IMG/VR virus record: IMGVR_UViG_3300037692_000546
Location: 1 to 58,332 of that record
From: a virus
Lineage: Duplodnaviria; Caudoviricetes
Strand: one strand, 5' to 3'
Length of the DNA stretch: 58,332 nucleotides
A program made the translations under genes and the position numbers. Below the pieces are notes generated by a model. The model made no database searches. It saw only the letters and a list, made by a program, of their open reading frames with translations, and was not told the DNA's origin. Shown one piece after another: positions 1 to 58,332 of this stretch (the stretch's first letter is position 1; each line of letters opens with the position of its first letter).

Positions 1-312
1 TTTCAGTTCCGCGTCGGTGAAATCCCGCCCGCGCCATGATATCAGATCCTTGCGCAAATTGGCTTTTTCACCGAAGGAGTTGGTATAGCGCTTGTTGAGA
101 GTAAAGGGGCGGCCGTCCTCCATCAGCTCGCCGGACACTTCCCATATAATCATCAGTTCTTTATTCACTGCGTCGGGTTTGGCTTGGGGGTGGGTGTTCT
201 TGTGCGTCCCGAGCTCAACGACCTGTAGACAGCGCGCGGCATAAACGCCTGCCTCCATCAGTTCGTAGTTCTTGCTTTCGCTGTAATCGCCTGCACTGGT
301 AATGGCTCCCAT
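1..312 (-). CDS. 5' part of SSB-like/replication protein (NGO0469-like family); continues across the window junction into 58026-58332
   Basis: Manual translation from ATG at 312 with RBS AAGGAG: MGAITSAGDYSESKNYELMEAGVYAARCLQVVELGTH...SFGEKANLRKDLISWRGRDFTDAELK; no stop before position 1. Confidence 0.75.
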   Translation of the reverse strand, partial: MGAITSAGDYSESKNYELMEAGVYAARCLQVVELGTHKNTHPQAKPDAVNKELMIIWEVSGELMEDGRPFTLNKRYTNSFGEKANLRKDLISWRGRDFTDAELK

Positions 313-339
313 AGTGGTGCTCCTTTGGATTGGTGGCCG

Positions 340-795
340 TTACGGCCGAGTTAAGGATGAAAAGTGCGGAATTAGTTCCGCGGAAAAGCGTTTGATACAG
401 CTGATAATTTCACTGTGTTCCGGAAGCGGCTGTTTGTTCGGCATCTTCCATACCCCGTCGACCTCCCGAAGGTAGAGGCAGTCGCCGTCCAGGTGCTTGA
501 GGATGCAATGAATGTAGTTGACCAGGATCGCCTTGAGCTTGAGATACTGCAACAGCCCAGTAAACAGGTCGAAGAGGTCGGGGTCTTGTGCGTAAACAGA
601 TTGCTGGCCGGCAATAGTTTTTATCCTTGTGTTCTCCAGGATTATACCAAATTCCCGCTCAAAATAGCCAATGATTTGCTTTTGGCTGTTCCAGTTGATC
701 GGCGGCAGCAGAGACCTGGTGAAGGTTAGCGAGGCGTCGAATTCCGCCTTGAGTTGTTGGACTTTACCGACGTCGAAGACGATATACGGTCCCAT
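340..795 (-). CDS. DNA polymerase A thumb-subdomain-like protein (no palm/fingers)
   Basis: INWNSQKQIIGYFEREFGI ~ PolA FNLNSPKQL..LF..LGL; LLQYLKLKAILVNY ~ ILEYR.L.KL.STY; PNKQPLP ~ PNLQNIP. Confidence 0.55.
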   Translation of the reverse strand: MGPYIVFDVGKVQQLKAEFDASLTFTRSLLPPINWNSQKQIIGYFEREFGIILENTRIKTIAGQQSVYAQDPDLFDLFTGLLQYLKLKAILVNYIHCILKHLDGDCLYLREVDGVWKMPNKQPLPEHSEIISCIKRFSAELIPHFSSLTRP

Positions 796-1058
796 AATTG
801 ATTCAGCCTTTCGATAATGGACTCATAATCCAGGTTGTAGTGGGCCGCGAAACTGTGCTTGCCGAGGTTGTGCGCTTCGGTGTGTTTGTCGCGACGCAGC
901 GGAATACAGCGTGTATCGTCGGTCTTATTCCCGCCGTCGCCGTCGCGGTGCACATGATGCGGATCGTTCGGCCCGGGAGTCAGGGTCAACAGACAGGGTA
1001 AAGAGGCAATCCATTCCTTGTACTTTTTGTTGCGGATGCGCTGTGGTTTCGGAAACAA
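726..1058 (-). CDS. DUF968-like HNH-related phage protein
   Basis: RIRNKKYKEWIASLPCL...DPHHV...KTDDTRCIPLRRDKHTEAH pattern; TTG start. Confidence 0.65.
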   Translation of the reverse strand: MFPKPQRIRNKKYKEWIASLPCLLTLTPGPNDPHHVHRDGDGGNKTDDTRCIPLRRDKHTEAHNLGKHSFAAHYNLDYESIIERLNQLWDRISSSTSVKSNNSRRNSTPR

Positions 1059-1088
1059 GGACTATCCTTCCAGTGTAATTGATTACGT

Positions 1089-1379
1089 TTAGGCTTTAAG
1101 TACACGCGCACACATCTCTGCGTGCATCTCTTCCGCCTCCTCCCAAGTCGAGCATCTTTCGCATTCTTGGTCCAATGGGCCATCAAAAACCATCGTCTCG
1201 AACAACAAAGGCCGATTATTGTCAAAACCATGATCCAGGCCGAGGAAGATCGTGCTGACGAGACTTTTTCCTATGGTGTTTTTTTTTACAGTGCGGTTGG
1301 CTGTTTCAAACCATATTGCCCACTTCATCAGGTCGGGTTCTTGCACTGCGTTGTGCCCTTCAAGAACGTACTTATTCAT
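1089..1379 (-). CDS. conserved hypothetical phage protein
   Basis: VSTIFLGLDH...PLLFETMVF motif typical of a common phage family; RBS AAGGAG. Confidence 0.6.
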   Translation of the reverse strand: MNKYVLEGHNAVQEPDLMKWAIWFETANRTVKKNTIGKSLVSTIFLGLDHGFDNNRPLLFETMVFDGPLDQECERCSTWEEAEEMHAEMCARVLKA

Positions 1380-1406
1380 AGGCTGGGCTCCTTTTCGGAT
1401 AGGCGG

Positions 1407-1550
1407 TCATGCGGCGCAGGTGGACTTCTGGGCGGTTTTAATCTCGAACAGACAGTTACGGCAGGTAATGACCAGAGCGCCCGCCACACAGGCAATATCG
1501 AAGTCGTGGTCGTTGTTACAGCGCGGACAGTGCAGATAACTGTCTCTCAT
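1407..1550 (-). CDS. small zinc-ribbon protein (47 aa)
   Basis: Manual translation MRDSYLHCPRCNN...TCRNCLF; ATGA overlap with upstream gene. Confidence 0.55.
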   Translation of the reverse strand: MRDSYLHCPRCNNDHDFDIACVAGALVITCRNCLFEIKTAQKSTCAA

Positions 1551-1789
1551 AAATCCTCCAGAATCACAGTTTCGAGGGCCATCAATAGTAGCTCTTCGGT
1601 GGGGAAGGCAGTGTAGACGCGCAACAAGGAAGCATCAGTGGTAATCCGGTTAAATTCGATCATTTCCAGTTCGTCTGGTTCTAGAGGCGGTTCGCCCGGC
1701 TCCCGATATCCCCGCCTGGCCGGATAGTAGTCGTAATTGACTTCAAAGTCGATCCCCAGTGCGGTAACGCGGTGATGATAATTGTGCAT
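1547..1789 (-). CDS. hypothetical phage protein
   Basis: ORF with RBS GAGGAGG in a tight - strand operon. Confidence 0.55.
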   Translation of the reverse strand: MHNYHHRVTALGIDFEVNYDYYPARRGYREPGEPPLEPDELEMIEFNRITTDASLLRVYTAFPTEELLLMALETVILEDL

Positions 1790-1798
1790 AGTTCCTCC

Positions 1799-2182
1799 TC
1801 AATATTCGCTTGGCAGCATGATCACGTCGTGTTCTTCGTCCAAAGGAGCCACCCAAAGTTCGATAAAAGCCAGATCGAAGTCGGTGTATTCGATTTCCTG
1901 CGTCACGACCGGCGGGATACCAAGATCTTCGCGACAGGTCAGGACCGCCCGCTTATCCGAGACTTTGAGTTTCCAAAACTGCATCTGGTTTGCCCAGGGA
2001 TAGGTGGTTTTCAGTTCCGACTGATAGGAGGCGATTGCATCCATCAGCCAGAAAACGCCGTTTGTGCCGCCGTTACGAGCGACGTGCAGCGCTCCTTCGG
2101 TGAGCAGCATGGGTACAAAGGGATTGAATTTGGTGTAGTGCGCGGTGCCAGTGAATTGCGCCAATTCATGATGTTTCAGCAT
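1799..2182 (-). CDS. DUF6876-like protein
   Basis: LAQFTGT...TEGA...FWLMDAIASYQ...FWKLKV...QEIEYTDF...IMLPSEY; start reassigned to ATG 2182 after GGAGGAG. Confidence 0.7.
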   Translation of the reverse strand: MLKHHELAQFTGTAHYTKFNPFVPMLLTEGALHVARNGGTNGVFWLMDAIASYQSELKTTYPWANQMQFWKLKVSDKRAVLTCREDLGIPPVVTQEIEYTDFDLAFIELWVAPLDEEHDVIMLPSEY

Positions 2183-2256
2183 AACTCCTCCTTGGGTTGG
2201 TGGGTTCAAGTTGAAGCCCCGGTTTCCCGAGACTTCGCCTTCAAACCAGCAAACCT

Positions 2257-2895
2257 TTATTCTACAACGATTCGATTAAAGACCTGGTACAGCTCCGGAT
2301 TAGCGTCTTGGAAACAGCGGCTTGCCAACTCCTCATTGCCGTCCATCAGCTTCAGATAGCGCTCGTAAAGGGTAAGCGCCTGTTCCTGCTGATATGCTTC
2401 GTTACGGGCAGCGCCGACCTTCTCATAGATCTCGTCGGCGATTTCATCGACCTGCTTTTTTACCGTCTTGTACTGGGATTCCAATGCTTCGTACGCCCGC
2501 TTCTCCTCGTCGTACTTCGTGGAAAGATCCTTGACCTTGGCCCAATGTTCTTGGGAGAAGACCATAATTTCTTCAACCTTCGGCCGGCTGTACTCTTCCA
2601 TCGGTTCGGCGGAGTATTTGCTATACGAACCGCCGGGCAGATAAGTTTTGTTGAACATTCTGGTTTTGAGAAACGATTCAACTACACTGCAGGCTTCCGT
2701 ATACGTTTCAAACAGCACGTTAGCCACTTGGTACATCTTGCGGTTGGGTTGAATGTCCGGCTTGACCGGTTCGACCGGTTCCGGCGGCAGCAGAGGTACG
2801 CTGTTCATGGCGCATTCCAGGTCGATCAGGGTTTTGAGCTGGTCGTCGGAAAGGGCGAGCAGATCGGCGTTGCTGTGTTCAGACAGTCGTTTCAT
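2257..2895 (-). CDS. hypothetical phage protein (coiled-coil C-terminus)
   Basis: 212-aa ORF, RBS GGAGA. Confidence 0.65.
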   Translation of the reverse strand: MKRLSEHSNADLLALSDDQLKTLIDLECAMNSVPLLPPEPVEPVKPDIQPNRKMYQVANVLFETYTEACSVVESFLKTRMFNKTYLPGGSYSKYSAEPMEEYSRPKVEEIMVFSQEHWAKVKDLSTKYDEEKRAYEALESQYKTVKKQVDEIADEIYEKVGAARNEAYQQEQALTLYERYLKLMDGNEELASRCFQDANPELYQVFNRIVVE

Positions 2896-3006
2896 AATGT
2901 TTCTCCAGGGTTAAGGCCCACAGATAGCAGGCGTGACAGATGCGTTCAGTGTGGTGCAGTACCAGATGGCTACGTAAACCGCTGCAGACTGGACAGATCT
3001 GATAAA

Positions 3007-3570
3007 TTACCAAGAGGCTTGATAGGTAAAGTGGGGGTATCCGTAATCGTCTTCTTCGGCTTGCTGCAAAGCGGCGTCGATGATCCGAACTGTTTCTTTT
3101 AGGTTTTCCAAATACCACTGATCGTAATCGGTCGAGCCGAAAAAGAAGCCCCCTGAAGTAGGTAGCAGTTTGTCGGCGACTTCGCGGTTGAGAATCACTT
3201 GGCCTTGTTCAAGATTCGGCAAAAACGGTCCGCCATTGCTGGCTGAATAGCCGTTGACAACAATCCCTTCGCCAACCTGCGAAGCGGCCAGAACTTGTTG
3301 ACAGAGATCGCGCAATTTGATCAATTGCTTTTTGGTGACAAAAGACTCCTGGCCTTTATCGACACCGTTTTGCACATTGTTTACGAACCATTTGTGGATA
3401 GCATTGGCTTTACGCCAGTAGCCGACTTGGAGGGTAATTTCTGAGACCTGGTTCAACCGAATCGGAATCGGTTTACCCTCTTCATACAAATCAATGGTGC
3501 CGGTGATATTTCGGTGCTTGTAGTTGGCACCGATATAGATCTTTCGGTTAAGGTACATGTCCAATCCCAT
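3007..3570 (-). CDS. conserved phage protein (MGLDMYL...YWRKANAIH family)
   Basis: Characteristic MGLDMYL / YWRKANAIHKWF / LPTSGGFFFGSTDYD / YQASW motifs; start at 3570 after AAGGAG. Confidence 0.7.
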   Translation of the reverse strand: MGLDMYLNRKIYIGANYKHRNITGTIDLYEEGKPIPIRLNQVSEITLQVGYWRKANAIHKWFVNNVQNGVDKGQESFVTKKQLIKLRDLCQQVLAASQVGEGIVVNGYSASNGGPFLPNLEQGQVILNREVADKLLPTSGGFFFGSTDYDQWYLENLKETVRIIDAALQQAEEDDYGYPHFTYQASW

Positions 3571-3851
3571 AAATTTTCTCCTTTTGAAATCAGGTTCTTG
3601 TAAGCGGCGAAACCATAATATCGGTTTGCCTTTCATTGGGGGTCGATGGTGGTCGCTGGTTTATGCCGTTGCTGCTGTTGCTCGCGTAATTGCAGTTCCC
3701 GATGCAGAATTCTGAGCCATTGCAGAAGTAGGGACTTTTCCGACAAAACTATATGTTCGATAAATTGTTCGGTCGTCATGCAACGGCCTTTCATAACGAG
3801 TTGGGGGTTGATGGTTACAAAGCTCATGCAAATGCGGGTTGTCCCAATCGA

Positions 3852-4079
3852 TCATAGGCCCTCCAGGTAGATGTAGCCGCGGGGAAAAAAGTGCAGTTTG
3901 TCTTCGTTCCAAAAGGCTTCGGGGTATTCGAAGCAAAACTTCGGGCCGAACAGCTCAAAGGCTTTGGCCCGCCCGGCTGCGGCATCCGGACTCTCAATTA
4001 CCGCCACACAGTCTTTGTCGAAGAAGTGTGGGCCGATCTGGTGCCGATGGTCAAAGCCAAATGTCACATAGGTCTTCAT
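3852..4079 (-). CDS. hypothetical phage protein
   Basis: RBS GGAGG, ATGA coupling. Confidence 0.55.
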   Translation of the reverse strand: MKTYVTFGFDHRHQIGPHFFDKDCVAVIESPDAAAGRAKAFELFGPKFCFEYPEAFWNEDKLHFFPRGYIYLEGL

Positions 4080-4240
4080 GCGTCCTCCAGTCTTAAATTG
4101 CGTTTGGCGGCTTCCAGGCGGGCGAGCAGAGCGTAGTCCTGCCGGCCCGCCTGTTGTTCCTTGTCATAAACTCCTTGCACTTGTCGGTTGGTACAACCGC
4201 GCAGATATGCTTCAAACTCTCTTTGGTCCTGCATCTTCAT
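4076..4240 (-). CDS. hypothetical protein (54 aa)
   Basis: Manual translation MKMQDQREFEAY...; ATGA overlaps at both ends. Confidence 0.5.
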   Translation of the reverse strand: MKMQDQREFEAYLRGCTNRQVQGVYDKEQQAGRQDYALLARLEAAKRNLRLEDA

Positions 4241-4596
4241 AACACCTCCAAGGCGTTCCAGGCCGCAATCAGTTTGTCTTCGATTTCGTCCAGGCGGGTT
4301 TTTAATTCTTCCTCACTGATACTGTAGGCTTTGAGCTGATACCAGATACCGGACTGTTCACCAGTAAGGCAGGCCTCTGCCGATACGTAGGGCTGTTGGT
4401 TGATTGTCCACAGAAAAGGAGTGATGCAAAAGCTAGGGGGCTTTTCGTTGCAATGACAGGGGCGGGCCGGATATTTGATTTTACGCCAGGCATACCAATT
4501 ACATTCATTGATAGGGACAGGCAAAGAATTTATTCCGACAGTGAAACCCTGTTCAGTAAGCCAAACCCGCCAGGCGTCTTGTCCTGTAAATTTCAT
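4237..4596 (-). CDS. hypothetical phage protein
   Basis: RBS GGAGG, ATGA coupling. Confidence 0.6.
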   Translation of the reverse strand: MKFTGQDAWRVWLTEQGFTVGINSLPVPINECNWYAWRKIKYPARPCHCNEKPPSFCITPFLWTINQQPYVSAEACLTGEQSGIWYQLKAYSISEEELKTRLDEIEDKLIAAWNALEVL

Positions 4597-4729
4597 AATA
4601 CCTCCAAAATTGGCCCTGGATAGCGCTTCGTAGCTCTGGCCATAGGTAAGGGCAGCTTATAGAAATAAAGCCGCTGGAAAGTGAAGAACAGCGTCTGGCG
4701 GGTGTTCCAGGAACCGAAAGCGAAGACGA

Positions 4730-5074
4730 TCATATCTTCTCCTTGAGAAATTGATAGACCGCGTCGGCGAAGCGGTCGGGGTCTATCATCGCTTCCTGAA
4801 TAAAGTTAGCCCCATTTGTTATACCTTCCTCGTCTATGAAAAAATCCCACCGCACAACGTCAGCCCACCATTCCTGCTTTTGCGCCCAACTCCACAGCTT
4901 GAAGAAACCATCCGGGGTGGAGAAATTGTTGTACGCAACTGGCTTTTCCTCACCACACTTTGCGCAGATATCGCTTTCTTTGGTGCCTTCATCAAAAGGT
5001 TTCGGCACCTGAAGGAACTCATGCCAGCACTCGTTCATTGCCTCGGTTAAAAACCTGTTGCGCTCGATATTCAT
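4730..5074 (-). CDS. hypothetical phage protein
   Basis: RBS GGAGG, ATGA coupling. Confidence 0.6.
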   Translation of the reverse strand: MNIERNRFLTEAMNECWHEFLQVPKPFDEGTKESDICAKCGEEKPVAYNNFSTPDGFFKLWSWAQKQEWWADVVRWDFFIDEEGITNGANFIQEAMIDPDRFADAVYQFLKEKI

Positions 5075-5331
5075 TCTTCCTCCGTAACCTGTGAAATAAA
5101 TTTATCCACTTTTGTTTTTAAAGTGCTGTATGCCTGTTCAACGGTCAGCAGGCGTTTCTGGTAGTACTCCAGTGCCGCAACGAAGGCATCGGTTTCGCTT
5201 TTTGCACACATGGCCAGGTTCATTCCTCTCGTCTCATCGTACAGCCAGAAGCCCTTGTTCCCGCCAGACTTGAACTCGCACAGCGACAGGGTTTCGCTCA
5301 GATTTATAAGGTTGTCCGGTGGCTTGCTCAT
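5071..5331 (-). CDS. hypothetical phage protein
   Basis: RBS GGAGG, ATGA coupling. Confidence 0.6.
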   Translation of the reverse strand: MSKPPDNLINLSETLSLCEFKSGGNKGFWLYDETRGMNLAMCAKSETDAFVAALEYYQKRLLTVEQAYSTLKTKVDKFISQVTEEE

Positions 5332-5621
5332 GCTTCCTCCCTGACCAGATGAAAACCGGGGTCCGGCTGTGCCCCGGCAACAACCTGCACGTCATACTCC
5401 ACCCAGCGGCTTGAGCCATCAGCAAAGGTTTCAATACGTTCAAAACGCCAGCCCATCGGTACCCGTTTCGAGCAGCGGCCGAACTGTTTCAGGCAGTTGA
5501 TAAACAGGGAATACTTGGTAGGGACTTCAATGTTTACTTCGGCGTCGAACTCGAAATCATAGGTGCGGTCTTTGCCCTTTTCAAATTCACGACGAGCGAC
5601 AGCGATTTTCACCAGATACAT
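5328..5621 (-). CDS. hypothetical phage protein
   Basis: Tight operon spacing. Confidence 0.55.
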   Translation of the reverse strand: MYLVKIAVARREFEKGKDRTYDFEFDAEVNIEVPTKYSLFINCLKQFGRCSKRVPMGWRFERIETFADGSSRWVEYDVQVVAGAQPDPGFHLVREEA

Positions 5622-5623
5622 AA

Positions 5624-5803
5624 TTAGGCTCCTTCGTTATCTTCCTTGAAACCGAAACCACCAACTGCGTTGCCGTTGATGTCCCGAATCGGGCCCTCTG
5701 TCTGCCTGGCCGCCAAACGATCGGCGGTTTCGCGCAGAATGCGGGGCAGTTCTTCTTTGTCATGAAAAGCATCATTGGTTGTCCGAACAGAGAGATAAAA
5801 CAT
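5624..5803 (-). CDS. small conserved phage protein
   Basis: NDAF...ELPRILR...IRDINGNAVG pattern; start ATG 5803 after AGGAGG. Confidence 0.55.
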   Translation of the reverse strand: MFYLSVRTTNDAFHDKEELPRILRETADRLAARQTEGPIRDINGNAVGGFGFKEDNEGA

Positions 5804-5877
5804 TGGTAACCTCCTTTTTGGTTTGAGGGAAGAAATCTTCCAGACTGCCCCCGAGTGTTCGGGAGCAGAAGCAAGAT

Positions 5878-6162
5878 TCATTCTTTGGCGGGTTCGGGCG
5901 GTTCCTCTACTGGCGGAACATAGACCGCCTGCAGTTCTTTTGCTTCTTCCACACTGAGAACTTCAACCGTTTCCACATGATATTCCAGGAAGGAAGGCGC
6001 TTCGATACAGCGATAGCGTCCGGCGACCATCTCGGTGGTTACGCCTTGCTGTCGGCTATCGAGCAGGCAAGTAATAGCTTTGAGGTCTTCCAAGCTATTG
6101 AAGACAAAAGAGGTGCCAGAACTGAAGCCGGTGCCAAAAGTCAGGCGATACTTTCTCATCAT
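5878..6162 (-). CDS. hypothetical phage protein
   Basis: RBS AGGAG. Confidence 0.55.
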   Translation of the reverse strand: MMRKYRLTFGTGFSSGTSFVFNSLEDLKAITCLLDSRQQGVTTEMVAGRYRCIEAPSFLEYHVETVEVLSVEEAKELQAVYVPPVEEPPEPAKE

Positions 6163-6188
6163 ATTTCTCCTGTAAATGTGCGCAAAGG

Positions 6189-6283
6189 TTCACTACGCAA
6201 AATTTGCATAGCGGATAAAAGTTTACTAACTGAAGCGTAATTTGCTGAAACAATTAAACATTTCACTACGCAAAAATTGCATA
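6189..6283. promoter_or_regulatory. two 22-bp direct repeats, each an imperfect palindrome (operator-like)
   Basis: TTCACTACGCAAAATTTGCATA (6189-6210) and TTCACTACGCAAAAATTGCATA (6262-6283), 73 bp apart. Confidence 0.6.
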
Positions 6284-6313
6284 TTGACAGGCTGTTTTTT
6301 ATTGAGCTATAAG
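6284..6313 (+). promoter_or_regulatory. sigma70-like promoter, antisense to the surrounding genes
   Basis: TTGACA (6284-6289), 18-bp spacer, TATAAG (6308-6313). Confidence 0.5.
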
Positions 6314-6422
6314 GGGGGGCAGGGGGGGATTGATTGTGTCTTGGTACTTTCCTCTTCGAGGGCCCAACGGGGGAAAAAACAAAACAAAAGCGGCCCGCCT
6401 TTCCTCTTTTGACCTTTCTCTC

Positions 6423-6641
6423 TTAAGCCTGGTATTCATTAACAACTCTGGCTATTCCATCGATAATCTTTCGCATTCTGGTGTTTTCCAACTCCAACAC
6501 TTTAATTCGTTGCCAGAATTCCAGGTGCGCATTATCAAACGAGCCTGGCTGGTCTGTGCGGCTGCCGGCCAATTGTCCGTAGCGGAGTAATACCCAATCT
6601 TGAGGGTTGTCTGAGCTGATATCCATTGTATATTTAGCCAT
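6423..6641 (-). CDS. hypothetical protein
   Basis: RBS AGGAGG. Confidence 0.55.
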   Translation of the reverse strand: MAKYTMDISSDNPQDWVLLRYGQLAGSRTDQPGSFDNAHLEFWQRIKVLELENTRMRKIIDGIARVVNEYQA

Positions 6642-6825
6642 GCTTTCCTCCTTGTTTGATCAATTCTCTTAACCGCTTTCCCGGGCCTTTTGTTCCATTC
6701 CATTCACAGCAAGCGCAATACACTTCTTTCTCATACAAAGCCCGCCCAAAGGCTCCGGTCTTTAACGACTTAACCTGACGCGAACTCCAATGGTTTCCGC
6801 AATCCGGGCAGAAATAACCGATCAT
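6634..6825 (-). CDS. small zinc-ribbon protein
   Basis: CPDC...CACC; RBS GGAGG. Confidence 0.55.
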   Translation of the reverse strand: MIGYFCPDCGNHWSSRQVKSLKTGAFGRALYEKEVYCACCEWNGTKGPGKRLRELIKQGGKHG

Positions 6826-6834
6826 TACACCTCC

Positions 6835-7032
6835 TCAAACACCGGGTAAAATAGGCCTGTTGGCGCCTGTGAGCGTTCTTTGTTGGCGGAAGGTGTCTAG
6901 GTATGCCTGCCAGCCTATCAAGCCCGCCCACCAACTACATTTCTCACAGATCAATTCTGTCTGGCAACCAAAGCGGGAGACAGACATCTCTTGCAAACGA
7001 TAGTATCCACCACAAACCGGGCACTGTTCCAT
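6835..7032 (-). CDS. small zinc-ribbon protein
   Basis: CPVC...CEKC; start at ATG 7032 after GGAGG. Confidence 0.5.
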   Translation of the reverse strand: MEQCPVCGGYYRLQEMSVSRFGCQTELICEKCSWWAGLIGWQAYLDTFRQQRTLTGANRPILPGV

Positions 7033-7323
7033 AAGGCCTCCTAAACAAACCGTCAATGCTTACTGGAGCTGCCAAACCCCACAAGGTTGTAGCCCCGCTC
7101 CCCGAAGGAAGCGAGGCGTTGAATTAGCGTTTTTCTGGCGGCTTGGTGAGCTTCCAGCCCTTTTTCAGCAGATTGGCAGCTTCTTTGTTGTCGACTTTTT
7201 CGCAAAAGCGTCGGTCTGGCGGGGTTATCCACTTCATTACAGCCTCCCTGTTTGTGTTACCGAAGTGAACTGACCGCGATCTTAGCTACCGCGGCCAGCA
7301 TCACGAGGGCCAACAATTCCATA

Positions 7324-7641
7324 TTAGAAAGTGGTATCCGTTGCCATCAAGGCCTTGAGGTAGTCGTCGGCGTCACGCTCGATTGAAGTCGGTGTACCGG
7401 CGCCAGGCACGATCTGCAGGATCTTGGCATCCGGTGCGGAGATATAGTTGCCGCTTTCGCTGAGCTTGCCGGTAATGTCGACGAACAGCCCGTCGTTCTT
7501 CTCGGGCAGGTGATCGCCGAATGCGGCCGCCGGTATCTTGAACGATTTGGCGTCTTTAACGCCTCTTAAACGGCAAGCAACAGACTCAACAGCACCATCT
7601 TTGTCACAGAATACGGCGTTAACGAACATTTCGGTTTTCAT
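7324..7641 (-). CDS. hypothetical protein (beta-rich, acidic tail)
   Basis: RBS AAGGAG; codon usage like the well-expressed genes. Confidence 0.6.
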   Translation of the reverse strand: MKTEMFVNAVFCDKDGAVESVACRLRGVKDAKSFKIPAAAFGDHLPEKNDGLFVDITGKLSESGNYISAPDAKILQIVPGAGTPTSIERDADDYLKALMATDTTF

Positions 7642-8209
7642 TGTAAAGCTCCTTTGGAAAGATGGGGGAACGAACGAAGGGGGAATCGAAAACGAAAACC
7701 CCCCAACAAGAAAAAATCTGACATCCAGAAACTGTTAAAAGGCTGGGGTAATCACAGGTGGAACAGGCGCATAGCAAACCGACCCAAGCCCGCCCGCCTA
7801 CTGGTCTAAGCCCTTACCCCCTTACCTGACCATAAGATAGAACAAGAACCCTATTACCAAATACCACCAGTTGTCCCCACACAAGAGAAACGCCAACAAC
7901 CTACGGCAACAGCCAGGCCGGGAAGGAACAGAGTTCTCAATACCCCCCGAAAAGCAACGCTCCTCTCTCACTGCCGCACCGTGATATTGTTTATGGACGA
8001 GCCGAAAAGTGCCCATGTGAATACTCCTTAAGGATGTAAAGCCCCTTTCTAATCCAAAAAGGGGCAAATTCGGGGTATTTCTCTAATAATCGGGCTGACC
8101 GGCCGATATATAGAGAAAAAACTATGTAACTGGAATTGTTCAACAAAGTGCGCTTCGCTCACGGGCGGGTAACCGGCGGTGGAACATTAGAGAAACGGCG
8201 CTTCACGCT

Positions 8210-8299
8210 CTAATGTTGGCGGCAAACCAGCGCCCCACAGCAGACACAGAAGCCCGCCCGAATAGTAACCCGCCTCTTGCAGCGCCGGCAGTATCTCAT
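8210..8299 (-). CDS. Cys-rich micro-protein (29 aa)
   Basis: MRYCRRCKRRVTIRAGFCVCCGALVCRQH, RBS GAGGAGG. Confidence 0.4.
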   Translation of the reverse strand: MRYCRRCKRRVTIRAGFCVCCGALVCRQH

Positions 8300-8412
8300 G
8301 ACTCCTCCTCTGTAACTTCGTCGTCCAGCCAGATGGTGGGGCAGTAGGGGCATTCCAGCTTTCCAATAGAGTGCCGGATGAGTCGCCCGCCGCAATCGCA
8401 ATGGTCTTGCAT
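8296..8412 (-). CDS. zinc-ribbon micro-protein (38 aa)
   Basis: MQDHCDCGG...ECPYCPT; RBS GAGGAGG, ATGA coupling. Confidence 0.45.
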   Translation of the reverse strand: MQDHCDCGGRLIRHSIGKLECPYCPTIWLDDEVTEEES

Positions 8413-8424
8413 AACAACCTCCTC

Positions 8425-8452
8425 AAAAGGGAAAGGCGGACCGAAGCCCGCC
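8425..8452 (-). terminator. intrinsic terminator-like hairpin
   Basis: - strand GGCGGGC-TTCG-GTCCGCC-TTTCCCTTTT. Confidence 0.5.
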
Positions 8453-8456
8453 GGTC

Positions 8457-8546
8457 TTACCAGAACCACAGGGTTATTGTGGCGAACACTACGGCGATAA
8501 TCAAGGTCAAGCTAACCTCTGCCAAGTCGAGCTTCTGTAAGCGCAT
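8457..8546 (-). CDS. small single-TM protein (29 aa)
   Basis: MRLQKLDLAEVSLTLIIAVVFATITLWFW; RBS GGAGA. Confidence 0.4.
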   Translation of the reverse strand: MRLQKLDLAEVSLTLIIAVVFATITLWFW

Positions 8547-8841
8547 GGTGATCTCCAGGACAAAAGGAAGGAATGGAAACGAAAGACCCCCGACAAGGAG
8601 ATCTTCTCTACCCATCAAGATCCCAGAGGTTCCTGTGAGTTCCCCTGGGTGGCGAGGGCCCCCATACCCCGGTCCTACCGCCTCTTTCCGTTAGATAACC
8701 TCCAACGTGCATCGCAGTCGGTAAAATCAGTCCAGGAGGCCCCGGTACCCGTCTGTGGGGGTTGTTGGAGATAGATAAGGGGTCACCTGCACCGCAGTAA
8801 GAAAAAGCTCTTGGAGGCTATTGTGTTAATTAGCAGTTGTA

Positions 8842-8870
8842 TTTTCAATCGATACTTTGTAGTTTATACT
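8842..8870 (+). promoter_or_regulatory. candidate late-operon sigma70 promoter
   Basis: TTTTCA-17 bp-TATACT just upstream of the terS RBS GAGGAGG. Confidence 0.4.
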
Positions 8871-8886
8871 CCAACGAGGAGGGGTT

Positions 8887-9468
8887 ATGCCTTTTGGACC
8901 CAAGAATGAGCACAAGAATTATCTGGAAAGCTATGCTGAGCGTAAAGAGGCGTTGAGTGGTAATCATTCAGTGAGGCGGCCGATCCCGAAGATCGATTCG
9001 AGTGCAGTGAAGCGTAAGACGGGGGCGAAGAAAAAATATACCCCGACGCGGATGAAGAATTCGATCAACAAATATTTTGAGTTCTGCGAGACGCAGGACG
9101 AGATTCCGAGCATCAAGGGGATGATGATTCATCTGAAGATGTATCCGGAGACATTTTATATCTATCTAAAGTATCCGGAATTCACGGATATCATGGAGCA
9201 CGCCCGCCTGATTATTTCACATTGGACAGAGATGGATGTTTACAGTACCAAGGGTATGGCGGCGGGCAAGATTGCTTACATGAAGAATATCCATGGCTGG
9301 AGCGAGAAGATCGAGTCGAACAATCACAACACGACCCGGGTGATCACGGTTGACGAGGCGCGAGCGAAGATCGAGATGCTGGCGCCTAAATTATTGGAGA
9401 TTCTGCAGAGCGCCAACACGGTCAACCAGATTGGCGTGATTGAGGCGGAAGTGGTGGACGACAAATAA
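8887..9468 (+). CDS. terS: terminase small subunit (P22 gp3-like)
   Basis: YT...KYFEFC...PSIKG...EF...AR...YMKN..GWSEKIE pattern; position upstream of terL. Confidence 0.75.
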   Translation: MPFGPKNEHKNYLESYAERKEALSGNHSVRRPIPKIDSSAVKRKTGAKKKYTPTRMKNSINKYFEFCETQDEIPSIKGMMIHLKMYPETFYIYLKYPEFTDIMEHARLIISHWTEMDVYSTKGMAAGKIAYMKNIHGWSEKIESNNHNTTRVITVDEARAKIEMLAPKLLEILQSANTVNQIGVIEAEVVDDK

Positions 9469-9477
9469 GGGAGCTTT

Positions 9478-9750
9478 ATGTTAGAAGCGGTAATTACCAA
9501 AAGCGTGGTATTACAGGATAAGGAAACAGGCGGGCCGGTATTGATGGGGGTAGCGGAATACGGTTCCGACGCGGTCAACTTCAAAGTCAAGTACGACTGG
9601 GAGACGCTTGACCAGGAGGGCTTTCTGCTCGATCTGCGCGACAAGTTGGCGATGGGGTTCGATCTGCCGGTCTACCGCGTCGATCTACGGGAAAAGGAAC
9701 TGCTCGACAAGATGTGCCGTTTCGCCGCGGCGATCAAGGTTAATAAATGA
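9478..9750 (+). CDS. hypothetical protein
   Basis: RBS GGGAG, between terS and terL. Confidence 0.55.
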   Translation: MLEAVITKSVVLQDKETGGPVLMGVAEYGSDAVNFKVKYDWETLDQEGFLLDLRDKLAMGFDLPVYRVDLREKELLDKMCRFAAAIKVNK

Positions 9751-11240
9751 GCCGTCTGGAACAGTTGACCAAAAGCCTCGTCGAGGTTTATGCCAACAAG
9801 CTCTCCGAGCAGGAGCAGAAGGAGCTAATGGCGTGCCTGGAGGTATTGGCCAACGACCAGAAGTATAACAAGTTTACCAACTACTTTCCCGATGAAGGTG
9901 AATATCGCCGCGAGCTCTATCCGAAACAGGTTTCGTTCTTCGATGCGGGAAAAACCTATAAAGAACGCGGGTTTGTAGCTGCCAACAGGGTAGGAAAAAG
10001 TGAAGCGGGCTGTTATGAAGTCACCTGCCACTCCACCGGGTTGTATCCCGATTGGTGGACAGGCTTACGCTTCACCCACCCGACACTGATCTGGGTCGGC
10101 GGCGATACCACGCAAACGGTCCGCGATATCATTCAGAAGAAACTGGTTGGCGATTTCACCGATATGGGTAGCGGCATGTTACCCAAAGCCACCATCCTCG
10201 ATTTCAAAACCAAACGTAACGTCCCCGAAGCAATCGAAACCCTCAAGGTCCAACACATCTCCGGCGGCACCACCCTTATCGTCTTCAAAACCTACGAACA
10301 GGGCCGAGCTACCTGGCAGGGCACTGAGGTCGACTTTATCTGGGTCGACGAGGAATGCCCGCAGGACGTTTACGGCGAAGCCTTGATCCGCCTGATGACC
10401 ACCAAGGGCTCGATCATCACCACCTTCACCCCACTGCAAGGGGTTACGCCGCTGGTGCTGGACTTCCTCGACAATTCACAGGAAACCGACGCCAAGTACC
10501 CGAAGTACGTCGAGATCTGTACCTGGGACGACGTGCCGCATCTCTCCGAAGAAGAGAAGGCCAAGACACTCGCCAACACCCCCCCACAATTACGCGATGC
10601 CCGCTCGAAAGGCATCCCGACGGTCGGCACTGGGCTGGTCTATCCGGTCGATACCAGCCTGCTGGTAGTCGATGATTTCCCAATCCCAATGCACTACAAG
10701 AAGCTTTACGCCCTCGACGTCGGCTGGAACAACACCGCTGCCTTGTGGGGCGCCTGGGACATCGACAACGATATTATCTATATCTATTCCGAACATAAGC
10801 AGGGCCAGGCCGAACCGATCGTGCACGCTAAAGCGATCAAAGCCAGAGGCGCCTGGATCCCGGGTGAAATCGATCCCGCAGCACAAGGAAGGTCGCAGGC
10901 TGATGGTGAAGCGTTGTTTGACCTTTACTCACTTCCCGAGCCGAAGGGTTGCGGGCTGAAATTATTCCCGGCAATAAACGCCGTAGAATCAGGCATCTTC
11001 ACCGTTTGGGAACGGATGACCACTGGCAGAGTAAAAATATTCCGCAGCTGTGTAGGTTTGTTACGCGAATTAAGCTTGTATCATCGCAACGAAGAGGGCA
11101 AGATAGTCAAAAAAAATGACCATCTGGTCGACGACTTGCGTTATCTGCTCAATGCCCCTTCCAATCATTGGGCGTATCAGCCACGACCGAGACAGCGCAA
11201 AGTGATCGATTACAATCTATATATGAAGGCTTGCACCTGA
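9747..11240 (+). CDS. terL: terminase large subunit (P22 gp2-like)
   Basis: Walker A AANRVGKS, FKTYEQGR..WQG, Walker B WVDEE, TFTP coupling motif, nuclease ALDVGW and DHLVDDLRY. Confidence 0.95.
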   Translation: MSRLEQLTKSLVEVYANKLSEQEQKELMACLEVLANDQKYNKFTNYFPDEGEYRRELYPKQVSFFDAGKTYKERGFVAANRVGKSEAGCYEVTCHSTGLYPDWWTGLRFTHPTLIWVGGDTTQTVRDIIQKKLVGDFTDMGSGMLPKATILDFKTKRNVPEAIETLKVQHISGGTTLIVFKTYEQGRATWQGTEVDFIWVDEECPQDVYGEALIRLMTTKGSIITTFTPLQGVTPLVLDFLDNSQETDAKYPKYVEICTWDDVPHLSEEEKAKTLANTPPQLRDARSKGIPTVGTGLVYPVDTSLLVVDDFPIPMHYKKLYALDVGWNNTAALWGAWDIDNDIIYIYSEHKQGQAEPIVHAKAIKARGAWIPGEIDPAAQGRSQADGEALFDLYSLPEPKGCGLKLFPAINAVESGIFTVWERMTTGRVKIFRSCVGLLRELSLYHRNEEGKIVKKNDHLVDDLRYLLNAPSNHWAYQPRPRQRKVIDYNLYMKACT

Positions 11241-11251
11241 AAGGAGAGCCG

Positions 11252-11551
11252 ATGGCCAGTTTAAAGGAAACCCTGGACAAGGGTCTGGTAAGTCTCAAGA
11301 TGCCGTCGTTCAAACCCAAAAAGAGCGAGCCGGATTGTTGCCCAGAGGAAATCTACCCTTACGGCACAAGTATCGAGCTGCGCAAGGAACAGATCACCGC
11401 CCTGGGTTTGAAGCTCGAAGATCTCGCCGTGGGCCAGGTCCTGACTTTGACTGGCAAGGCCAGACTGCAGTTGATGTCGGAATCGGAAAACACCGACTCG
11501 TATTCACAGCAGCTCACGCTGCAAATCACCGACCTCAAAATTACGGAGTAA
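11252..11551 (+). CDS. capsid staple-like virion protein
   Basis: YPYG.SI.L...LG...VG...QITD pattern; start at ATG 11252 after AAGGAG. Confidence 0.5.
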   Translation: MASLKETLDKGLVSLKMPSFKPKKSEPDCCPEEIYPYGTSIELRKEQITALGLKLEDLAVGQVLTLTGKARLQLMSESENTDSYSQQLTLQITDLKITE

Positions 11552-11554
11552 ATC

Positions 11555-11722
11555 ATGGCCTCCCTGAACGAACGGCTCAAAAAAGCCAACACAGCGTTAC
11601 CCGCCAAAAAACCAGCCAAAAACAAACTGTCCGTTCCTGGTAGTGGCGCGGCCAAGCAGGTTGAAAACGCGATTCGCGCCCGCCAAAAAGCAATCGACGA
11701 TCTGATGGCGGAAATGGACTGA
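11555..11722 (+). CDS. small basic hypothetical protein (55 aa)
   Basis: Manual translation MASLNERLKKANTALPAKK...; fills the gap before the portal. Confidence 0.5.
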   Translation: MASLNERLKKANTALPAKKPAKNKLSVPGSGAAKQVENAIRARQKAIDDLMAEMD

Positions 11723-11723
11723 T

Positions 11724-13817
11724 ATGGCGCTGCCGATCACGCGACCCAACACCACTGGCGATCCAACGGCTGATTTAGCGTTTCTAGCTGAGAAGCTAGA
11801 AGACCAGCGGCCGATCATTAAACAACTGGCCAAACATATTGACAGTGTTTGGAAACAGAATGTCGAGGGGTTTAAGGCGGTTCGGCAGCAGATGGTTTGT
11901 GACTTAAAACGGATCCGAGGCGAGTACAGTGACGATATGAAGGCGGCGCTGAAAGCCTTTCGCGGTTCCGAGGCCTATTTCCGTAATGCGGAAAATAAAT
12001 GCCGTGCCGCGACCTCCTGGGTCAAGGATATCTATAAAGGTGACCAGGACCTGCCGTGGGCGCTGGAGCCGACCGCAGTACCGACCCTGCCAGATGAAAC
12101 CCTGGCCGAAATCACCACCCAAACCCAACAGCAGGCCATGACCCTGCAACAGGATCTGGCTCAACGCGGTCTGCCGGTTGATCAGTTCAGTGTCTCAAAA
12201 ATCATCAACGACTATTATCAGGAACAACTCGATCTGGCCAAAGAGGATTTGAACAAGGAAGCCAAGGAGCGCTGTCTACGAGCCGAGAAACTAATCCGCG
12301 ACCAGAACCAGGAAGCCGGTTGGAACGACGCCTTCAAAGACTTCCTCTGGTACTTCGTCCGCCTCAAGTTTGGCGCCATCAAGGGCCCAGTCCTGACCAA
12401 AAAGAAGAAACCGCAGTGGATCGTCAACCCCGACGGCTTGATCGAAATGACCACCGTTGAAGACTTGGCTTTCGAGGTCTATGCCCCATCGCCGTTCAAT
12501 CTCTTCCCCTCCCTAACTAAAGGAGGCGACCTGGTTGAATTGCACGAACTGTCGCGCCAGGATATTGCCAACCTGATCGGGGTGCCGGGTTACGAGGAAA
12601 AGGAACTGCGCACAGTACTCGACCTGATCGACAACAAGAAACTGAAAGCGAAGTGGCTAACCCTCGACGACGAAAAACAAGTCAAACAACTGATCGACAA
12701 TCTCGGTGTCAACGCCCCGACCACGCCGGTCACGCAGATCGCGTCCGGTGAAACCGGCGAACTCTATCATGCGCAGGAATTCTACGGTTCGGTGTCGGGC
12801 AAACTGCTGATCGAGTGGGACGAACAAGGCGAACTTGGCGAACTCGATACCGCCCGCCAGTATCAGGTCAACTGCTGGAAGATCGGCGAACACGTCATCA
12901 AGGCAGTGGTCAACCCCGATCCCCTTGGCCGCAAGCCGTATCACTTCTCCTCCTGGGCCAAAACTCCAGGCGCCGTAGTTGGCGAAGGCTTGATCGAATT
13001 CTCCGCGCCAGTCGAAGATGCCATGAATGCGGTGGTCCGTGCCCTGATCAACAACTGCGGGATCGCTTCCGGGCCGATGGCTGAAGTGGACAAGGACCGG
13101 GTCGACACAAGCCAGCCGATCTATCCCTGGCGGCAGATCGAATCGACTTCCAAGCAGATGCGTTCCGACGGGCCGGCGGTGAATTATTACCAGCCGCAGA
13201 TGCACGTCCAGGAGTTGGTCACCGCCTACAATTTCTTCTCGCAGATTCTCGACGAAATGACTGTACCGTCTTACGCCCAGGGCGCCAGTCAAAGTGGCGT
13301 GACCGCCGGTACCGCGACAGTCTTTACTCAACTACTGGCAGCTGCCTCACGCGCCATAAAGGCGGTGGTGGCCAACGTTGATGACGATGTGATTGGTCCC
13401 TATCTACGGATGTGCTACGACCACAACATGCGCTTCAGTGATGACCAGACGATCAAGGGCGACGCCAACGTGGTGCCGAAAGGGGTCAATGGGTTACTGG
13501 CCCGCGAGCAAGCAGCACAGCGCAAGATCGAGTTCATGCAGGTAACCGCCAACCCCTACTACATGCAGATTCTTGGAGCTAAAAACATCGGCGCCATTCT
13601 CGCCCAGATCGCCCAGGCCAACGATATCGACCTGCCGGACAAAGCCCGCCTCGAAGGTGGTGAGTCGGCCGAAATGGCGCTTAATCAACTGATCGCCACT
13701 ATGAGTGGCGCTGATCCGGTACAGGACAATGGCCAGATGGCTAATGGTGGCGGAGCACCGACCCAGCCCCAAGGACTCAACCCGGACGGCTCGACAGCGG
13801 GGGTGAATAATGGATGA
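11724..13817 (+). CDS. portal protein (podovirus type)
   Basis: 697 aa after terL; G.IKGP, VIKAVVNPDPLGRKPY, TA...QLL.AA...IK.VV.NVD helical portal pattern. Confidence 0.85.
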   Translation: MALPITRPNTTGDPTADLAFLAEKLEDQRPIIKQLAKHIDSVWKQNVEGFKAVRQQMVCDLKRIRGEYSDDMKAALKAFRGSEAYFRNAENKCRAATSWVKDIYKGDQDLPWALEPTAVPTLPDETLAEITTQTQQQAMTLQQDLAQRGLPVDQFSVSKIINDYYQEQLDLAKEDLNKEAKERCLRAEKLIRDQNQEAGWNDAFKDFLWYFVRLKFGAIKGPVLTKKKKPQWIVNPDGLIEMTTVEDLAFEVYAPSPFNLFPSLTKGGDLVELHELSRQDIANLIGVPGYEEKELRTVLDLIDNKKLKAKWLTLDDEKQVKQLIDNLGVNAPTTPVTQIASGETGELYHAQEFYGSVSGKLLIEWDEQGELGELDTARQYQVNCWKIGEHVIKAVVNPDPLGRKPYHFSSWAKTPGAVVGEGLIEFSAPVEDAMNAVVRALINNCGIASGPMAEVDKDRVDTSQPIYPWRQIESTSKQMRSDGPAVNYYQPQMHVQELVTAYNFFSQILDEMTVPSYAQGASQSGVTAGTATVFTQLLAAASRAIKAVVANVDDDVIGPYLRMCYDHNMRFSDDQTIKGDANVVPKGVNGLLAREQAAQRKIEFMQVTANPYYMQILGAKNIGAILAQIAQANDIDLPDKARLEGGESAEMALNQLIATMSGADPVQDNGQMANGGGAPTQPQGLNPDGSTAGVNNG

Positions 13818-14046
13818 TCAAACCCGCCAGTTGCTTAAGCGGATCAAGCACAGTGCCGACGGGCCCGAGTTTCTGGAATATCTGCGGTTTCTGTCGCTGC
13901 ATAATTACGCAGCGTTCAAGCGCGACGCTCAGGAGTATAACGAACTGCATAAAGGAATAGCCCTGGCCTATGACCAGATCTTAGAAGACTTTGCTGGTTG
14001 TGAAGAAGCAGACAAAGCGATAAACCCGATTAACATTTGGCGCTAA
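13810..14046 (+). CDS. hypothetical head-module protein
   Basis: Overlaps the portal stop. Confidence 0.55.
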   Translation: MDDQTRQLLKRIKHSADGPEFLEYLRFLSLHNYAAFKRDAQEYNELHKGIALAYDQILEDFAGCEEADKAINPINIWR

Positions 14047-14094
14047 CCCCAACCAAGGGAGACCGCTCAAGCCGGCCCCTGAAAGGTTTCAACG

Positions 14095-15015
14095 ATGAGC
14101 ACTAACAACGAAGAGTTCAAGTACCCCAAACAGGTCGTCGATAACGCCACCATGGCCGAGGAATTCATCGGACGGCTCAATGAGCCAGACCCGGAAGAAG
14201 AAACCGAAGAGCTGGAAGTGACGGAAGAAACGACCGAAGAAATCCCGGTCGAAGAAGACGAAGAGCCCAGTTTTCGGGAAAGATACCTGACCCTCAAAGG
14301 CAAGTACGACGCCGAGGTGCCCCGCCTTTCCTCGGAGCTTAAACAGCTCAAGCAATCGGTCTTCGATCGATTGGGACAGATGACCCCCGCGCCGAAAGAA
14401 GAGCCGGCAGCCACAGAAGAAGATCCGATTATCGCCCAGTTCCGCGAGGAATTCGGAGACGATCATGCCAATCTGATGCTGAAGTTGATCGATGCCCGCG
14501 GCCGGGAAACCCTGAAGACCGAAATGAAACCGGTCCAGGAAAAGGTTCAGTCGGTAGAAGAAGCCCAACTCAATGCTGCCCGCGACGACTTCGCCCGCAT
14601 ACTGGATACGAAGGTCGAACAAGGTAAGTGGCGCGAGTTGTGGGAAGGTAGGGATCCGAAGTTCGGCGAATTCCTGGCGTCGCCCGATCCCAGCGGGTTG
14701 TATACCTATGGGGAGCTGGTGAAGCTGTATTCCGATAAATGGGATGCCGATCGGTTGTCCAAGGTGTTCAACACCTATCTGGGCCAAACGCCCCAGGCGC
14801 CCCAGGCTAAACCGAACAAGGAGAAAGAGGCGCTGATTGCTCCGTCGCGCAGCACCACCACCACACCTCCGGTGGGGACCGAGGCGGTCATCTGGACCAC
14901 TGCTTCGATCCGCCAATTCGAAAAGGACGACCGAGCTGGCAAAATCACCCCGGAAGAATCGGCGCGGCTGTGGAATGATCTGCTGCTGGCTCCGGCTGAA
15001 AACCGTATTCGCTGA
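14095..15015 (+). CDS. capsid scaffolding protein
   Basis: Acidic/coiled-coil, RY.TLKGKYDAEVPRL motif, directly upstream of the MCP. Confidence 0.75.
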   Translation: MSTNNEEFKYPKQVVDNATMAEEFIGRLNEPDPEEETEELEVTEETTEEIPVEEDEEPSFRERYLTLKGKYDAEVPRLSSELKQLKQSVFDRLGQMTPAPKEEPAATEEDPIIAQFREEFGDDHANLMLKLIDARGRETLKTEMKPVQEKVQSVEEAQLNAARDDFARILDTKVEQGKWRELWEGRDPKFGEFLASPDPSGLYTYGELVKLYSDKWDADRLSKVFNTYLGQTPQAPQAKPNKEKEALIAPSRSTTTTPPVGTEAVIWTTASIRQFEKDDRAGKITPEESARLWNDLLLAPAENRIR

Positions 15016-15100
15016 AACTAACGTCAACCGCCCGTCGCGAGACGCGCCAATCCCTAAAACCCGCTGTGAAGTCCCCAGCTGGTAAGATGGAGTTTTTATT

Positions 15101-16135
15101 ATGGCCGTATATCCCGTTCAACCCGGTAGCCCCGACTACAGTACCGGCTCTTCCAGCCAGTACATCTCCGCGGTTTATTCCGCGCTGCTGGTCAAGAAGT
15201 TTTACCCGACGACCCTGTTCGGTAAAATTGCTCAGACCGATTACGAAGGCGATATCAAGGATATGGGCGATACCGTCTATATTCGCACTCGCCCGACCAT
15301 CGAAACCTTCCGTTACAAAAAAGGTATGGTGCTGCCGGTTCAGAATCCCGACAGCCCGTATGTGACCTTGAAGATCGACCAAGGTGAAGGCTTCTCCTTC
15401 GCCATCGACCGGGTCGACGAGTTCCAGTCCGACATCAAATTGATGAACGAATGGGGCAAGGACGCCGCCGAGCAGATGAAGCAGATCATCGACCGCAACT
15501 TGCTGATCTCCATGGCCGCTGCCGGGGCCGTCGCCGGGGGTCAGCTCGCCACCACCATTAGCGGTTACGACGCCGCCTACGGCATGCCGAGTTTCAGTGA
15601 ATTCACCGCTGCCAAAAAGGCAATCGTCGACGGCTCCACCACCGTCAAAGGTACGGCCATCGTGCTCGGCACCTCCGCCGCTTCGATCTCAGCCAACACC
15701 GGCGACAAGATCTCGGCCCAGATCCTCAAGTACGGCCGCTATCTCGACGAAAACAACGCTCCGGAAGAAGGCCGCTTCGTCGTGTTGCCGGTTTGGGTCG
15801 GCCAGAACTTGAAGAGCCTGGCGTCCAACAACTTCGGTCTGGCCTACGCCACCGGGCAGAATATGGCGCCCGCCCTGGCCGGAAAGATCCCCGGTATCGA
15901 CCGCTTCGAGCTCTATTTTTCCAACAACTTGCCCGCTTCCACCGAAGCGGCCACCGACGTTTCTTCGGCAATCTTCGGCTGCAAGTACGGCACGACCTTC
16001 GCTACCCAGATCACCGAGTCGCGCATTATCGATAATCCCTTCTCTTTCGGCAAGATGATGCAGGGCCTGCAAGTCTACGGCTTCAACATTATCAAACCGT
16101 CGGTGGTTGGTGTCGACTTCCTCAAAAACGCATAA
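15101..16135 (+). CDS. major capsid protein (HK97 fold)
   Basis: KKFY..T.FG.IA.TDYEG.I...GDTV.IR, LDENN.P.EGRF, GLQVYG motifs; strong codon bias; followed by a hairpin. Confidence 0.9.
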   Translation: MAVYPVQPGSPDYSTGSSSQYISAVYSALLVKKFYPTTLFGKIAQTDYEGDIKDMGDTVYIRTRPTIETFRYKKGMVLPVQNPDSPYVTLKIDQGEGFSFAIDRVDEFQSDIKLMNEWGKDAAEQMKQIIDRNLLISMAAAGAVAGGQLATTISGYDAAYGMPSFSEFTAAKKAIVDGSTTVKGTAIVLGTSAASISANTGDKISAQILKYGRYLDENNAPEEGRFVVLPVWVGQNLKSLASNNFGLAYATGQNMAPALAGKIPGIDRFELYFSNNLPASTEAATDVSSAIFGCKYGTTFATQITESRIIDNPFSFGKMMQGLQVYGFNIIKPSVVGVDFLKNA

Positions 16136-16140
16136 TCATC

Positions 16141-16168
16141 CGGGGGCGGTTTCGGCTGCCCCCGCTTT
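16141..16168 (+). terminator. hairpin/terminator after MCP
   Basis: CGGGGGCGGT-TTCG-GCTGCCCCCG-CTTT. Confidence 0.55.
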
Positions 16169-16182
16169 AAAGGAGCATCACT

Positions 16183-16647
16183 ATGGCTGTTATTGCTGAT
16201 ATGGTCGTCGTCGAGGGGCAGAGTATTCCGGCCGCTCTTGCGACCCGCGCCAACGCCGTGTATACCCGCACGGTAAAATTCACCATCCTCGCTGACGTAA
16301 CCGCCGCGACCGCCGATCTGACCGGCTTGAAACTGCCCCCAGGAACCCTGGTCCTTGGCGCGGCCCTGAAAACATCCGCCGACTTCGGCGCCACCGCGAC
16401 TCTGGCCTTCAAGACCGAAACCGCCGGGGTAACCTTTGTTGCTGCCGCCGCCCGCCGCGCTACCGCTTCGCTGACCATCGGCGACGGAGTAGCCCTGGCA
16501 GTCCCTCCGACCGCTACCGCCGACGATCAAGTGCAGGTGGTGTTGGCTGCGGCCGCCGCACCGGCCACCGACACTGACTTCGAACTGACCCTGGTATTGT
16601 GCACCGTTGGGGATTCTGCTTCCGGATTGGCCACTTTCACTAACTAA
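16183..16647 (+). CDS. capsid decoration/cement protein (putative)
   Basis: Ala/Thr-rich beta protein immediately after the MCP. Confidence 0.55.
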   Translation: MAVIADMVVVEGQSIPAALATRANAVYTRTVKFTILADVTAATADLTGLKLPPGTLVLGAALKTSADFGATATLAFKTETAGVTFVAAAARRATASLTIGDGVALAVPPTATADDQVQVVLAAAAAPATDTDFELTLVLCTVGDSASGLATFTN

Positions 16648-16665
16648 GTAAGCTGATCATAGACC

Positions 16666-16693
16666 TGAGCGGGAGGGGCAACTCTCCCGCTCA
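16666..16693 (+). other. stable GNRA-loop hairpin
   Basis: TGAGCGGGAGGG-GCAA-CTCTCCCGCTCA. Confidence 0.5.
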
Positions 16694-16704
16694 ATGGAGG
16701 CTTT

Positions 16705-17079
16705 ATGTCGCAAAAAAAACCCGAAGAACAACGCTATCTGGATATGCTCGATGTGCTCGAAGAAAAGATGCTGGCCTTGTCCGAGGCCGCTATCGAAGAG
16801 ATCAACGAGCTTAAAGCCCGGATCGAGTTCCTGGAACGGAAGAAAACTGGTGCCTCAATCCAAAAACTTGAAGGGTTCAACGGTGAAGAGCTTCCACCAG
16901 TCCAAGACAATACCCGAATGAACGACTGGGATAAGCTGGCTTCGATCCGCAATGCGATCAAGATCCTGCCGCCAAACCTAATTGTTGACGGCCGACATCT
17001 GGCAAGCAATATTGAAGCGATCTGCGGCTTCAAGGTCTCCGAGGAGATGCTGGACGCCGCTTATGAGGAGAAGGCATGA
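16705..17079 (+). CDS. hypothetical protein
   Basis: RBS GGAGG. Confidence 0.6.
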   Translation: MSQKKPEEQRYLDMLDVLEEKMLALSEAAIEEINELKARIEFLERKKTGASIQKLEGFNGEELPPVQDNTRMNDWDKLASIRNAIKILPPNLIVDGRHLASNIEAICGFKVSEEMLDAAYEEKA

Positions 17080-17819
17080 ATCTGCGCGAGATCCGGGAAG
17101 AGTGCTGGGACCAGGCCAGGGAGCTGAAAAGCGAAGACAAACTTTGGCCAGAAGAGGAAATGAACCGGTATATCAACCGGATCTATCGCCGGATTGCCGA
17201 AGAGACTTTCTGTATTCGCGATGCAACCACCCCAGCGGTCTGCCTAATCTCCTCAGCGCCGCTCGACCATACGACCTATACCGAAGGTACCCTCGACTAT
17301 CTGCTGGCCAATGACACCGCTTCCTGGCTCTATCAACAGGATGTCGCACCGCTGCTGCACACACTACACGCCTCGATCCTGCGAATCGATGAAGTAAAGT
17401 GGTTGTCACGCGGATTTACGCTGCACAAGGTCTCGGCTGGCAAATGGATGGAGAATGCTTTCTGGGAGCAGACAATTGGCGTCCCAACCGAATACGCCCT
17501 TGATCTGGAAACCGGTAAGCTGGCGGTTAACTTCCGCGATCAGGGCAGTGATACTCTCAAGCTCTGTGTGCGGCGCCTTCCGCTGACCACCTTAACCGAT
17601 GACGCCAATATCCCTGAGATTCCCGCCGCATACCATGAAGCGTTTATGCCTGGGGTGTTGGAACTGATGTATGCCAAAAAAGACTCAGAAGTGTTTGATG
17701 TCGATAAGGCGCTGGGATACAGAGGAGAGTTTAAGTACCAACTGGAACGGATCGCCCGACTGGAGATCCAGCGCGAATGGCGCCTGCAGCCCACCGCCGT
17801 GGCGAGAGCCTTCCGATGA
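17076..17819 (+). CDS. head-tail adaptor (tail tubular A-like)
   Basis: LW..EEM.RYIN, G.P..Y, PEIP..YH pattern typical of podovirus adaptors. Confidence 0.7.
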   Translation: MNLREIREECWDQARELKSEDKLWPEEEMNRYINRIYRRIAEETFCIRDATTPAVCLISSAPLDHTTYTEGTLDYLLANDTASWLYQQDVAPLLHTLHASILRIDEVKWLSRGFTLHKVSAGKWMENAFWEQTIGVPTEYALDLETGKLAVNFRDQGSDTLKLCVRRLPLTTLTDDANIPEIPAAYHEAFMPGVLELMYAKKDSEVFDVDKALGYRGEFKYQLERIARLEIQREWRLQPTAVARAFR

Positions 17820-18751
17820 GAGCGTTTGAGCTAAACCTTTATAAAGGGGTCACCAACCTAAGGGAAACAGCCGAAGGGGAACGGCTCGAAGAGTTGGCTC
17901 AAGCGGTCAATCTCGACCTGACCAATGAACGCCAGGGACGGCTTCGCAAGGGCCGGGTGCAGCGCCTGGCAGTCACCGCGCCGCACAGTTTACAAGTCAG
18001 TCCTTACAATAGCCAAATCGCCTGGTTTGTTACCGAAGGAATCCTTAAGGTTTTACAGCCTGGTTACACTGCTGTCGACTTAGTAACACTGAGCACCAAC
18101 ACTCGCTTAAGTTATGCCTTTTTCAATCAGGAAGTCGTCGCATCCAATGGGGCGGAGATCGGCTGGCTGAGCGCCGCGGAGTTTGTCCCGTTTGCGCCGA
18201 CCCTAGGTGTGTTCGAAGCGGTGATGCCGGCCGGACAATATCTGGCTTTCTTTAAAGGCTCGCTGCTAGTCGCCCGGGGCTCCGTCTTATATGTGAGCAA
18301 ACCATATAATGCTGAAATTCGTGACGAGCGCTTTTCCGAATTCCCGCTCGACGGTTATATCCGTATGCTCGGAACTGTTGAAGATGGGATCTGGCTGGCG
18401 ACCGATAATGGCGTTTATTTTCTCGGCGGAGCTGGTGCTGAGGAATGGACCATGCAGAACCGTTCGGACCAGGTCCCGGCGGACGGCTGTTTTGGCAGCG
18501 GATTTGTTCGGGAAAAAGAAGAGATCCGGCAGCTTGTTTATTGGGCGGCCGACGGCTTTTATGAAGGACGTGCCGGCGGCGCTTTGGAGAATTTGTCCGA
18601 AGGTTTGGTAAGACTGCCAAAAGGTATTACCGGCGAGTGTTTCCGCCGCGAAGCTGATGGCATGACGCAGTATATCGCCGTAATACACGGTGCAGAAGAT
18701 GGCAATATCCCGGCTGCTCATTCATTCGAGGTCCATACCCTTTACTCGTAG
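17816..18751 (+). CDS. tail nozzle-like beta-propeller protein (N-terminal portion)
   Basis: KGVTN, L.QAVNLD....G.LRKG, F.G.L.VA.G..LY.S.P motifs; ATGA-coupled start at 17816. Confidence 0.55.
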   Translation: MRAFELNLYKGVTNLRETAEGERLEELAQAVNLDLTNERQGRLRKGRVQRLAVTAPHSLQVSPYNSQIAWFVTEGILKVLQPGYTAVDLVTLSTNTRLSYAFFNQEVVASNGAEIGWLSAAEFVPFAPTLGVFEAVMPAGQYLAFFKGSLLVARGSVLYVSKPYNAEIRDERFSEFPLDGYIRMLGTVEDGIWLATDNGVYFLGGAGAEEWTMQNRSDQVPADGCFGSGFVREKEEIRQLVYWAADGFYEGRAGGALENLSEGLVRLPKGITGECFRREADGMTQYIAVIHGAEDGNIPAAHSFEVHTLYS

Positions 18752-18763
18752 GAGATTTTACTT

Positions 18764-19543
18764 ATGGCAATAAGACGCTCTACTGCTCTCGTCAACGCAC
18801 TGGCCAAAGGCTTCGGGGTTCGCGAACTACTGCGTGACGGCCGACTGTACTGTTATGTCGGGAGTCAACCCACTACCGCCGATACCGCGCCCACCACCAC
18901 CAATCTATTGATCTACACCACCCAGGGCCTGGCCTATATCGATCCGGTCAAATCCTTCGCTACCATCCTCATTGGTGGCGCGGCCACCGGCACCCTGGCC
19001 TCGGTTAAGCTCGGTGGCATGGACTTCAACTTGCTTTCCGAAGCGGTCTCTTACACCACCTCGGCAGCAGTAACTGCCGATGCGATCGTCGCCAATATCA
19101 ACGCCCGGCAGAACCCGCTCGGCGTCACCGCCCACCGCTCCGGCGACAACGTCATCCTCTCTTTGCCTTACTGGATCGGGGCGCAGGGCGATAGCCTAAC
19201 TTTCGCTGTCGCTGTTACCGGCTCTCTGACAGCAACCGCTTCCGGGGTTTTCGGCGGAGGTACTACCGCGGAAAACGGATTGAACATGCTGGAGTCGGTC
19301 GTCGCTGGTCTCTTGACCAAGGAAGCGGCCATCTGGCAGGCGACCGGTTTGGCGGCAGGCAATCTCGGCTGGTTCCGGTTTGTGGCCGGTGGATCGACTG
19401 CAACTGGCGTGGCTAACACCGACGTGCGTTTCGACGGTATTATCGCCACCTCTGGCGGCGATATGACCGCCGCCTCGCTGGTGGTAGAATTGGGTGCGGT
19501 CTATACCATCACCTCCGGATCCATTTCCGAAAAACTGAGCTAA
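18764..19543 (+). CDS. virion structural protein
   Basis: MAIRRST.L.N...Y.GSQP.TAD...GWFRF...RFDG pattern; Ala/Thr/Gly-rich. Confidence 0.6.
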   Translation: MAIRRSTALVNALAKGFGVRELLRDGRLYCYVGSQPTTADTAPTTTNLLIYTTQGLAYIDPVKSFATILIGGAATGTLASVKLGGMDFNLLSEAVSYTTSAAVTADAIVANINARQNPLGVTAHRSGDNVILSLPYWIGAQGDSLTFAVAVTGSLTATASGVFGGGTTAENGLNMLESVVAGLLTKEAAIWQATGLAAGNLGWFRFVAGGSTATGVANTDVRFDGIIATSGGDMTAASLVVELGAVYTITSGSISEKLS

Positions 19544-19552
19544 GGAGCTTTT

Positions 19553-20023
19553 ATGGCTAACGTGCGCTTTGTCGCCCAAACCACCGAACAGGCCTTGACC
19601 GCCGCAACGGCTCTGTCGGTCTTGCAGGTCATTGCTCCGGCTAACCAACGGGTCAAGGTGCTCGGTTGGGGAGTTTATTTCGATGGGATTGATCCGGTCG
19701 CAGAGCCGGTCCAGGTACGCGTTACCGGCGGTATCACAGCCGGAACCTTTACCAACCTTCTCGGGGCACCAGACGCCAACGGCTCGAAAACCGCCGTCAA
19801 TGGCGCGACCGAAACGGTTCAGTCTTTAGCTAAAGAACCAGCCACGGTTGAACCTACTGTGGTCCTGGTCTACGATATCGCTGAAGTCCACCCGCAAAGC
19901 GGCCAGACCTGGTTCTTTCCCAAGGGCGCTGAACCAATCGTTGCCGGCGGCGCGTTCATTGCGATTGAATGCACTGCCCCAGCAGGGGTCAACGTCCGCG
20001 CCAAATTGATCTGTGAGGAGTAA
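19553..20023 (+). CDS. virion structural protein, paralog 1
   Basis: Shares LQ..AP.NQRVK..GWG..FDG, E.HPQSG and K.ICEE with the next gene. Confidence 0.65.
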   Translation: MANVRFVAQTTEQALTAATALSVLQVIAPANQRVKVLGWGVYFDGIDPVAEPVQVRVTGGITAGTFTNLLGAPDANGSKTAVNGATETVQSLAKEPATVEPTVVLVYDIAEVHPQSGQTWFFPKGAEPIVAGGAFIAIECTAPAGVNVRAKLICEE

Positions 20024-20025
20024 TC

Positions 20026-20475
20026 ATGGCTGAATTGCTGTTTATCGCCCAACCAACTAGCGAAGTCGCTTTGGCTGCTGGAATTACCAAAACGGTTTTG
20101 CAGATCGCCGCCCCCGCCAACCAGCGGGTGAAGATCAAGGGCTGGGGTATCTTCTTCGACGGCCAGACAGTGACCGCCGCACCAGTTATTGTCCAAATCA
20201 TGCGCCAACTATCGGCTGGCACAATGACCGCCTTAACTCCACTTAAACGGCAGGTAGCGGCAGAAACAGTGCAGACCACTGCAGCGCACACCGCTACCCT
20301 TGAGCCGACCAACAGCGATATTATCGATGTTTTGGAGATCCACCCGCAGTCGGGCTATGAAGTGCAGTTTCCCGACGGCCAGGAAATTATCGTCCCGGGT
20401 GGTGGTTATCTGGCGATTGTGGTCAACGCGCCGGAAGCGGTCAACTGTCTGCCTAAATTCATCTGCGAAGAATAA
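20026..20475 (+). CDS. virion structural protein, paralog 2
   Basis: Tandem paralog of 19553-20023. Confidence 0.65.
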   Translation: MAELLFIAQPTSEVALAAGITKTVLQIAAPANQRVKIKGWGIFFDGQTVTAAPVIVQIMRQLSAGTMTALTPLKRQVAAETVQTTAAHTATLEPTNSDIIDVLEIHPQSGYEVQFPDGQEIIVPGGGYLAIVVNAPEAVNCLPKFICEE

Positions 20476-20478
20476 CCG

Positions 20479-21393
20479 ATGCGGCCGCTGATCCGCCCAG
20501 GTGGCGGTATCGTTCAGCTTTCTGCCGCACCGGCGGCGATCGTCGACAGCAGTGCGGTGATGTCTATCGACTTTCCGCTGTTCGGCGTTGTCTTCACCCA
20601 TTCGCAGATGGCGCTGGATATTGAATTCCCGCTCTTTGCCTTAACCAACTTCAAGATCCGCAGTGATGGGTTTCATATTCCTTTCGCTGCGTTTGATACT
20701 TCCCTGCAGATGGTGTCTGGTAGTCTGCACCTCCTATCGGCGGTCTTCCCGGCCTTCTCGGCCGACTTCTCCTCTCGGGCAGGGGAAACCCTGCAGATTG
20801 TCTTTCCATCCTTCTCCACGGCGTTCTCGTTGTCTCCCGGCAACCAAAGCGCGAGCTTGCAGGTATCTTTTCCGCTCTTTACCTGGACGGCGAGTCTGCA
20901 GGCCTTGCTGGCCAGTACCGGGGTAGCGGTGTGGGTGGTCAATACACGCACCAAGGCACATTCTACTTATGAGAACTGGTCGGCGAGCGGTTACGGCCGC
21001 TTCAATGGAGAAGAACTGGTGGCGATGCCCGACGGAATTTACGGGTTACGGATCGGCCAGGACGGTTCCACTAGCGTCGACGCCAAACTGCGCTGGCAGG
21101 AAACCGATCTGAATACCGCCGGACAGAAGCGTATTGACAGTTTATCCATTAATATGCGTAACTTAGCGCAGTCGGATATCCGCGTGATCGCGGTAGTCGA
21201 TGAACAACAGGAACGGTTCTTTAATAAACCGGTCAGCAACATCCCGCAGGGCCTGCGACGCTTTCGCCAGTTACTGCCACAGGGCCTGGAAGGACAGACT
21301 TGGCAGTTTGGTATTGAGAACCAGGCGGGGGGGGATTTGTTGGTCGATGGAGTGGAAGTGTTGGTTCACGATCTGAAGCGGCGTTTTCAATAG
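20479..21393 (+). CDS. tail protein with N-terminal FP.F repeats and nozzle-like C-terminus
   Basis: Repeated (L/I)xFPxF units, then W.VNT.T...STY, D....QKR, G..G..WQF. Confidence 0.5.
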   Translation: MRPLIRPGGGIVQLSAAPAAIVDSSAVMSIDFPLFGVVFTHSQMALDIEFPLFALTNFKIRSDGFHIPFAAFDTSLQMVSGSLHLLSAVFPAFSADFSSRAGETLQIVFPSFSTAFSLSPGNQSASLQVSFPLFTWTASLQALLASTGVAVWVVNTRTKAHSTYENWSASGYGRFNGEELVAMPDGIYGLRIGQDGSTSVDAKLRWQETDLNTAGQKRIDSLSINMRNLAQSDIRVIAVVDEQQERFFNKPVSNIPQGLRRFRQLLPQGLEGQTWQFGIENQAGGDLLVDGVEVLVHDLKRRFQ

Positions 21394-21402
21394 GAGCAAA
21401 GT

Positions 21403-22431
21403 ATGGCGTCTGATACGGAAAGCAATGCCGCGTATGTCTCGGCGGTGCAGGCCGATTATGAAAAACTCGACAGCGCGGTCAAGGACAGCATCCAGGAATT
21501 GATCACCGCTGCCGGTGAAACGATGAGCGCAACTTTCGATCTCTCCGATATCGTCACCAGCTTCTCGGTGCCGGACTGGTCGATTCAGGAGCCGCCATCG
21601 GTTCCGACCCCGTCGCGCGGCGATCTGCCAATAGATTGGCAAGGGCTGAATATTCCGGCGTTTGTTTTCAATCCGGAAGACTATATCAGCGCCGACATGC
21701 TGACCAAGCATACCTACTCCTCAGACTTTTTTAACAACTTTCTCGATGAACGGCTGCGTTCGTATATCGATTCGCAAAGCTATTTCCTGGCGATGGAAGT
21801 GCAGGACGCCCTATTTGAAGCCTCTCGCCAGCGAGATCTACAAACCCTGAACGATGCCCTAGATGCTGCCGATCGGTTGCAGGCCCGCCGCGGCTTTCCG
21901 ATTCCGACTTCGATGTTGACCGCGGCGCGTAACGAAGTTATCCGCCAATACCAGAATACCGCCGCCGATCGCAACAAGGAGATCACCGCCCTGATCGCCG
22001 ATAAGTCCTTGCAGGAGAAACAACATGCGATGGATATCGCCATCCGCATGGAAGACATCCGCTCGCGCTTTCAGCTCGAATACGCCAAGATCTACTGGCA
22101 AGCGGCTGACTATCTGGTGAAGAAGTATCAGATGGACGTCTCGGCGGAAATCGCCCGGATCAGCGCCGAAATGCAGATGATCGGCTTGGTCAACGACACC
22201 AATAAGCGCAACGTCGAGTTCGAGCTGGAAGAAGAAACACTTAAGAATCAGAAGAACATGGCGCGACTGCAAGCTGAAATGCAGGAAATGACCAAACAAG
22301 TTGAGATGTGGGTCGAAACTTACAAGTCCCGCATCCAGGCCGCCGGGGAAACCGTAGATTACTACAAGGGCGCAGTGCTCGGTAAACTTGGCTCCTACAC
22401 CGCTATCGATTACGTCGACAAAAAAGCCTAA
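21403..22431 (+). CDS. putative ejection/internal virion protein
   Basis: Helical, no cysteine, A.RGF.IP motif, upstream of the giant protein. Confidence 0.55.
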   Translation: MASDTESNAAYVSAVQADYEKLDSAVKDSIQELITAAGETMSATFDLSDIVTSFSVPDWSIQEPPSVPTPSRGDLPIDWQGLNIPAFVFNPEDYISADMLTKHTYSSDFFNNFLDERLRSYIDSQSYFLAMEVQDALFEASRQRDLQTLNDALDAADRLQARRGFPIPTSMLTAARNEVIRQYQNTAADRNKEITALIADKSLQEKQHAMDIAIRMEDIRSRFQLEYAKIYWQAADYLVKKYQMDVSAEIARISAEMQMIGLVNDTNKRNVEFELEEETLKNQKNMARLQAEMQEMTKQVEMWVETYKSRIQAAGETVDYYKGAVLGKLGSYTAIDYVDKKA

Positions 22432-22446
22432 CCAGAGGAGAACGTC

Positions 22447-23637
22447 ATGGCCGATCGTTTTAATAAAGAGCTGGCTTACCCGGCGGCAAAGAATCCATTT
22501 GCGGTGCAGAAAGCCGGAAAACCCGCAGTACAGAAGCGTATGCCGCCGAATGGCATGGAGGCGTATGCCTTGCCGAGCAAATCCCCTTGGCCTGTCGGAC
22601 AACTGGTTAAAGCAAATGGCCGGGCAGCGATGAATAATCTGACCACCCCACCACAACAACTTGCGCCACTGAAGGATGCACCGAATAATTCGCCGACGGC
22701 GCTACCGGTTCAGGCCATTGCTCAATCTACTGGTGAAGCAATAGCGAACTCTTTCGCCCAACCCGGGATGGAAGAACCAAGTTTCGACAAACCCCTACCG
22801 ATCGGGCAGTGGCTCAAGTCGGCCGGCAGTGCGATTAAGAACTCCTTCGCCCAACCCGGGATGGAAGATCCACATACCGCATATCTTTTTGAAGATCCGG
22901 CCTCTCTCGACAATCCCACCGGGAATAGCCCTAATGAGCCCGCAGGACCGCAAGTGCCAACCAAGCAGGCCAACCCCTACTTCACCAATATCGAAGACGT
23001 GGCTAAGCAACAGGGGCTTTCTCCAATGGCAGGGATGGATGGTTTCTACGGCAATCGCCAAATAACTGGTGCCGGCCGGTTAACTTCGTCCGGTCCGGCT
23101 TTAATGGATGGCCCTGGCCGACAGACCCCTGATTATGCAGACATTATGGCCAAGGTGCGGCCGAGCGATTCGCCGATTGCCTCGATCATGGCTCGCGGGG
23201 AAGCGCAAGGACGAGCTAACGACCTCTACAATCGGGACCACAATGAATTGGTGCAGGAACGAATCGGTTCCGAAACCGCCAAGAACCGTTCGGCATTGGA
23301 AAGCAACGAGTTCTCCATGAATCTCCTGAAGCAGGCGCAGGCCGAAGGCATGACTCCCGCTGAACTGTTGAAGCTCGACAGCAAGGAAGACGCCCGGCGC
23401 AATAAGATTCTTGAAACCATGGCGGCGGCAATTCCCCGCCTTCAGGAACACTTTGCCGGCGACCCCGAAGGGTTGATGAACTTTCTTTCCGCGACAATTT
23501 CCAACCTATCGGAAACCGGTGATCAGGTCGCTGCGGGCAAAAAGGCAAAATTCACTCCACAAGTGGATCCGGTCAAAGGTGGTCTCATATTCGGCAAAGA
23601 CGTTGAAGGCCAGCCCTCAAAAGTAACCTGGGAGTAA
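22447..23637 (+). CDS. putative ejection/internal virion protein
   Basis: No cysteine; Pro/Gln-rich; internal repeat NSFAQPGME x2. Confidence 0.55.
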   Translation: MADRFNKELAYPAAKNPFAVQKAGKPAVQKRMPPNGMEAYALPSKSPWPVGQLVKANGRAAMNNLTTPPQQLAPLKDAPNNSPTALPVQAIAQSTGEAIANSFAQPGMEEPSFDKPLPIGQWLKSAGSAIKNSFAQPGMEDPHTAYLFEDPASLDNPTGNSPNEPAGPQVPTKQANPYFTNIEDVAKQQGLSPMAGMDGFYGNRQITGAGRLTSSGPALMDGPGRQTPDYADIMAKVRPSDSPIASIMARGEAQGRANDLYNRDHNELVQERIGSETAKNRSALESNEFSMNLLKQAQAEGMTPAELLKLDSKEDARRNKILETMAAAIPRLQEHFAGDPEGLMNFLSATISNLSETGDQVAAGKKAKFTPQVDPVKGGLIFGKDVEGQPSKVTWE

Positions 23638-23640
23638 ATA

Positions 23641-26600
23641 ATGGCGGGTGCATTGTCGGAAAGCATGGTTGAATATGCCCTGCGGAAACAGACGGGCGAG
23701 CCGGTAAAGAACGCTTCTTTTCTTGACCGGACTAAGGATGTTGGCGTTGACGCTATGCGGGCAGTGGTCGGTGCCGGCGAATCGGCGGTTGGTTTAGTCG
23801 ATTTTCTTAACCCGGTGTCGACGTTGTTCCCCAAACTGTCACTCGGTTCATCGCTCAGCAAGATCGGTTACGACCCGAAAGCGACCCACGAAATCCTTTC
23901 CGACCTCTATTCCGATGAACGGCAGGCGGAACAGCGAGACGTTTCCGAGGCTTTTGACGAAAGCTTTTGGGGCGGCATGGGTGAAGCATTCAGTAACCCG
24001 GCAACCGTTGCCGGTACCGTGGTGCAGTCGATCCCCTCGATGCTGATCGGCCGTGGGTTGGGTGGAGTAGCCGGTAAGGCTTCAGCGCTGGTCAAGGCCA
24101 GCCCCTGGTTGCAAGCCGGATTAGGTGAAGGCTTGGTCACCGCTGGTTCAACCATGGAACAACTCCGTCAGGAAAAAGGCGAGACCGATCTTGGTGATCG
24201 CGGCTATGCGGCTTTGGCTGGCGGATTGACCGGCTTGCTTGGTGGAGTTAGTAATAAACTCGGCGGCAAATTAGGGATCGGCGATATCGATGCGCCAACC
24301 CCGCAGGAAGTGTTATTGAAAGGCGCACGGAAAAGCGGTGCCAGGCGGTTTGCCGAAGGCGCTTTGATGGAAGGCTTTGTTGAAGAACTGCCGCAGTCGA
24401 TGCAGGAACAGGTCATCATGAACGTCGCCACCGATAAGCCTTGGAGCGAAGGTTTATCGGAAGCAGCCGGCATGGGGGCTCTGTCCGGCATGGCGATGGG
24501 TGGACCAATGGGCGCCTATCAGCAAAAGTTGCAGCTTAACGAGGCTGCCCGCGAACAGGCCCACCAGGAACTGCTCAGTGAAACCGAACAGCGCCTTGCT
24601 GCTGAAGAAGTCAAACAGGAGACCGGTCTGGCCCAGGGTACAGCAAGCCAATCCTTACTGACCGAGGCCCCGACCATTGATGAACTCGCCACCGGGCAGA
24701 CGGTGCTGGCGCTGCGCGGCCAAACAGCGGAGAAGCAGCAGGAGATCGAACATCAGGCGGCGCAGAACGAAGCGTTGATCACCGAAGAAGAAATCCAGCA
24801 ACAGGAAGCCGACCCGATTCATCATCCAATTGCCCAGGCTATTGGAATAGAAACGCCACTCTTCCGCCAAGCGGTCAGTCAGATCTATACCGCGGCAAAG
24901 AATTTTGGCGAATTCTCTAAACAGCTGGTACAGCAGTTCGGCGAAGCGGTCAAGCAGTACGCCGTCAAACTATGGACTGCATATAAAGGTTCCAAACTCG
25001 CCGAACAGCGCGGGTCGTTCAGCCTTAAGCCGACTGGCGATCCAGTGGTTGATGAACATCTGACCGCCCAACGCGACAATAAAGTAAGCAAATTGATCGA
25101 CAGAGCGTTTGGCGAGATCGAGGAAGGCACGACTACCCCCGCCACCCTAACGTCGCTCAGGGAGGCGTACCAGGGCCTTCCTGAAGGCGAATTAAAGGCC
25201 GAGCTGTTAGAGATGGGCAGGCAGTATGCGGAAAGAAGTAAACAAGCCGCGCCTGCTCAAACAACCGAAGCAAAAGGTATCAACATTTCTACACGGGCGG
25301 GCGATCCATTAGGTCGAGCGCTCACTAATCCAACTTGGGGTAGTAAGAAGGATGGCAAAAACTATTTTGACGTGGAAACCGCTTACAAAGCCAACGCCAG
25401 CCGTAAGAAGGCTCCGCAACTAAACGCCGATGAAGCGTTGCACTACGACATGAACCTGATGTACGGATTGCAGGTGGAAAAGTTCAAACGGCATCCGGAG
25501 TTGGTGGAGGAAATTACTCAACGCGGGGGCGTGGATTTCCTCAAAGCCTCGGAACATACCGTTGGAGTCAAGGGCAGTCGTTGGGAAGGGAAGGGTGAGC
25601 AGAGTAATTTTATCCGGGTACTGGTGAAGGCTTACGAAGCTGCGCTGAAAGAATCGTCTGCCGCCGCAAAGGAAGCCGCGCCCGCCACCGATCCATTAAC
25701 CGAAAAGACCGCCTATCTCGACGATTTACGTCAGACGGTTAATCAGCCAAAGGAAACTGCACTTGCGGTTGAAGAGGATTACAGCAATCCCGAAGGGGCC
25801 CTGCAGACTCTCTATGAAAAGATCCGCAAAACTCCCGGGCGGCAGAGGAGCAGCGACAACTACTGGAAGCTGAAAGCCCAGCGGGAAGTTACCGCTCGCG
25901 ATGGCGAAGAGCTGATTTCCGCGGAGTCGGTACCCTTTGCCCAACGGAACGAAGAACAGAAAGGCCTTGGCCAGAAGAACCAGTGGAAGGACAAGGAGAA
26001 AAGCCCGCCGGCCGACTTCTGGCTGGACTTTGCCTTCTCGCTCAAAGAACCCCCGGCTGATAAGCAGAGCAGTCCCGCACCGTCCAAAGCCGGCCAGAAG
26101 CGCCTGTTGACCCTGCAGCAGCATTACAATGGTTTGCTGCCCACCCTGCGTAAAGCCTATCAGTCCGCTTCCCCGGAGAATCAGGCGCGGATTGCGGCGC
26201 TCGGACAGCGGCTCCAACAACAACTCGCCCCGACTGCTACTGCCCCACTGCAGGAACAAGTGGTCAGTGATGATTATGGCTCGGTTGAAGAGCTAATGGC
26301 GGCTATGGCAAAGGTGCTGCCGGAGCATAAGCGCCCACTCAACAAGGAAGAGCGAGACCACAAACAGCTCATGGAGCAGATCACTGGGGTGCATCTCAGT
26401 GAGGAGCAGCGTAAGTCACTGTTTCGGGAACGCGCCCAGCAACTCAAAGACGCCGCCAAGCAGGAAAAGGATCGCGAGAGTATCGCCGACCGCGGTAAAG
26501 CGAAAACTGTTCGGCGGATCGAATATCTACAGAACCGCCGCGAAAGCTTAACCAATGAACTCACGACGCTAGAAACTGTTAAGGCTGACTTGGGGGATAA

Positions 26601-29600
26601 TTCCGGGATTGAAATGAAACTGGATGCTGTCGCCGAAGAATTGCAAAGCGTTGAAGACGAACTGGCCAAAACCCAGGAAGAGATCTATGCCGGCCAACTC
26701 GCCCAGGAAGAACGCTGGCTTGATCAGGGCGAAGCCGCCGCGCAGGAGGAGTTTTATGACGGCTCAGAAGAAGAAGGGGATGATGCCTTCTCCGGCGTAG
26801 CCAAGCCGCGCAAACTAAAGCCGATCGATAACCTTGACGCCAATCCGAAGAAGGGGGTCGGCGGGCTCGATGCGGACGAATTGACCCCAGGCGTCGATCC
26901 CGATCGGGCGCGATTCGATTACCTGCGCCGACCGAGTGATGATCTGGAACAGGATCTGGCCGCCGATGATCCGACCCAACAAAAAGCGCTCAGCGACGCC
27001 TTTGAACAGATGATGGCTAATCCGGAACTGGCGACTGCCGCCGAAGGCGAACAGAGCCCAGCCGCCTTCATTGCCAACATTCTTGATTCACTCAAAGAAC
27101 GCTACGATATCGATCTGGTGGTGAAGGCGCTGCTGGCCAAAGAAAAGATCACCACACTGCGCAAGCTGAAGCCGGGCCTGCCGCAGTTTCTCAGCGATCT
27201 GTTGGAATACGACGAACGCCTACCGGATATCGACGAATACGATCTGACCGCCAAGGAAGAAGTTGAAGTCAATCAACTCTTCAACGAAGAGATCCGCGCA
27301 GAAGAAGCGGTGTTGAGCCAGGTCGACCCAAAGGTGCTGGAGAATGCCACCAAGGGATTGCAGACAGTAACTTCACTAGAGAAGTTGGCCAGCAACAATC
27401 CCACTTTGAAGCGGGCCCTGGCCCGGTCGCGACAGGAAGTACGCCGCCTATCGAAAGCGCAGGCCCGGGAAAAACAGTACGGCCTGTTTCGTTCAGCAAC
27501 CCAGTCTTATCTCGACGGTAAGGAGTTGCGTCAAGCTGACGTCTCTCAGGCGACCATCAACCGGTTGGCGGCACAGAACATCGTACCCTTTCTCGATGCG
27601 CTTTATACCCTCGCCAATGAAGGTTTGAAGAAGAAGGCCCATATCCTCGATATCGGCCGGGTACTCAACACCATGCGCCGCAATACCCTGGCGACTGATG
27701 ATTTCCGCTATCTCGACAAAGCGGCCAACAAGACCAGGCCAACTGATGATCCCACTCAGGGGTTGGTGGTACGGCAGTTGTTGCGCAACTTTATGGTGCA
27801 GGCGGGTTGGGACGAGAAGAGCGCCTGGAGTGATGAACAAGTTGCCGAAGCCTTGCCGGAAAATCTCGAAGCCCTGAACAACGGCCGGCCCGCTCCCGAC
27901 TCCGGCGATATCACCATGTTCATGTCCAAGGCCGCCTGGGATATTCGCAACACCGAACCACTGATCAATATCTATGGCAGTATGAACCAGGACGGCCGTA
28001 GGCACGATACTTCCAAGGTTCTCTGGGTCCGCACCAAACGGCCGAACGGTACCTGGTCGGAACCGATGCCGATGAACGAACTCGACGTTGTAGCCATGGA
28101 AGAAAAGAACCTGCCAATTCAGCGCACCGGCCGCGAACTGGCTCCAGGGGCGGTCACCCAACTCTTTGCCTGGACCCAGGACAACACCCGGCGCAATCTC
28201 TGGGGGGAAGCGATCGAGCGCAATCTGCTTCTGAACGGCGCCCCGGTCACCGAAGAGATGTTCAAAGCCAACGAAGCCCTGCATGAGCGGATCAGCGAAC
28301 TGCAAGAAAAGAATAAAACCCGTACCGCGCAGGAAGATGGTGAACTGAAAACCGCCGAACGGCAGGCGCAGACCATGGATATCGCCATTAAGGCCGGACT
28401 GTGGAACCGCCAGTTCAAAGCGGCCAAGATCCTCGACAACGATTACTTTGAAAAACTGGCCAAAGCGGCCAAATACAAACCGCTGCAGAAAACCGCCGCC
28501 GAACTGTACGAACTCTTTCAACAACATGGCGCCGATCCGGTCGCCTTCAAAAGTGTTTTGACCCAACAGTTACTTGACCATCGACAAGAAGAACTGACCG
28601 GCTTTCATCACCGAGCCTTGCAGGCGCTGGATAAGGCGTCCCGCAACGATAAAGAAGCTGTTGCCGCTGCAGCACAGAAGGAGGTTCGTACCTTTCTGCT
28701 ACAGAAGCTCGGCAAGGAGCTGGGCGGGCTTTATGAGCAGAAATACGATCAGGGGCAGGCCGTTACCCTTGACGCCGTGCAAACGCGCACTGTAGAAGCT
28801 GCCAGGGTCTATGAGCTGCAAGCACTGCGCGCCCTCGATCAAACCATCAAACAGGAACGCTCGGCCGACTATCGCAAAAAAGCCGCTACCGCCGATGACC
28901 GCAAGGTGGAGAAGGTCCTGTCTCTAGCGACGGAAAAGTACTTGCGTTCGCTGGAGGTGGAGATCAGTGATTACTTTGTGCCAAAAGCCCAACTTGATTC
29001 GTTTGAGCAAGAACTGCAAAGCCAACATCCCTATCTGACTGTCGGCCAGTTCAGTCTCAACAACCTGACGCCGATCCTCTTGAACGAGCAAAGCCTGTTT
29101 GAACAGATGCTGAACAAGGTGGCTAGTCTGTTCGGCGCCGACCTGGTACTGGTCAATGCACCAGGTTATCGTTCGCGGTATGTTGGCAAAGCCACCGATG
29201 GCCGCTCAAAAATCATCCTCAATGCCCGAGTTGGCAAGGTCGATCTGGCCCGGGTCTTTGCCCACGAAGTCTTTCATCATGTCTTGAACAAGCTGACCAA
29301 AGGCGAATTCCTGGCCTTCAGAAACTCGTTGCAGCACATGATCGCTAACCCCGGTCTGTACCGCGGTGAACTGGCCAACCGCTTTATCCAAGACACCTAT
29401 CTGTCCGGGATGAACGAAGACGGCCCAAACCTGCGGAGTATCACCCTTTTGAACCAGGCGATTGCCGCCACCGCGGTCAAGGAAGGCATCTCTCGCGAAC
29501 AGGCTGAGCAGGAAGTCATGAGCGAACTGTTCGCTGACGTCGCCACCAGTAAGGCGTTCTACGAGCATCTGGCTAAAACCCTACCCGGGCGGACCTTAGC

Positions 29601-32600
29601 CGCCAAACTGATTCTGCGTCTGCTGCCGCAATTAACCACGTTCTTCGAGTTTTCGTCCAAGGCCAATGGCTTCAGTTTCGAAAAGGATCTGTTGCTACAG
29701 AAATCAGATATGAATTCGATCTATTCCTTGTTTGCTGAAACGCTCGGCTTCTCGCTGGAGCCAGGCCGCGACGTGCGGTATGCCGGCGAGCAGTTTCAGA
29801 CTGCAGTGCAAAGCGGCCAAGCCTTAAGCGGCAAGATCTGGAAAGCGATCTTCCCCACCGGTTCGATCTCGCGCAAACAGTTCATGACCAGTATCGAGAA
29901 GTTCGCCAAGCTGGTGTTCGATAAATTTAAAGAGATCCGGCCCAAATTCATTCACGCCGACCTCTGGGCCAGTCCGGAAGAAACCAAGCTGGCGTACAAG
30001 GCGGCGCATGCCGGCACCTATCTGAAAGATCAGTTAAGCCGCAAGCTGGAAAAGTATCGCCGCACCTTTCACGGCTGGACTCCGGAACAACTGGAAAAGC
30101 TCAACGATGACTTCGCTCGCGGCGTTACCGCCGAGCGTTCAACCGATCTAAAAGTCTTGACGGCTTACGATAAACATATGACCGCCTTGCTGCGGGCGCG
30201 GGCGGACGGCAAACTGACCGAATGGCAGTTCAACAAGAAGTCGAAACAGGCCTATGAAAAGACCATGGTTCGCACCCAGGACCCGATCGATGTCGGTACG
30301 CCTGTCCGCCCGAACGCCAGCGGTATCGCCAAGGCCAAGGCGCTTGGTTACAGCGACGAGGTGATCGAAGTCTTTCAGCAGTATAAAGAGCAGGCCGACA
30401 TCATGTACACCGCTCTACGGAAGATCTATCCCGATTTGCCGCACAACGCGACTCATTACGGGCAGTCGATCCGCTGGTTCAGTAAGAACGGTATTGTCCT
30501 CGACGACAGTTATGACTGGGCGGTCAATCCGGAATATTCCAAACTCGAAGGCAACAAGCGCTTCTTAAAGAACCGCGATATGGAAAGAACGACCAGGGAG
30601 ATCGCCGAGGAATACCAGATTGAGGCGCAGACCCTCAATCCCCACGACCTCTTTCTCCGCTACATGCACGACGCCCAACGGTTGATCACCTTACATGAAG
30701 TGTTGCAGGAAGGCATGAGCAAGAAGCTGATCAAGGGCTTCCATGGCGAAAACCGCGAGACGAAAGCGGCCAAGGAAGGTTATGTGCCGGTCAACGATAA
30801 CGTCTTTAAGATACTGGCCAAGCTCGATCTGCCGGAAACCTTTCGCATCCAACTGGCCGGTGGCGATTATCTGCAACAGCAGAATCGCGAAGCGGTTTAT
30901 GGAACCCACGAAGAAGCTAGCCAAGCTCTGAACCAGGGCTTACAGGAAGATCCTGCTACTTTTAGTATGGCCACCATCGAAACCGGCAAGGGCCTCTCAC
31001 AGCAGCATACCGCGCAATGGCGGGTGTTGCTTGTTACCCCCCAGGGCGATCGCTTGCCGCATCAGCAGACCTTTCAGACCGAACGACAGGCCAATGAGTT
31101 TGCAACTCAGAAGCAACAGGAAACTGGTATTCCGCATTATGCAGAACGCGAACTGGCGACCGCCGATACGGCGCAGATTGGTCAGTTCTATATGCGTAAA
31201 GATCTCGCCAACATGCTCAATATCTTGCTGGGTAAGGATCATATTCGCAACGGCACGTTCATGGGTATTAGCGGTAACCAGGTGATGAATGTCAAAAATA
31301 TGCAGACCTCGGTGGAATTTGCTGTGTCGATGTTTCACCTGATGACCATCGGCCAGGAAATGGTCTCGTCCGAAGCGGGACACGTCCTGCAGCGCTACAA
31401 AGGTTCCGAACGGGTCAAGCGTTTCATCAACGCCTTCCGCCCAGGCAAAACCTTTGGCAAGGCCAATCAGCTGGTGACCTTGTTGACCGCGGTCATCGCC
31501 GATGAAAGCCTGGCGACCGATCCGGCGGTAATCCAAAAAGCCAACGAACTGCTCGGCACCAGCAGCGTCGATCTGCTCGACCTGGTCAAGACCTACTACG
31601 ACGGGGTTGGCGGCATGCTCGGCCAGGACGAAAGCCTGCGCTCCTCGGTGCACGGTTATGGCAAGATGCGCTACACCAGTAAAGAGGACAAGCTGAATGT
31701 GGTTAACGGCGAAGTGCAGTTCGAACGCGGTATCGTCTCCGATCTGTCGTTAAAGGCGATGATGGACTCGGGCGGTGAAGTGTTCGACAACGAAATGGCC
31801 AAATCTGGCAAGAAGTGGAAGGCGGTCAGCAAGACGACCCTGTTTGGTTTGATGCAGGCGCCATCGGCTTTCCTCATGGAATACGGCATTCCCCGGGTAA
31901 AAATGGCGATGTGGGCCCAAGAATACACTTTGGAGCTGGATCGGCAGAAAGACGCAATTGCGGCCGGCAGCAAGACCAAGGATGAAATCGCCCGCGACGT
32001 GATGTTCTTCATCGAAGATCGGTTTGGCGAAGTGAACTGGAAAAACATGTGGATGAAGCCGACCGCCAAGACCGCGCTGCAGTTCCTCTTCCGCTCCTTC
32101 ACCTGGATGGCCGGTTCCTGGGTCGCCCTCGGTAAGGCCGGCTACGATCTCGGCAAACTCGGCTGGTTCACCATCAAGGGCGAACAATATCAACTGACGA
32201 CTAAAGGATATTGGGGGGTAACAGCCTTGATGTCACACATGCTGACCGTCGGTCTGGTCTCGACCGCCTATCTGGCCATTGGGGCAGCGGGCGGTGAAGA
32301 CGAAGTGCCGGATGATGAAGAAACCCCTCTTCTGACCAAGATGCTCTTTCCGCGGGTTTCGCGGGACGACCCGCAAGGTCGGATTACCGTGCCGTCTTAT
32401 ATCACTGAGCTGTACAAAATCATGCGCCATCTCGGGTTGATCGGGGATAATCAGGAACTATCAAAACTGGTTACTGGCAGGTTTAACTCCTTGGTGGGTA
32501 AAACGATTGAAGTGATCAATGGTGAAGATTGGCGAGGGGTATCGATTACTGCGCATGATGATGGCTTTGTCACTCGGGCCGCCAAACAAGCCGCGCACAT

Positions 32601-33156
32601 TGCTCTGGTTATGCCAATTTCGCTATCCACCGTAGCGCGGTCGATACAGAAGAAAGGCTTTAGCGGTGGAGCGGCAATTGGCCTGGCAGGGTTTACCGAT
32701 GCCCCTGCTTCGGCGAAACGTTCCGATGCCGCCAACAAGGCCTTTGAAATCAGAAGGCAAGAATACAAAGGCCGGCGGATCGATCCGGAGGACATGGAAG
32801 AAAGCGAAACCATCCGCCGAGCGGTTTATCAATACGCCCAGGGCGATCCTTCCGCCGTTAAGGAACTGCGGGCCGCCGGCAAACTCTCGACCAGGCAGTT
32901 TCAAAACGCCTTGCAGAAACAGCCAAGGATTAACGGCAAGCGCAACCCACGCTACAAGGACCCCTTATCGTCTGCGCTCAAAGGCCTGACCATCACCGGG
33001 GCAATGGAGACCTGGCAGTACATGACCGATACGGAAAAAAGGAAACACAAGACGACGCTGCGCAAGAAGTTCTACAACGTTCAGCGTCGCAACGATCGTT
33101 CGCCGCAGGAAAAAGACCTTATTCGGAAGAAGATGAAGGAGCTGCAGATCTTATGA
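23641..33156 (+). CDS. giant ejection / large polyvalent protein (NADAR-like, HExxH metallopeptidase-like and LPD38-like regions)
   Basis: 3171 aa, no Cys seen; Gly/Ala-rich N-terminus; NADAR-like ~25276-25640; HEVFH at 29263-29277; E..NG.DW.G..I near the C-terminus. Confidence 0.75.
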   Translation: MAGALSESMVEYALRKQTGEPVKNASFLDRTKDVGVDAMRAVVGAGESAVGLVDFLNPVSTLFPKLSLGSSLSKIGYDPKATHEILSDLYSDERQAEQRDVSEAFDESFWGGMGEAFSNPATVAGTVVQSIPSMLIGRGLGGVAGKASALVKASPWLQAGLGEGLVTAGSTMEQLRQEKGETDLGDRGYAALAGGLTGLLGGVSNKLGGKLGIGDIDAPTPQEVLLKGARKSGARRFAEGALMEGFVEELPQSMQEQVIMNVATDKPWSEGLSEAAGMGALSGMAMGGPMGAYQQKLQLNEAAREQAHQELLSETEQRLAAEEVKQETGLAQGTASQSLLTEAPTIDELATGQTVLALRGQTAEKQQEIEHQAAQNEALITEEEIQQQEADPIHHPIAQAIGIETPLFRQAVSQIYTAAKNFGEFSKQLVQQFGEAVKQYAVKLWTAYKGSKLAEQRGSFSLKPTGDPVVDEHLTAQRDNKVSKLIDRAFGEIEEGTTTPATLTSLREAYQGLPEGELKAELLEMGRQYAERSKQAAPAQTTEAKGINISTRAGDPLGRALTNPTWGSKKDGKNYFDVETAYKANASRKKAPQLNADEALHYDMNLMYGLQVEKFKRHPELVEEITQRGGVDFLKASEHTVGVKGSRWEGKGEQSNFIRVLVKAYEAALKESSAAAKEAAPATDPLTEKTAYLDDLRQTVNQPKETALAVEEDYSNPEGALQTLYEKIRKTPGRQRSSDNYWKLKAQREVTARDGEELISAESVPFAQRNEEQKGLGQKNQWKDKEKSPPADFWLDFAFSLKEPPADKQSSPAPSKAGQKRLLTLQQHYNGLLPTLRKAYQSASPENQARIAALGQRLQQQLAPTATAPLQEQVVSDDYGSVEELMAAMAKVLPEHKRPLNKEERDHKQLMEQITGVHLSEEQRKSLFRERAQQLKDAAKQEKDRESIADRGKAKTVRRIEYLQNRRESLTNELTTLETVKADLGDNSGIEMKLDAVAEELQSVEDELAKTQEEIYAGQLAQEERWLDQGEAAAQEEFYDGSEEEGDDAFSGVAKPRKLKPIDNLDANPKKGVGGLDADELTPGVDPDRARFDYLRRPSDDLEQDLAADDPTQQKALSDAFEQMMANPELATAAEGEQSPAAFIANILDSLKERYDIDLVVKALLAKEKITTLRKLKPGLPQFLSDLLEYDERLPDIDEYDLTAKEEVEVNQLFNEEIRAEEAVLSQVDPKVLENATKGLQTVTSLEKLASNNPTLKRALARSRQEVRRLSKAQAREKQYGLFRSATQSYLDGKELRQADVSQATINRLAAQNIVPFLDALYTLANEGLKKKAHILDIGRVLNTMRRNTLATDDFRYLDKAANKTRPTDDPTQGLVVRQLLRNFMVQAGWDEKSAWSDEQVAEALPENLEALNNGRPAPDSGDITMFMSKAAWDIRNTEPLINIYGSMNQDGRRHDTSKVLWVRTKRPNGTWSEPMPMNELDVVAMEEKNLPIQRTGRELAPGAVTQLFAWTQDNTRRNLWGEAIERNLLLNGAPVTEEMFKANEALHERISELQEKNKTRTAQEDGELKTAERQAQTMDIAIKAGLWNRQFKAAKILDNDYFEKLAKAAKYKPLQKTAAELYELFQQHGADPVAFKSVLTQQLLDHRQEELTGFHHRALQALDKASRNDKEAVAAAAQKEVRTFLLQKLGKELGGLYEQKYDQGQAVTLDAVQTRTVEAARVYELQALRALDQTIKQERSADYRKKAATADDRKVEKVLSLATEKYLRSLEVEISDYFVPKAQLDSFEQELQSQHPYLTVGQFSLNNLTPILLNEQSLFEQMLNKVASLFGADLVLVNAPGYRSRYVGKATDGRSKIILNARVGKVDLARVFAHEVFHHVLNKLTKGEFLAFRNSLQHMIANPGLYRGELANRFIQDTYLSGMNEDGPNLRSITLLNQAIAATAVKEGISREQAEQEVMSELFADVATSKAFYEHLAKTLPGRTLAAKLILRLLPQLTTFFEFSSKANGFSFEKDLLLQKSDMNSIYSLFAETLGFSLEPGRDVRYAGEQFQTAVQSGQALSGKIWKAIFPTGSISRKQFMTSIEKFAKLVFDKFKEIRPKFIHADLWASPEETKLAYKAAHAGTYLKDQLSRKLEKYRRTFHGWTPEQLEKLNDDFARGVTAERSTDLKVLTAYDKHMTALLRARADGKLTEWQFNKKSKQAYEKTMVRTQDPIDVGTPVRPNASGIAKAKALGYSDEVIEVFQQYKEQADIMYTALRKIYPDLPHNATHYGQSIRWFSKNGIVLDDSYDWAVNPEYSKLEGNKRFLKNRDMERTTREIAEEYQIEAQTLNPHDLFLRYMHDAQRLITLHEVLQEGMSKKLIKGFHGENRETKAAKEGYVPVNDNVFKILAKLDLPETFRIQLAGGDYLQQQNREAVYGTHEEASQALNQGLQEDPATFSMATIETGKGLSQQHTAQWRVLLVTPQGDRLPHQQTFQTERQANEFATQKQQETGIPHYAERELATADTAQIGQFYMRKDLANMLNILLGKDHIRNGTFMGISGNQVMNVKNMQTSVEFAVSMFHLMTIGQEMVSSEAGHVLQRYKGSERVKRFINAFRPGKTFGKANQLVTLLTAVIADESLATDPAVIQKANELLGTSSVDLLDLVKTYYDGVGGMLGQDESLRSSVHGYGKMRYTSKEDKLNVVNGEVQFERGIVSDLSLKAMMDSGGEVFDNEMAKSGKKWKAVSKTTLFGLMQAPSAFLMEYGIPRVKMAMWAQEYTLELDRQKDAIAAGSKTKDEIARDVMFFIEDRFGEVNWKNMWMKPTAKTALQFLFRSFTWMAGSWVALGKAGYDLGKLGWFTIKGEQYQLTTKGYWGVTALMSHMLTVGLVSTAYLAIGAAGGEDEVPDDEETPLLTKMLFPRVSRDDPQGRITVPSYITELYKIMRHLGLIGDNQELSKLVTGRFNSLVGKTIEVINGEDWRGVSITAHDDGFVTRAAKQAAHIALVMPISLSTVARSIQKKGFSGGAAIGLAGFTDAPASAKRSDAANKAFEIRRQEYKGRRIDPEDMEESETIRRAVYQYAQGDPSAVKELRAAGKLSTRQFQNALQKQPRINGKRNPRYKDPLSSALKGLTITGAMETWQYMTDTEKRKHKTTLRKKFYNVQRRNDRSPQEKDLIRKKMKELQIL

Positions 33157-33509
33157 ATATTACCCCCGCAACCAGGAACCTGACCGTGCAACGTGGCGAC
33201 GATTTTGCTTTTACCTTCGATATCGAACTCGACGCTGACGGTACGGTATCGATCCTCGATTTGACCGATGCCACCGTTTTGTCACAGATCCGGGAAAAAC
33301 CGGAACCGGCCGCCACCCTGATCCATGATTTTAATGTTGCCATGAATGCTTCCAATGAAATAACCTTGTCGCTGACCGATACCGTCACCGCGGCGATCAC
33401 CAAAAACGTCGGTTACTACGACGTGCTGGTGATTATCGGTGATGACAAGACCCACTATCTCAAAGGGGAGATCACCTTCCTCGGTACGGTAACGCAGCAG
33501 GAGGCCTAA
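33153..33509 (+). CDS. tail-fibre attachment beta-sandwich protein (BppU/LtfC-like)
   Basis: NL.VQRGDDF...DLT...QIR...ITLSL....T......YD...G pattern. Confidence 0.55.
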   Translation: MNITPATRNLTVQRGDDFAFTFDIELDADGTVSILDLTDATVLSQIREKPEPAATLIHDFNVAMNASNEITLSLTDTVTAAITKNVGYYDVLVIIGDDKTHYLKGEITFLGTVTQQEA

Positions 33510-33510
33510 C

Positions 33511-34470
33511 GTGGCGACCACGATCCGCATCAAACAGACCGCTGTTGCCACCATCCGCGTCAAGGCGGTGCAGAGCTATACCGTGCGCATCAAGGAACGC
33601 GGCCCTCAAGGCATTGCCGGACCGGCTGGTGAGCTCGGCCCCGACAATATGCTCAAGTCAGCTTACGATACCGACGACGATGGCAAGGTCAATGCGGCGG
33701 TAAACGCCGATATAGCCCCCTGGAGCGGCGTAAGCGGAAAGCCTGATACTTACCCCCCTTCCGGTCATTCCCATCCCTACGAGCCTGCTGACGGCACAAT
33801 CCTCAAGGATGCGGATATCGGGGTTACGGTCGCAGCGCAGACGCATGCGCACGACGATCGCTACTACACCGAAGCAGAAGCTGCTGCTTTGTTGCTCGGC
33901 AAGTCGAATACAGATCATCTGCATACCGGAGTCTATGAACCGGCCGATGCCACGCTGCTGAAAAGCGCCCAGATCGGCACGGTGGTCGCGGCACAGGTCC
34001 ACAGCCACGATGATCTTTATTATACCGAAGGTGAAACCGATCTGCTGCTGGCCGATAAATCCAATACCGACCATCTGCACGCCGATGTGTACGAGCCCGC
34101 CGATGCGACGATCCTTAAAGACGGTGATATCGGCGTATCAGTTGCCGATCAGAATCACGCCCATGCAGGCATGTATGAGCCCATAGATGCCACGATCTTA
34201 AGAGATGCAGATATTGGGGTATCTGTGCCGACAATCAACCATACCCATGGCGATGAATGGGCGGAGATTGATCACAACCATAACGGCGTACACGCCCTGG
34301 AAGAACACGAGCATACGATCGCCGATATCGACACCGAAGCGACCCCTGCCGACCGGGTCCTGGCCTCGCAGGGTAACGGCAACGCCTACTGGAAAGAACT
34401 GGCCGAAACAGATATTTCGGAATATCCGACCATCGGGGATGTTGTCGCCCTGGTGATTGCTTTGAGTTAG
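33511..34470 (+). CDS. tail fibre shaft protein with HxH repeats
   Basis: Short collagen GPQG, W..V.GKP..YPP..HSH, four YEP.D.T.L repeats, nine HxH motifs. Confidence 0.7.
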   Translation: MATTIRIKQTAVATIRVKAVQSYTVRIKERGPQGIAGPAGELGPDNMLKSAYDTDDDGKVNAAVNADIAPWSGVSGKPDTYPPSGHSHPYEPADGTILKDADIGVTVAAQTHAHDDRYYTEAEAAALLLGKSNTDHLHTGVYEPADATLLKSAQIGTVVAAQVHSHDDLYYTEGETDLLLADKSNTDHLHADVYEPADATILKDGDIGVSVADQNHAHAGMYEPIDATILRDADIGVSVPTINHTHGDEWAEIDHNHNGVHALEEHEHTIADIDTEATPADRVLASQGNGNAYWKELAETDISEYPTIGDVVALVIALS

Positions 34471-34478
34471 GAGACTTT

Positions 34479-34784
34479 ATGGCCAACACCTTTAAGCGCC
34501 TGCTGGCGTCGGTTTCTACTTCAGAGTCAACTATCTATACCGTGCCGGCGGCCACTACCACAGTAGTGATCGGTTTCAACGTCGCCAACAAGCTCGGAAC
34601 GATGATAACCGTGGACGTCACGGCAGCCGGCAAACAGATGGGTAAGACTCTGCCGGTTCCGGCCGGCGCATCCCTTGGCATGCTCGACGGCAAACTGGTG
34701 CTAGAAGCGGCGGATACGATTACCGCGACCGCCGATACCACCGACAGCGTGGACATTATTCTTTCGGTAATGGAGATCAGCTGA
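34479..34784 (+). CDS. small tail-fibre-associated virion protein
   Basis: MANTFK...YTVPA.TT..VIG..VAN...KLVLEA.D pattern common before podovirus fibre genes. Confidence 0.65.
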   Translation: MANTFKRLLASVSTSESTIYTVPAATTTVVIGFNVANKLGTMITVDVTAAGKQMGKTLPVPAGASLGMLDGKLVLEAADTITATADTTDSVDIILSVMEIS

Positions 34785-35002
34785 TGAGCTATCTGGGCAA
34801 CCCGCGGATCGCCATGATGCGCCAGGATCGGATGCCGGTCGCCAACTACGAGGTGGCCGGGAATCCGACGGTGGACGTTAACCCGGCGTTTGTGCCTTGT
34901 TCCTGGCTGAATGTCCTTACAGGTGAGATCTTCGTCTGTACCGACAACACGACTGGGGCGAATATCTGGAAGGGCCAGCTCGGCACTTCGGTTCCGGTAT
35001 AA
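34784..35002 (+). CDS. tail mini-domain protein, copy 1
   Basis: MSYLGNP anchor plus NPT..VNP...WLN..TGE.FVC.DNT.GAN.W.GQ. Confidence 0.65.
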   Translation: MSYLGNPRIAMMRQDRMPVANYEVAGNPTVDVNPAFVPCSWLNVLTGEIFVCTDNTTGANIWKGQLGTSVPV

Positions 35003-35012
35003 GGAATAATCT

Positions 35013-35693
35013 ATGGGCGACATATTTAAACGAGGCAACTTCGATTATATTCAGCCGGGGAACCCGACCGTCAACATCAATCCAAAAGTCTCTCCCGCCA
35101 CCTGGTTGAATGTGACGACTGGCGAGGTGTTTGTTTGTATTGACCCAGCAGTAGGGGGCAATGTTTGGATAGGGCAAAAAAATTATAGAGTTATGCCGTT
35201 CAGTGGGCCGATTGCTCTACCTGTGGTTAATCCTGATGCCTCGCTAGACCTAAGCATTGGGTGGATTAATGAAGTTGGAACTCTTAAAAGAAGAACTTTA
35301 TCAGGTGCGCCGAGTGGTGGCTATTACTTCTACTCTACTGATTCCGAAACGCGTGCCAGACAAACCATAAATCTTGAAGATTATCGCTACTTTATAGAAT
35401 TTTCTTCTATAAAGTTAGAACTCCAATACTGGTATAATGGCTACTCTGGCGACGACGATAGCAGTCAAATAGGCGTTCGATTTAGGGATTCTATGATGAA
35501 CGTTATAGGTAGTGAAATATGGTCACCCTTGGTTGAAACTGACGGAGGGCCTTGGTTACAAATTCCAGCCCTTGAAGCCGCAATCCCTGCAGAAACGAGG
35601 AATTTAGATATTTTAATAGGGATGAACAGAACAGGTGGAGTAGATAACAATGCTTACATGGATGACATCACAGCTAACTTGGTGGAGCAGTAA
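35013..35693 (+). CDS. tail mini-domain copy 2 fused to a galactose-binding-like/FBA-like domain (candidate receptor-binding protein)
   Basis: N-terminal repeat domain; C-terminal VNP...GW...QTINL...IP..TR...NAYMDDI jelly-roll pattern; AT-richer DNA. Confidence 0.6.
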   Translation: MGDIFKRGNFDYIQPGNPTVNINPKVSPATWLNVTTGEVFVCIDPAVGGNVWIGQKNYRVMPFSGPIALPVVNPDASLDLSIGWINEVGTLKRRTLSGAPSGGYYFYSTDSETRARQTINLEDYRYFIEFSSIKLELQYWYNGYSGDDDSSQIGVRFRDSMMNVIGSEIWSPLVETDGGPWLQIPALEAAIPAETRNLDILIGMNRTGGVDNNAYMDDITANLVEQ

Positions 35694-35885
35694 ATGTATC
35701 AAATAACACCACAACATAATTTCGACTATATCGAAGCCACTGATCCGACAATCATCGTTGATCCACCTTGTCAACACGTCTCATGGTTGAACAAAACTAC
35801 GGGACAAATATTCTTCTGCACATCCAACACACCTGGAGCTAATGTCTGGGTCGGCCAGATGGGAGATACCATTGAACCCGCTTAG
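35694..35885 (+). CDS. tail mini-domain protein, copy 3
   Basis: FDY...DPT...P....WLN.TTGQIFFC..NT.GANVW.GQ. Confidence 0.65.
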   Translation: MYQITPQHNFDYIEATDPTIIVDPPCQHVSWLNKTTGQIFFCTSNTPGANVWVGQMGDTIEPA

Positions 35886-36069
35886 AATAGAGACCGCGAA
35901 GGGCTTTGATTACATCGTCCCCGCCAACCCAACGATCAATGTCAATCCGAAAGGCTTGCACGTCACCTGGCTAAATAGTGTGACAGGGGAGTTGTTTGTC
36001 TGCATCGATAATGCGGCTGGAGCGAATGTTTGGGCCGGGCAAAGAGGGACAGCGGTTCCTGCTATTTAA
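35872..36069 (+). CDS. tail mini-domain protein, copy 4
   Basis: FDYIVPANPTINVNP...WLNSVTGELFVCIDN; TTG start after GGGAG. Confidence 0.6.
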   Translation: MNPLRIETAKGFDYIVPANPTINVNPKGLHVTWLNSVTGELFVCIDNAAGANVWAGQRGTAVPAI

Positions 36070-36080
36070 GGAGAAGTTCT

Positions 36081-36302
36081 ATGGTTAAATATATAGGCAA
36101 TCAACCAGGTCTTGAAATCGTTCAGTCCTTCTCCGATAAGTGGGACTATATGCAGACCGCAAACCCTACAGTAGCTGTCAACCCACCCCACCTTTATGCC
36201 ACCTGGTTGAACGGCACATCTGGTGAGGAGTTTGTTTGTATTGACAACACTTCCGGGGCTAATATCTGGAAGGGCCAGATGGGCACTACGGTTCCAGCCT
36301 AA
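36081..36302 (+). CDS. tail mini-domain protein, copy 5
   Basis: MVKYIGNQP anchor plus WDY...NPT..VNP...WLNGTSGEEFVCIDNT. Confidence 0.65.
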   Translation: MVKYIGNQPGLEIVQSFSDKWDYMQTANPTVAVNPPHLYATWLNGTSGEEFVCIDNTSGANIWKGQMGTTVPA

Positions 36303-36311
36303 AGGATCATC

Positions 36312-38873
36312 ATGCGCAACCGTCCACAAATCCTCAATCTCTCCCAGGCCGACTACGGGCTGGTCCGCTATGCCGAACAGCTCTATCGGCAACTGGAACA
36401 GACTCGTTTAGCTTGTGGCGCACCGATGTTGCAACAACAGCGGATCGTTGATGGCATTACCATGCTGATCCGGGCCTGTGCAGTACAGGGCGGTCGGATC
36501 ATTTTATTGGGCGGCTTCTTGGGGCAGATCATGCTGGCGGCAGAGAAAGACGGAAGTACGGTCTTTTCCGTCTACGACTATCTGCAGGACAAGATTTCGG
36601 AAGCCGCGAAATTATCGGCTTTTTCTTTTGGCGACACCGAACTGGTCCCGGCCTACAACCGGCGATGTCAATTAGCGGAACAAGCGCAGGTCAGCGGCAC
36701 CAGCAACTGGTCAGCGGGTTTGCTGGAGAACCCCGAATTGATCTACCTTGGCGGGGTGAACAATTATGAGCAGGCTTACTTTGCCAATCTGACCGCGCTT
36801 TACGTGCGGGTAAGTAATAATTTGCAGCCTATTGCCTTGGTCCCTGGCGGATTTACGCTGCTGCCGGAACTGTGCGGCCCCTTTCTGTCGTTGTTTTCCT
36901 TTTCTGCTTCTCCTGATGATTCTTATTGGAATCTTTTCCAAGGGACTTCACTATTTAGCATTACCCCGTCATCCGGGTTTGTGATGGAATACGGCGCATG
37001 GATTCCAAGTTTCTTCACCGTGGAGCCGGCTGATCCTTCGGGTTTGAAACCAGGATGGTATTATGGCGCTTATCCTTCTTCACGTTATGACCTGATAGAC
37101 CCACTTGGAAGTCTTGACGTTTCTCTCTGCGCGATTGTCAAAACCCATCTGCAAGGCGGCCTTTACGCGCAAGGTTGGTGTGAATTTGTTTCCGCAGTTA
37201 ACGGCGAGGATAGAAGTGATCTATTTTTCTATTTCGAGCCAATGGGTATACCGGGTAATAATTATGCCTATCGAGAAATCGCGCTTGGCAGTTATGTTAA
37301 TTCTCGCATTACCATCGGTTCGATCTTGCCAGGGTTCTCCTCGGCCTTTTCGCTGTCAACCACTCTCCCGGGGATTAAGCCAGACTTGGTCCATCTATGG
37401 AATTTTCTCGCCTGGTCAGAAGAGGCGGACGTTTTTGTGGATGCAGTAGGTGTTTTAATCATCGAGGGCAAAAAGCTGCGCGGTTATCGTTTTAAAGGAT
37501 ACGCCTTACCGTTTATCGAAACTGATTTTTATCATTCACATACGATCAGTGATGATGGACGGTTAGTGGCGGTCTTTGAAGCAGAAGAAACGCTAATTTC
37601 CAGTATCAAGATCTTCGACTTATATGGAGAGCGAGAAGCACCGCTCAAGGAAAATGATAAGTATCTGAAGGGTGGCTATACCCTAGTACGAGAAAGTGCC
37701 GTGGTGGCCCGCCTGTCTGCCTCTACGGGGTGTTTCATTCCCCTGAGGGAGAAAACATTCACGCCTTCTGTCTCAAAATTATCTTCTCCGGTTCCGGTTT
37801 TCCCTGATAGTCGCAGTGGTTTTCCTTCATTATCGACACTGATTTTTTACAAGGGTGGAAATGATGGCATTCAAATCGATAAAGTTACCTGTCTCAATGG
37901 CGTTGATGCCCGATTCGGTATTTCTTATGACCCCTGTTTTTCCAGTCGAGTAGTGGTCGATGACCCGGATCAGGTTGCGTCCAGAGACAAGCTTGTTGCC
38001 GGCTGGGATGTTGGTGGTGTCTATAAAGGAGTAGTGCGCGGAACTTTCCAAGGGGACAGCCCAAACGTTAGATTTTATGGCGAAGGTGTGGGTAATAGTC
38101 CGGCTTATGGCGTTATTACTTTAGGAGAAAGTTTGGATATTGCCCAGGTTAGCGAAACGGAATTTTATTCTATCAGTGGGGCGGCCGGAGGAATCGCCTC
38201 ACTTACCTGCTTAATCGAATCTGGCTCCTGGTATGTAATCGATCCGGCTTGCAACCCAAACTGTGAGGGCATTCTTACGGTTGCGGCGACGTCTGGCTGT
38301 GGTCAGTCGGGTAGCTTGGATATTCCGTTCGCGCCGCCATTAACGCTAAGCGGAAGCGAGACGCCAAATGTAGGCTCTACTTATCGAGCGGCGGGTGGAA
38401 GTGGCGGATATGTCTATTCGATCTCTTGTGGCACAATCAATTCAGAAACCGGCCAGGTGTTAAACCTGACTGATTGCTGTGGGTCGGGCACGGTATCTGC
38501 AACAGACACCTGTGGGACAACGGTTACACTCGATGTGCGCTTCCCGTCGGGGAGGTGGGTACAAGAATCGATTGAAAAACAAAGTCTTTATTGCGGCATT
38601 TCCGGTGCGTATGGCACCACCCGCTATAGCAGCTATCACTACTATGGGCAGTACCGCACCCATAACATTTTCAAATATCATAGGCTTGGGTCCTCTTGCT
38701 CCAACTGCGGATGGCAACCATCGTTTCCTGCTCCGACCGCCGCGTTGTGGACTTCTGGCCCAGAGGCCACCTACGACCCTGGCCCAGCCCTGTGCCACGA
38801 GATAACACCTGTTAGCGATACCTATCGATACGTGATCATAACGTCTACCCGCGAGGAGTGGGTATGTCTGTGA
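36312..38873 (+). CDS. large putative tail/receptor-binding protein with Cys-rich C-terminus
   Basis: 853 aa in the tail module; beta-rich; many Cys in the last ~230 aa. Confidence 0.5.
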   Translation: MRNRPQILNLSQADYGLVRYAEQLYRQLEQTRLACGAPMLQQQRIVDGITMLIRACAVQGGRIILLGGFLGQIMLAAEKDGSTVFSVYDYLQDKISEAAKLSAFSFGDTELVPAYNRRCQLAEQAQVSGTSNWSAGLLENPELIYLGGVNNYEQAYFANLTALYVRVSNNLQPIALVPGGFTLLPELCGPFLSLFSFSASPDDSYWNLFQGTSLFSITPSSGFVMEYGAWIPSFFTVEPADPSGLKPGWYYGAYPSSRYDLIDPLGSLDVSLCAIVKTHLQGGLYAQGWCEFVSAVNGEDRSDLFFYFEPMGIPGNNYAYREIALGSYVNSRITIGSILPGFSSAFSLSTTLPGIKPDLVHLWNFLAWSEEADVFVDAVGVLIIEGKKLRGYRFKGYALPFIETDFYHSHTISDDGRLVAVFEAEETLISSIKIFDLYGEREAPLKENDKYLKGGYTLVRESAVVARLSASTGCFIPLREKTFTPSVSKLSSPVPVFPDSRSGFPSLSTLIFYKGGNDGIQIDKVTCLNGVDARFGISYDPCFSSRVVVDDPDQVASRDKLVAGWDVGGVYKGVVRGTFQGDSPNVRFYGEGVGNSPAYGVITLGESLDIAQVSETEFYSISGAAGGIASLTCLIESGSWYVIDPACNPNCEGILTVAATSGCGQSGSLDIPFAPPLTLSGSETPNVGSTYRAAGGSGGYVYSISCGTINSETGQVLNLTDCCGSGTVSATDTCGTTVTLDVRFPSGRWVQESIEKQSLYCGISGAYGTTRYSSYHYYGQYRTHNIFKYHRLGSSCSNCGWQPSFPAPTAALWTSGPEATYDPGPALCHEITPVSDTYRYVIITSTREEWVCL

Positions 38874-39199
38874 GCCGAGATACCGACCGAGGACCCGATC
38901 GCATCGTCACGGTTTCCAGCGCCGATGTGGTTGAATCTGAGCCTTTTAAAAAGGAAACCGGCTGTTGTGCAGAGGTACTTCCTTCCATTGGTTGGATGGC
39001 GCAGAACTTGGCGGGCTCAGCGATTGAATGGGCTAAGTCGGGATTCAAGCTTGCCGAGCAAGATGAACAACAGCGCCGCTGGGCGCTCTGTCAGCAGTGT
39101 CCTGAACTCTTGGATGGACGGCGTTGTATACGCTGTGGTTGTTATATGGAATTAAAAAGTCGGCTGGAGGGTATGAAGTGTCCTGATGGGCACTGGTGA
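38864..39199 (+). CDS. DUF6171-like Cys-rich protein
   Basis: RW..CQQCP....C.RCGCYM..K..L....CP.G.W. Confidence 0.6.
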   Translation: MSVSRDTDRGPDRIVTVSSADVVESEPFKKETGCCAEVLPSIGWMAQNLAGSAIEWAKSGFKLAEQDEQQRRWALCQQCPELLDGRRCIRCGCYMELKSRLEGMKCPDGHW

Positions 39200-39224
39200 A
39201 AACTTCTTGCAGAAAGTGAAGCGA

Positions 39225-39671
39225 ATGACAGAACACAACTGCCAAAAAGAACGAACCTTTGTTGCTATTGAAACCGATGTAGTGGAAGTGCGTAATGCCT
39301 TCCGCGAGATGCTGACCGAATTCAAAGAGCTGACTCGGGATTTGCGTAACTCATTAATCGATGGGCGGGAACGCAAAATTGAGGCGAGTAATCTTCGGCG
39401 AGACGTGGATAAGGTAATGCTCAATAATGACCGGTTCTGGAAGGAGCTGGACAAGATCCGCAATATTGATATCGCTCCGCTTAGAAGCTTCAAGGAACGC
39501 ACCGAAGGCACTTATGGGGCATTTAAAATCATTCCGATCGTCTGCACGATTATCGTGGCGCTGATGACGATTTATAACTATTCGCAGGCGCCACAGGAAA
39601 AGATGTCTTATCAATATCTTCAACCGCCTCAAGAGGTAACACACCCACCTCTGCGGACACTACAACCTTAA
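39225..39671 (+). CDS. coiled-coil protein with C-terminal TM (lysis region, holin-like)
   Basis: One TM segment IIPIVCTIIVALMTIY; directly upstream of the endolysin. Confidence 0.45.
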   Translation: MTEHNCQKERTFVAIETDVVEVRNAFREMLTEFKELTRDLRNSLIDGRERKIEASNLRRDVDKVMLNNDRFWKELDKIRNIDIAPLRSFKERTEGTYGAFKIIPIVCTIIVALMTIYNYSQAPQEKMSYQYLQPPQEVTHPPLRTLQP

Positions 39672-39686
39672 CCGGAGATTACTACT

Positions 39687-40247
39687 ATGGCAAGTCTTGA
39701 ACCGGCATTAAAAAAACTATTGCTTGTTGAAGGAGGCTATGCCGACGTGGCGGGCGATCGGGGTGGTGAAACCTATTGCGGCATTTCCCGCAAACATCAT
39801 CCTGGTTGGTCCGGCTGGTTGCTTATCGACCAATGGAAAGACGCTGATCGGCCCGGAAAATCGCGGGCTGATACCGTCCTGCTGACGGCCGCTGTAGCCT
39901 CGTTTTACCGTGCTGAGTTCTGGGGACCATTGCTCCTGGATGAAATGAACCACCAAGCAATCGCGGAAGAAGTGTTTGATTCGGCGGTTAACGCCGGGCC
40001 GGCACGAGCGGTGAAATGGCTGCAGCAAGCACTGAATATGGTCGGTAGGCCCACACAGAAAGCACTGGAGGTTGATGGCCGATGTGGGCCGGTAACGATT
40101 GCTGCGGTTAATCGGTGTACCGACCAGCCTACCTTGCTCAAGGTGTTAAATGGTTTGCAGTTTATGCACTATCACTGGTTGGTTGAAGCTGATCCCAGCC
40201 AAAAGAAATTCTTCCGCGGCTGGATGCGGCGCGTTTGGGAACATTAA
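39687..40247 (+). CDS. endolysin, glycoside hydrolase family 108 with PG-binding domain
   Basis: EGGY...DRGGET..GI, FD.AVN.G...A...LQ.ALN, VDG..GP.T, FF.GW..R. Confidence 0.92.
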   Translation: MASLEPALKKLLLVEGGYADVAGDRGGETYCGISRKHHPGWSGWLLIDQWKDADRPGKSRADTVLLTAAVASFYRAEFWGPLLLDEMNHQAIAEEVFDSAVNAGPARAVKWLQQALNMVGRPTQKALEVDGRCGPVTIAAVNRCTDQPTLLKVLNGLQFMHYHWLVEADPSQKKFFRGWMRRVWEH

Positions 40248-40275
40248 CAACTTACTAAATTCAATTGGAGAAGCG

Positions 40276-40446
40276 ATGAGAAACTGGCGAACGACGATGG
40301 TGGGATTGGCAACGGCTGGTTTGTATGGGGCTATCGAGATCATTCAAACTGGAGTAGTGGAACCGAAGGTTATCCTGATTGCCGCCGGGATTGCAGCACT
40401 GGGTTATTTCAGCAAAGATGCAGGGGTCTCGGGGACAGTTAAATAA
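40276..40446 (+). CDS. small two-TM holin-like protein
   Basis: MRNWRTT..G...LG.F.KD pattern; start at ATG 40276 after GGAGA. Confidence 0.6.
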   Translation: MRNWRTTMVGLATAGLYGAIEIIQTGVVEPKVILIAAGIAALGYFSKDAGVSGTVK

Positions 40447-40463
40447 CTTCGATTGGAGACATA

Positions 40464-40625
40464 ATGAGCGGACGTTGCAATCACAGTAAGACCGGAGTTT
40501 GCCCCGCAGCGAATAATGCACTGCAATGTGCCAAGACGATTTGCCCTGGAATGGAGGATTCGTATGTCACATGTAAAACCTGTGGTAATGAGTACAGCAC
40601 ATCCTGCGAACAATGCAGGAGGTGA
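40464..40625 (+). CDS. Cys-rich micro-protein (53 aa, 8 Cys)
   Basis: Manual translation MSGRCNHSKTGVC...CKTC...CEQCRR; RBS GGAGA. Confidence 0.4.
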   Translation: MSGRCNHSKTGVCPAANNALQCAKTICPGMEDSYVTCKTCGNEYSTSCEQCRR

Positions 40626-40626
40626 A

Positions 40627-41172
40627 ATGGTTGAGTTACAGCAGGGAGACGTATTCGCTGTTTACTCCGGTTCGTGGTTGGCGCGATCGATCAATGCCGT
40701 ATCGGGCTGGAATGCTTCAGACAGCGAAAGCGAATACAACCATGCCGGGATAATCACTAACGCCAACGGTCAGACATTCGAGGCCCTGCGTCGTTTGGAT
40801 TTTTACCACCTGGACGCCTATCAGAAGCGGAAGGTTATTGTCGCCCGCCCAAAGGCCTCACAGGTGGCCAAGCAAACGGCATTGCTCAGACTGATCAGCC
40901 TCCACCGGGGGCAGATCTATCCGGCCTGGCGGATTCCGTTGCATGTTTACCCTCCACTGGCCAGGAAGATTTCCCTTAATGGCAAGTACCTGGTTTGCTC
41001 GGAACTGGTGGCAAAGTACGAATGGCTGACAGGGAACAGACATCTGTCATACACCGGAGCAACCCCGGACATGCTGGTGGACGAGTGGCGGCAATGGCGG
41101 GATTTCGAAATCATTTACGAAGGAGAAATAATGGCGAATCAGGCACCTTGCGCCCCGTCTCTTGCCGGCTAA
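40627..41172 (+). CDS. permuted papain-like (YiiX/YebB-like NlpC/P60) enzyme
   Basis: LQQGDV..., YNHAGI, FEA, CSELVA (His before Cys = permuted); start at ATG 40627 after GGAGG. Confidence 0.75.
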   Translation: MVELQQGDVFAVYSGSWLARSINAVSGWNASDSESEYNHAGIITNANGQTFEALRRLDFYHLDAYQKRKVIVARPKASQVAKQTALLRLISLHRGQIYPAWRIPLHVYPPLARKISLNGKYLVCSELVAKYEWLTGNRHLSYTGATPDMLVDEWRQWRDFEIIYEGEIMANQAPCAPSLAG

Positions 41173-41210
41173 AAGGGGCGGCACCGTAGTAAGGCTGGTT
41201 CACTGAACAT

Positions 41211-41251
41211 AAAAAAACCCCGCAATCCAATTAAGGAGAGCGGGGTTTTTT
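41211..41251. terminator. bidirectional intrinsic terminator between convergent late and early blocks
   Basis: AAAAAAACCCCGC...GCGGGGTTTTTT. Confidence 0.8.
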
Positions 41252-41252
41252 A

Positions 41253-41600
41253 TTATTTTTCCCAACCGATTACTGGACCGTCGGGGTTTTCTTTAATCTG
41301 TGATTCTACGCCGATCTGGTTTAATCCGGAACTCAAGGCTTGAAACAGTAAATGGGCAAAGACATCAACGAACTTCTCGTTGGTGCGCAGATCGTACTCA
41401 TTCATGACGAACAGAATCCAGTGCACCACTTCGTGGATATAGGACTGCTCGGTGGTCTGGTCCGGGGTGGCGCCGGCGTCCATCACGATCTGTTGTAAAT
41501 GATAGATCGACTCACCAATCATCTTGTGATCGCGGATCATGTTGTCGTTGTAAACAGTTTCGATAGATAGGCCGGCGAGGTTTATTTTAACAGGGATCAT
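41253..41600 (-). CDS. small HExxH zinc metallopeptidase-like protein
   Basis: G.......I.......Q...SYIHEVVH.I...NEKFVD. Confidence 0.65.
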   Translation of the reverse strand: MIPVKINLAGLSIETVYNDNMIRDHKMIGESIYHLQQIVMDAGATPDQTTEQSYIHEVVHWILFVMNEYDLRTNEKFVDVFAHLLFQALSSGLNQIGVESQIKENPDGPVIGWEK

Positions 41601-41634
41601 GCAGTCTCCAGGGGTGAAAAATCCCACTACCCTA

Positions 41635-41781
41635 TTAGGGAGCAACGGGCTTTTTCGTTAAAGATTTGAATTCCTTGCGTTCTTTGAACTCGGCTTTTTT
41701 GCCGGGGTTCCAGGTTTGTACAGGGCGCATGAAGCCGCAAACCCGACTGTATGTTTCAACCTTTCCTTCACATTTCTTCAA
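41635..41781 (-). CDS. stand-alone NrdD C-terminal glycyl-radical domain peptide (48 aa)
   Basis: C...VETYSRVCGFMRPVQTWNPGKKAEFKER; probable TTG start at 41781 after AAAGGAAG. Confidence 0.8.
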   Translation of the reverse strand: MKKCEGKVETYSRVCGFMRPVQTWNPGKKAEFKERKEFKSLTKKPVAP

Positions 41782-41965
41782 TATTATTACTTCCTTTCCG
41801 TTTATCCCACCAATGCCCCATGTACCACATTTCGTCCTGCGTTGCGCCAAACGATCCGATAGTTGTTAATCCGTTGTGCCGAAGCCATGCTACTTGGTCA
41901 ATGTAATTTCCGGTGCAGTCCGGACAGTGGCACGGAACTTTTAGCGGCGCGTTTTTGTTTGCCAT
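41768..41965 (-). CDS. hypothetical protein
   Basis: CHCPDC; RBS GGGAG. Confidence 0.45.
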   Translation of the reverse strand: MANKNAPLKVPCHCPDCTGNYIDQVAWLRHNGLTTIGSFGATQDEMWYMGHWWDKRKGSNNIEEM

Positions 41966-41977
41966 TTATACCACTCC

Positions 41978-42136
41978 CTAGTCCTCTTTACACCTGGGGT
42001 CGTGCTTGCTTCCAACCAAACTGCGCAGGTCTGCCCGAGCATCATCTGCCGAATACGTCCCGTTCAGAAGATCTACAAAGTAAGAGTCTCGATACGGCCA
42101 GCAACTTACCAGATCGTCCTCGGTGAATTCTTTCAT
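41978..42136 (-). CDS. hypothetical protein (52 aa)
   Basis: Manual translation MKEFTEDDLVSCW...; RBS GGAGG. Confidence 0.5.
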   Translation of the reverse strand: MKEFTEDDLVSCWPYRDSYFVDLLNGTYSADDARADLRSLVGSKHDPRCKED

Positions 42137-42499
42137 TTATTCCTCCCATTCCGGGTCAATCGCCGCCACGGCGTCCCGAAGATCCCGAAGCGTGCAATCG
42201 TCTCCATCGCAAAGATGAAGATTCTCCATCAGAGTGTTTCGGGCCGCGTACAACAATTTCCCAAGTTTTGGTGATATATCTTTAGCCCGTTGCGCCAATT
42301 GCACAGCGTCTCTGACCGTCGCGGGTATCTCGCCGTCACTTGTGAAACAATCCTGGTAATCTGCATCTTTTAGAATTTCTCGGATAGCAGAATAAACACT
42401 TGCCTGCCCGGCATCGAACGCGATTTTGCAGTAACCAAGAGCCGAAAGCGGCGTACCTTTTGACTGCATTTCCTCTGCAACTTCATCCCAATTTTTCAT
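42137..42499 (-). CDS. hypothetical phage protein
   Basis: Operonic, ATGA coupling. Confidence 0.55.
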   Translation of the reverse strand: MKNWDEVAEEMQSKGTPLSALGYCKIAFDAGQASVYSAIREILKDADYQDCFTSDGEIPATVRDAVQLAQRAKDISPKLGKLLYAARNTLMENLHLCDGDDCTLRDLRDAVAAIDPEWEE

Positions 42500-42690
42500 T
42501 TATCCTCACCCTTCATAGCTATCTGCACGATACTACCTCCTGGCCCTGCGTACTCTGCCGCCTGTTCTCTGGTTGCAAAAACTAGTATACAGCCTGTGCA
42601 TCCATCAGCCATGCCTGAAATTTGCAGGGTTTTCTTTAGCCCCATGATTTCGATTTCGACTTCTTTTTTCAATGACATTGCAGCCCACAT
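42496..42690 (-). CDS. hypothetical phage protein
   Basis: RBS GGAG directly beside the cassette-array boundary. Confidence 0.55.
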   Translation of the reverse strand: MWAAMSLKKEVEIEIMGLKKTLQISGMADGCTGCILVFATREQAAEYAGPGGSIVQIAMKGEDK

Positions 42691-42700
42691 TTCATACTCC

Positions 42701-42750
42701 GCTTAAGTATTGGCTTATATAGGGGGGGGTCTGTATAAGCCTTGTTATAT
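42701..42750 (+). other. candidate attI-like/primary recombination site at the 5' end of the cassette array
   Basis: Core GTTATAT (42744-42750) preceded by the inverted repeat GGCTTATATAG...CTGTATAAGCC. Confidence 0.45.
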
Positions 42751-42960
42751 TTCTTCGCCGTCCTCGTCGGTTTGCACAAATTCGATCCTGTGCAGGCATC
42801 GAACGAAAAAGGTTTTACCGCAATCCGGGTTTGGACATTTCAGTTCGCTGTCGTCGCAATCTCCGGTGTAGACCTTGCCTACGGTGTACTCTCCGTGCCA
42901 GGTTTGTTCATCGTCAAACTCATAACCACAATGGTTGCATGTTGGATTTTTTGTTTTCAT
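42745..42960 (-). CDS. cassette 1 ORF: zinc-ribbon protein
   Basis: CNHC...CPNPDC; RBS GGAGG; TAA stop inside the core site. Confidence 0.65.
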   Translation of the reverse strand: MKTKNPTCNHCGYEFDDEQTWHGEYTVGKVYTGDCDDSELKCPNPDCGKTFFVRCLHRIEFVQTDEDGEEI

Positions 42961-42974
42961 TCTAACCTCCAGAA

Positions 42975-43039
42975 ATATAACCAATCGCTGCAAGCGGACT
43001 CGGCAAACTGCGCCGAGCCCTTGACCTTAGTCGTTCTAT
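42975..43039 (+). repeat. attC site 1 (65 bp)
   Basis: ATATAAC-CAATC-GCTGCAAGCGGACTCGGC...GCCGAGCCCTTGACC-TTAGTC-GTTCTAT. Confidence 0.8.
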
Positions 43040-43233
43040 TGTTTCTTGGTAGCGAACAGACCGCCCGTCTTTTTCATCCAGGTTTTGGTAAGGCCCATTC
43101 CGCCTTCGTCGCTGATCCCGTAGAGCAGGTCGCTTGCAGCTTCGAGAGCTTTTGCGGCCAGGTAGATCGGCATAAATAAGATGTCCAGTAAAATAAAGAG
43201 CAGTAGTGCCATCAACCAGATGATTTTTCCCAT
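43036..43233 (-). CDS. cassette 2 ORF: small membrane protein
   Basis: N-terminal TM IIWLMALLLFILLDILFMPIYL; RBS GGAGG. Confidence 0.6.
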   Translation of the reverse strand: MGKIIWLMALLLFILLDILFMPIYLAAKALEAASDLLYGISDEGGMGLTKTWMKKTGGLFATKKQ

Positions 43234-43248
43234 TTTCGCGCCTCCGCA

Positions 43249-43351
43249 ATAGAACCCATCAGTGAAGACGACGCGCAACTCAGTTCGCGTTTGGCCCAGG
43301 GTCTCTGTGGTACGCGGTCATTCTGCTACGCGTCTTACCTTATCGTTAGCG
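43249..43351 (+). repeat. attC site 2 (103 bp)
   Basis: ATAGAAC-CCATC-AGTGAAGACGACGCG...CGCGTCTTACC-TTATC-GTTAGCG. Confidence 0.8.
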
Positions 43352-43621
43352 AAAATATAAATGTGGCAGCGTCCACCGTATTATTTGCAGCCGCCCGTTT
43401 CTGTACCACCGAACGCTGCGCCAGGAGTTCCGCGCCTTGCACACTGGCAGCACCAACCCGGTTTTACCTTCCCGACAGTATGAGCATGTGCAGTTCGGTT
43501 CATGGTCTTCGCGCAGTATCGAAGGCCGTGAAATCCTCAGCCACTTTCTGCAGGTGCCCGCTAACAAAGCGTTTGAGTCGGACGATTCAGCGGCAGTGGT
43601 TCTCGGTTGACTTTCGTGCAT
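43346..43621 (-). CDS. cassette 3 ORF; RBS and ATG lie inside attC3
   Basis: GGAGGTGAAAC-ATG within the attC loop; CTCSYC; TAA stop in the core site. Confidence 0.55.
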   Translation of the reverse strand: MHESQPRTTAAESSDSNALLAGTCRKWLRISRPSILREDHEPNCTCSYCREGKTGLVLPVCKARNSWRSVRWYRNGRLQIIRWTLPHLYFR

Positions 43622-43663
43622 GTTTCACCTCCAGAGCGTCGCCGCTCAGCTTAGTCGTTATGT
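43559..43663 (+). repeat. attC site 3 (105 bp)
   Basis: CGCTAAC-AAAGC-GTTTGAGTCGGACG...CGTCGCCGCTCAGC-TTAGTC-GTTATGT. Confidence 0.85.
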
Positions 43664-43665
43664 CT

Positions 43666-43812
43666 CTAAAACCATCGATACGTTGCTGGCATTTTTTGCC
43701 ACTCGAATATCAACACCTGACCGTTGTCGTGTGGGTCGGATAGCACTCGATATGGAGTAATCGCCAGCCTCCGAACAAATAGATACCTAAACAACCTCTT
43801 TATTTTTTTCAT
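43666..43812 (-). CDS. cassette 4 ORF (48 aa)
   Basis: MKKIKRLFRYLF...; RBS GGAG. Confidence 0.5.
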   Translation of the reverse strand: MKKIKRLFRYLFVRRLAITPYRVLSDPHDNGQVLIFEWQKMPATYRWF

Positions 43813-43831
43813 CTCTCGTCTCCGATCCGCG

Positions 43832-43916
43832 CCATAACAATTGGGTGAACCGGAGCGCTGACGCGCTCCACTCCGATCCACCAGACTACCGCGCCCGGTT
43901 ACCCAAGGCGTTGTGT
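43832..43916 (+). repeat. attC site 4 (85 bp)
   Basis: CCATAAC-AATTG-GGTGAACCGGAGCGC...GCGCCCGGTTACC-CAAGGC-GTTGTGT. Confidence 0.85.
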
Positions 43917-43928
43917 GCCGAACAGCCT

Positions 43929-44099
43929 TCACCCCTCTGCCCAGTACGACAGCTCTGAATCTACCGCCTCTTTCGGGGTCATCCCGTCGTTGAATTCGTC
44001 GGTTGCGGCTTCGGCTAGTTCTCCGGCCAAATCTTGGTCTACGGCACCAGATTCAACGAAGTGTTTCGCATATTCGGCATTCCATTCTTTCCTGTCCAT
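43929..44099 (-). CDS. cassette 5 ORF: small acidic protein (56 aa)
   Basis: MDRKEWNAEY...P.EAVDSELSYW; RBS GGAGGAG. Confidence 0.6.
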   Translation of the reverse strand: MDRKEWNAEYAKHFVESGAVDQDLAGELAEAATDEFNDGMTPKEAVDSELSYWAEG

Positions 44100-44126
44100 T
44101 CTCTCCTCCATAAAGTGGTGGTTAGC

Positions 44127-44185
44127 GCACAACCCAGCGGTCAAGCGGACGGGGAAACCGTCCGCCGCTTACCTTGTCGTTATCT
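44127..44185 (+). repeat. attC site 5 (59 bp)
   Basis: GCACAAC-CCAGC-GGTCAAGCGGACGG-GGAAA-CCGTCCGCCGCTTACC-TTGTC-GTTATCT. Confidence 0.9.
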
Positions 44186-44422
44186 GGCAGGTCGCCAGTG
44201 TGTAGGTTTACATTCCACCGAAAAACCGCACGTCCACCATGTGTTACTGTAGGCCAGTGTTCCATTGGGTGCGTATGGCGTTTTCAAAAGGATCTTTTGT
44301 CTCCCATCTCTCGGCGCTGTTTCGATCGGTTGCCAGCTAACCCGGCGCTCAACGGCGGACTTGCTACGCAAGTCGCGAATTTCGACTCCTGTGCAGTCCT
44401 TGAACATTTCGCTGTTTTCCAT
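44180..44422 (-). CDS. cassette 6 ORF: DUF551-like phage protein starting inside attC6
   Basis: WQPIETAPRDG...PTHW.P; N-terminal KSAVERRVS is encoded by the attC arm. Confidence 0.65.
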   Translation of the reverse strand: MENSEMFKDCTGVEIRDLRSKSAVERRVSWQPIETAPRDGRQKILLKTPYAPNGTLAYSNTWWTCGFSVECKPTHWRPAR

Positions 44423-44439
44423 TTCGTCCTCCTGTTAAT
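44335..44439 (+). repeat. attC site 6, right core missing
   Basis: AGCTAAC-CCGGC-GCTCAACGGCGGAC...GTCCTCCTGTTAAT; no GTT at the expected spacing. Confidence 0.55.
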
Positions 44440-44579
44440 TTGCCCCACAATCCATTCCCAACCGTCCGCCCTGCCGTATCCCTTCGCGTTGTGCCGTTCG
44501 TGCCTCCTGACCGGCAAGGCGTTCCGTCATTACCAGGCTGCTTTAAGAAAACAGCCCGGTAAGGAGAAACTTGACAAAG

Positions 44580-45029
44580 CTACTTTTCCCCTTCTTGGCG
44601 GGCGAGGATTTCGGCGGCCAAATAATTGATTGCTCCACGCAAATCGTTTATGGCAGCCTCGGTTGGCAGGCGCTGTGATTCCTGAGCTTTCTTCATCGCC
44701 TGGCCGATTGTATATCCGCTGCCAACCATGCGTCGGATCTGCAGGATCGGTTGCTGCAAAAAAGGCTTGTCAGTAGCATGGCGTTCTTTTCCTTTGCCGA
44801 ATTGTGCTTGGTTAAGGGCGTCAATAAGGACTTCGAAAAGCGGGTCGTAGCCGGCAGCGACGGTCACGTTCCGGTTGTGTAAGCCAGATTCTTCCGGTAG
44901 GGGGATTTCTTCAACCGTCTTCACCCCGACGTCGCTAGGCGATGAACAAGCGCACGGTTTGAGGCTGCCCAGGGGATAAGTCGCCTTGCGGGTGGATTTG
45001 TCTTCTTCAAGCCAGCTGTTTGTAGTCAT
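44580..45029 (-). CDS. conserved phage helical protein (possibly MazG-like fold)
   Basis: QA..GKGKERHA...PF..QP...GQA.KK..E...AINY. Confidence 0.55.
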   Translation of the reverse strand: MTTNSWLEEDKSTRKATYPLGSLKPCACSSPSDVGVKTVEEIPLPEESGLHNRNVTVAAGYDPLFEVLIDALNQAQFGKGKERHATDKPFLQQPILQIRRMVGSGYTIGQAMKKAQESQRLPTEAAINDLRGAINYLAAEILARQEGEK

Positions 45030-45083
45030 GGGAATATCCTTTGTGAAAGAGGGCAGGCCGAAACCCGCCCTGAATTATTGTTA

Positions 45084-45407
45084 TTACTGGAAGTGGGTCT
45101 GGCGTTCGTGTTCGGGAATTAAGCCATTTTCGACCACTTCACCGGTATCTTCCCGGTAGAGGGTTTTAGTATCTATCGCCCAATCATAACTCCAGGAGCA
45201 GGCGACTTCGCGCAATTCCTGCCCGGAATCGATTGCTTCGGAAAGTTCCGTGGCCCGGGTATCGAGTTCCTTAATGGCGGAGTTAAGGGCCTTACGTTGT
45301 TCAGCGAGGCGGGCGGCGTTGACCAGACAGGTGGCGAGTTCCCGCCCATAGGTTTCGATTTCGTGGTCAGTGAGAGTAATAGGCAGGGTACGGTAGTCTT
45401 TCTTCAT
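45084..45407 (-). CDS. hypothetical phage protein
   Basis: R.LP..LT..E...R.DTGEVV; start at ATG 45407 after AGGAG. Confidence 0.6.
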   Translation of the reverse strand: MKKDYRTLPITLTDHEIETYGRELATCLVNAARLAEQRKALNSAIKELDTRATELSEAIDSGQELREVACSWSYDWAIDTKTLYREDTGEVVENGLIPEHERQTHFQ

Positions 45408-45421
45408 AACATTCTCCTGGG

Positions 45422-45610
45422 TTATTTTGAAAAGGCGCCGATAAGCGCAGTTACTAAAATGAGAACCACAATAATCAGTGGAATCCAGACCGGCGCCAAG
45501 ACCCATAACCATGGCCACGAAATATATCCGGTCAATTTAAGGCCGATAAAAAGGACAGTGAGAAGTCCGGTAAAACCAATACCGCTGCTACTTAATGTTG
45601 ACCTTGCCAT
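45422..45610 (-). CDS. small two-TM phage membrane protein
   Basis: GIGF.GLLT..FI.LKL.G.I.W.W.WVLAP.WIP. Confidence 0.7.
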   Translation of the reverse strand: MARSTLSSSGIGFTGLLTVLFIGLKLTGYISWPWLWVLAPVWIPLIIVVLILVTALIGAFSK

Positions 45611-45625
45611 ATAGTGCTCCTTGAA

Positions 45626-46567
45626 TTAAAAGATGCAGGGCTCGCGATCTTCGGGCAACGATTTACCCTCTTGTTGCAATAAGGCCTTGTTTTGGCCGCA
45701 AATATTTCGTACCGGGCAGAAGCGTAAACAGCGGGTACGGCCGGTCATGCGTTTGACAATCTGGTGGGTGGCGTAAGACAGTTTTTTGTCGGTGAAAGCG
45801 GCCAATGCTTCATGCTCTGTGTCGAAGCAGGCGGTGGCACGTTGGGCGCCCTGTTTGAAAATAGCCCAATCCTTGATATCACTCCACATCTCTGTGTCGG
45901 AGCAGGGGAAGTGTTCCGTCAGTTCAGTGTCAGTTAAGGTCTCTGCGGTCAGCAGGCGCTGGACGCGCTCGGTGATATAGGCGAGCTGGCGGGCTTCGTT
46001 CCACAGCGGCAGATCGATCTGTACACTAGCGGATGAAGGGTAATTTTTTTTATAGGCTTCGGCTGGTTTGAAGTCAAAAATCAGAGCAATGACGGTCAGT
46101 TTCTTGACGGGAAAATCATTCTGCCTCAGCAGGTAGGCGTAGATGTTTTGGCCATTCTCCCATTCGATATAGTCACCCTTGATAATTTTATAAACCTTGG
46201 TGCTTTTGTAATCCCGCACTTCCTGGCGAGCAGCGGAATAGAGGTCGAGCTTGCCGGAAATGGTTTTGCCCAGCAGGTCCAGATAAAGACGCTTTTCGAC
46301 GAACGAGCCGTCGCCGTTATCTTGGGCGTGAAACGCTTCTTCAAGGACGCTGTGCGCAATCGAACCCAGAAACCGCCAGAACATATCGGACACGTCTTCG
46401 ATCACCAACTGATCCGGATAGCGCCGCTTGAGGATGATCATTTGGGTAGGAGCGGTCAGGGTGGAGGCGGACTCGTCAAAATCTCGTTCGTCTTCGTCAG
46501 TATAGCGATCTTTCAGAATCGCCGTAACGAGTTCAGGCGCCCAATTGAATTTGTTTGTGTACTGCAT
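45626..46567 (-). CDS. PD-(D/E)xK exonuclease (Cas4/RecB-like)
   Basis: G...H, E.RL, ISG..DL, DYKST, Q..Y, C-terminal RC..FCPV..IC. Confidence 0.8.
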   Translation of the reverse strand: MQYTNKFNWAPELVTAILKDRYTDEDERDFDESASTLTAPTQMIILKRRYPDQLVIEDVSDMFWRFLGSIAHSVLEEAFHAQDNGDGSFVEKRLYLDLLGKTISGKLDLYSAARQEVRDYKSTKVYKIIKGDYIEWENGQNIYAYLLRQNDFPVKKLTVIALIFDFKPAEAYKKNYPSSASVQIDLPLWNEARQLAYITERVQRLLTAETLTDTELTEHFPCSDTEMWSDIKDWAIFKQGAQRATACFDTEHEALAAFTDKKLSYATHQIVKRMTGRTRCLRFCPVRNICGQNKALLQQEGKSLPEDREPCIF

Positions 46568-46718
46568 CTTTCTTCTCCTTATGTTGAGCAATTAGTTGTT
46601 CGGCGAATTCGGGAAAATATTTAACAACACAATCGAGGCAGATGCCATCGCTATCGATCAGCGGGCTGTCTGTGTCGAAATGAATGATCCCACCGCACCA
46701 GCCACAACCGACGGTCAT
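46533..46718 (-). CDS. small zinc-finger protein
   Basis: CGWC...SDGICLDC. Confidence 0.55.
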   Translation of the reverse strand: MTVGCGWCGGIIHFDTDSPLIDSDGICLDCVVKYFPEFAEQLIAQHKEKKDAVHKQIQLGA

Positions 46719-47098
46719 CGGCGGGCCAGCTGTCGCGCAGAACGAAACGAACCAAACCGACGATAGATGGTGCTGATATCAATATCGCTCATGGTCTGAA
46801 AGAGAGTGCTGATCGGATACTTGCGAAGCTCGTTAAGCAGTTGAGTATCGCTGTATTTCGGGGCCCTGAAGCGGGGTTTGCCTTTAGGCCAACCCTTACC
46901 TTGCCCCTGACAGTCGCGACGGCGTGGGCGGGCAGGGAAGAGAATTTGATGCTGCTTACAGAGTGAACGGAAATGCGAGCGGTTGACATTTAACACCAGA
47001 GCAACAGTACGTTGACTGTAGCCCATTTCAATAAAGCCGATAACCACGTCGGCGAACGGTTCGTCATACTCCTTGGCGATCCTTTCCGTAATGGTCAT
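46715..47098 (-). CDS. HTH protein with homing-endonuclease-associated repeat
   Basis: GYSQRTVA.VLNV.RS HTH; KYSD..LL.EL...TIYRRFGS. Confidence 0.6.
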   Translation of the reverse strand: MTITERIAKEYDEPFADVVIGFIEMGYSQRTVALVLNVNRSHFRSLCKQHQILFPARPRRRDCQGQGKGWPKGKPRFRAPKYSDTQLLNELRKYPISTLFQTMSDIDISTIYRRFGSFRSARQLARR

Positions 47099-47110
47099 GA
47101 TATCCCTCCA

Positions 47111-47377
47111 TTAAAATAAATAGTATCCGCGTTCTTGGTTCTTCTTCTTCACTTGCTGGATCAGATCTTTGACATATTGTTCTCCCTTCTCCTTGGCGAG
47201 GACACGCAGATAGGTTTCAGCGCTGTGATAGGTGTCGACGACTTCTTGATGCGCATGTTCGATGTTGTCCTCTTCGTAAGCAAGCAGGACTTCATCACTC
47301 TCCGAGACCAGATGGTGGGCCTGTTCGGTCAGACTGTTGGTGCGGGCGAATTTGGTTTCGGGAAACTGCCAGTGCAT
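47111..47377 (-). CDS. MazG-like nucleotide pyrophosphohydrolase
   Basis: EQ..H..SE..E...E..D...KN..RGY. Confidence 0.55.
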   Translation of the reverse strand: MHWQFPETKFARTNSLTEQAHHLVSESDEVLLAYEEDNIEHAHQEVVDTYHSAETYLRVLAKEKGEQYVKDLIQQVKKKNQERGYYLF

Positions 47378-47394
47378 AAAAATATCCTTTGCGA

Positions 47395-47643
47395 TTATTT
47401 GATGCGTTCAATACATAACAACCAGCGAATTTCGCCTACCTTACAAGCCGCTACTGCGGTAAAAAGCTGCGTGCTGTATTCCCGCTCCTGTAAAGAGAGC
47501 GGGCGCCTGCTTTTCGGCGTGTTGATGATGCGCATTTGAGAACCATATCCTTCAATAGTTGTTTCCAGATAACGTCTTTCGCCAAGAGCAAACGTTTCAA
47601 GCCAGGCGTTATTGCTGCCCGGATTCGCATTTTGTCTTTTCAT
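47395..47643 (-). CDS. hypothetical phage protein
   Basis: RBS AGGAGG before ATG 47643. Confidence 0.55.
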   Translation of the reverse strand: MKRQNANPGSNNAWLETFALGERRYLETTIEGYGSQMRIINTPKSRRPLSLQEREYSTQLFTAVAACKVGEIRWLLCIERIK

Positions 47644-47757
47644 AATCCTCCTTTCGCTTCTCAATCTTTAAAAGGCGGTAGAGACCGCAATCACAAGACT
47701 GGCCTTTAAACAAAGCACAGTCGCTAAAATGTTTCAGATAGGGTTTCAGTTGATCGA

Positions 47758-47949
47758 TCAGGTCCATTTATACACCCGGTAGTCGCTCGTTTTAAAGCCG
47801 GTCAAGGCAGGCAGGCGGGCGAAGAGTCGGGCGGCACTCCGGATCTCGTCGCAAAAGGGTCCAGTAGCGCCGCAGTGGCCACAGGAATACTGATGCTGCC
47901 TACAGGTCGTCTTCAGGGTGGCCGAAGCGTCACAGAGCGGACAGCGCAT
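47758..47949 (-). CDS. Lar-like zinc-ribbon protein
   Basis: CPLC...CGHCGATGP. Confidence 0.5.
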   Translation of the reverse strand: MRCPLCDASATLKTTCRQHQYSCGHCGATGPFCDEIRSAARLFARLPALTGFKTSDYRVYKWT

Positions 47950-48402
47950 TCATCCCTCCAGATCGAGCGGCAGTACTTCGATAATGACTCCGGGGTGATC
48001 GCCATAGCGCTTGCTAGTGCGGGAAATCTGCGCCACCTGACTGTCGTCCTGCCAGACGACTCCGGTCAAGGCATCCTTCACACAGCGGATCAATTTATCG
48101 AGATCCGGTTTGTTGGTATGCCAGTACGGCGCGTCGTCTCTAAGCAGGGCGGCGTTCTTGCCGGTACGGTAATGACTCTTTGGGCGGGCGAGAACGAACT
48201 GTAGCGATAGCTTGAGCGGCCCGGTCAGCATTTCATTCACATGCTCCTGCGCGGTGACGCCAATCATCGACGCCCAGGGCTTTTGTTTTTCGCGATTGGT
48301 CTGGGTGACGATGGCGCGGTTGGTGCCTTTGATGACGAACGCCTTGGCACTGCCTTTCGGCACCGGATTGCCGGCAACGAAGAAGATCATTTGTTCACTC
48401 AT
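47950..48402 (-). CDS. rusA: RusA family Holliday junction resolvase
   Basis: G.PVPKG, F...RPKSH, KPDLDKL.R.V.DAL.G.VW.DDSQV, KRY. Confidence 0.9.
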   Translation of the reverse strand: MSEQMIFFVAGNPVPKGSAKAFVIKGTNRAIVTQTNREKQKPWASMIGVTAQEHVNEMLTGPLKLSLQFVLARPKSHYRTGKNAALLRDDAPYWHTNKPDLDKLIRCVKDALTGVVWQDDSQVAQISRTSKRYGDHPGVIIEVLPLDLEG

Positions 48403-48748
48403 TTCCCCCTCACTTTCGCCAGCAGGTTGCCGAGGGTACAATTATTAGTGTGACCGTCCCTGAACCATCCATCGCAAACATGGCAATCGTTTTGCTTGTT
48501 GAATATTAAGGCTTCCAATTCTTCCAGCATGGCGAGTATTTCTTTATTTTGATCTTCTTTCTCCGTTGCGACCATTTCCATGCTTAGAATTTTGTCTTCC
48601 GCTTTTTCGGCACGTTCAACGGCCTTCAAGTAGCAGTCCCAACATGCAAGATGCGTCTGGCCTGATTCGTTATAGCTTCCCGACCCACATTTTTTACATA
48701 TAACCGGCTCACTCATTTCCCCCTCACTTTCGCCATCAGATTGCCGAG
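48395..48748. repeat. 40-bp direct repeat at consecutive gene boundaries (48395-48434 and 48709-48748)
   Basis: TCACTCATTTCCCCCTCACTTTCGCCA(G/T)CAG(G/A)TTGCCGAG. Confidence 0.8.
48399..48716 (-). CDS. hypothetical phage protein
   Basis: CKKC...CWDC...CHVC; ATGA-coupled start at 48716. Confidence 0.55.
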   Translation of the reverse strand: MSEPVICKKCGSGSYNESGQTHLACWDCYLKAVERAEKAEDKILSMEMVATEKEDQNKEILAMLEELEALIFNKQNDCHVCDGWFRDGHTNNCTLGNLLAKVRGK

Positions 48749-49021
48749 TTTGCAGTCTTCTGTGTGGACGCCGAAACAACGCTCACAGATCGGGCAAAAA
48801 GTAATCCGTCCTCCATTGGTCAGTTCGCCTTCCCCGCTCCACTCCAACTCTTCCAGCATGGCGAGCATTTCCGGTGCGGAGACGATTAGACGAGCGTCCG
48901 CCTCTTTATGGACAACCTCTGCGACAAATTCACCATCGACCCCATAATGGATTACATACATTGCATAACCTTTAGGATCGATTCTTTTATAGGCGGTCCA
49001 TGTCCCAGTCGTATGTTTCAT
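48713..49021 (-). CDS. conserved phage protein (KHT.G.W...ARLI..APE family)
   Basis: Motif match; same family as 54233-54532. Confidence 0.6.
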   Translation of the reverse strand: MKHTTGTWTAYKRIDPKGYAMYVIHYGVDGEFVAEVVHKEADARLIVSAPEMLAMLEELEWSGEGELTNGGRITFCPICERCFGVHTEDCKLGNLMAKVRGK

Positions 49022-49299
49022 TTCTCCACTCCAATCATCCCTTCAAGTCGTTTCAATTTCCTCTCAACCGCATCCTGGATTACATCGTCACCGAAGATCA
49101 GTCGGGGGTAAGCGGTGACAATTTCCACGCCTGCGAGTTCGTCAATCATGGCGGCGCGGTTTTCGTCTGTCATGAGATTGAGCCACCGGACTATTGCCGC
49201 TGCCGCTTCCGCGAATTCCTCCGCTGTTTTCATCATCTGTCGGCGGGAACCCCATTCAAGTAGCGCCATTTCCTGTGTTGTCATTTTTCGCGTTGCCAT
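49018..49299 (-). CDS. MazG-like protein
   Basis: WG...Q..K..EE.AE...DELA.V.I...K..RL. Confidence 0.6.
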   Translation of the reverse strand: MATRKMTTQEMALLEWGSRRQMMKTAEEFAEAAAAIVRWLNLMTDENRAAMIDELAGVEIVTAYPRLIFGDDVIQDAVERKLKRLEGMIGVEK

Positions 49300-49484
49300 T
49301 TTTCAAATGCCTCCCATGTTTTTTTAGACGGTGTGCGGATTGGATTCAATGCCGCTTCGCTTCGGTAAAACGTTGGCCCGTGGTGGTTGTGCCACTCCAT
49401 CCAAACGCAAGCGCCGTATGGTTTGAGATTGACCCAATAAGCCGGTCCGCAAATGAAGCCGTGTTCGATTCGTATACAGGTCAT
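49281..49484 (-). CDS. hypothetical phage protein
   Basis: Operonic. Confidence 0.5.
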   Translation of the reverse strand: MTCIRIEHGFICGPAYWVNLKPYGACVWMEWHNHHGPTFYRSEAALNPIRTPSKKTWEAFEKWQREK

Positions 49485-49699
49485 ATATTTTCCCCGAAAA
49501 TTACAAACTTTAATCTTTCAAGAAACGTCATCTTCAAAGACTTTTTTTGCTTCAGGCATCTCGCATAATGACCATCATGGAATCCGGCCTGGTAATTCGC
49601 TAGCATCGGATGAGCAACCCACTGCACATGGTTATCAAGCAGGCCGTCATCGAAACCCTGTTGATATGCTGATAATTTTCGTTGGCTTGATTTGCTCAT
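49481..49699 (-). CDS. hypothetical phage protein
   Basis: Y..GF.DG x2; RBS GGAGG. Confidence 0.5.
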   Translation of the reverse strand: MSKSSQRKLSAYQQGFDDGLLDNHVQWVAHPMLANYQAGFHDGHYARCLKQKKSLKMTFLERLKFVIFGENI

Positions 49700-49838
49700 T
49701 TCTTGCCTCCTCTAGTTTCGCGGATCGCCTGAAAGAAAGCCTTGTTCCAGTCCGGGGGCGGGATCTGTTCGGCGAGCTGCAGCAGTTTGAGCGGGTAGGG
49801 CATGAGACGGACAATCTCCCGAACCAGCTTCTCCATGA

Positions 49839-50147
49839 TTACTCCCACGGTGGGACAGAGCCCGCATAAAAGATCGTTCCGAGCGGCGGATTGAAGGCGG
49901 ACTTGCGACCCGGGGTGGACATGATTTGTTGCTTTGCTGATTTCTTTTTGGCGGGTTTTTGGACGACTGGTGTTTTGGGCAGAAAGCGTTGTTGAAGGCG
50001 AAGCAGGTGATGGCGTTGTTTAATGGAAAGTTTGCGATCTTTGATCAGAAGCTGTTTGTCTAGGCTATATAGAAACTTGCGTTCCCAATCACTCATCTTT
50101 TTCGAGTAGACCTTTAATTCTCCGATCAAGAGGATGAAGCAGTCCAT
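49839..50147 (-). CDS. hypothetical phage protein
   Basis: MSDWERKFL.SL...LS.KQ motif. Confidence 0.55.
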   Translation of the reverse strand: MDCFILLIGELKVYSKKMSDWERKFLYSLDKQLLIKDRKLSIKQRHHLLRLQQRFLPKTPVVQKPAKKKSAKQQIMSTPGRKSAFNPPLGTIFYAGSVPPWE

Positions 50148-50499
50148 TTCTACCTTCCTTTTGCCTGGTCTTCCTTCTTGGTTTTCCTTCTGCTCTTTGG
50201 TGAAGGCTTAGATCCTTTTGGCGCAACTTCTCCATAGTCCCCCTCCTCCGTCAAGAAGAGGGGAATTACGGATATGCTCCACGGAGCCAGGATGAGTCCC
50301 CCGAGCGCACAGTGACAGGTTCATCTTCACTGTTGGGTGTCTTGTTCTTTTTCGGCATGGAACGCCTAGATATCGTGAGCACACCCCACCAGATTTCTCT
50401 GGCCTATCCCCGCTCACCCCTCCTGTGATATCTGTCCCCGGTGGAGGTTTTGTCTGCTTGCACCGCCGTGTCGTTTTCACTTCCCAGCACAAGGTCTTG

Positions 50500-50621
50500 A
50501 AAAAGCAAAAGCCACGCTCAAGGGCTGGGGCAGCAGCTGGCTTGATTGTGGCTTTTAGCTTCGATCCGAAGATCTCAGCTATTTTTATGATAACACAACC
50601 TAGCCCGTTGTGTTCTTGACA
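50500..50621 (-). ncRNA. candidate structured small RNA or leader
   Basis: Downstream of a promoter; three hairpins, the last followed by a U-tract. Confidence 0.45.
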
Positions 50622-50627
50622 AGCAAG

Positions 50628-50656
50628 AGATTACTGATTCATGAGATAAAAGGCAA
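50628..50656 (-). promoter_or_regulatory. sigma70-like promoter
   Basis: - strand TTGCCT-17 bp-TAATCT. Confidence 0.55.
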
Positions 50657-50669
50657 GCATTTTTTGGAT

Positions 50670-50727
50670 AAAAAAAGGCTCACACTGTCAAGTGCCGGCC
50701 AGGGCAAGGAGGGAGACAATGTGAGCC
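50670..50727 (-). terminator. terminator with a long anti-SD-containing loop
   Basis: GGCTCACATTGTC...GACAGTGTGAGCC-TTTTTTT. Confidence 0.6.
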
Positions 50728-50766
50728 AAGGAGGAATCTGGATTGTGCCGTAGAAAAACGGACTCG

Positions 50767-51099
50767 TCAACCGTCTTCCTGTGCCGAACGGATTTCAACA
50801 ACTTCTCCACCGCCATCGAAGGTGTAGGCGATCATCGGCGGCACCAGAGTTGTTCCTAAAAACGCCTTGATCTCCCGGGCATGTAGCGACACCCCCTTCT
50901 CCTTATACTTATCGACCAGGCTGATATGGTTCGAGACAAAGGCCGCCGGCTTGTCGTCTTGGAACAAGCAGGCGATCACTTGGGTGTCTGTACCCAACAT
51001 ATAATCGATGACTGATTTACCGAGCAGATCCTGCGCCGGGATTGGTGTCCATTTCGGCCGGCCGTCAACAACAGCCAGTTGTTTGATTTCTACCCGCAT
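50767..51099 (-). CDS. hypothetical protein
   Basis: Start at ATG 51099 after AAGGAG. Confidence 0.55.
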   Translation of the reverse strand: MRVEIKQLAVVDGRPKWTPIPAQDLLGKSVIDYMLGTDTQVIACLFQDDKPAAFVSNHISLVDKYKEKGVSLHAREIKAFLGTTLVPPMIAYTFDGGGEVVEIRSAQEDG

Positions 51100-51109
51100 T
51101 ACTACTCCT

Positions 51110-51580
51110 TTAGGCAATAAGGGTTCTAATAGCTTCATGGAAGGACAAATTATCGCGGGTCATAAGCACCCCTATGGCATCATGGTATTTCCCGCAAGCT
51201 GCGCACCATGCAAGGCCTGTCCGCGTCATATAGGTCAGTGAGGGGTTACGGTCCTGATGACACCAGGCATGTGCCTTGCCGAAGCGGTTGAATTGTACCA
51301 CTTCGGTGACTGGAATGTTTCTGGCCTGTTCAATCATTTCGTCGGTGATTGAATTTTGGTAGGCGGGCAGAAGCGGTTCAAATCTTTCATTCCGTTCCAA
51401 ATAGGCCAGCTCCTCCATTACTTCCCTGGACCAGAACAGAGCAACTGGCGAACCATCGAGGATTAAAGCGCCGAGGACCGGCAAGAGATATCGTCTTCGC
51501 ATCCGCGAGGCCGCCAGTCTGGAGATCCCCAACTCCTTCGCCCGCCGAAAGGTCAGGTTGCGATCGGTTAAGGCAAACAT
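51110..51580 (-). CDS. CHC2 zinc-finger (primase-type) protein without TOPRIM
   Basis: CH.D..PSL...WC..CG...DAI...M....SF.EA...L. Confidence 0.8.
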   Translation of the reverse strand: MFALTDRNLTFRRAKELGISRLAASRMRRRYLLPVLGALILDGSPVALFWSREVMEELAYLERNERFEPLLPAYQNSITDEMIEQARNIPVTEVVQFNRFGKAHAWCHQDRNPSLTYMTRTGLAWCAACGKYHDAIGVLMTRDNLSFHEAIRTLIA

Positions 51581-51589
51581 GACAGCCTC

Positions 51590-51745
51590 CTAAAGCGGTC
51601 GCCCTTCTTCTTCGTAATCTTCCACGCAGAGTTCGCAATAACGCCGGCCGCAATAAATCGCCATGGTGTCGCCGGGTTCAATGATTTCGCCACATTCGAA
51701 ACAGGTTTCGGTATGTTTGGAAACAGCGCGAGGTAATTGGTTCAT
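51590..51745 (-). CDS. zinc-finger micro-protein (51 aa)
   Basis: Manual translation ...CFECGEIIEPGD...YCELC; RBS AGGAG. Confidence 0.55.
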   Translation of the reverse strand: MNQLPRAVSKHTETCFECGEIIEPGDTMAIYCGRRYCELCVEDYEEEGRPL

Positions 51746-51759
51746 ATAATCTCCTGAGC

Positions 51760-52623
51760 TTAAAAAGGGGAAGCAGGTAGATGCGGCAAGATGAACTCTT
51801 TAGCAGTGGTGTCTTTGAATCGGCCGGACTTGCGATCGTAGTCGAGCACCCGGGCGCCTAAGGTGCCAAGCCATTTAAGCTTCACCTTGGCTACTTCGAT
51901 TTCGATTTGATTTTTGCCGCGGTCGTCGCGATGGGCGAGAAAGGCGTAGTCGACCTTATTCCACCACATCGATCCGCCCGAGATGTCCGAGACGGTGCAG
52001 CGTGGCTGTTTACCATCGCGATCGCGGTTGATGGTCTTCGGGTGAGCGACGATGACGACAAACAAATGGTGCCGACGAGCGAAGTAGGAGATGTGGGTGA
52101 GAATTTCAGCGAGATATTCGTCTTCACGTTGATGAACGTTTTTCTGGTGCTTGACCCCGTTCCAAGGATCAATTACCAGACAGTCAAGTCCAACGATCTG
52201 TTTGCGCAACAGGGCGAATTCAAGAATCTGCTCGACAGTCGGCAATTCCTTGTTGATATCGATCCAGGCGAAATGAAAATTAAGGGTTTTCAGTACCTCG
52301 TTTACTTCGTCTTCAGAGAAAGTTTTGACCCATTTCCCCAACAGTTTTTCTGCCAGCTTGGCGATATGCTCCTGGATTGGATAGTTTTCTGGCGAGAAAT
52401 ACAGGGTTTTCCAACCATGCAATACGGTGCAGTTTATCAATACTGCATCGACCCATTCCGACTTTCCACTGCCTGGAAAGCCCGTAACCACGGCCATGTA
52501 ACCCTTGGCTAGTTTGATAATTTCGTCGAAGGAATCGAAGCCGGTGGAGAAGGTTTTACGAAAGGAACTGGCGGTGCGCAGTTGTCGGAATTCATCCTGC
52601 AAATCGAGAGCGGAAATAACCAT
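51760..52623 (-). CDS. SF4 (DnaB/T7 gp4-like) replicative helicase
   Basis: Walker A TGFPGSGKS, YFSPE, Walker B LVIDP, VAHP, DISG, K.K. Confidence 0.9.
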   Translation of the reverse strand: MVISALDLQDEFRQLRTASSFRKTFSTGFDSFDEIIKLAKGYMAVVTGFPGSGKSEWVDAVLINCTVLHGWKTLYFSPENYPIQEHIAKLAEKLLGKWVKTFSEDEVNEVLKTLNFHFAWIDINKELPTVEQILEFALLRKQIVGLDCLVIDPWNGVKHQKNVHQREDEYLAEILTHISYFARRHHLFVVIVAHPKTINRDRDGKQPRCTVSDISGGSMWWNKVDYAFLAHRDDRGKNQIEIEVAKVKLKWLGTLGARVLDYDRKSGRFKDTTAKEFILPHLPASPF

Positions 52624-52685
52624 AAAACCTCCTGGATAACAATATGAAGTCAAGGCACCCTAGCAGAACCGAAGTGCCTTGACAA

Positions 52686-53138
52686 TCATTCAAAATTGTC
52701 CCAATCCATCGGCTTGGCGGTTGGCATTTCATCTGGGGAATCGTCGTCGAAGCGGCGCTGGTTAAGATAGGTCGTGGGTAGCGGGATGAAACCGTCCAGC
52801 CACGATCGCGAATTTTTCTGCCAATTCAAAGCCGTAAGACAGAGTTTTAACAACTGCATTTCGTCCATCTTCAGCTTGACCCAGGCCTGATAAGCGGCGC
52901 CTTTTGCCGTCCGTCTTCCGGAAGGATACGCTTTCCAGAACTGTTCGAATAAAGGCGAATAGCCGACGTGTTTGACACCCTTTGGTTTTTGTGTTCCGAC
53001 GATCCAGGCAAAGGCCGTTAGACCCTCGCCAGAGCGCATGGCCAGCAAGGCCGAGGTAAGGTATAGGTCGAGCGCTTCGTAGTCGTCCAGAGCGTCTACA
53101 GCCTCTTTCAGGGCATCGGGATCGATGATGTAGTGCAT
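52686..53138 (-). CDS. phage replication initiator-like protein (C-terminal domain type)
   Basis: FEQFWKAYP...K..A..AW...FIP.P.TYLNQRRF.D; upstream of the helicase. Confidence 0.7.
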   Translation of the reverse strand: MHYIIDPDALKEAVDALDDYEALDLYLTSALLAMRSGEGLTAFAWIVGTQKPKGVKHVGYSPLFEQFWKAYPSGRRTAKGAAYQAWVKLKMDEMQLLKLCLTALNWQKNSRSWLDGFIPLPTTYLNQRRFDDDSPDEMPTAKPMDWDNFE

Positions 53139-53140
53139 AA

Positions 53141-53401
53141 CTATTCCTCGCTGTTAAAGTTGATCCCGCCATTAATGTCGTGCGGTAATTCGTCATTCAG
53201 CAAATCTTGCACCCCGGCCTGCAATAGCGCCCAGCGGATCTGTTCCAAATGTTTGCGGCGCGATACCTTCGGTCCGCCGACATAGCCGAGCAGGTCAGCC
53301 AAGGTCTGTGCTTCAGCTTCACTGAGTTCTAGTAGATAACTTCGCTTTTCCACCCCGATAGTTTTTGTAACTAATTTTATTTCGATATGTGCCTTAGCCA
53401 T
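53141..53401 (-). CDS. hypothetical protein
   Basis: Start at ATG 53401 after AAGGAG. Confidence 0.5.
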   Translation of the reverse strand: MAKAHIEIKLVTKTIGVEKRSYLLELSEAEAQTLADLLGYVGGPKVSRRKHLEQIRWALLQAGVQDLLNDELPHDINGGINFNSEE

Positions 53402-53699
53402 TATTTGCTCCTTCCAGCAGTTGTTGGGCGGCTTCCTTGAGAATACAGATATTGGCCGATAACGACCAGGTCTCGCCGTTGTCGCGCAGTTTATAGCCAA
53501 GCACATAACTGCGGGTGGTACTGGCAAGGCAGTCCCAGCGAATCAGACCGGTGTCATTGAAATGTTCGTCGGTGCTGGCCTGCAGAGTCTTCAAGCCGAT
53601 CCGTTCCTTAACCAGCTTGCGGGTTTGCGAATTGACATATTGTGCCCAGTATTCGCGATGGCGGTTCTCCGAGTCTTGCAGGTATTCCTGTCGGGTCAT
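53394..53699 (-). CDS. conserved hypothetical phage protein
   Basis: TR.EY...H..Y.AQ.V...S.D.HFND..L..WD...C.LKEAA. Confidence 0.6.
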   Translation of the reverse strand: MTRQEYLQDSENRHREYWAQYVNSQTRKLVKERIGLKTLQASTDEHFNDTGLIRWDCLASTTRSYVLGYKLRDNGETWSLSANICILKEAAQQLLEGANNG

Positions 53700-53878
53700 A
53701 CTTTCCTCCTTGGGCTGAGCAGTTGATTGACCAATTGATAAACGTTGGTGTATTCCTGGCCGCAATCGAGGCAGGTCATGAGCTGACTGACGGTCGTTTC
53801 CTCGTAGCTTTGCGGGAAAGTTTCATCCATTTTATCGACGTCACCAGATTGACAGCGCGGGCAGAGGTAGGGTTGCAT
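53696..53878 (-). CDS. small zinc-ribbon protein
   Basis: CPRC...CLDC. Confidence 0.55.
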   Translation of the reverse strand: MQPYLCPRCQSGDVDKMDETFPQSYEETTVSQLMTCLDCGQEYTNVYQLVNQLLSPRRKV

Positions 53879-53900
53879 GTTATTCTCCTTCAGGTTAACT

Positions 53901-54230
53901 CTACAGAGCCACCCACCAGCCAGCGTCGACCTTTTCCATGACCAGGTCGATCAGTCGGTCGGGAAGTTCGGCATGCAGTCGAGCGATAACCGTGCAGCCG
54001 GCGTAGGGCCCGCCGAAATCATCCAATGGTTCGAATCCGGTGTAGTCGCCGCCAAGAATCCCTTCGTAGTAAAACTCTCCGTCGTCGTCATATATCCGGA
54101 AGCGGGTCTGATTTATATCTAACAGATCCAGATCGGCATTATGTGGGCCTACAGTACCGAGCTCGTCATGTAGGTCTTCACACAACTCTTCGGACACTTT
54201 GGTGATTTTCCAGGCGTATTTTGCAAGCAT
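53901..54230 (-). CDS. conserved hypothetical phage protein
   Basis: FR.YDDDGE.YYEG...FEPLDDFG...AGCT.I. Confidence 0.65.
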   Translation of the reverse strand: MLAKYAWKITKVSEELCEDLHDELGTVGPHNADLDLLDINQTRFRIYDDDGEFYYEGILGGDYTGFEPLDDFGGPYAGCTVIARLHAELPDRLIDLVMEKVDAGWWVAL

Positions 54231-54232
54231 GG

Positions 54233-54532
54233 TCAGGATCCTTTCGCTTTAGCGATGGCGTCTCGGTTAGCGTTCAAGGTGGCGTTCAAAAAACCAATAT
54301 CAACCACCAGATGCTTGACCCCTGGCAGCAGCAGCGTCAGCAGTTTATCCGCATTCTCGAGCGCCTGCAGAAGTTCGGGCGCGGCGGCAATCAGGTGGGC
54401 GTTCGGATCAACCGCGAACCCCATCCCGGTCGTCGCCACTTTTGCTATGTGGATGTGAGGCCGCTTCTCTGTGACGATTATCTCGGGATCAAACTGACTT
54501 CTCTTCCACGGTCCAGGTGTGTGTTTACTCAT
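54233..54532 (-). CDS. conserved phage protein (HTPGPW...LIAAAPELL family)
   Basis: Motif match. Confidence 0.7.
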   Translation of the reverse strand: MSKHTPGPWKRSQFDPEIIVTEKRPHIHIAKVATTGMGFAVDPNAHLIAAAPELLQALENADKLLTLLLPGVKHLVVDIGFLNATLNANRDAIAKAKGS

Positions 54533-54535
54533 GGG

Positions 54536-54760
54536 TTAGGATCCTTTCGCTTTAGCGATTGCGGCGTGGGCGGCATCAAGAGTGTCCACCACGTCGTTGT
54601 GGTTGATTCCAAATACGTCGCCTTCGTAGCCAAAGGCCATATCCAGATATTTGGCGCACTCTTGAAGCGCTGCCACTAGATCTACGATCAGGTCGTCGCA
54701 GACGCAGGGCTCGCTATCCTGCCCCCATTTGTTGCAGCGGTTACAAAGTCTCTGTTGCAT
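54536..54760 (-). CDS. hypothetical protein
   Basis: Shares the AIAKAKGS end with its neighbour. Confidence 0.55.
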   Translation of the reverse strand: MQQRLCNRCNKWGQDSEPCVCDDLIVDLVAALQECAKYLDMAFGYEGDVFGINHNDVVDTLDAAHAAIAKAKGS

Positions 54761-54831
54761 ACGTTCTCCTTTTGGTTATGGGTTGATCCTTCCAGCGATC
54801 CCGCCTGTTACCAGGCGAGATCTAGCAAGTA

Positions 54832-55656
54832 TCAAGCGGCTAGTTCCAACATCTTCTGTCCTAAAATCCACAACGCTTTATTCAGGCGTACGTCTTCGGT
54901 GATCGACTGCACCTGGCGGGTTTTGATCCGCCGCTGTTTGCCGACTTCATTGACGCTGATGCCGCGCTGCCCGCCCTTTAGTAGATTCTCCTGCAACACG
55001 TTAAACGTTTTCCATAAGGTCGGATCGGTATCGTCGAGGCGGCGGGCGCGAAGTAGTTGCTGCGGAGTAATCGGGGCAGGTTTGTCATCTTCGTCCCAGC
55101 GCAGCGTCAGGGCCGCCTCAGCGAAGATCTTTTGCTGGTAAGGGGTCATCCTGACCCCGTCCATCTCCTTGACCATCTCGATCACTTGAGGCACGTCCTG
55201 AGCGATCTGAAAGGTGGCGTTCAACACTTCGTCAATGATCGCGCCTTTGTGATGAATGCGATAGCCAGCCAAAGACGAACCGTTCGGCACGATCATACCG
55301 TTGGCGCAAGCCAGGCGGAACAAACCGGCATCGAGCTGATAGGAACTGCCGGCGTCGTGCGAATTGATCAGCGAAATTTCCGGAAAGGTATCGCCGACCA
55401 CCGGGGCAATTTCCATGTTCCTGAAACGCACTTCATGCCGGGTGAAGCCACGCTTTTCTTCGATACGGGTGCGCGACTGACGAGCAAACACTGGCATCCA
55501 GCCTTCACCGCGCATTGCTTTGACCAGATCGATGGTGGGCAGGAAGGTGTAGCGGTCGGAGGTGGTGGTAGCGGCTTGTTCGGCAAAGACCGAAGGGGCC
55601 ATGTGCAGGATCTGGGTGTTGTTCAGCGGTTCGCGAGTCGTGGACGTGAATCTCAT
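54832..55656 (-). CDS. DUF932/DUF945 family protein
   Basis: APSVFA......SDRY.F.PT, EG..P..A.QSR.R, INSHD..SSYQ..AG.FR..C.NG, LW..FN..QEN..KGG. Confidence 0.9.
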   Translation of the reverse strand: MRFTSTTREPLNNTQILHMAPSVFAEQAATTTSDRYTFLPTIDLVKAMRGEGWMPVFARQSRTRIEEKRGFTRHEVRFRNMEIAPVVGDTFPEISLINSHDAGSSYQLDAGLFRLACANGMIVPNGSSLAGYRIHHKGAIIDEVLNATFQIAQDVPQVIEMVKEMDGVRMTPYQQKIFAEAALTLRWDEDDKPAPITPQQLLRARRLDDTDPTLWKTFNVLQENLLKGGQRGISVNEVGKQRRIKTRQVQSITEDVRLNKALWILGQKMLELAA

Positions 55657-55716
55657 AGGAATTCTCCTTTGAAAGAGGCACTGGTTTGTGCCGAGTTAGT
55701 TTGTCAGGTGGGCCTT

Positions 55717-55881
55717 TTAAACCTCTTTGCAGTATTTTAAAGGTTTCCAGCGCGGAGATGTTACGGTTCCGCATGTATACGATGTCGGTAGTTCGTAACC
55801 GTATGCAGTGAAATTTGTTGGGTATTTCTGAGGAGCACCGCAAAATGGACATTTTTTATTCAGGTTTTTATTTGCCTTCAT
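55717..55881 (-). CDS. small Cys-containing protein
   Basis: CPFCG...CG...C; RBS GGAGG. Confidence 0.45.
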   Translation of the reverse strand: MKANKNLNKKCPFCGAPQKYPTNFTAYGYELPTSYTCGTVTSPRWKPLKYCKEV

Positions 55882-56467
55882 TTTGTTCCTCCATCTGTTC
55901 TTTAAGGGTTTGTTCCGCATACGAATAGCCGTAATAGCCCCAGCATTCGTTGTCGCGACTGGTCAGTTCCCACTCTTCACCCGCCCGCCGGTATTCCCAG
56001 ACACAGACCCCGAAAACCTCACCTTGGCACCATGTGGAATACTCTTCGAGTACGCCTTTGGCATAATTGGCCGGATCGGTCACGTCTTTAGGCGCGATGT
56101 AATAGCCGTCCACAAGATCCGACAGCCAGCCGGCGCGGTGCTCTACAATTAGTCTGTCTGCTTTATAGCTATTGCCAATCTTTTCGATTGCTACAACCCG
56201 CCCGGGATTATCCAGAACGATTTGCACAAACTCGTCCATGTTCGGCTTTTCAATGAAGTGAGCGTACCGCGAGTTGAATTGATAGAACTCTCCCTCGTCA
56301 AACTCCTCAAACGGATCTGGCGAGCTTTCGTCACAGACCAGCACACCGAGACGGGCGGTCTCGCCGTTTATCTGCAGAACCTCCGAGCCTTCGATGTATT
56401 CGAAGGGGATCGGAAAGATGTGGCCGTCCAGTTCGGTGGTGTAGGTGGTGCGGGACTTGATGCTCAT
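55868..56467 (-). CDS. conserved hypothetical phage protein
   Basis: Y..W..GEVFG...CWGYYG motif. Confidence 0.6.
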   Translation of the reverse strand: MSIKSRTTYTTELDGHIFPIPFEYIEGSEVLQINGETARLGVLVCDESSPDPFEEFDEGEFYQFNSRYAHFIEKPNMDEFVQIVLDNPGRVVAIEKIGNSYKADRLIVEHRAGWLSDLVDGYYIAPKDVTDPANYAKGVLEEYSTWCQGEVFGVCVWEYRRAGEEWELTSRDNECWGYYGYSYAEQTLKEQMEEQNEGK

Positions 56468-56670
56468 ATTGCCTCCTTGTTTTTTTCAATAACCGCCAAT
56501 CGTTCCTGAAGCGCTAGAATTTCCACTGCTAAGGCGTCTCGACCATAAAAACAGTTGTCGCAGAAGCAGTCTTTTCTTGGCTCCGGGCGGGTTTCGTCCT
56601 TGTCGTACCAGACGTCGTCGTAATAGGGACTGCGCGGGTCTTTGGTGCAAAGAAATTCCAATACATTCAT
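56464..56670 (-). CDS. hypothetical phage protein
   Basis: LC..DPRSP...C.CDNCFYGR. Confidence 0.55.
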   Translation of the reverse strand: MNVLEFLCTKDPRSPYYDDVWYDKDETRPEPRKDCFCDNCFYGRDALAVEILALQERLAVIEKNKEAI

Positions 56671-57051
56671 TCATACCTCCTCGCAAGAAATGAGTTCGTT
56701 AAGCAACGCGCCCAAGAATTTCTCAAGTTTGATGTTCTGCTGTTTGACTGCGTTAAAGGTTCGTTCAGCAGAGCGGCTGTCGTTGTCGTAGCCCATCTCA
56801 TTACAGAATGATTCGAAGTCTTCGTTTTCGATTTGGTAGTCGCAAGCCAGGCAGCAAAACACTTCATCTACCGTCGGCGGTTGACCATTGTGTCCGTACC
56901 CTTTCGAGAAAATTAGAGTCATACGGCGTCGGCTATGCTTCAGCGTTACCTTATAGTGATCACCATTGAAGTTTGTCATAGAGGAATTTTTATTGGTCCG
57001 TTCGGCGGTTAAGGTAAGGTTGTACTTAGCAGTGAATTCTTGGTATGTCAT
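56671..57051 (-). CDS. conserved hypothetical phage protein
   Basis: FS.G.G...P...V..CL..D...FE.FC.E.GYD.DSR.A. Confidence 0.65.
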   Translation of the reverse strand: MTYQEFTAKYNLTLTAERTNKNSSMTNFNGDHYKVTLKHSRRRMTLIFSKGYGHNGQPPTVDEVFCCLACDYQIENEDFESFCNEMGYDNDSRSAERTFNAVKQQNIKLEKFLGALLNELISCEEV

Positions 57052-57129
57052 GTTGTGCCTCCTTGTGGGGGTTGATCACTCTGGCAGAAGCCCGTTGTTA
57101 AACGGACTTCCACACAATGATGAACGGTT

Positions 57130-57309
57130 TTAAAGTGGCAGTTTTTGGGCCATTCTTTTGGCGGCCTCGACCTGGTAACAATCCGGGCAGTAACTGTCCT
57201 TGATGGGGTTGTCCGGCCCGCCAAGCCGCTTGCCCTGCGCATCAATCCGATTGAGCGACGGCATTTCCCATAGGGTATAATCTTCGCAGCGGCATCGTGC
57301 ACACTTCAT
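57130..57309 (-). CDS. small zinc-finger protein
   Basis: CARC...YCPDC. Confidence 0.5.
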   Translation of the reverse strand: MKCARCRCEDYTLWEMPSLNRIDAQGKRLGGPDNPIKDSYCPDCYQVEAAKRMAQKLPL

Positions 57310-57830
57310 GGCGTTATCCTTTTCCAAAACAGCAGATAGGGGTCCTTCGGTTCGGCAGTCTTTGAATAGTAGATACCCGCCCCTTCCCTGAAGTGATACT
57401 GATCGCCTTCGAAGGAAACGATAATAATCTGGCGGTTACCCTTCTTCAGCCGATCGCCTGTTTGCCAGCGATCCCTGAAGACGGCTCGGTGCAGGGGGGC
57501 GGGCCGACCCTTGGCTTTGGCTTCAGCAAGCTCTTCTTCGCTAGGCGGCAGGATTTCCACCCCTTCTTCCATCATCTGTTTCAGGCGGGCGTCATGTTCG
57601 GCGTCGAAAAACCTGGCGCCTAAGTCGGTGATATCGAACTGCCCACAGAGCGGATAAAGCTCAAACAGTTTAATCATCGCGTCTTCGACCTTACCGAGTT
57701 CCCGATAACGCTTGGTATGTTTGGCCGGCTCCATCTCCTTTAGGTGGATCAGGATGCCGGCCGCCGAGGCGAGTAACAGGCCCGCCTTGAGCTGTTTGAG
57801 AACTTCCTCGTCAATCATGACGTCTTGCAT
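57306..57830 (-). CDS. hypothetical protein
   Basis: RBS AAGGAG. Confidence 0.55.
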   Translation of the reverse strand: MQDVMIDEEVLKQLKAGLLLASAAGILIHLKEMEPAKHTKRYRELGKVEDAMIKLFELYPLCGQFDITDLGARFFDAEHDARLKQMMEEGVEILPPSEEELAEAKAKGRPAPLHRAVFRDRWQTGDRLKKGNRQIIIVSFEGDQYHFREGAGIYYSKTAEPKDPYLLFWKRITP

Positions 57831-58025
57831 ATTTCTCCTTGGCGTTTGAGGTTGAGAGGATGGGCGGGCGGCAGGATCTGAATGGTGGTGCAGCTTTCCT
57901 GTTTATTGATCCGTCGGTAGAGAGCGGCGAGATATTTCAAATAGCCTCCAGGTGAACGACAATGCCCGCCAGGACGTTATAAAGTCACAGGCGGGCATCT
58001 GGTTCAGTAAACGAGAAAGAGTTGC

Positions 58026-58332
58026 TTAAAATGGAATTCCTGCATCGTCCTGCGGTTCTTCCGATTTCTCGCCGATCTTTACCCCAGGCTTCTCCAGTGC
58101 TTCGAACGATTCTTCCACCAGTTTCCTGACCCACGGCCATAACTTACTCATCAGCTCTTCGTTAAAGCGGTCGTCGATACCAAAGTCGACCAGTTCGTTG
58201 ACTCGCGGCTCCAAAGTCATGCTTTTCGGCATCGGCATGATCGACAGGACGTTGTTATATTCCTTACTCGGATCCTTTTTGCCTTTCTGTTTCGAGACGT
58301 TGACCATGCAAGGGGCGTCGAGAATTTTGCTG
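58026..58332 (-). CDS. 3' part of the SSB-like/NGO0469-like protein
   Basis: Open from the window end: SKILDAPCMVNVS...LWPWV...acidic tail DDAGIPF. Confidence 0.75.
   Translation of the reverse strand, partial: SKILDAPCMVNVSKQKGKKDPSKEYNNVLSIMPMPKSMTLEPRVNELVDFGIDDRFNEELMSKLWPWVRKLVEESFEALEKPGVKIGEKSEEPQDDAGIPF

What the first reader, a model, noticed from the sequence alone, without database searches (positions are those of the whole stretch)
42744..44439. Integron-type cassette array inside a phage early operon, with no integrase
Seen: five complete attC sites (65, 103, 105, 85 and 59 bp) and one truncated site delimit six small cassettes. The five fully bounded ones are 42745-43033, 43034-43345, 43346-43657, 43658-43910 and 43911-44179; the sixth starts at 44180. 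Each cassette's left core matches the reverse complement of its own right core: GTTATATTTCT/AGAAATATAAC 11/11, GTTCTATTG/CAATAGAAC 9/9, GTTAGCG/CGCTAAC 7/7, GTTATG/CATAAC 6/6, GTTGTGTGC/GCGCACAAC 8/9, GTTATCTGGCA/TGCCAGCTAAC 10/11. Known: this is the footprint of circular cassettes inserted by IntI at G^TT. No tyrosine recombinase is seen in the near-complete genome. Inference: the phage uses a host integron integrase in trans to acquire and shuffle small early genes, a phage-borne cassette diversification system.
Basis: partly seen in the sequence, partly recalled or inferred. Interest (0 to 1): 0.92.

Follow-up and report, generated by a model that had tools for sequence, protein, structure and literature searches.

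The report
Phage cassette array with integron attC sites
An uncultivated sediment phage carries six small genes packaged as integron-style mobile cassettes but no integrase, and the genes all point the "wrong" way relative to their recombination sites, so this looks like a gene-swapping pool that phages share.

Summary
The five complete sites have exactly the stated lengths and coordinates and behave as integron attC sites. A covariance model built only from class 1 integron attC sites ranks four of them as the four best hits in the window. A model built only from phage sites finds every attC of five resistance plasmids and also the fifth window site. Each cassette's two cores are complementary far beyond chance. 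The closest relative has conserved flanks, but the region between them is replaced, and the break falls at the first G^TT. The same attC sequences (96-98% identical) flank unrelated genes in other viral contigs and are over-represented in sediment metagenomes.

No tyrosine recombinase is present here, and no integron integrase in three related contigs. Action of a host IntI in trans is inferred, not shown.

Phage attC clusters without an integrase are already published (Qi et al. 2023), so the kind is known. Four features look new:
- The genes lie antisense to the attC top strand in 17 of 18 cassettes.
- A conserved hairpin sits where attI would be.
- Some attC loops contain the start codon of their gene.
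- Cassettes are reassorted among unrelated phages.

Verdict: a new variant of a known kind.

The parts
42697..42744 (+). a0 anchor. A conserved hairpin (stem-loop 42712-41, G8 loop) is followed by TT and the G of the first G^TT (42744). It occupies the position that attI holds in a canonical integron.
   Evidence: Hairpin: (I15). The same roughly 50-nt module stands at the array ends of G001 (twice) and G002. Homology with L037 ends at 42748.
42745..43033 (+). Cassette 1. ORF1 42745-42960 (minus strand, 71 aa, Cys-rich) plus attC a1 (42975-43039, 65 nt). Cores GTTATATTTCT/AGAAATATAAC match 11/11.
   Evidence: I10. R2 21.0 bits, R3 71.1 bits. Unitig 42978-43027 at depth 67.5 against about 11 for the phage.
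43034..43345 (+). Cassette 2. ORF2 43036-43233 (minus, 65 aa, hydrophobic N-terminus) plus attC a2 (43249-43351, 103 nt). Cores match 9/9.
   Evidence: I24. Descriptor score 8. R3 21.7 bits with a2 outside the training set. Missed by R2.
43346..43657 (+). Cassette 3. ORF3 43346-43621 (minus, 91 aa) plus attC a3 (43559-43663, 105 nt). The RBS, the start codon and the first 20 codons of ORF3 lie inside the attC.
   Evidence: R2 15.1 bits, R3 39.6 bits.
43658..43910 (+). Cassette 4. ORF4 43666-43812 (minus, 48 aa) plus attC a4 (43832-43916, 85 nt).
   Evidence: R2 23.9 bits, E 2e-4, R3 45.1 bits. Depth spike to 25.1 in X1.
43911..44179 (+). Cassette 5. ORF5 43929-44099 (minus, 56 aa, weak match to phrog_12309) plus attC a5 (44127-44185, 59 nt).
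   Evidence: R2 18.8 bits, R3 52.1 bits. A 93% identical attC occurs in G003.
44180..44425 (+). Cassette 6, truncated. ORF6 44180-44422 (minus, 80 aa). The partial attC a6 (44335 to about 44425) keeps R'', L'' and the loop, which holds the ORF6 start and a 24-aa leader. The L'/R' arm is lost.
   Evidence: I1. Complete homologous attCs in G002 and G001. ORF6 aa 1-24 are 88% identical to the G001 leader, and aa 25-79 are 82% identical to L056.
44428..44450 (-). Conserved 5'UTR/RBS motif TTGTGGGGCAAATTAACAGGAGG upstream of ORF6. This is the backbone junction on the promoter-proximal side of the array.
   Evidence: One copy in the window, 0 expected by chance. About five copies separate the small genes of L037. 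Homology with L037 covers 44416-44533.

Best explanation
The region is a cluster of integron attC sites lacking an integrase (a CALIN) inside a phage replication-gene operon. There are five complete cassettes and one truncated cassette.

Read on the + strand, the layout is that of an integron platform: a conserved hairpin a0 where attI would be, then G^TT, then repeated units of [TT-core, gene, R''-L''-loop-L'-G].

The genes, however, are on the minus strand. In the direction of transcription each cassette therefore reads: attC as its bottom-strand sequence, then RBS, ORF and a stop codon at or near the crossover point. The cassettes carry no promoters of their own and are most likely read as part of the phage's polycistronic message.

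Shown:
- The sites belong structurally to the attC family.
- Cassette ends lie at G^TT, and the two cores of each cassette are complementary, which is the footprint of a circular intermediate.
- The same attC types are joined to different genes in other phages.
- Cassette content differs between relatives at the same anchor.
- There is no integrase in the contig.

Inferred:
- The cassettes are inserted, excised and reshuffled by an integron integrase supplied in trans by the host cell during infection, with the minus (coding) strand acting as the recombinogenic bottom strand.
- The cargo, small orphan proteins here and HNH, PAPS-reductase and DUF4406 proteins in relatives, consists of accessory phage genes whose turnover benefits the phage.
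For: Orientation reference:
- On the coding strand of R100 aadA1, the attC reads AAC, 5 nt, GTT[C]AAGC ... GCTT-AAC, 6 nt, GTT. The window's + strand has the same layout.

Forward model test:
- R2 was built from the aadA1, aadB, qacF, OXA-101 and cmlA5 attC sites. It ranks a4, a1, a5 and a3 as the four best of 16 window hits.
- R2 scores them above two bona fide held-out attCs, arr-2 and qnrVC4, which it missed at E<=5.
- Over 99,925 nt of window plus four related loci, all 13 R2 hits at E<=0.3 lie in arrays and on the strand antisense to the genes.

Reciprocal model test:
- R3 was built from those 13 phage sites. Its 10 best hits in 99,846 nt of five plasmid loci are all the known attCs, on the gene-sense strand, at 68.1 to 16.5 bits. 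The next hit scores 11.3.

Core complementarity:
- Own cores match 9.07/11 on average in 15 cassettes, against 6.02/11 in 210 non-own pairs. No permutation of 100,000 reached the observed sum.

Comparison with relatives:
- L037 has flanks 87-88% identical, but 1.6 kb between them is replaced. The break falls at GTTAT of the first G^TT. An HNH cassette stands there with cores matching 8/8 and an attC at 21.1 bits.
- G002 and G003 share only attCs of 58-61 nt at 96-98% identity with the window, not genes.
- In run X2 an ORF6-type cassette follows the L037-type attC, with the junction at 44179/44180.
- Depth spikes on a1, a4 and a6, and many contig ends at the R'' or R' boxes, show the attCs in other contexts.

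Integrase and promoters:
- No PF00589 hit in G000, G001 (100% complete) or G003. The recombinase of G002 scores 73.6 bits on TIGR02249 against a cut-off of 265.
- Promoter-like sites in 41000-46000 number 3 against 4.1 expected.
Against: - No IntI and no host was found. The commonest attC is absent from 185,579 reference species genomes, from plasmids and from GenBank phages. No bacterial integron with these attCs is known.
- The ORFs are antisense to the attC top strand in 17 of 18 cassettes. The canonical cassette pool does not look like this.
- The R' boxes follow GTTRRRY only loosely, for example GTTCTAT and GTTATGT.
- Model R2 missed a2.
- Homologous recombination between 60-nt attCs that are 98% identical could by itself reassort cassettes.
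- The contig is 81% complete, so a recombinase could lie in the missing part.
- Repeated attCs break the Logan unitigs at 42773 and 42998. The cassette order in the contig may therefore be one of several variants in the population.
- No recombination was observed directly.
Confidence: 0.7

Rival explanations
1. The attC-like hairpins are real repeats, but cassette turnover in phages runs on general homologous recombination between nearly identical intergenic repeats during co-infection. This would be the same way phage mosaic boundaries work. The IntI-type footprint would be an ancient relic, and no integrase acts today.
For: - attCs are 96-98% identical over 58-61 nt between otherwise unrelated contigs. 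That may be long enough for phage recombinases, a judgement from recall.
- The window encodes an exonuclease and RusA.
- In L037 the neighbouring small genes are separated by another repeat, the 23-nt 5'UTR motif, and the right end of the window's array is joined to the backbone exactly at that motif.
- No IntI was found in any of the four contigs.
Against: - Homologous exchange inside attC bodies does not create the 9-11 nt complementarity between the two cores of each cassette.
- It does not place junctions at G^TT next to a non-homologous anchor.
- Different attC types (a1-, a5-, a6- and HNH-type) all keep the IntI-specific bulge and spacer geometry, which suggests continuing selection for it.
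Confidence: 0.15
2. A recombinase other than a classical IntI recognises these sites and the a0 hairpin. It could be encoded by the phage in the missing 19% of the contig, by a satellite, or by an unrecognised protein family. That would make this a phage-specific integron-like platform in which a0 acts as the primary site.
For: - a0 is conserved at four array ends in three contigs whose flanking genes differ.
- a0 is a hairpin, unlike the attI I recall from memory.
- Genes are systematically antisense.
- The attC types are absent from reference bacterial genomes.
- The contig is incomplete.
Against: - G001 is rated 100% complete and has two arrays but no tyrosine recombinase.
- The G002 integrase is an ordinary Xer-like phage integrase lying far from the array.
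- The sites fit the canonical attC model so well, with aadA1 scoring 68 bits on the phage-derived model, that a classical IntI is the economical candidate.
Confidence: 0.1
3. The pattern is chance, or it reflects RNA elements only (terminators or processing hairpins), or it is an assembly artefact of repeats, with no relation to integrons.
For: - Intergenic hairpins are common in phage operons.
- My loose descriptor gives 123 hits in the window.
- Rfam holds no attC family, so no curated model could be applied.
- Unitigs break at the repeats.
Against: - The model tests work in both directions.
- The permutation tests are strongly significant.
- The architecture recurs in independent assemblies from different metagenomes.
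- On the coding strand no T-run follows the hairpins, and terminator-like sites are not in excess, 6 against 6.3 expected.
Confidence: 0.03

Closest known systems
CALINs (clusters of attC sites lacking an integron-integrase) in phage genomes. Qi, Rajabal, Ghaly, Tetu and Gillings 2023, Front Microbiol, PMC9892861. I read the abstract, all of section 3.4 and passages found by term search.
   Same: - Two or more attC sites lie in a phage genome without intI.
- Virulent and uncharacterised phages are included.
- One published array begins beside a terminator-like hairpin that carries GTTRRRY motifs.
- Five of six tested phage attCs recombined with attI1 under IntI1.
   Different: - That screen covered 10,705 NCBI phage genomes and found 17 CALINs. 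This array comes from an uncultivated sediment viral contig and has six cassettes.
- Here the genes are antisense to the attC top strand in 17 of 18 cassettes. The paper calls its arrays typical, but I could not see its figures or supplements.
- Identical attC types are shared between phages with unrelated terminases.
- A conserved anchor hairpin recurs at array ends.
- Some attC loops carry start codons.
Class 1 integron cassette arrays and their attC (59-be) sites, for example attC of aadA1 on R100 and of cmlA5, aacA4 and arr-2 on IncC and Pseudomonas plasmids (L032-L036).
   Same: - The R''/L''/L'/R' geometry is the same.
- The spacer is 5 nt on the R'' side and 5-6 nt on the R' side.
- One bulged base lies in the R''-side arm.
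- Crossover is at G^TT.
- Site length is variable, 57-127 nt on the plasmids and 59-105 nt here.
- The models detect each other's sites.
   Different: - There is no intI, no attI1 and no Pc promoter here.
- Genes are antisense rather than sense: all 10 plasmid attCs lie on the gene-sense strand.
- Cargo is orphan phage genes, not resistance genes.
- Core complementarity extends to 9-11 nt.
IntI-mediated insertion of cassettes into genomic attG sites (5'-GWT-3') outside integrons. Loot et al., bioRxiv 10.1101/2022.09.11.507474. I read the abstract and the section on properties of genome insertion sites.
   Same: Cassettes lie outside any integron platform. They are inserted at a GTT in ordinary DNA and are expressed only if a resident promoter reads them.
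   Different: That work describes mostly isolated cassettes in bacterial genomes. Here whole arrays grow at a recurrent, conserved hairpin-plus-GTT anchor in phages.
Sedentary chromosomal integrons with homogeneous, lineage-specific attC sites, such as the Vibrio repeats. This comparison is recalled. The only example seen here is the qnrVC4 attC in L034.
   Same: Families of nearly identical attCs are attached to many different small orphan genes, which implies a local cassette pool.
   Different: The pool here appears to be carried by phages. No chromosome with these attCs was found among reference genomes.

Membership tests
integron attC site (59-base element) | Inverted terminal cores: R'' ending in AAC and R' beginning with GTT (consensus RYYYAAC / GTTRRRY). 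| tested here: met
   AAC and GTT are present in 5 of 5 complete sites at the stated coordinates. The RRRY part is followed only loosely, for example GTTCTAT, GTTATGT and GTTGTGT.
integron attC site (59-base element) | An imperfect hairpin with an L''/L' box, one extrahelical base on the R''-L'' arm, and unequal unpaired spacers (5 nt against 5-6 nt). | tested here: met
   - My descriptor with a 5-nt first spacer and a 5- or 6-nt second spacer finds 5 of 5 sites on the + strand. It also finds the attCs of aadA1, aadB, qacF, OXA-101, cmlA5, aacA4 and arr-2 on the plasmids.
- The bulged base is C, G or T in the phage sites. C and G both occur in the plasmid attCs.
integron attC site (59-base element) | Recognised by a covariance model of bona fide attC sites. 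| tested here: met
   - R2, from 5 plasmid attCs: 4 of 5 sites are the top four window hits.
- R3, from 13 phage sites: its 10 best hits on the plasmids are all real attCs, and a2 is recovered.
- The IntegronFinder and HattCI models themselves were not available. Rfam has no attC family.
integron attC site (59-base element) | The folded bottom strand is recombined by an integron integrase at G^TT. | not testable with these tools
   Only indirect evidence exists: core complementarity of each cassette and junctions at G^TT between variants. A bench assay is needed.
integron gene cassette (canonical) | A promoterless ORF in the same sense as the attC top strand, followed by its attC. | tested here: not met
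   Promoterless: consistent. Orientation: the longer ORF is antisense to the attC top strand in 17 of 18 cassettes from five contigs, including 6 of 6 in the window. All 10 plasmid attCs are sense.
complete integron | An intI gene with adjacent attI and a Pc promoter. | tested here: not met
   PF00589 and TIGR02249 give no hit in the window contig. No IntI-grade hit was found in G001-G003.
CALIN (cluster of attC sites lacking an integrase) | Two or more attC sites close together with no intI nearby. | tested here: met
   Five complete sites and one truncated site lie within 1.7 kb, with no recombinase in 58 kb. The criterion as worded here is recalled from the IntegronFinder papers. Qi et al. 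use a minimum of two attC sites.

The most novel reading that the evidence does not exclude
Phages maintain their own pool of 'reverse-sense' integron cassettes. In these units the attC lies upstream of the gene in the direction of transcription, and some attC loops supply the RBS, the start codon and a leader peptide. The cassettes accumulate at a conserved hairpin anchor (a0) that plays the part of attI, and they are exchanged between unrelated phage lineages by a recombinase supplied in trans.

Because one cassette gene (ORF1) also exists as an ordinary attC-less phage gene with a homologous 3' end, this pool might show how cassettes are made. That is an old open question.
Probability: 0.35. 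Interest if true: 0.8.

Novelty: new variant of a known kind. Interest (0 to 1): 0.62.

Why it matters
Integrons are treated as bacterial devices. Phage-borne attC clusters were reported only in 2023, and mainly as a possible route for moving bacterial cassettes.

Here the cargo looks like phage accessory genes:
- orphan small proteins in the window;
- HNH, PAPS-reductase and DUF4406 proteins in relatives.

The same attC types are shared by phages with unrelated terminases. The gene orientation is the reverse of the bacterial rule. Together these points suggest that phages are users of integron chemistry, with their own cassette pool, rather than only vehicles for bacterial cassettes.

If a host IntI services these arrays during infection, that would be a new form of phage exploitation of a host enzyme. 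It would also be a fast way to vary early genes, possibly host-takeover or counter-defence genes.

Two features bear on the unsolved origin of cassettes: attC loops that carry start codons, and a cassette gene that has an attC-less homologue.

The claims can be tested with established assays.

Tried and rejected
**Searches that found nothing useful**
- Rfam scan of 42000-45500 at E<=10 gave only three irrelevant weak hits (mir-8, RMST_5, CrcZ). Rfam holds no attC family.
- blastn of the region found one unrelated 135-nt hit in GenBank phages and nothing in plasmids.
- The 31 loci found with the neighbouring 149-aa protein share only that domain, not synteny. R2 with default filters gave only spurious or weak hits there. 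I dropped them.
- The exonuclease gene found no relative in IMG/VR, and neither did ORF1.
- The 19-mer of attC a1 gave 6 hits in genome contigs, all chance matches without extended similarity. In metagenome contigs, L053 is doubtful and I did not use it.

**Methods set aside**
- MAFFT alignments A1, A2 and A3 misplace the right arms when the second spacer is 5 nt or the loops differ. I did not use them for models. I seeded R1 from three ungapped 60-nt attCs instead, then refined it.
- R1 alone was too narrow. It gave a5, a1 and a4 as the top three hits, but at E 0.11 to 1.3.
- The first-look search of whole records with R2 through the genome search is less sensitive than cmsearch with filters off. 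I did not use it for counts.
- My loose descriptor is unspecific, with 123 hits in the window. I used it only in its restricted form and as a guide.

**Results left uninterpreted**
- I did not interpret two contig joints with fewer than 30 letters on one side, 43035>44160 and 43035>44346. I did not interpret parts without contig cover either.
- No perfect-match contig of run X1 covers 42774-42977. The tool states that such a hole proves nothing.
- The runs held only contigs, so excised circles, rare order variants and expression could not be examined.
- I looked for a right arm of a6 near 44463-44492 and rejected it, because no L' complement is there.
- The G002 tyrosine recombinase was considered as a phage IntI and rejected. 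Its best match is Xer-like, and it scores 73.6 bits on TIGR02249 against a cut-off of 265.
- Supplementary tables and figures of Qi et al., which may show gene orientation in their arrays, could not be seen.


Full report
**What the window is.** The window is a whole IMG/VR viral contig of 58,332 bp. It is linear and rated 81% complete by CheckV.
- The + strand from about 9 to 41 kb carries structural genes. TerL is at 9747-11240, and its nearest isolate relative is EBPR podovirus 1 at 48%. A head-tail adaptor and a major head protein are also there.
- The minus strand from 41 to 58 kb carries replication and recombination genes: an exonuclease (phrog_2139), RusA, primase, a DnaB-like helicase and a replication initiator.
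- The finding lies inside this minus-strand block.

**The observation.** Between 42745 and 44422 there are six small minus-strand ORFs of 48 to 91 aa. Each has a strong Shine-Dalgarno sequence. None has a Pfam family. One, ORF5, has a weak PHROG match.
- The ORFs are separated by imperfect hairpins bounded by ...AAC and GTT... .

**Which strand is the attC top strand.** I fetched R100. On the coding strand of aadA1 the attC reads TCTAAC-aattc-GTT[C]AAGC...GCTT-AAC-tcaagc-GTTAGAT. The bulged base is therefore on the R'' side.
- The window's + strand has this layout. For example, a5 reads GCACAAC-ccagc-GGT[C]AAGC...GCTT-ACC-ttgtc-GTTATCT.
- So + is the top strand, and the phage genes are antisense to the canonical cassette orientation.

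**Independent model tests.** Rfam has no attC family, so I built models from attCs of five class 1 integron plasmids.
- R1 used the aadA1, aadB and qacF attCs. R2 added those of OXA-101 and cmlA5.
- With filters off, the four best R2 hits in both strands of the window are a4 (23.9 bits, E 2e-4), a1 (21.0), a5 (18.8) and a3 (15.1). All are at the predicted coordinates on the + strand. The next hit scores 10.1 bits. R2 missed a2.
- As a yardstick, R2 scores the held-out aacA4 attC at 30.9 bits and misses the genuine arr-2 and qnrVC4 attCs at E<=5.
- Over 99,925 nt of window plus related loci, all 13 R2 hits at E<=0.3 lie in cassette arrays on the strand antisense to the genes.
- I then built R3 from those 13 phage sites and searched the plasmids. 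Its ten best hits are exactly the known attCs on the gene-sense strand: aadA1 68.1, qacF 63.8, aadB 54.3, OXA-101 48.9, cmlA5 44.8 (twice), aacA4 38.6, arr-2 25.9, the dfrA14 remnant behind a group II intron 18.9, and qnrVC4 16.5. The next hit scores 11.3.
- R3 also finds a2, which was not in its training set, at 21.7 bits (E 3.6e-4).
- Alignment A7 was fitted to the structure of R2, and E-values are rough. The bit-score separations are nevertheless large.

**Footprint of circular cassettes.**
- In 15 cassettes from five contigs, the 11 nt after the left G match the reverse complement of the 11 nt ending the cassette's own R'' at 9.07/11 on average. The figure for 210 non-own pairs is 6.02/11.
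- No permutation of 100,000 reached the observed sum. For the six window cassettes the true pairing is the best of 720.

**Relatives.** Only one IMG/VR contig is locally close, G001 (L037).
- It is 87-88% identical to window 42129-42748 and 44416-44533, but the 1.6 kb between these flanks is entirely different.
- The left break falls at the GTTAT of the first G^TT. There L037 has G|TTATCGC, an HNH gene, GCGATAAC, an attC (R2 21.1 bits) and G|TTATAC.
- A 23-mer of a1 found two more viral contigs, G002 (42.6 kb) and G003 (57.4 kb). They hold arrays of at least 7 and at least 3 cassettes. Only the attCs are shared with the window, at 58-61 nt and 96-98% identity.
- The G003 TerL is 69% identical to the window's. 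G001 and G002 have no TerL match. The attC types therefore cross phage lineages.
- Cargo in relatives includes PAPS_reduct, DUF4406, a metallophosphatase fragment and HNH.
- G001 has a second array.
- L054 and L056 hold further cassettes.

**Metagenome contigs.**
- Depth rises from about 11 to 79 over a1 in run X1, and to about 25 over a4 and a6.
- A 50-nt unitig covering 42978-43027 has depth 67.5.
- Many contigs enter or leave at the R'' or R' boxes and continue into other reverse-oriented gene starts or other R' boxes.
- In X2, an ORF6-type cassette follows the L037-type attC, with the junction at 44179/44180.
- These are contigs, not reads. Rare forms, circles and expression could not be assessed.

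**Integrase.**
- PF00589 finds nothing in the window, in G001 (100% complete) or in G003.
- The G002 recombinase is Xer-like and far below the integron-integrase cut-off.
- The a1 19-mer has only chance matches in 185,579 species genomes.
- The catalyst is therefore unknown. A host IntI in trans is the most economical inference, but it remains an inference.

1. Genes are antisense to the attC top strand in 17 of 18 cassettes.
2. A conserved hairpin with a G-run loop (a0, 42697-42744) precedes the first G^TT in the window, in both G001 arrays and in G002. This is the position attI holds in an integron. The G003 array starts after a different hairpin followed by a T-run.
3. In the long attCs (a3 and the a6 type), the loop contains the RBS and start codon. 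The gene's N-terminus is then translated through L'' and R''. The a6-type leader ME(N/K)SEMFKDCTGVEIRDLRSKS is joined to different bodies in the window and in G001.
4. The window's a6 is cut just past the ORF6 start codon and joined to a 23-nt 5'UTR motif. That motif separates the small genes of L037 in about five copies. The promoter-side end of the array was therefore made by a different kind of recombination.
5. An ORF1 homologue (74% aa identity) in L054 is an ordinary backbone gene with no attC. Its 3' end is homologous to the cassette core.

**Comparison with what is known.**
- Qi et al. 2023 (PMC9892861) screened 10,705 phage genomes and found 17 CALINs. Five of six attCs from virulent phages recombined with attI1 under IntI1. 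One of their arrays begins by a terminator-like hairpin.
- Loot et al. showed that IntI inserts cassettes at genomic GWT sites.
- The kind is therefore known. My two literature searches listed no other paper on phage-borne attC arrays.
- I did not find the reverse-sense arrangement, the recurrent anchor or the attC-embedded starts in the parts of Qi et al. that I read. Their figures and supplements were not visible to me.

**Verdict.**
- Observation: confirmed.
- Interpretation: partly supported. The array is real and shows signs of turnover at G^TT. The catalyst is unproven.
- Novelty: a new variant of a known kind.

Noticed in passing
window 42697-42748; L037 about 4346-4400; L059 (read as reverse complement) about 2750-2790; L042 1337-1392: A conserved module of about 50 nt stands at the end of four cassette arrays in three contigs whose flanking genes differ. 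It is a hairpin with a G6-10 loop followed by TTG|TT. It may be the receiving site for cassettes, an analogue of attI.
   Followed up: partly
window 44428-44450 (minus strand); L037 about 2725, 2965, 3225, 3520 and 3744: The 5'UTR/RBS motif TTGTGGGGCAAATTAACAGGAGG occurs once in the window. It occurs about five times in L037, where variants of it, rather than attCs, separate the small early genes. It looks like a second repeat system based on homology that swaps genes at their start codons.
   Followed up: partly
window 43559-43663 (a3) and 44335-44425 (a6); L055 (reverse complement) 3177-3309; L059 (reverse complement) about 2985-3120: Long attC sites hold the RBS, the start codon and the first 20-24 codons of the cassette gene in their loop and left arm. 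The leader ME(N/K)SEMFKDCTGVEIRDLRSKS is joined to different protein bodies in the window and in G001.
   Followed up: partly
L054 240-470: A 74% identical homologue of cassette ORF1 is an ordinary gene next to RusA-region genes, with no attC beside it. Its 3' end, GTTAAATTTCTTC, is homologous to the cassette's left core. Either the attC was lost there, or this is what the gene looked like before it became a cassette.
   Followed up: partly
window 44180-44350 (ORF6 residues 25-79): The C-terminal domain of ORF6, with the motif W-x-P-I-E-T-A-P, is widespread in viral contigs. It matches no Pfam or PHROG family at the thresholds I used.
   Followed up: no
window 23641-33156: A single ORF of 3171 aa lies on the + strand within the structural block. 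It was not examined.
   Followed up: no
L055 (reverse complement) about 5680-5705 (G002): One cassette ends in a collapsed attC: AAGGGTTA, then TAGGATCTCAAGC, then GTTAAAT. The R'' start and the L'/R' end remain, but the centre is deleted.
   Followed up: no
L035 7036-8385: In the control plasmid, a group II intron reverse transcriptase sits inside the dfrA14 attC. This is a known association, and R3 still detects the attC remnant at 8895-8981.
   Followed up: no
window 42774-42977: Cassette 1 is polymorphic in the source metagenome. The unitigs break at 42773 and 42998. A variant about 10% divergent is present at low depth in runs X1 and X2, and the exact form is present in X5.
   Followed up: partly

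Follow-up and report, generated by a model that had tools for sequence, protein, structure and literature searches.

A tailed-phage attC array whose genes probably lie on the attC bottom strand

The usual view of integrons is that they belong to bacteria and that the Pc promoter dictates which way their cassettes point; where cassettes come from, and how far phages are involved, are open questions. The window analyzed here, the whole 58,332-nucleotide stretch of a tailed-phage record, carries an attC array without an integrase at 42745–44494, and it raises the question of whether phage genes can be held in cassettes that read against the polarity of their attC sites. A sequence-only reading of the locus had proposed exactly this; our analysis partly confirmed its observation and partly supported its interpretation. 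We consider it highly probable that the locus is a CALIN in a tailed phage with its genes on the attC bottom strand, this reversed polarity being its unusual feature.

The array and the strand of its attC sites

The window encodes a terminase, a major head protein, an endolysin, a primase/helicase and RusA, identifying it as phage, and the array is found where the replication/early operon of the minus strand ends. No match to TIGR02249 (integron integrase) was found in the whole 58-kb record, which is estimated to be 81% complete, and no tyrosine recombinase was found in the window. Five sites of one polarity within 1.2 kb and no intI nearby class the locus as a CALIN, and not, with the integrase absent, as a complete integron comprising intI, attI and Pc. 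Five cassettes are bounded by validated attC sites, and a sixth unit lies behind a decayed site.

Sites were called with R1, a home-made covariance model of 25 bona fide attC top strands located upstream of intI1-type genes. It was used in place of home-made attC scanners, which were too permissive (a mean of 76 matches on shuffled sequence). The search was run with filters off on both strands, covering 116 kb of strand. The five best matches in the window are the five attC sites, all on the plus strand, with E-values from 1.8e-7 to 0.11 and the next-best match at 10.4 bits; the only minus-strand match within them is a single 6.7-bit fragment. Site 5 (44127–44185, GTT at 44179–44181) is the best of the five at 38.5 bits (E 1.8e-7), followed by site 3, which has a long loop (43560–43663, GTT at 43657–43659; 18.3 bits, E 0.018), site 4 (43832–43916, GTT at 43910–43912; 17.6 bits, E 0.029), site 1 (42975–43039, GTT at 43033–43035; 15.7 bits, E 0.085 for the whole window) and site 2 (43253–43347, GTT at 43345–43347; 15.2 bits, E 0.11, model positions 5–62). 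In layout, site 5 corresponds to the plasmid R46 orfD attC and to the attC at L065:7001–7060, and its left arm matches the left arms of attC sites in loci L065 and L111, an example of the sequence type shared with bacterial arrays.

R1 called the correct strand for 82 of 82 sites in real integrons. As a positive control in the opposite direction, the published TJE1 CALIN was called on the plus strand, which also carries its three annotated genes, confirming its canonical gene polarity, in which it differs from the present array. The strand call agrees with the structure of the sites: in all five, the extra bases lie in the left (R''–L'') arm, after the third L-box pair, as in real attC sites, and it was from these bases that the sequence-only reading had taken plus to be the top strand. 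Since the covariance test is model-based and its strand calls are validated, it supports the assignment of the attC top strand to plus rather than minus, with the genes on minus.

AAC (R'') and GTT (R') cores are present in 5/5 sites, the outer four core positions fit RYYY/RRRY only loosely, and the R' boxes (GTTCTAT, GTTAGCG, GTTATGT, GTTGTGT and GTTATCT) depart from GTTRRRY after the GTT. Stems, bulges and spacers follow the attC plan, with spacers of 5 nt on the left and 5–6 nt on the right. In the alignment of the five sites, which is model-fitted, 91.4% of cells pair canonically, compared with 29–46% when partners are slid, and 6/16 pairs have changed on both sides; for the L boxes of this model-fitted alignment the figures are 94.1% of cells and 5/9 pairs. 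Free-energy folding of the bottom strands, weak as sole evidence, gave z-scores of −1.9, 0.0, +0.7, −2.1 and −2.6 for sites 1–5 and lends no support to sites 2 and 3. No attC family was matched in Rfam; the sole Rfam match, of mir-8 to a hairpin at 44520–44571, was rejected as false.

Both edges of the array are less regular. At the left boundary, a plus-strand hairpin followed by GTTATAT (42712–42750; arms 42712–42722 and 42731–42741, GTT at 42744–42746) forms an inverted repeat with a single-stranded DNA fold z of −3.9. R1 called no attC there, and the GTTATAT at 42744–42750 belongs to no validated site; the crossover is likely G|TT at 42744|42745. On the right, a degenerate, long sixth attC-like site on plus (44347–44494; R'' 44347–44353, R' 44488–44494) spans the sixth gene's SD and start codon together with its leader. 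It was missed by R1 and has no folding support (z +0.9), and its counterpart in viral locus L116 scores 18.9 bits with R1.

The cassette genes and their coding strand

The array holds six minus-strand ORFs, c1–c6, each with an ATG 6–8 nt past a GGAGG or GGAG. A canonical cassette carries its ORF on the attC top strand, reading toward its attC; here the ORFs with SD and ATG are all on the bottom strand, and 4/4 inter-attC intervals were called reversed. The proposal that all six cassettes are inverted goes too far, as a validated attC is present in five cassettes and two of the ORFs, c3 and c4, are weakly supported. Homology or codon usage adds to the ATG and SD for c1, c2, c5 and c6; for c3 and c4 the support consists of ATG and SD, and the codon scores are negative. 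Four long ORFs on plus start with TTG or GTG, lack an SD and cross attC sites, and the plus ORFs have no family or homologue except shadow matches of c6. The plus strand does offer one competitor within cassette 3, a 57-aa ORF at 43437–43610 with a TTG start, an SD and a codon score of +0.09.

c1 (42745–42960; GGAGG, codon score +0.17) encodes a zinc-ribbon-like protein of 71 aa with two Cys pairs, for which Pfam returned only weak zinc-finger matches (E≥0.018). Its homologue in Vibrio phage 1F273_PE002, 50% identical over 93% of the length, lies in a tight operon without attC; no relatives of c1 were found among the viral contigs. c2 (43036–43233; GGAGG, +0.46) encodes 65 aa with a hydrophobic N-terminal stretch and matched no family or phage homologue in PHROG, Pfam or the phage records. 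c3 (43346–43621; GGAGG, −0.25), a 91-aa ORF of uncertain status with no homologues found, has its start codon and SD inside the loop of site 3. The weakly supported c4 (43666–43812; GGAG, −0.18) would encode a basic protein of 48 aa; it matched no family in PHROG or in Pfam at E≤0.01 and, by tblastn, none of the loci fetched. c5 (43929–44099; GGAGG, +0.46), a 56-aa acidic protein, matches phrog_12309 (E 1.2e-4). When c1–c5 were compared with 172 reversed viral cassettes, they matched only themselves.

c6 (44180–44422; ATG and SD), placed on the right of the final validated attC, encodes 80 aa with a WQPIETAP motif; its relatives are encoded by at least 80 viral loci. It had been described as DUF551-like. 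The protein itself does not match Pfam DUF551 even at E≤1 (gathering cut-off 22 bits), but four of five homologues do, at 17.6–24.2 bits (L190 24.2, L135 22.0, L177 20.4, L119 17.6; L181 none), making c6 a predicted DUF551 relative by transitive similarity only. The leader of c6, roughly its first 28 codons, is common to an unrelated cassette, being nearly identical over ~95 nt to L116:2998–3095, inside an attC called by R1.

Stop codons cluster at the core sites, although not quite as first described, with four of them inside a GTT core. The TAA codons of c3 (43346–43348) and c6 (44180–44182) do overlap the TT of validated cores, at sites 2 and 5, respectively. The TAG of c2 (43036–43038) follows directly after the GTT of site 1, within the 7-nt R' box, and the TAA of c1, formed by the first three bases past the left GTT junction, lies in the boundary GTTATAT, outside any validated attC.

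Gene polarity in viral and bacterial arrays

The orientation of cassette genes relative to attC was surveyed for one attC sequence type, selected by an attC-only pattern, using a home-made SD-plus-ORF caller on partial contigs, with viral labels taken from IMG/VR. The 120 viral loci, among them some that are related by descent (L202 and L245 carry one and the same array), yielded 234 reversed and 9 canonical cassettes, so that 234/243 of the callable cassettes were reversed; a further 12 were ambiguous and 54 uncallable. By array, 50 were all-reversed, 7 mixed and 1 all-canonical. Metagenome contigs picked by this pattern had 89 canonical and 36 reversed cassettes, besides 8 that were ambiguous and 80 uncalled; for intI-linked control arrays the corresponding counts were 25, 2, 0 and 19. 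Without the SD requirement the contrast between viral and metagenome contigs is weaker: 95 reversed, 22 canonical and 77 ambiguous cassettes in the first 80 viral loci, against 27, 134 and 44 in the metagenome. In nine loci reached through c6 rather than through attC, 31/31 attC matches run opposite to the c6 homologue. Most attC arrays of the viral contigs thus have the reversed layout, with anti-restriction genes among their cargo, which suggests that this layout is usual in phages.

These counts strongly support the earlier suggestion of a phage-adapted cassette pool, as does the distribution of homologues among viral cassettes, found for 5/36 reversed but 0/89 canonical metagenome cassettes. 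Because Pfam families were matched by 24/150 reversed viral ORFs, including 14 DNA methyltransferases (the best at E 1.8e-52) and two Lar proteins, the reversed ORFs can be taken as real genes by sequence similarity. The flanks are likewise recognizable as phage DNA by their predicted products: across 33 loci, 39/57 long flanking ORFs matched PHROG families such as tail proteins, terminases, helicases and RecE/RecT. Long flanking ORFs were co-oriented with the cassette genes in 61% of cases (83 vs 53), a weak signal. An IntI-like gene occurs in two viral loci, L240 and L278; in L278 it occupies the canonical position, co-directional with the reversed cargo.

Phage CALINs have been published (Qi et al, 2023; PMC9892861). 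They resemble the present locus in being intI-less attC arrays in phages, with small ORFs of unknown function and canonical attC structure, and orphan DNA methyltransferases, found by us on viral arrays elsewhere, are a further likeness. That paper gives the TJE1 and PH101 arrays as typical in structure. PH101 yielded two weak R1 matches on plus (17.5 and 20.9 bits), and its eight surrounding annotated genes are all on minus. No mention of reversed gene polarity was found in the literature searched, and the supplements of PMC9892861, with coordinates and strands for 17 CALINs, may already contain orientation data. The same paper reports that IntI1 recombined 5/6 of other phage attC sites (section 3.4); by analogy, the five sites described here may be recombined strand-specifically by an integron integrase.

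Bacterial arrays, both mobile class 1 and sedentary chromosomal, share with the phage array the architecture and sequence type of attC, compact single-gene cassettes and stops in the core site; they differ in that the phage array lacks intI, and presumably attI and Pc, and carries bottom-strand rather than top-strand genes. Reversed cassettes exist in chromosomal integrons, for example toxin–antitoxin cassettes with their own promoters, as a minority amid canonical ones. They too carry a gene antisense to attC polarity, but here whole arrays are reversed and would be read, operon-like, from an outside promoter. Some integron cassettes are described as carrying promoters of their own, and an inverted group of integron integrases (Treponema and others) is marked by an integrase gene turned around with respect to attC (PMC4889954). 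That group is likewise unusual in the relative orientation of its parts; in the phage arrays it is the cargo genes, not the integrase, that are flipped.

Possible meaning and origin of the reversed layout

On the phage mRNA, each unit would present the attC hairpin, the SD, the ATG, the ORF and a stop that coincides with the TAA|C crossover or adjoins it, whereas in a bacterial cassette the ORF precedes attC. We infer that transcription reading through from promoters of the phage would express the genes and that a host integron integrase would act in trans, excising and inserting cassettes on the folded minus (bottom) strand. Reversed polarity would then separate two cassette pools in expression while one recombinase serves both. 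By this geometry, a bacterial Pc would leave phage cassettes silent, and bacterial cassettes captured by a phage array would lie antisense to phage transcription. The antisense placement would matter because many bacterial cassettes encode anti-phage defence, as stated in abstracts on the subject.

We tentatively propose, on this basis, that phages hold a cassette pool of their own with opposite polarity, in which the host integrase and the same attC sites serve to swap anti-defence and other accessory genes between phages, behind a two-way expression firewall and with a DNA-level route from phage gene to cassette. If the firewall is real, cassettes would fall silent on crossing in either direction. 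A separate reversed pool would amount to a second mode of attC/IntI use. Among the reversed cassettes sampled here, orphan methyltransferases and restriction-alleviation genes are abundant, and such a pool could provide a handle on the exchange of phage counter-defence genes. Annotation pipelines assuming that cassette genes follow attC polarity would be affected, and cassette birth and the cross-talk between phage and host pools would become testable by standard attC recombination assays.

Reversal might instead be a by-product of recombination mechanics and no expression barrier at all, phages retaining whichever orientation allows cassettes to be mobile during a single infection; we hold this to be possible though doubtful, and it is compatible with the firewall proposal. 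Genes on the bottom strand would make the recombinogenic strand the non-template strand, and replication running along transcription would make it the lagging-strand template, where attC folding is easiest. A bottom strand on the lagging-strand template is described as favouring folding and excision, and inversion of the V. cholerae array as sharply raising excision (PMC13108822). The frequent position of the arrays beside replication and recombination genes fits this account, as do population contigs that break at cassette boundaries. Against it, a preprint by Loot et al. describes genomic cassette insertion in E. coli without bias for strand, replication or transcription.

About equally doubtful is a phage-born origin, in which an attC landed between phage genes and was later excised, taking along the DNA that is 5' of it on the top strand, and only insertions antisense to phage transcription persisted; neighbouring phage genes would thus have become cassettes in the orientation they already had. 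The c1 homologue outside any cassette in a cultured phage is one case of the kind, and the c6 relative is an ordinary phage gene in the majority of 80 loci, whereas 9 loci have it inside an array or next to one. The leader that c6 has in common with an unrelated cassette body points the same way, as do stops at the G|TTA crossover in 42/172 reversed cassettes, although TAA in the reverse complement of GTTA ends one in three reading frames by chance. Beyond c1, a search of 50,697 phage records at E≤1e-3 gave no match for c2, c3, c5 or c6. No intermediate was seen, for example a relative with conserved synteny in which one lone attC adjoins the same gene, and the route from phage gene to cassette put forward in the sequence-only reading has c1 as its one example. 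No syntenic relative was found for the phage itself, blastn against cultured phages returning only short matches. As candidate empty-site relatives, 31 loci reached through the neighbouring protein at 44580–45029 were rejected; because that one gene is all they have in common with the window, the single weak attC match among them says nothing about an empty site.

It is very improbable that the repeats are a phage intergenic stem-loop (a terminator, RNA processing site or recombination hotspot) merely resembling attC. Such a reading would suit a phage without an integrase, the modest scores at four of the five sites (15–18 bits in R1), their weak free-energy folds and the lack of a matching Rfam family. 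It is opposed by the selection of exactly these five sites from 116 kb of strand by a model of bacterial attC only, by cores, spacers and bulge positions as in real sites, and by sister viral arrays scoring up to 63.6 bits, inside the 24–71 bits of real integrons.

Least probable of all is that the array is canonical, with the long plus ORFs (96–151 aa) as its true genes, or is integron DNA of bacterial origin that was wrongly assembled into a phage contig, as might be suspected from Logan contigs of the DNA run that break at attC site 1, a repeat that the window contig crosses: those ORFs have the attC-crossing, SD-less character given above, phage genes flank the array at equal depth (12.1 vs 10.7), and the same architecture recurs on many independent viral contigs.

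The DNA run is a single, source-like one, the contigs of which cannot reveal rare excision products. A joint in it, 43035→44346, was rejected as an integron-integrase product, since its shorter side measures only 22 nt and it does not run from G|TT to G|TT. Alternative contigs of the run break at cassette boundaries. At the left edge, one diverges directly after 42746 and another before 42708, and loose ends lie near the sixth site at 44336 and 44367. The 50-nt unitig of attC site 1 has a depth of 67.5 against ~11 in the phage flanks (~6×), and we take this depth, together with the boundary breaks, as hints of mobility.

Polarity of the attC sites

Sequence inspection of 42700–44500 revealed five intergenic imperfect palindromes whose + strand ends in ..CGTT. 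None matched an Rfam family, and we therefore built an independent attC test. Starting from the IntI1 gene of plasmid R46, 80 intI1-type loci were retrieved from named bacterial genomes, and 49 distinct candidate attC sites were collected upstream of intI and filtered by core consensus and an L-box test, which was neutral to polarity in that the bulge was permitted on either arm. The covariance model R1 was made from 25 of these 49 candidates (55–72 nt), with the specified pairs limited to the R-box and the first nine of the L-box, and was run over both strands of the window at full length with filters off. Its top five matches were exactly the five repeats, every one on +: site 5 (44127–44185; 38.5 bits, E 1.8e-7), site 3 (43560–43663; 18.3 bits), site 4 (43832–43916; 17.6 bits), site 1 (42975–43039; 15.7 bits) and site 2 (43253–43347; 15.2 bits, E 0.11). 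Scores were modest in four of the five, and the sixth-ranked match in the window reached 10.4 bits.

In the R1 alignments, the sites share one layout: AAC, a 5-nt spacer, three pairs, one bulged base, six pairs, a 5–6 nt spacer and GTT, as in the orfD attC of R46 and in the attC of the fetched loci L065 or L111. Across the five-site alignment, itself fitted to R1, 91.4% of cells were paired versus 29–46% with slid partners, and 6 of 16 pairs had changes on both sides. Unconstrained single-stranded DNA folding speaks against the assignment, with weak z values of −1.9, 0.0, +0.7, −2.1 and −2.6 for sites 1–5. As a strand control, all 82 R1 matches at E ≤ 0.01 upstream of intI (44 loci, training sites included) fell on the expected strand; in a second control, the published CALIN (attC cluster without integrase) of Tetrasphaera phage TJE1 was called +, the strand of its three annotated genes. 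By sequence and predicted pairing, the repeats are attC sites with + as the top strand, the polarity that the sequence-only reading had assigned.

Genes and junctions of the array

The six minus-strand ORFs of the array (c1–c6, within 42745–44494) all begin with ATG, 6–8 nt past GGAGG or GGAG. Of the long + ORFs (145, 150, 96 and 151 aa), none has a Shine–Dalgarno sequence (SD) or matches a PHROG or Pfam family; their start codons are TTG or GTG, and they cross attC sites. Codon scoring, with 19 confident genes as the training set, gave values above zero for c1, c2 and c5 and below zero for c3, c4 and c6. A homologue of c1 with 50% identity occurs in Vibrio phage 1F273_PE002, where it sits between overlapping genes with no attC; c5 matches phrog_12309 (E 1.2e-4); and relatives of c6 are encoded by no fewer than 80 viral loci. 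Pfam DUF551 was reached by four of five tested c6 homologues (17.6–24.2 bits) and not by c6 itself. Support for c3 and c4 consists of ATG and SD, and cassette 3 also holds a rival 57-aa + ORF with an SD. Weighing start signals, codon scores and homology gene by gene, we grade reversal (a gene on the attC bottom strand) as well supported for four of the six and plausible for two. The earlier proposal of six reversed cassettes thus stands as to a real array and four genes, and has to be amended to five validated attC sites and two weak ORFs, c3 and c4.

With G|TT crossovers, the cassettes span 42745–43033, 43034–43345, 43346–43657, 43658–43910 and 43911–44179. The stops of c3 and c6 share bases with the TT of a validated core, and that of c2, in + coordinates, comes immediately after the GTT. 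The c1 stop falls within GTTATAT next to a hairpin at the left edge of the array, which R1 did not call as attC. c6 is located past the last validated attC. Its SD, start and first ~28 codons are near-identical over ~95 nt to positions 2998–3095 of L116, a c6-related locus, where the copy lies inside a long attC weakly called by R1 and continues into an unrelated protein. Because c6 and this attC have the leader in common, we infer a decayed sixth site in the window (R″ 44347–53, R′ 44488–94), predicted to supply a translation start. The start of c3 is likewise placed in the loop of attC site 3. Long attC sites with an SD and start codon in the variable loop are found at 43560–43663 (c3), 44347–44494 (c6) and L116:2955–3087, so that the reversed gene would take its first codons from an attC arm; in the survey described below, the predicted start fell inside the upstream attC for ~28 of 172 reversed ORFs. 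Viral attC cores often read GCATAAC ... GTTATGC and therefore contain both TAA and ATG. The core TAA is the stop of 42 of 172 ORFs in reversed arrays, and in TJE1 the annotated orf3 begins at the ATG within the R′ core of attC 2 (1069–1075 of L193).

Cassette orientation in viral and bacterial arrays

Applied to 80 c6-related loci, R1 gave 31 matches in nine loci (L190, 9; L135, 7; L119 and L116, 3 each; L181, L133, L156 and L177, 2 each; L113, 1), all 31 opposite in strand to the c6 homologue, and nearly every inter-attC interval held one SD-preceded ORF on the opposite strand. To avoid cargo bias, viral_contigs was scanned with an attC-only pattern (at least 120 stretches), yielding, among the matches listed, 293 R1 matches in the first 80 loci and 155 in the other 40. 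Each interval between neighboring same-strand attC sites (gap 90–1500 nt) took its call from the longest ORF that had an SD and filled at least half of the gap. The 120 viral loci listed gave 309 intervals, of which 234 were reversed, 9 canonical (reading towards their attC), 12 ambiguous and 54 uncalled. The phage-adapted cassette pool suggested by the sequence-only reading is the best-supported interpretation. Among the matches listed, viral arrays with at least two calls were all reversed in 50 cases, mixed in 7 and all canonical in 1. When the identical pattern and pipeline were applied to metagenome contigs (80 of 119 stretches), 89 intervals were canonical and 36 reversed, with 8 ambiguous and 80 left uncalled; 18 arrays were canonical throughout, 9 were mixed and 5 were reversed throughout. 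In the intI-linked controls, 25 intervals were canonical and 2 reversed, and 19 had no call. Without the SD requirement, the contrast between viral contigs (first 80 loci; 95 reversed, 22 canonical, 77 ambiguous) and metagenomes (27 reversed, 134 canonical, 44 ambiguous) was weaker yet kept, and the intI-linked control gave 42 canonical and no reversed intervals. The reversed layout is common among viral contigs and looks general there. One attC array is present in both L202 and L245, which are separate viral records, and its R1 scores agree site by site between them, so the survey loci are not all independent.

None of the 89 canonical metagenome cassettes had a homologue among the viral cassettes at E ≤ 1e-5, versus 5 of the 36 reversed ones. 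The latter cluster in a few wholly or mostly reversed contigs (L316, L326, L346, L351, L377 and L386), which are probably phage fragments without a viral label; L316, L351, L377 and L386 have methyltransferase or other cassettes in common with viral contigs. The viral cargo includes anti-restriction genes. Pfam matches were obtained for 24 of the 150 reversed viral ORFs tested (162 distinct in all), and the reversed viral ORFs include 14 DNA methyltransferases (E down to 1.8e-52), two Lar restriction-alleviation proteins, an HNH, an RNA ligase and an ASCH domain. Published abstracts describe anti-phage defence as often encoded by bacterial cassettes. At 33 viral loci, 39 of 57 long flanking ORFs matched PHROGs at E ≤ 1e-10, among them tail proteins, terminases, helicases, primases and RecE/RecT; judged from such homologies, the reversed ORFs are genuine genes and the contigs that carry them genuine phages.

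Qi et al. 2023 (PMC9892861) reported 17 CALINs among 10,705 phage genomes, with five methyltransferase cassettes, and IntI1 recombined five of the six phage attC sites assayed. The TJE1 and PH101 arrays were termed typical, and the text consulted makes no mention of genes opposite to attC polarity; in PH101, two weak R1 matches lie on + and all eight annotated surrounding genes on −. No statement of a reversed-polarity rule was found in the openly accessible literature searched, and as far as that search reached the reversed layout in phage arrays is undescribed.

Phage setting, expression and mobility

The window holds a canonical attC array and reversed genes with their own SDs but no integron integrase: TIGR02249 had no match anywhere in its 58,332 bases, the entire IMG/VR virus record (estimated completeness 81%), whereas the model detected tyrosine recombinases in 14 of 14 control genomes. 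PHROG matches on + comprise small and large terminase, a portal-like protein, major head protein, head closure, structural proteins and endolysin, and those on − primase/helicase, replication initiator, RusA and exonuclease. The structural module includes a single 3171-aa ORF (23641–33156). By blastn, no close cultured phage was found, with short matches only. The array lies where the minus-strand operon ends on its downstream side, and its genes would be expressed by read-through from that operon. A strong hairpin at 44520–44571, immediately downstream of the gene at 44580–45029, probably acts like a terminator or as a stem-loop for RNA stability and is probably no microRNA; its Rfam match to mir-8 (28.6 bits) is below the gathering score of 47.

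Host IntI, using the minus strand, could mobilise the cassettes in trans. The preprint of Loot et al. reports that cassettes insert into the genome at GWT irrespective of strand, replication or transcription, and the viral bias should therefore reflect selection or the make-up of the pool. We favor reversal as an expression barrier that would separate phage and bacterial cassette pools. An alternative, compatible with such a barrier, is a strand-exposure effect on recombination; Richard et al. (PMC13108822) report that excision is raised when bottom strands are the lagging-strand template. Among the viral loci listed, a full IntI-like gene occurs only in L240 and L278. In L278, a low-GC viral contig, this gene has 44% identity to IntI1 and occupies the canonical position with respect to three attC sites (region 3160–6536); the cargo genes, among them a Dam-like methylase farther along, are reversed and hence co-directional with intI. 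L278 may represent a complete integron of the reversed type carried by a phage.

Depth and breakpoints were taken from contigs of the one DNA run that contains the stretch and is probably its source sample. Phage flanks had depths of 12.1 and 10.7, bins 42829–43190 and 44277–44457 reached 21–35, and attC1 was a 50-nt unitig at 67.5, so the record also crosses a repeat. Alternative contigs split off at 42746, 42977/8, 44336 and 44367, each of these positions being the edge of a cassette or an attC. Both features are compatible with cassettes common to several genomes in the sample. One contig of depth 2.2 omits 191 bases within 42496–42688, nearly all of the 64-aa gene at 42496–42690, and in a deeper contig the G-run of the left-boundary hairpin (42721) is longer by two G.
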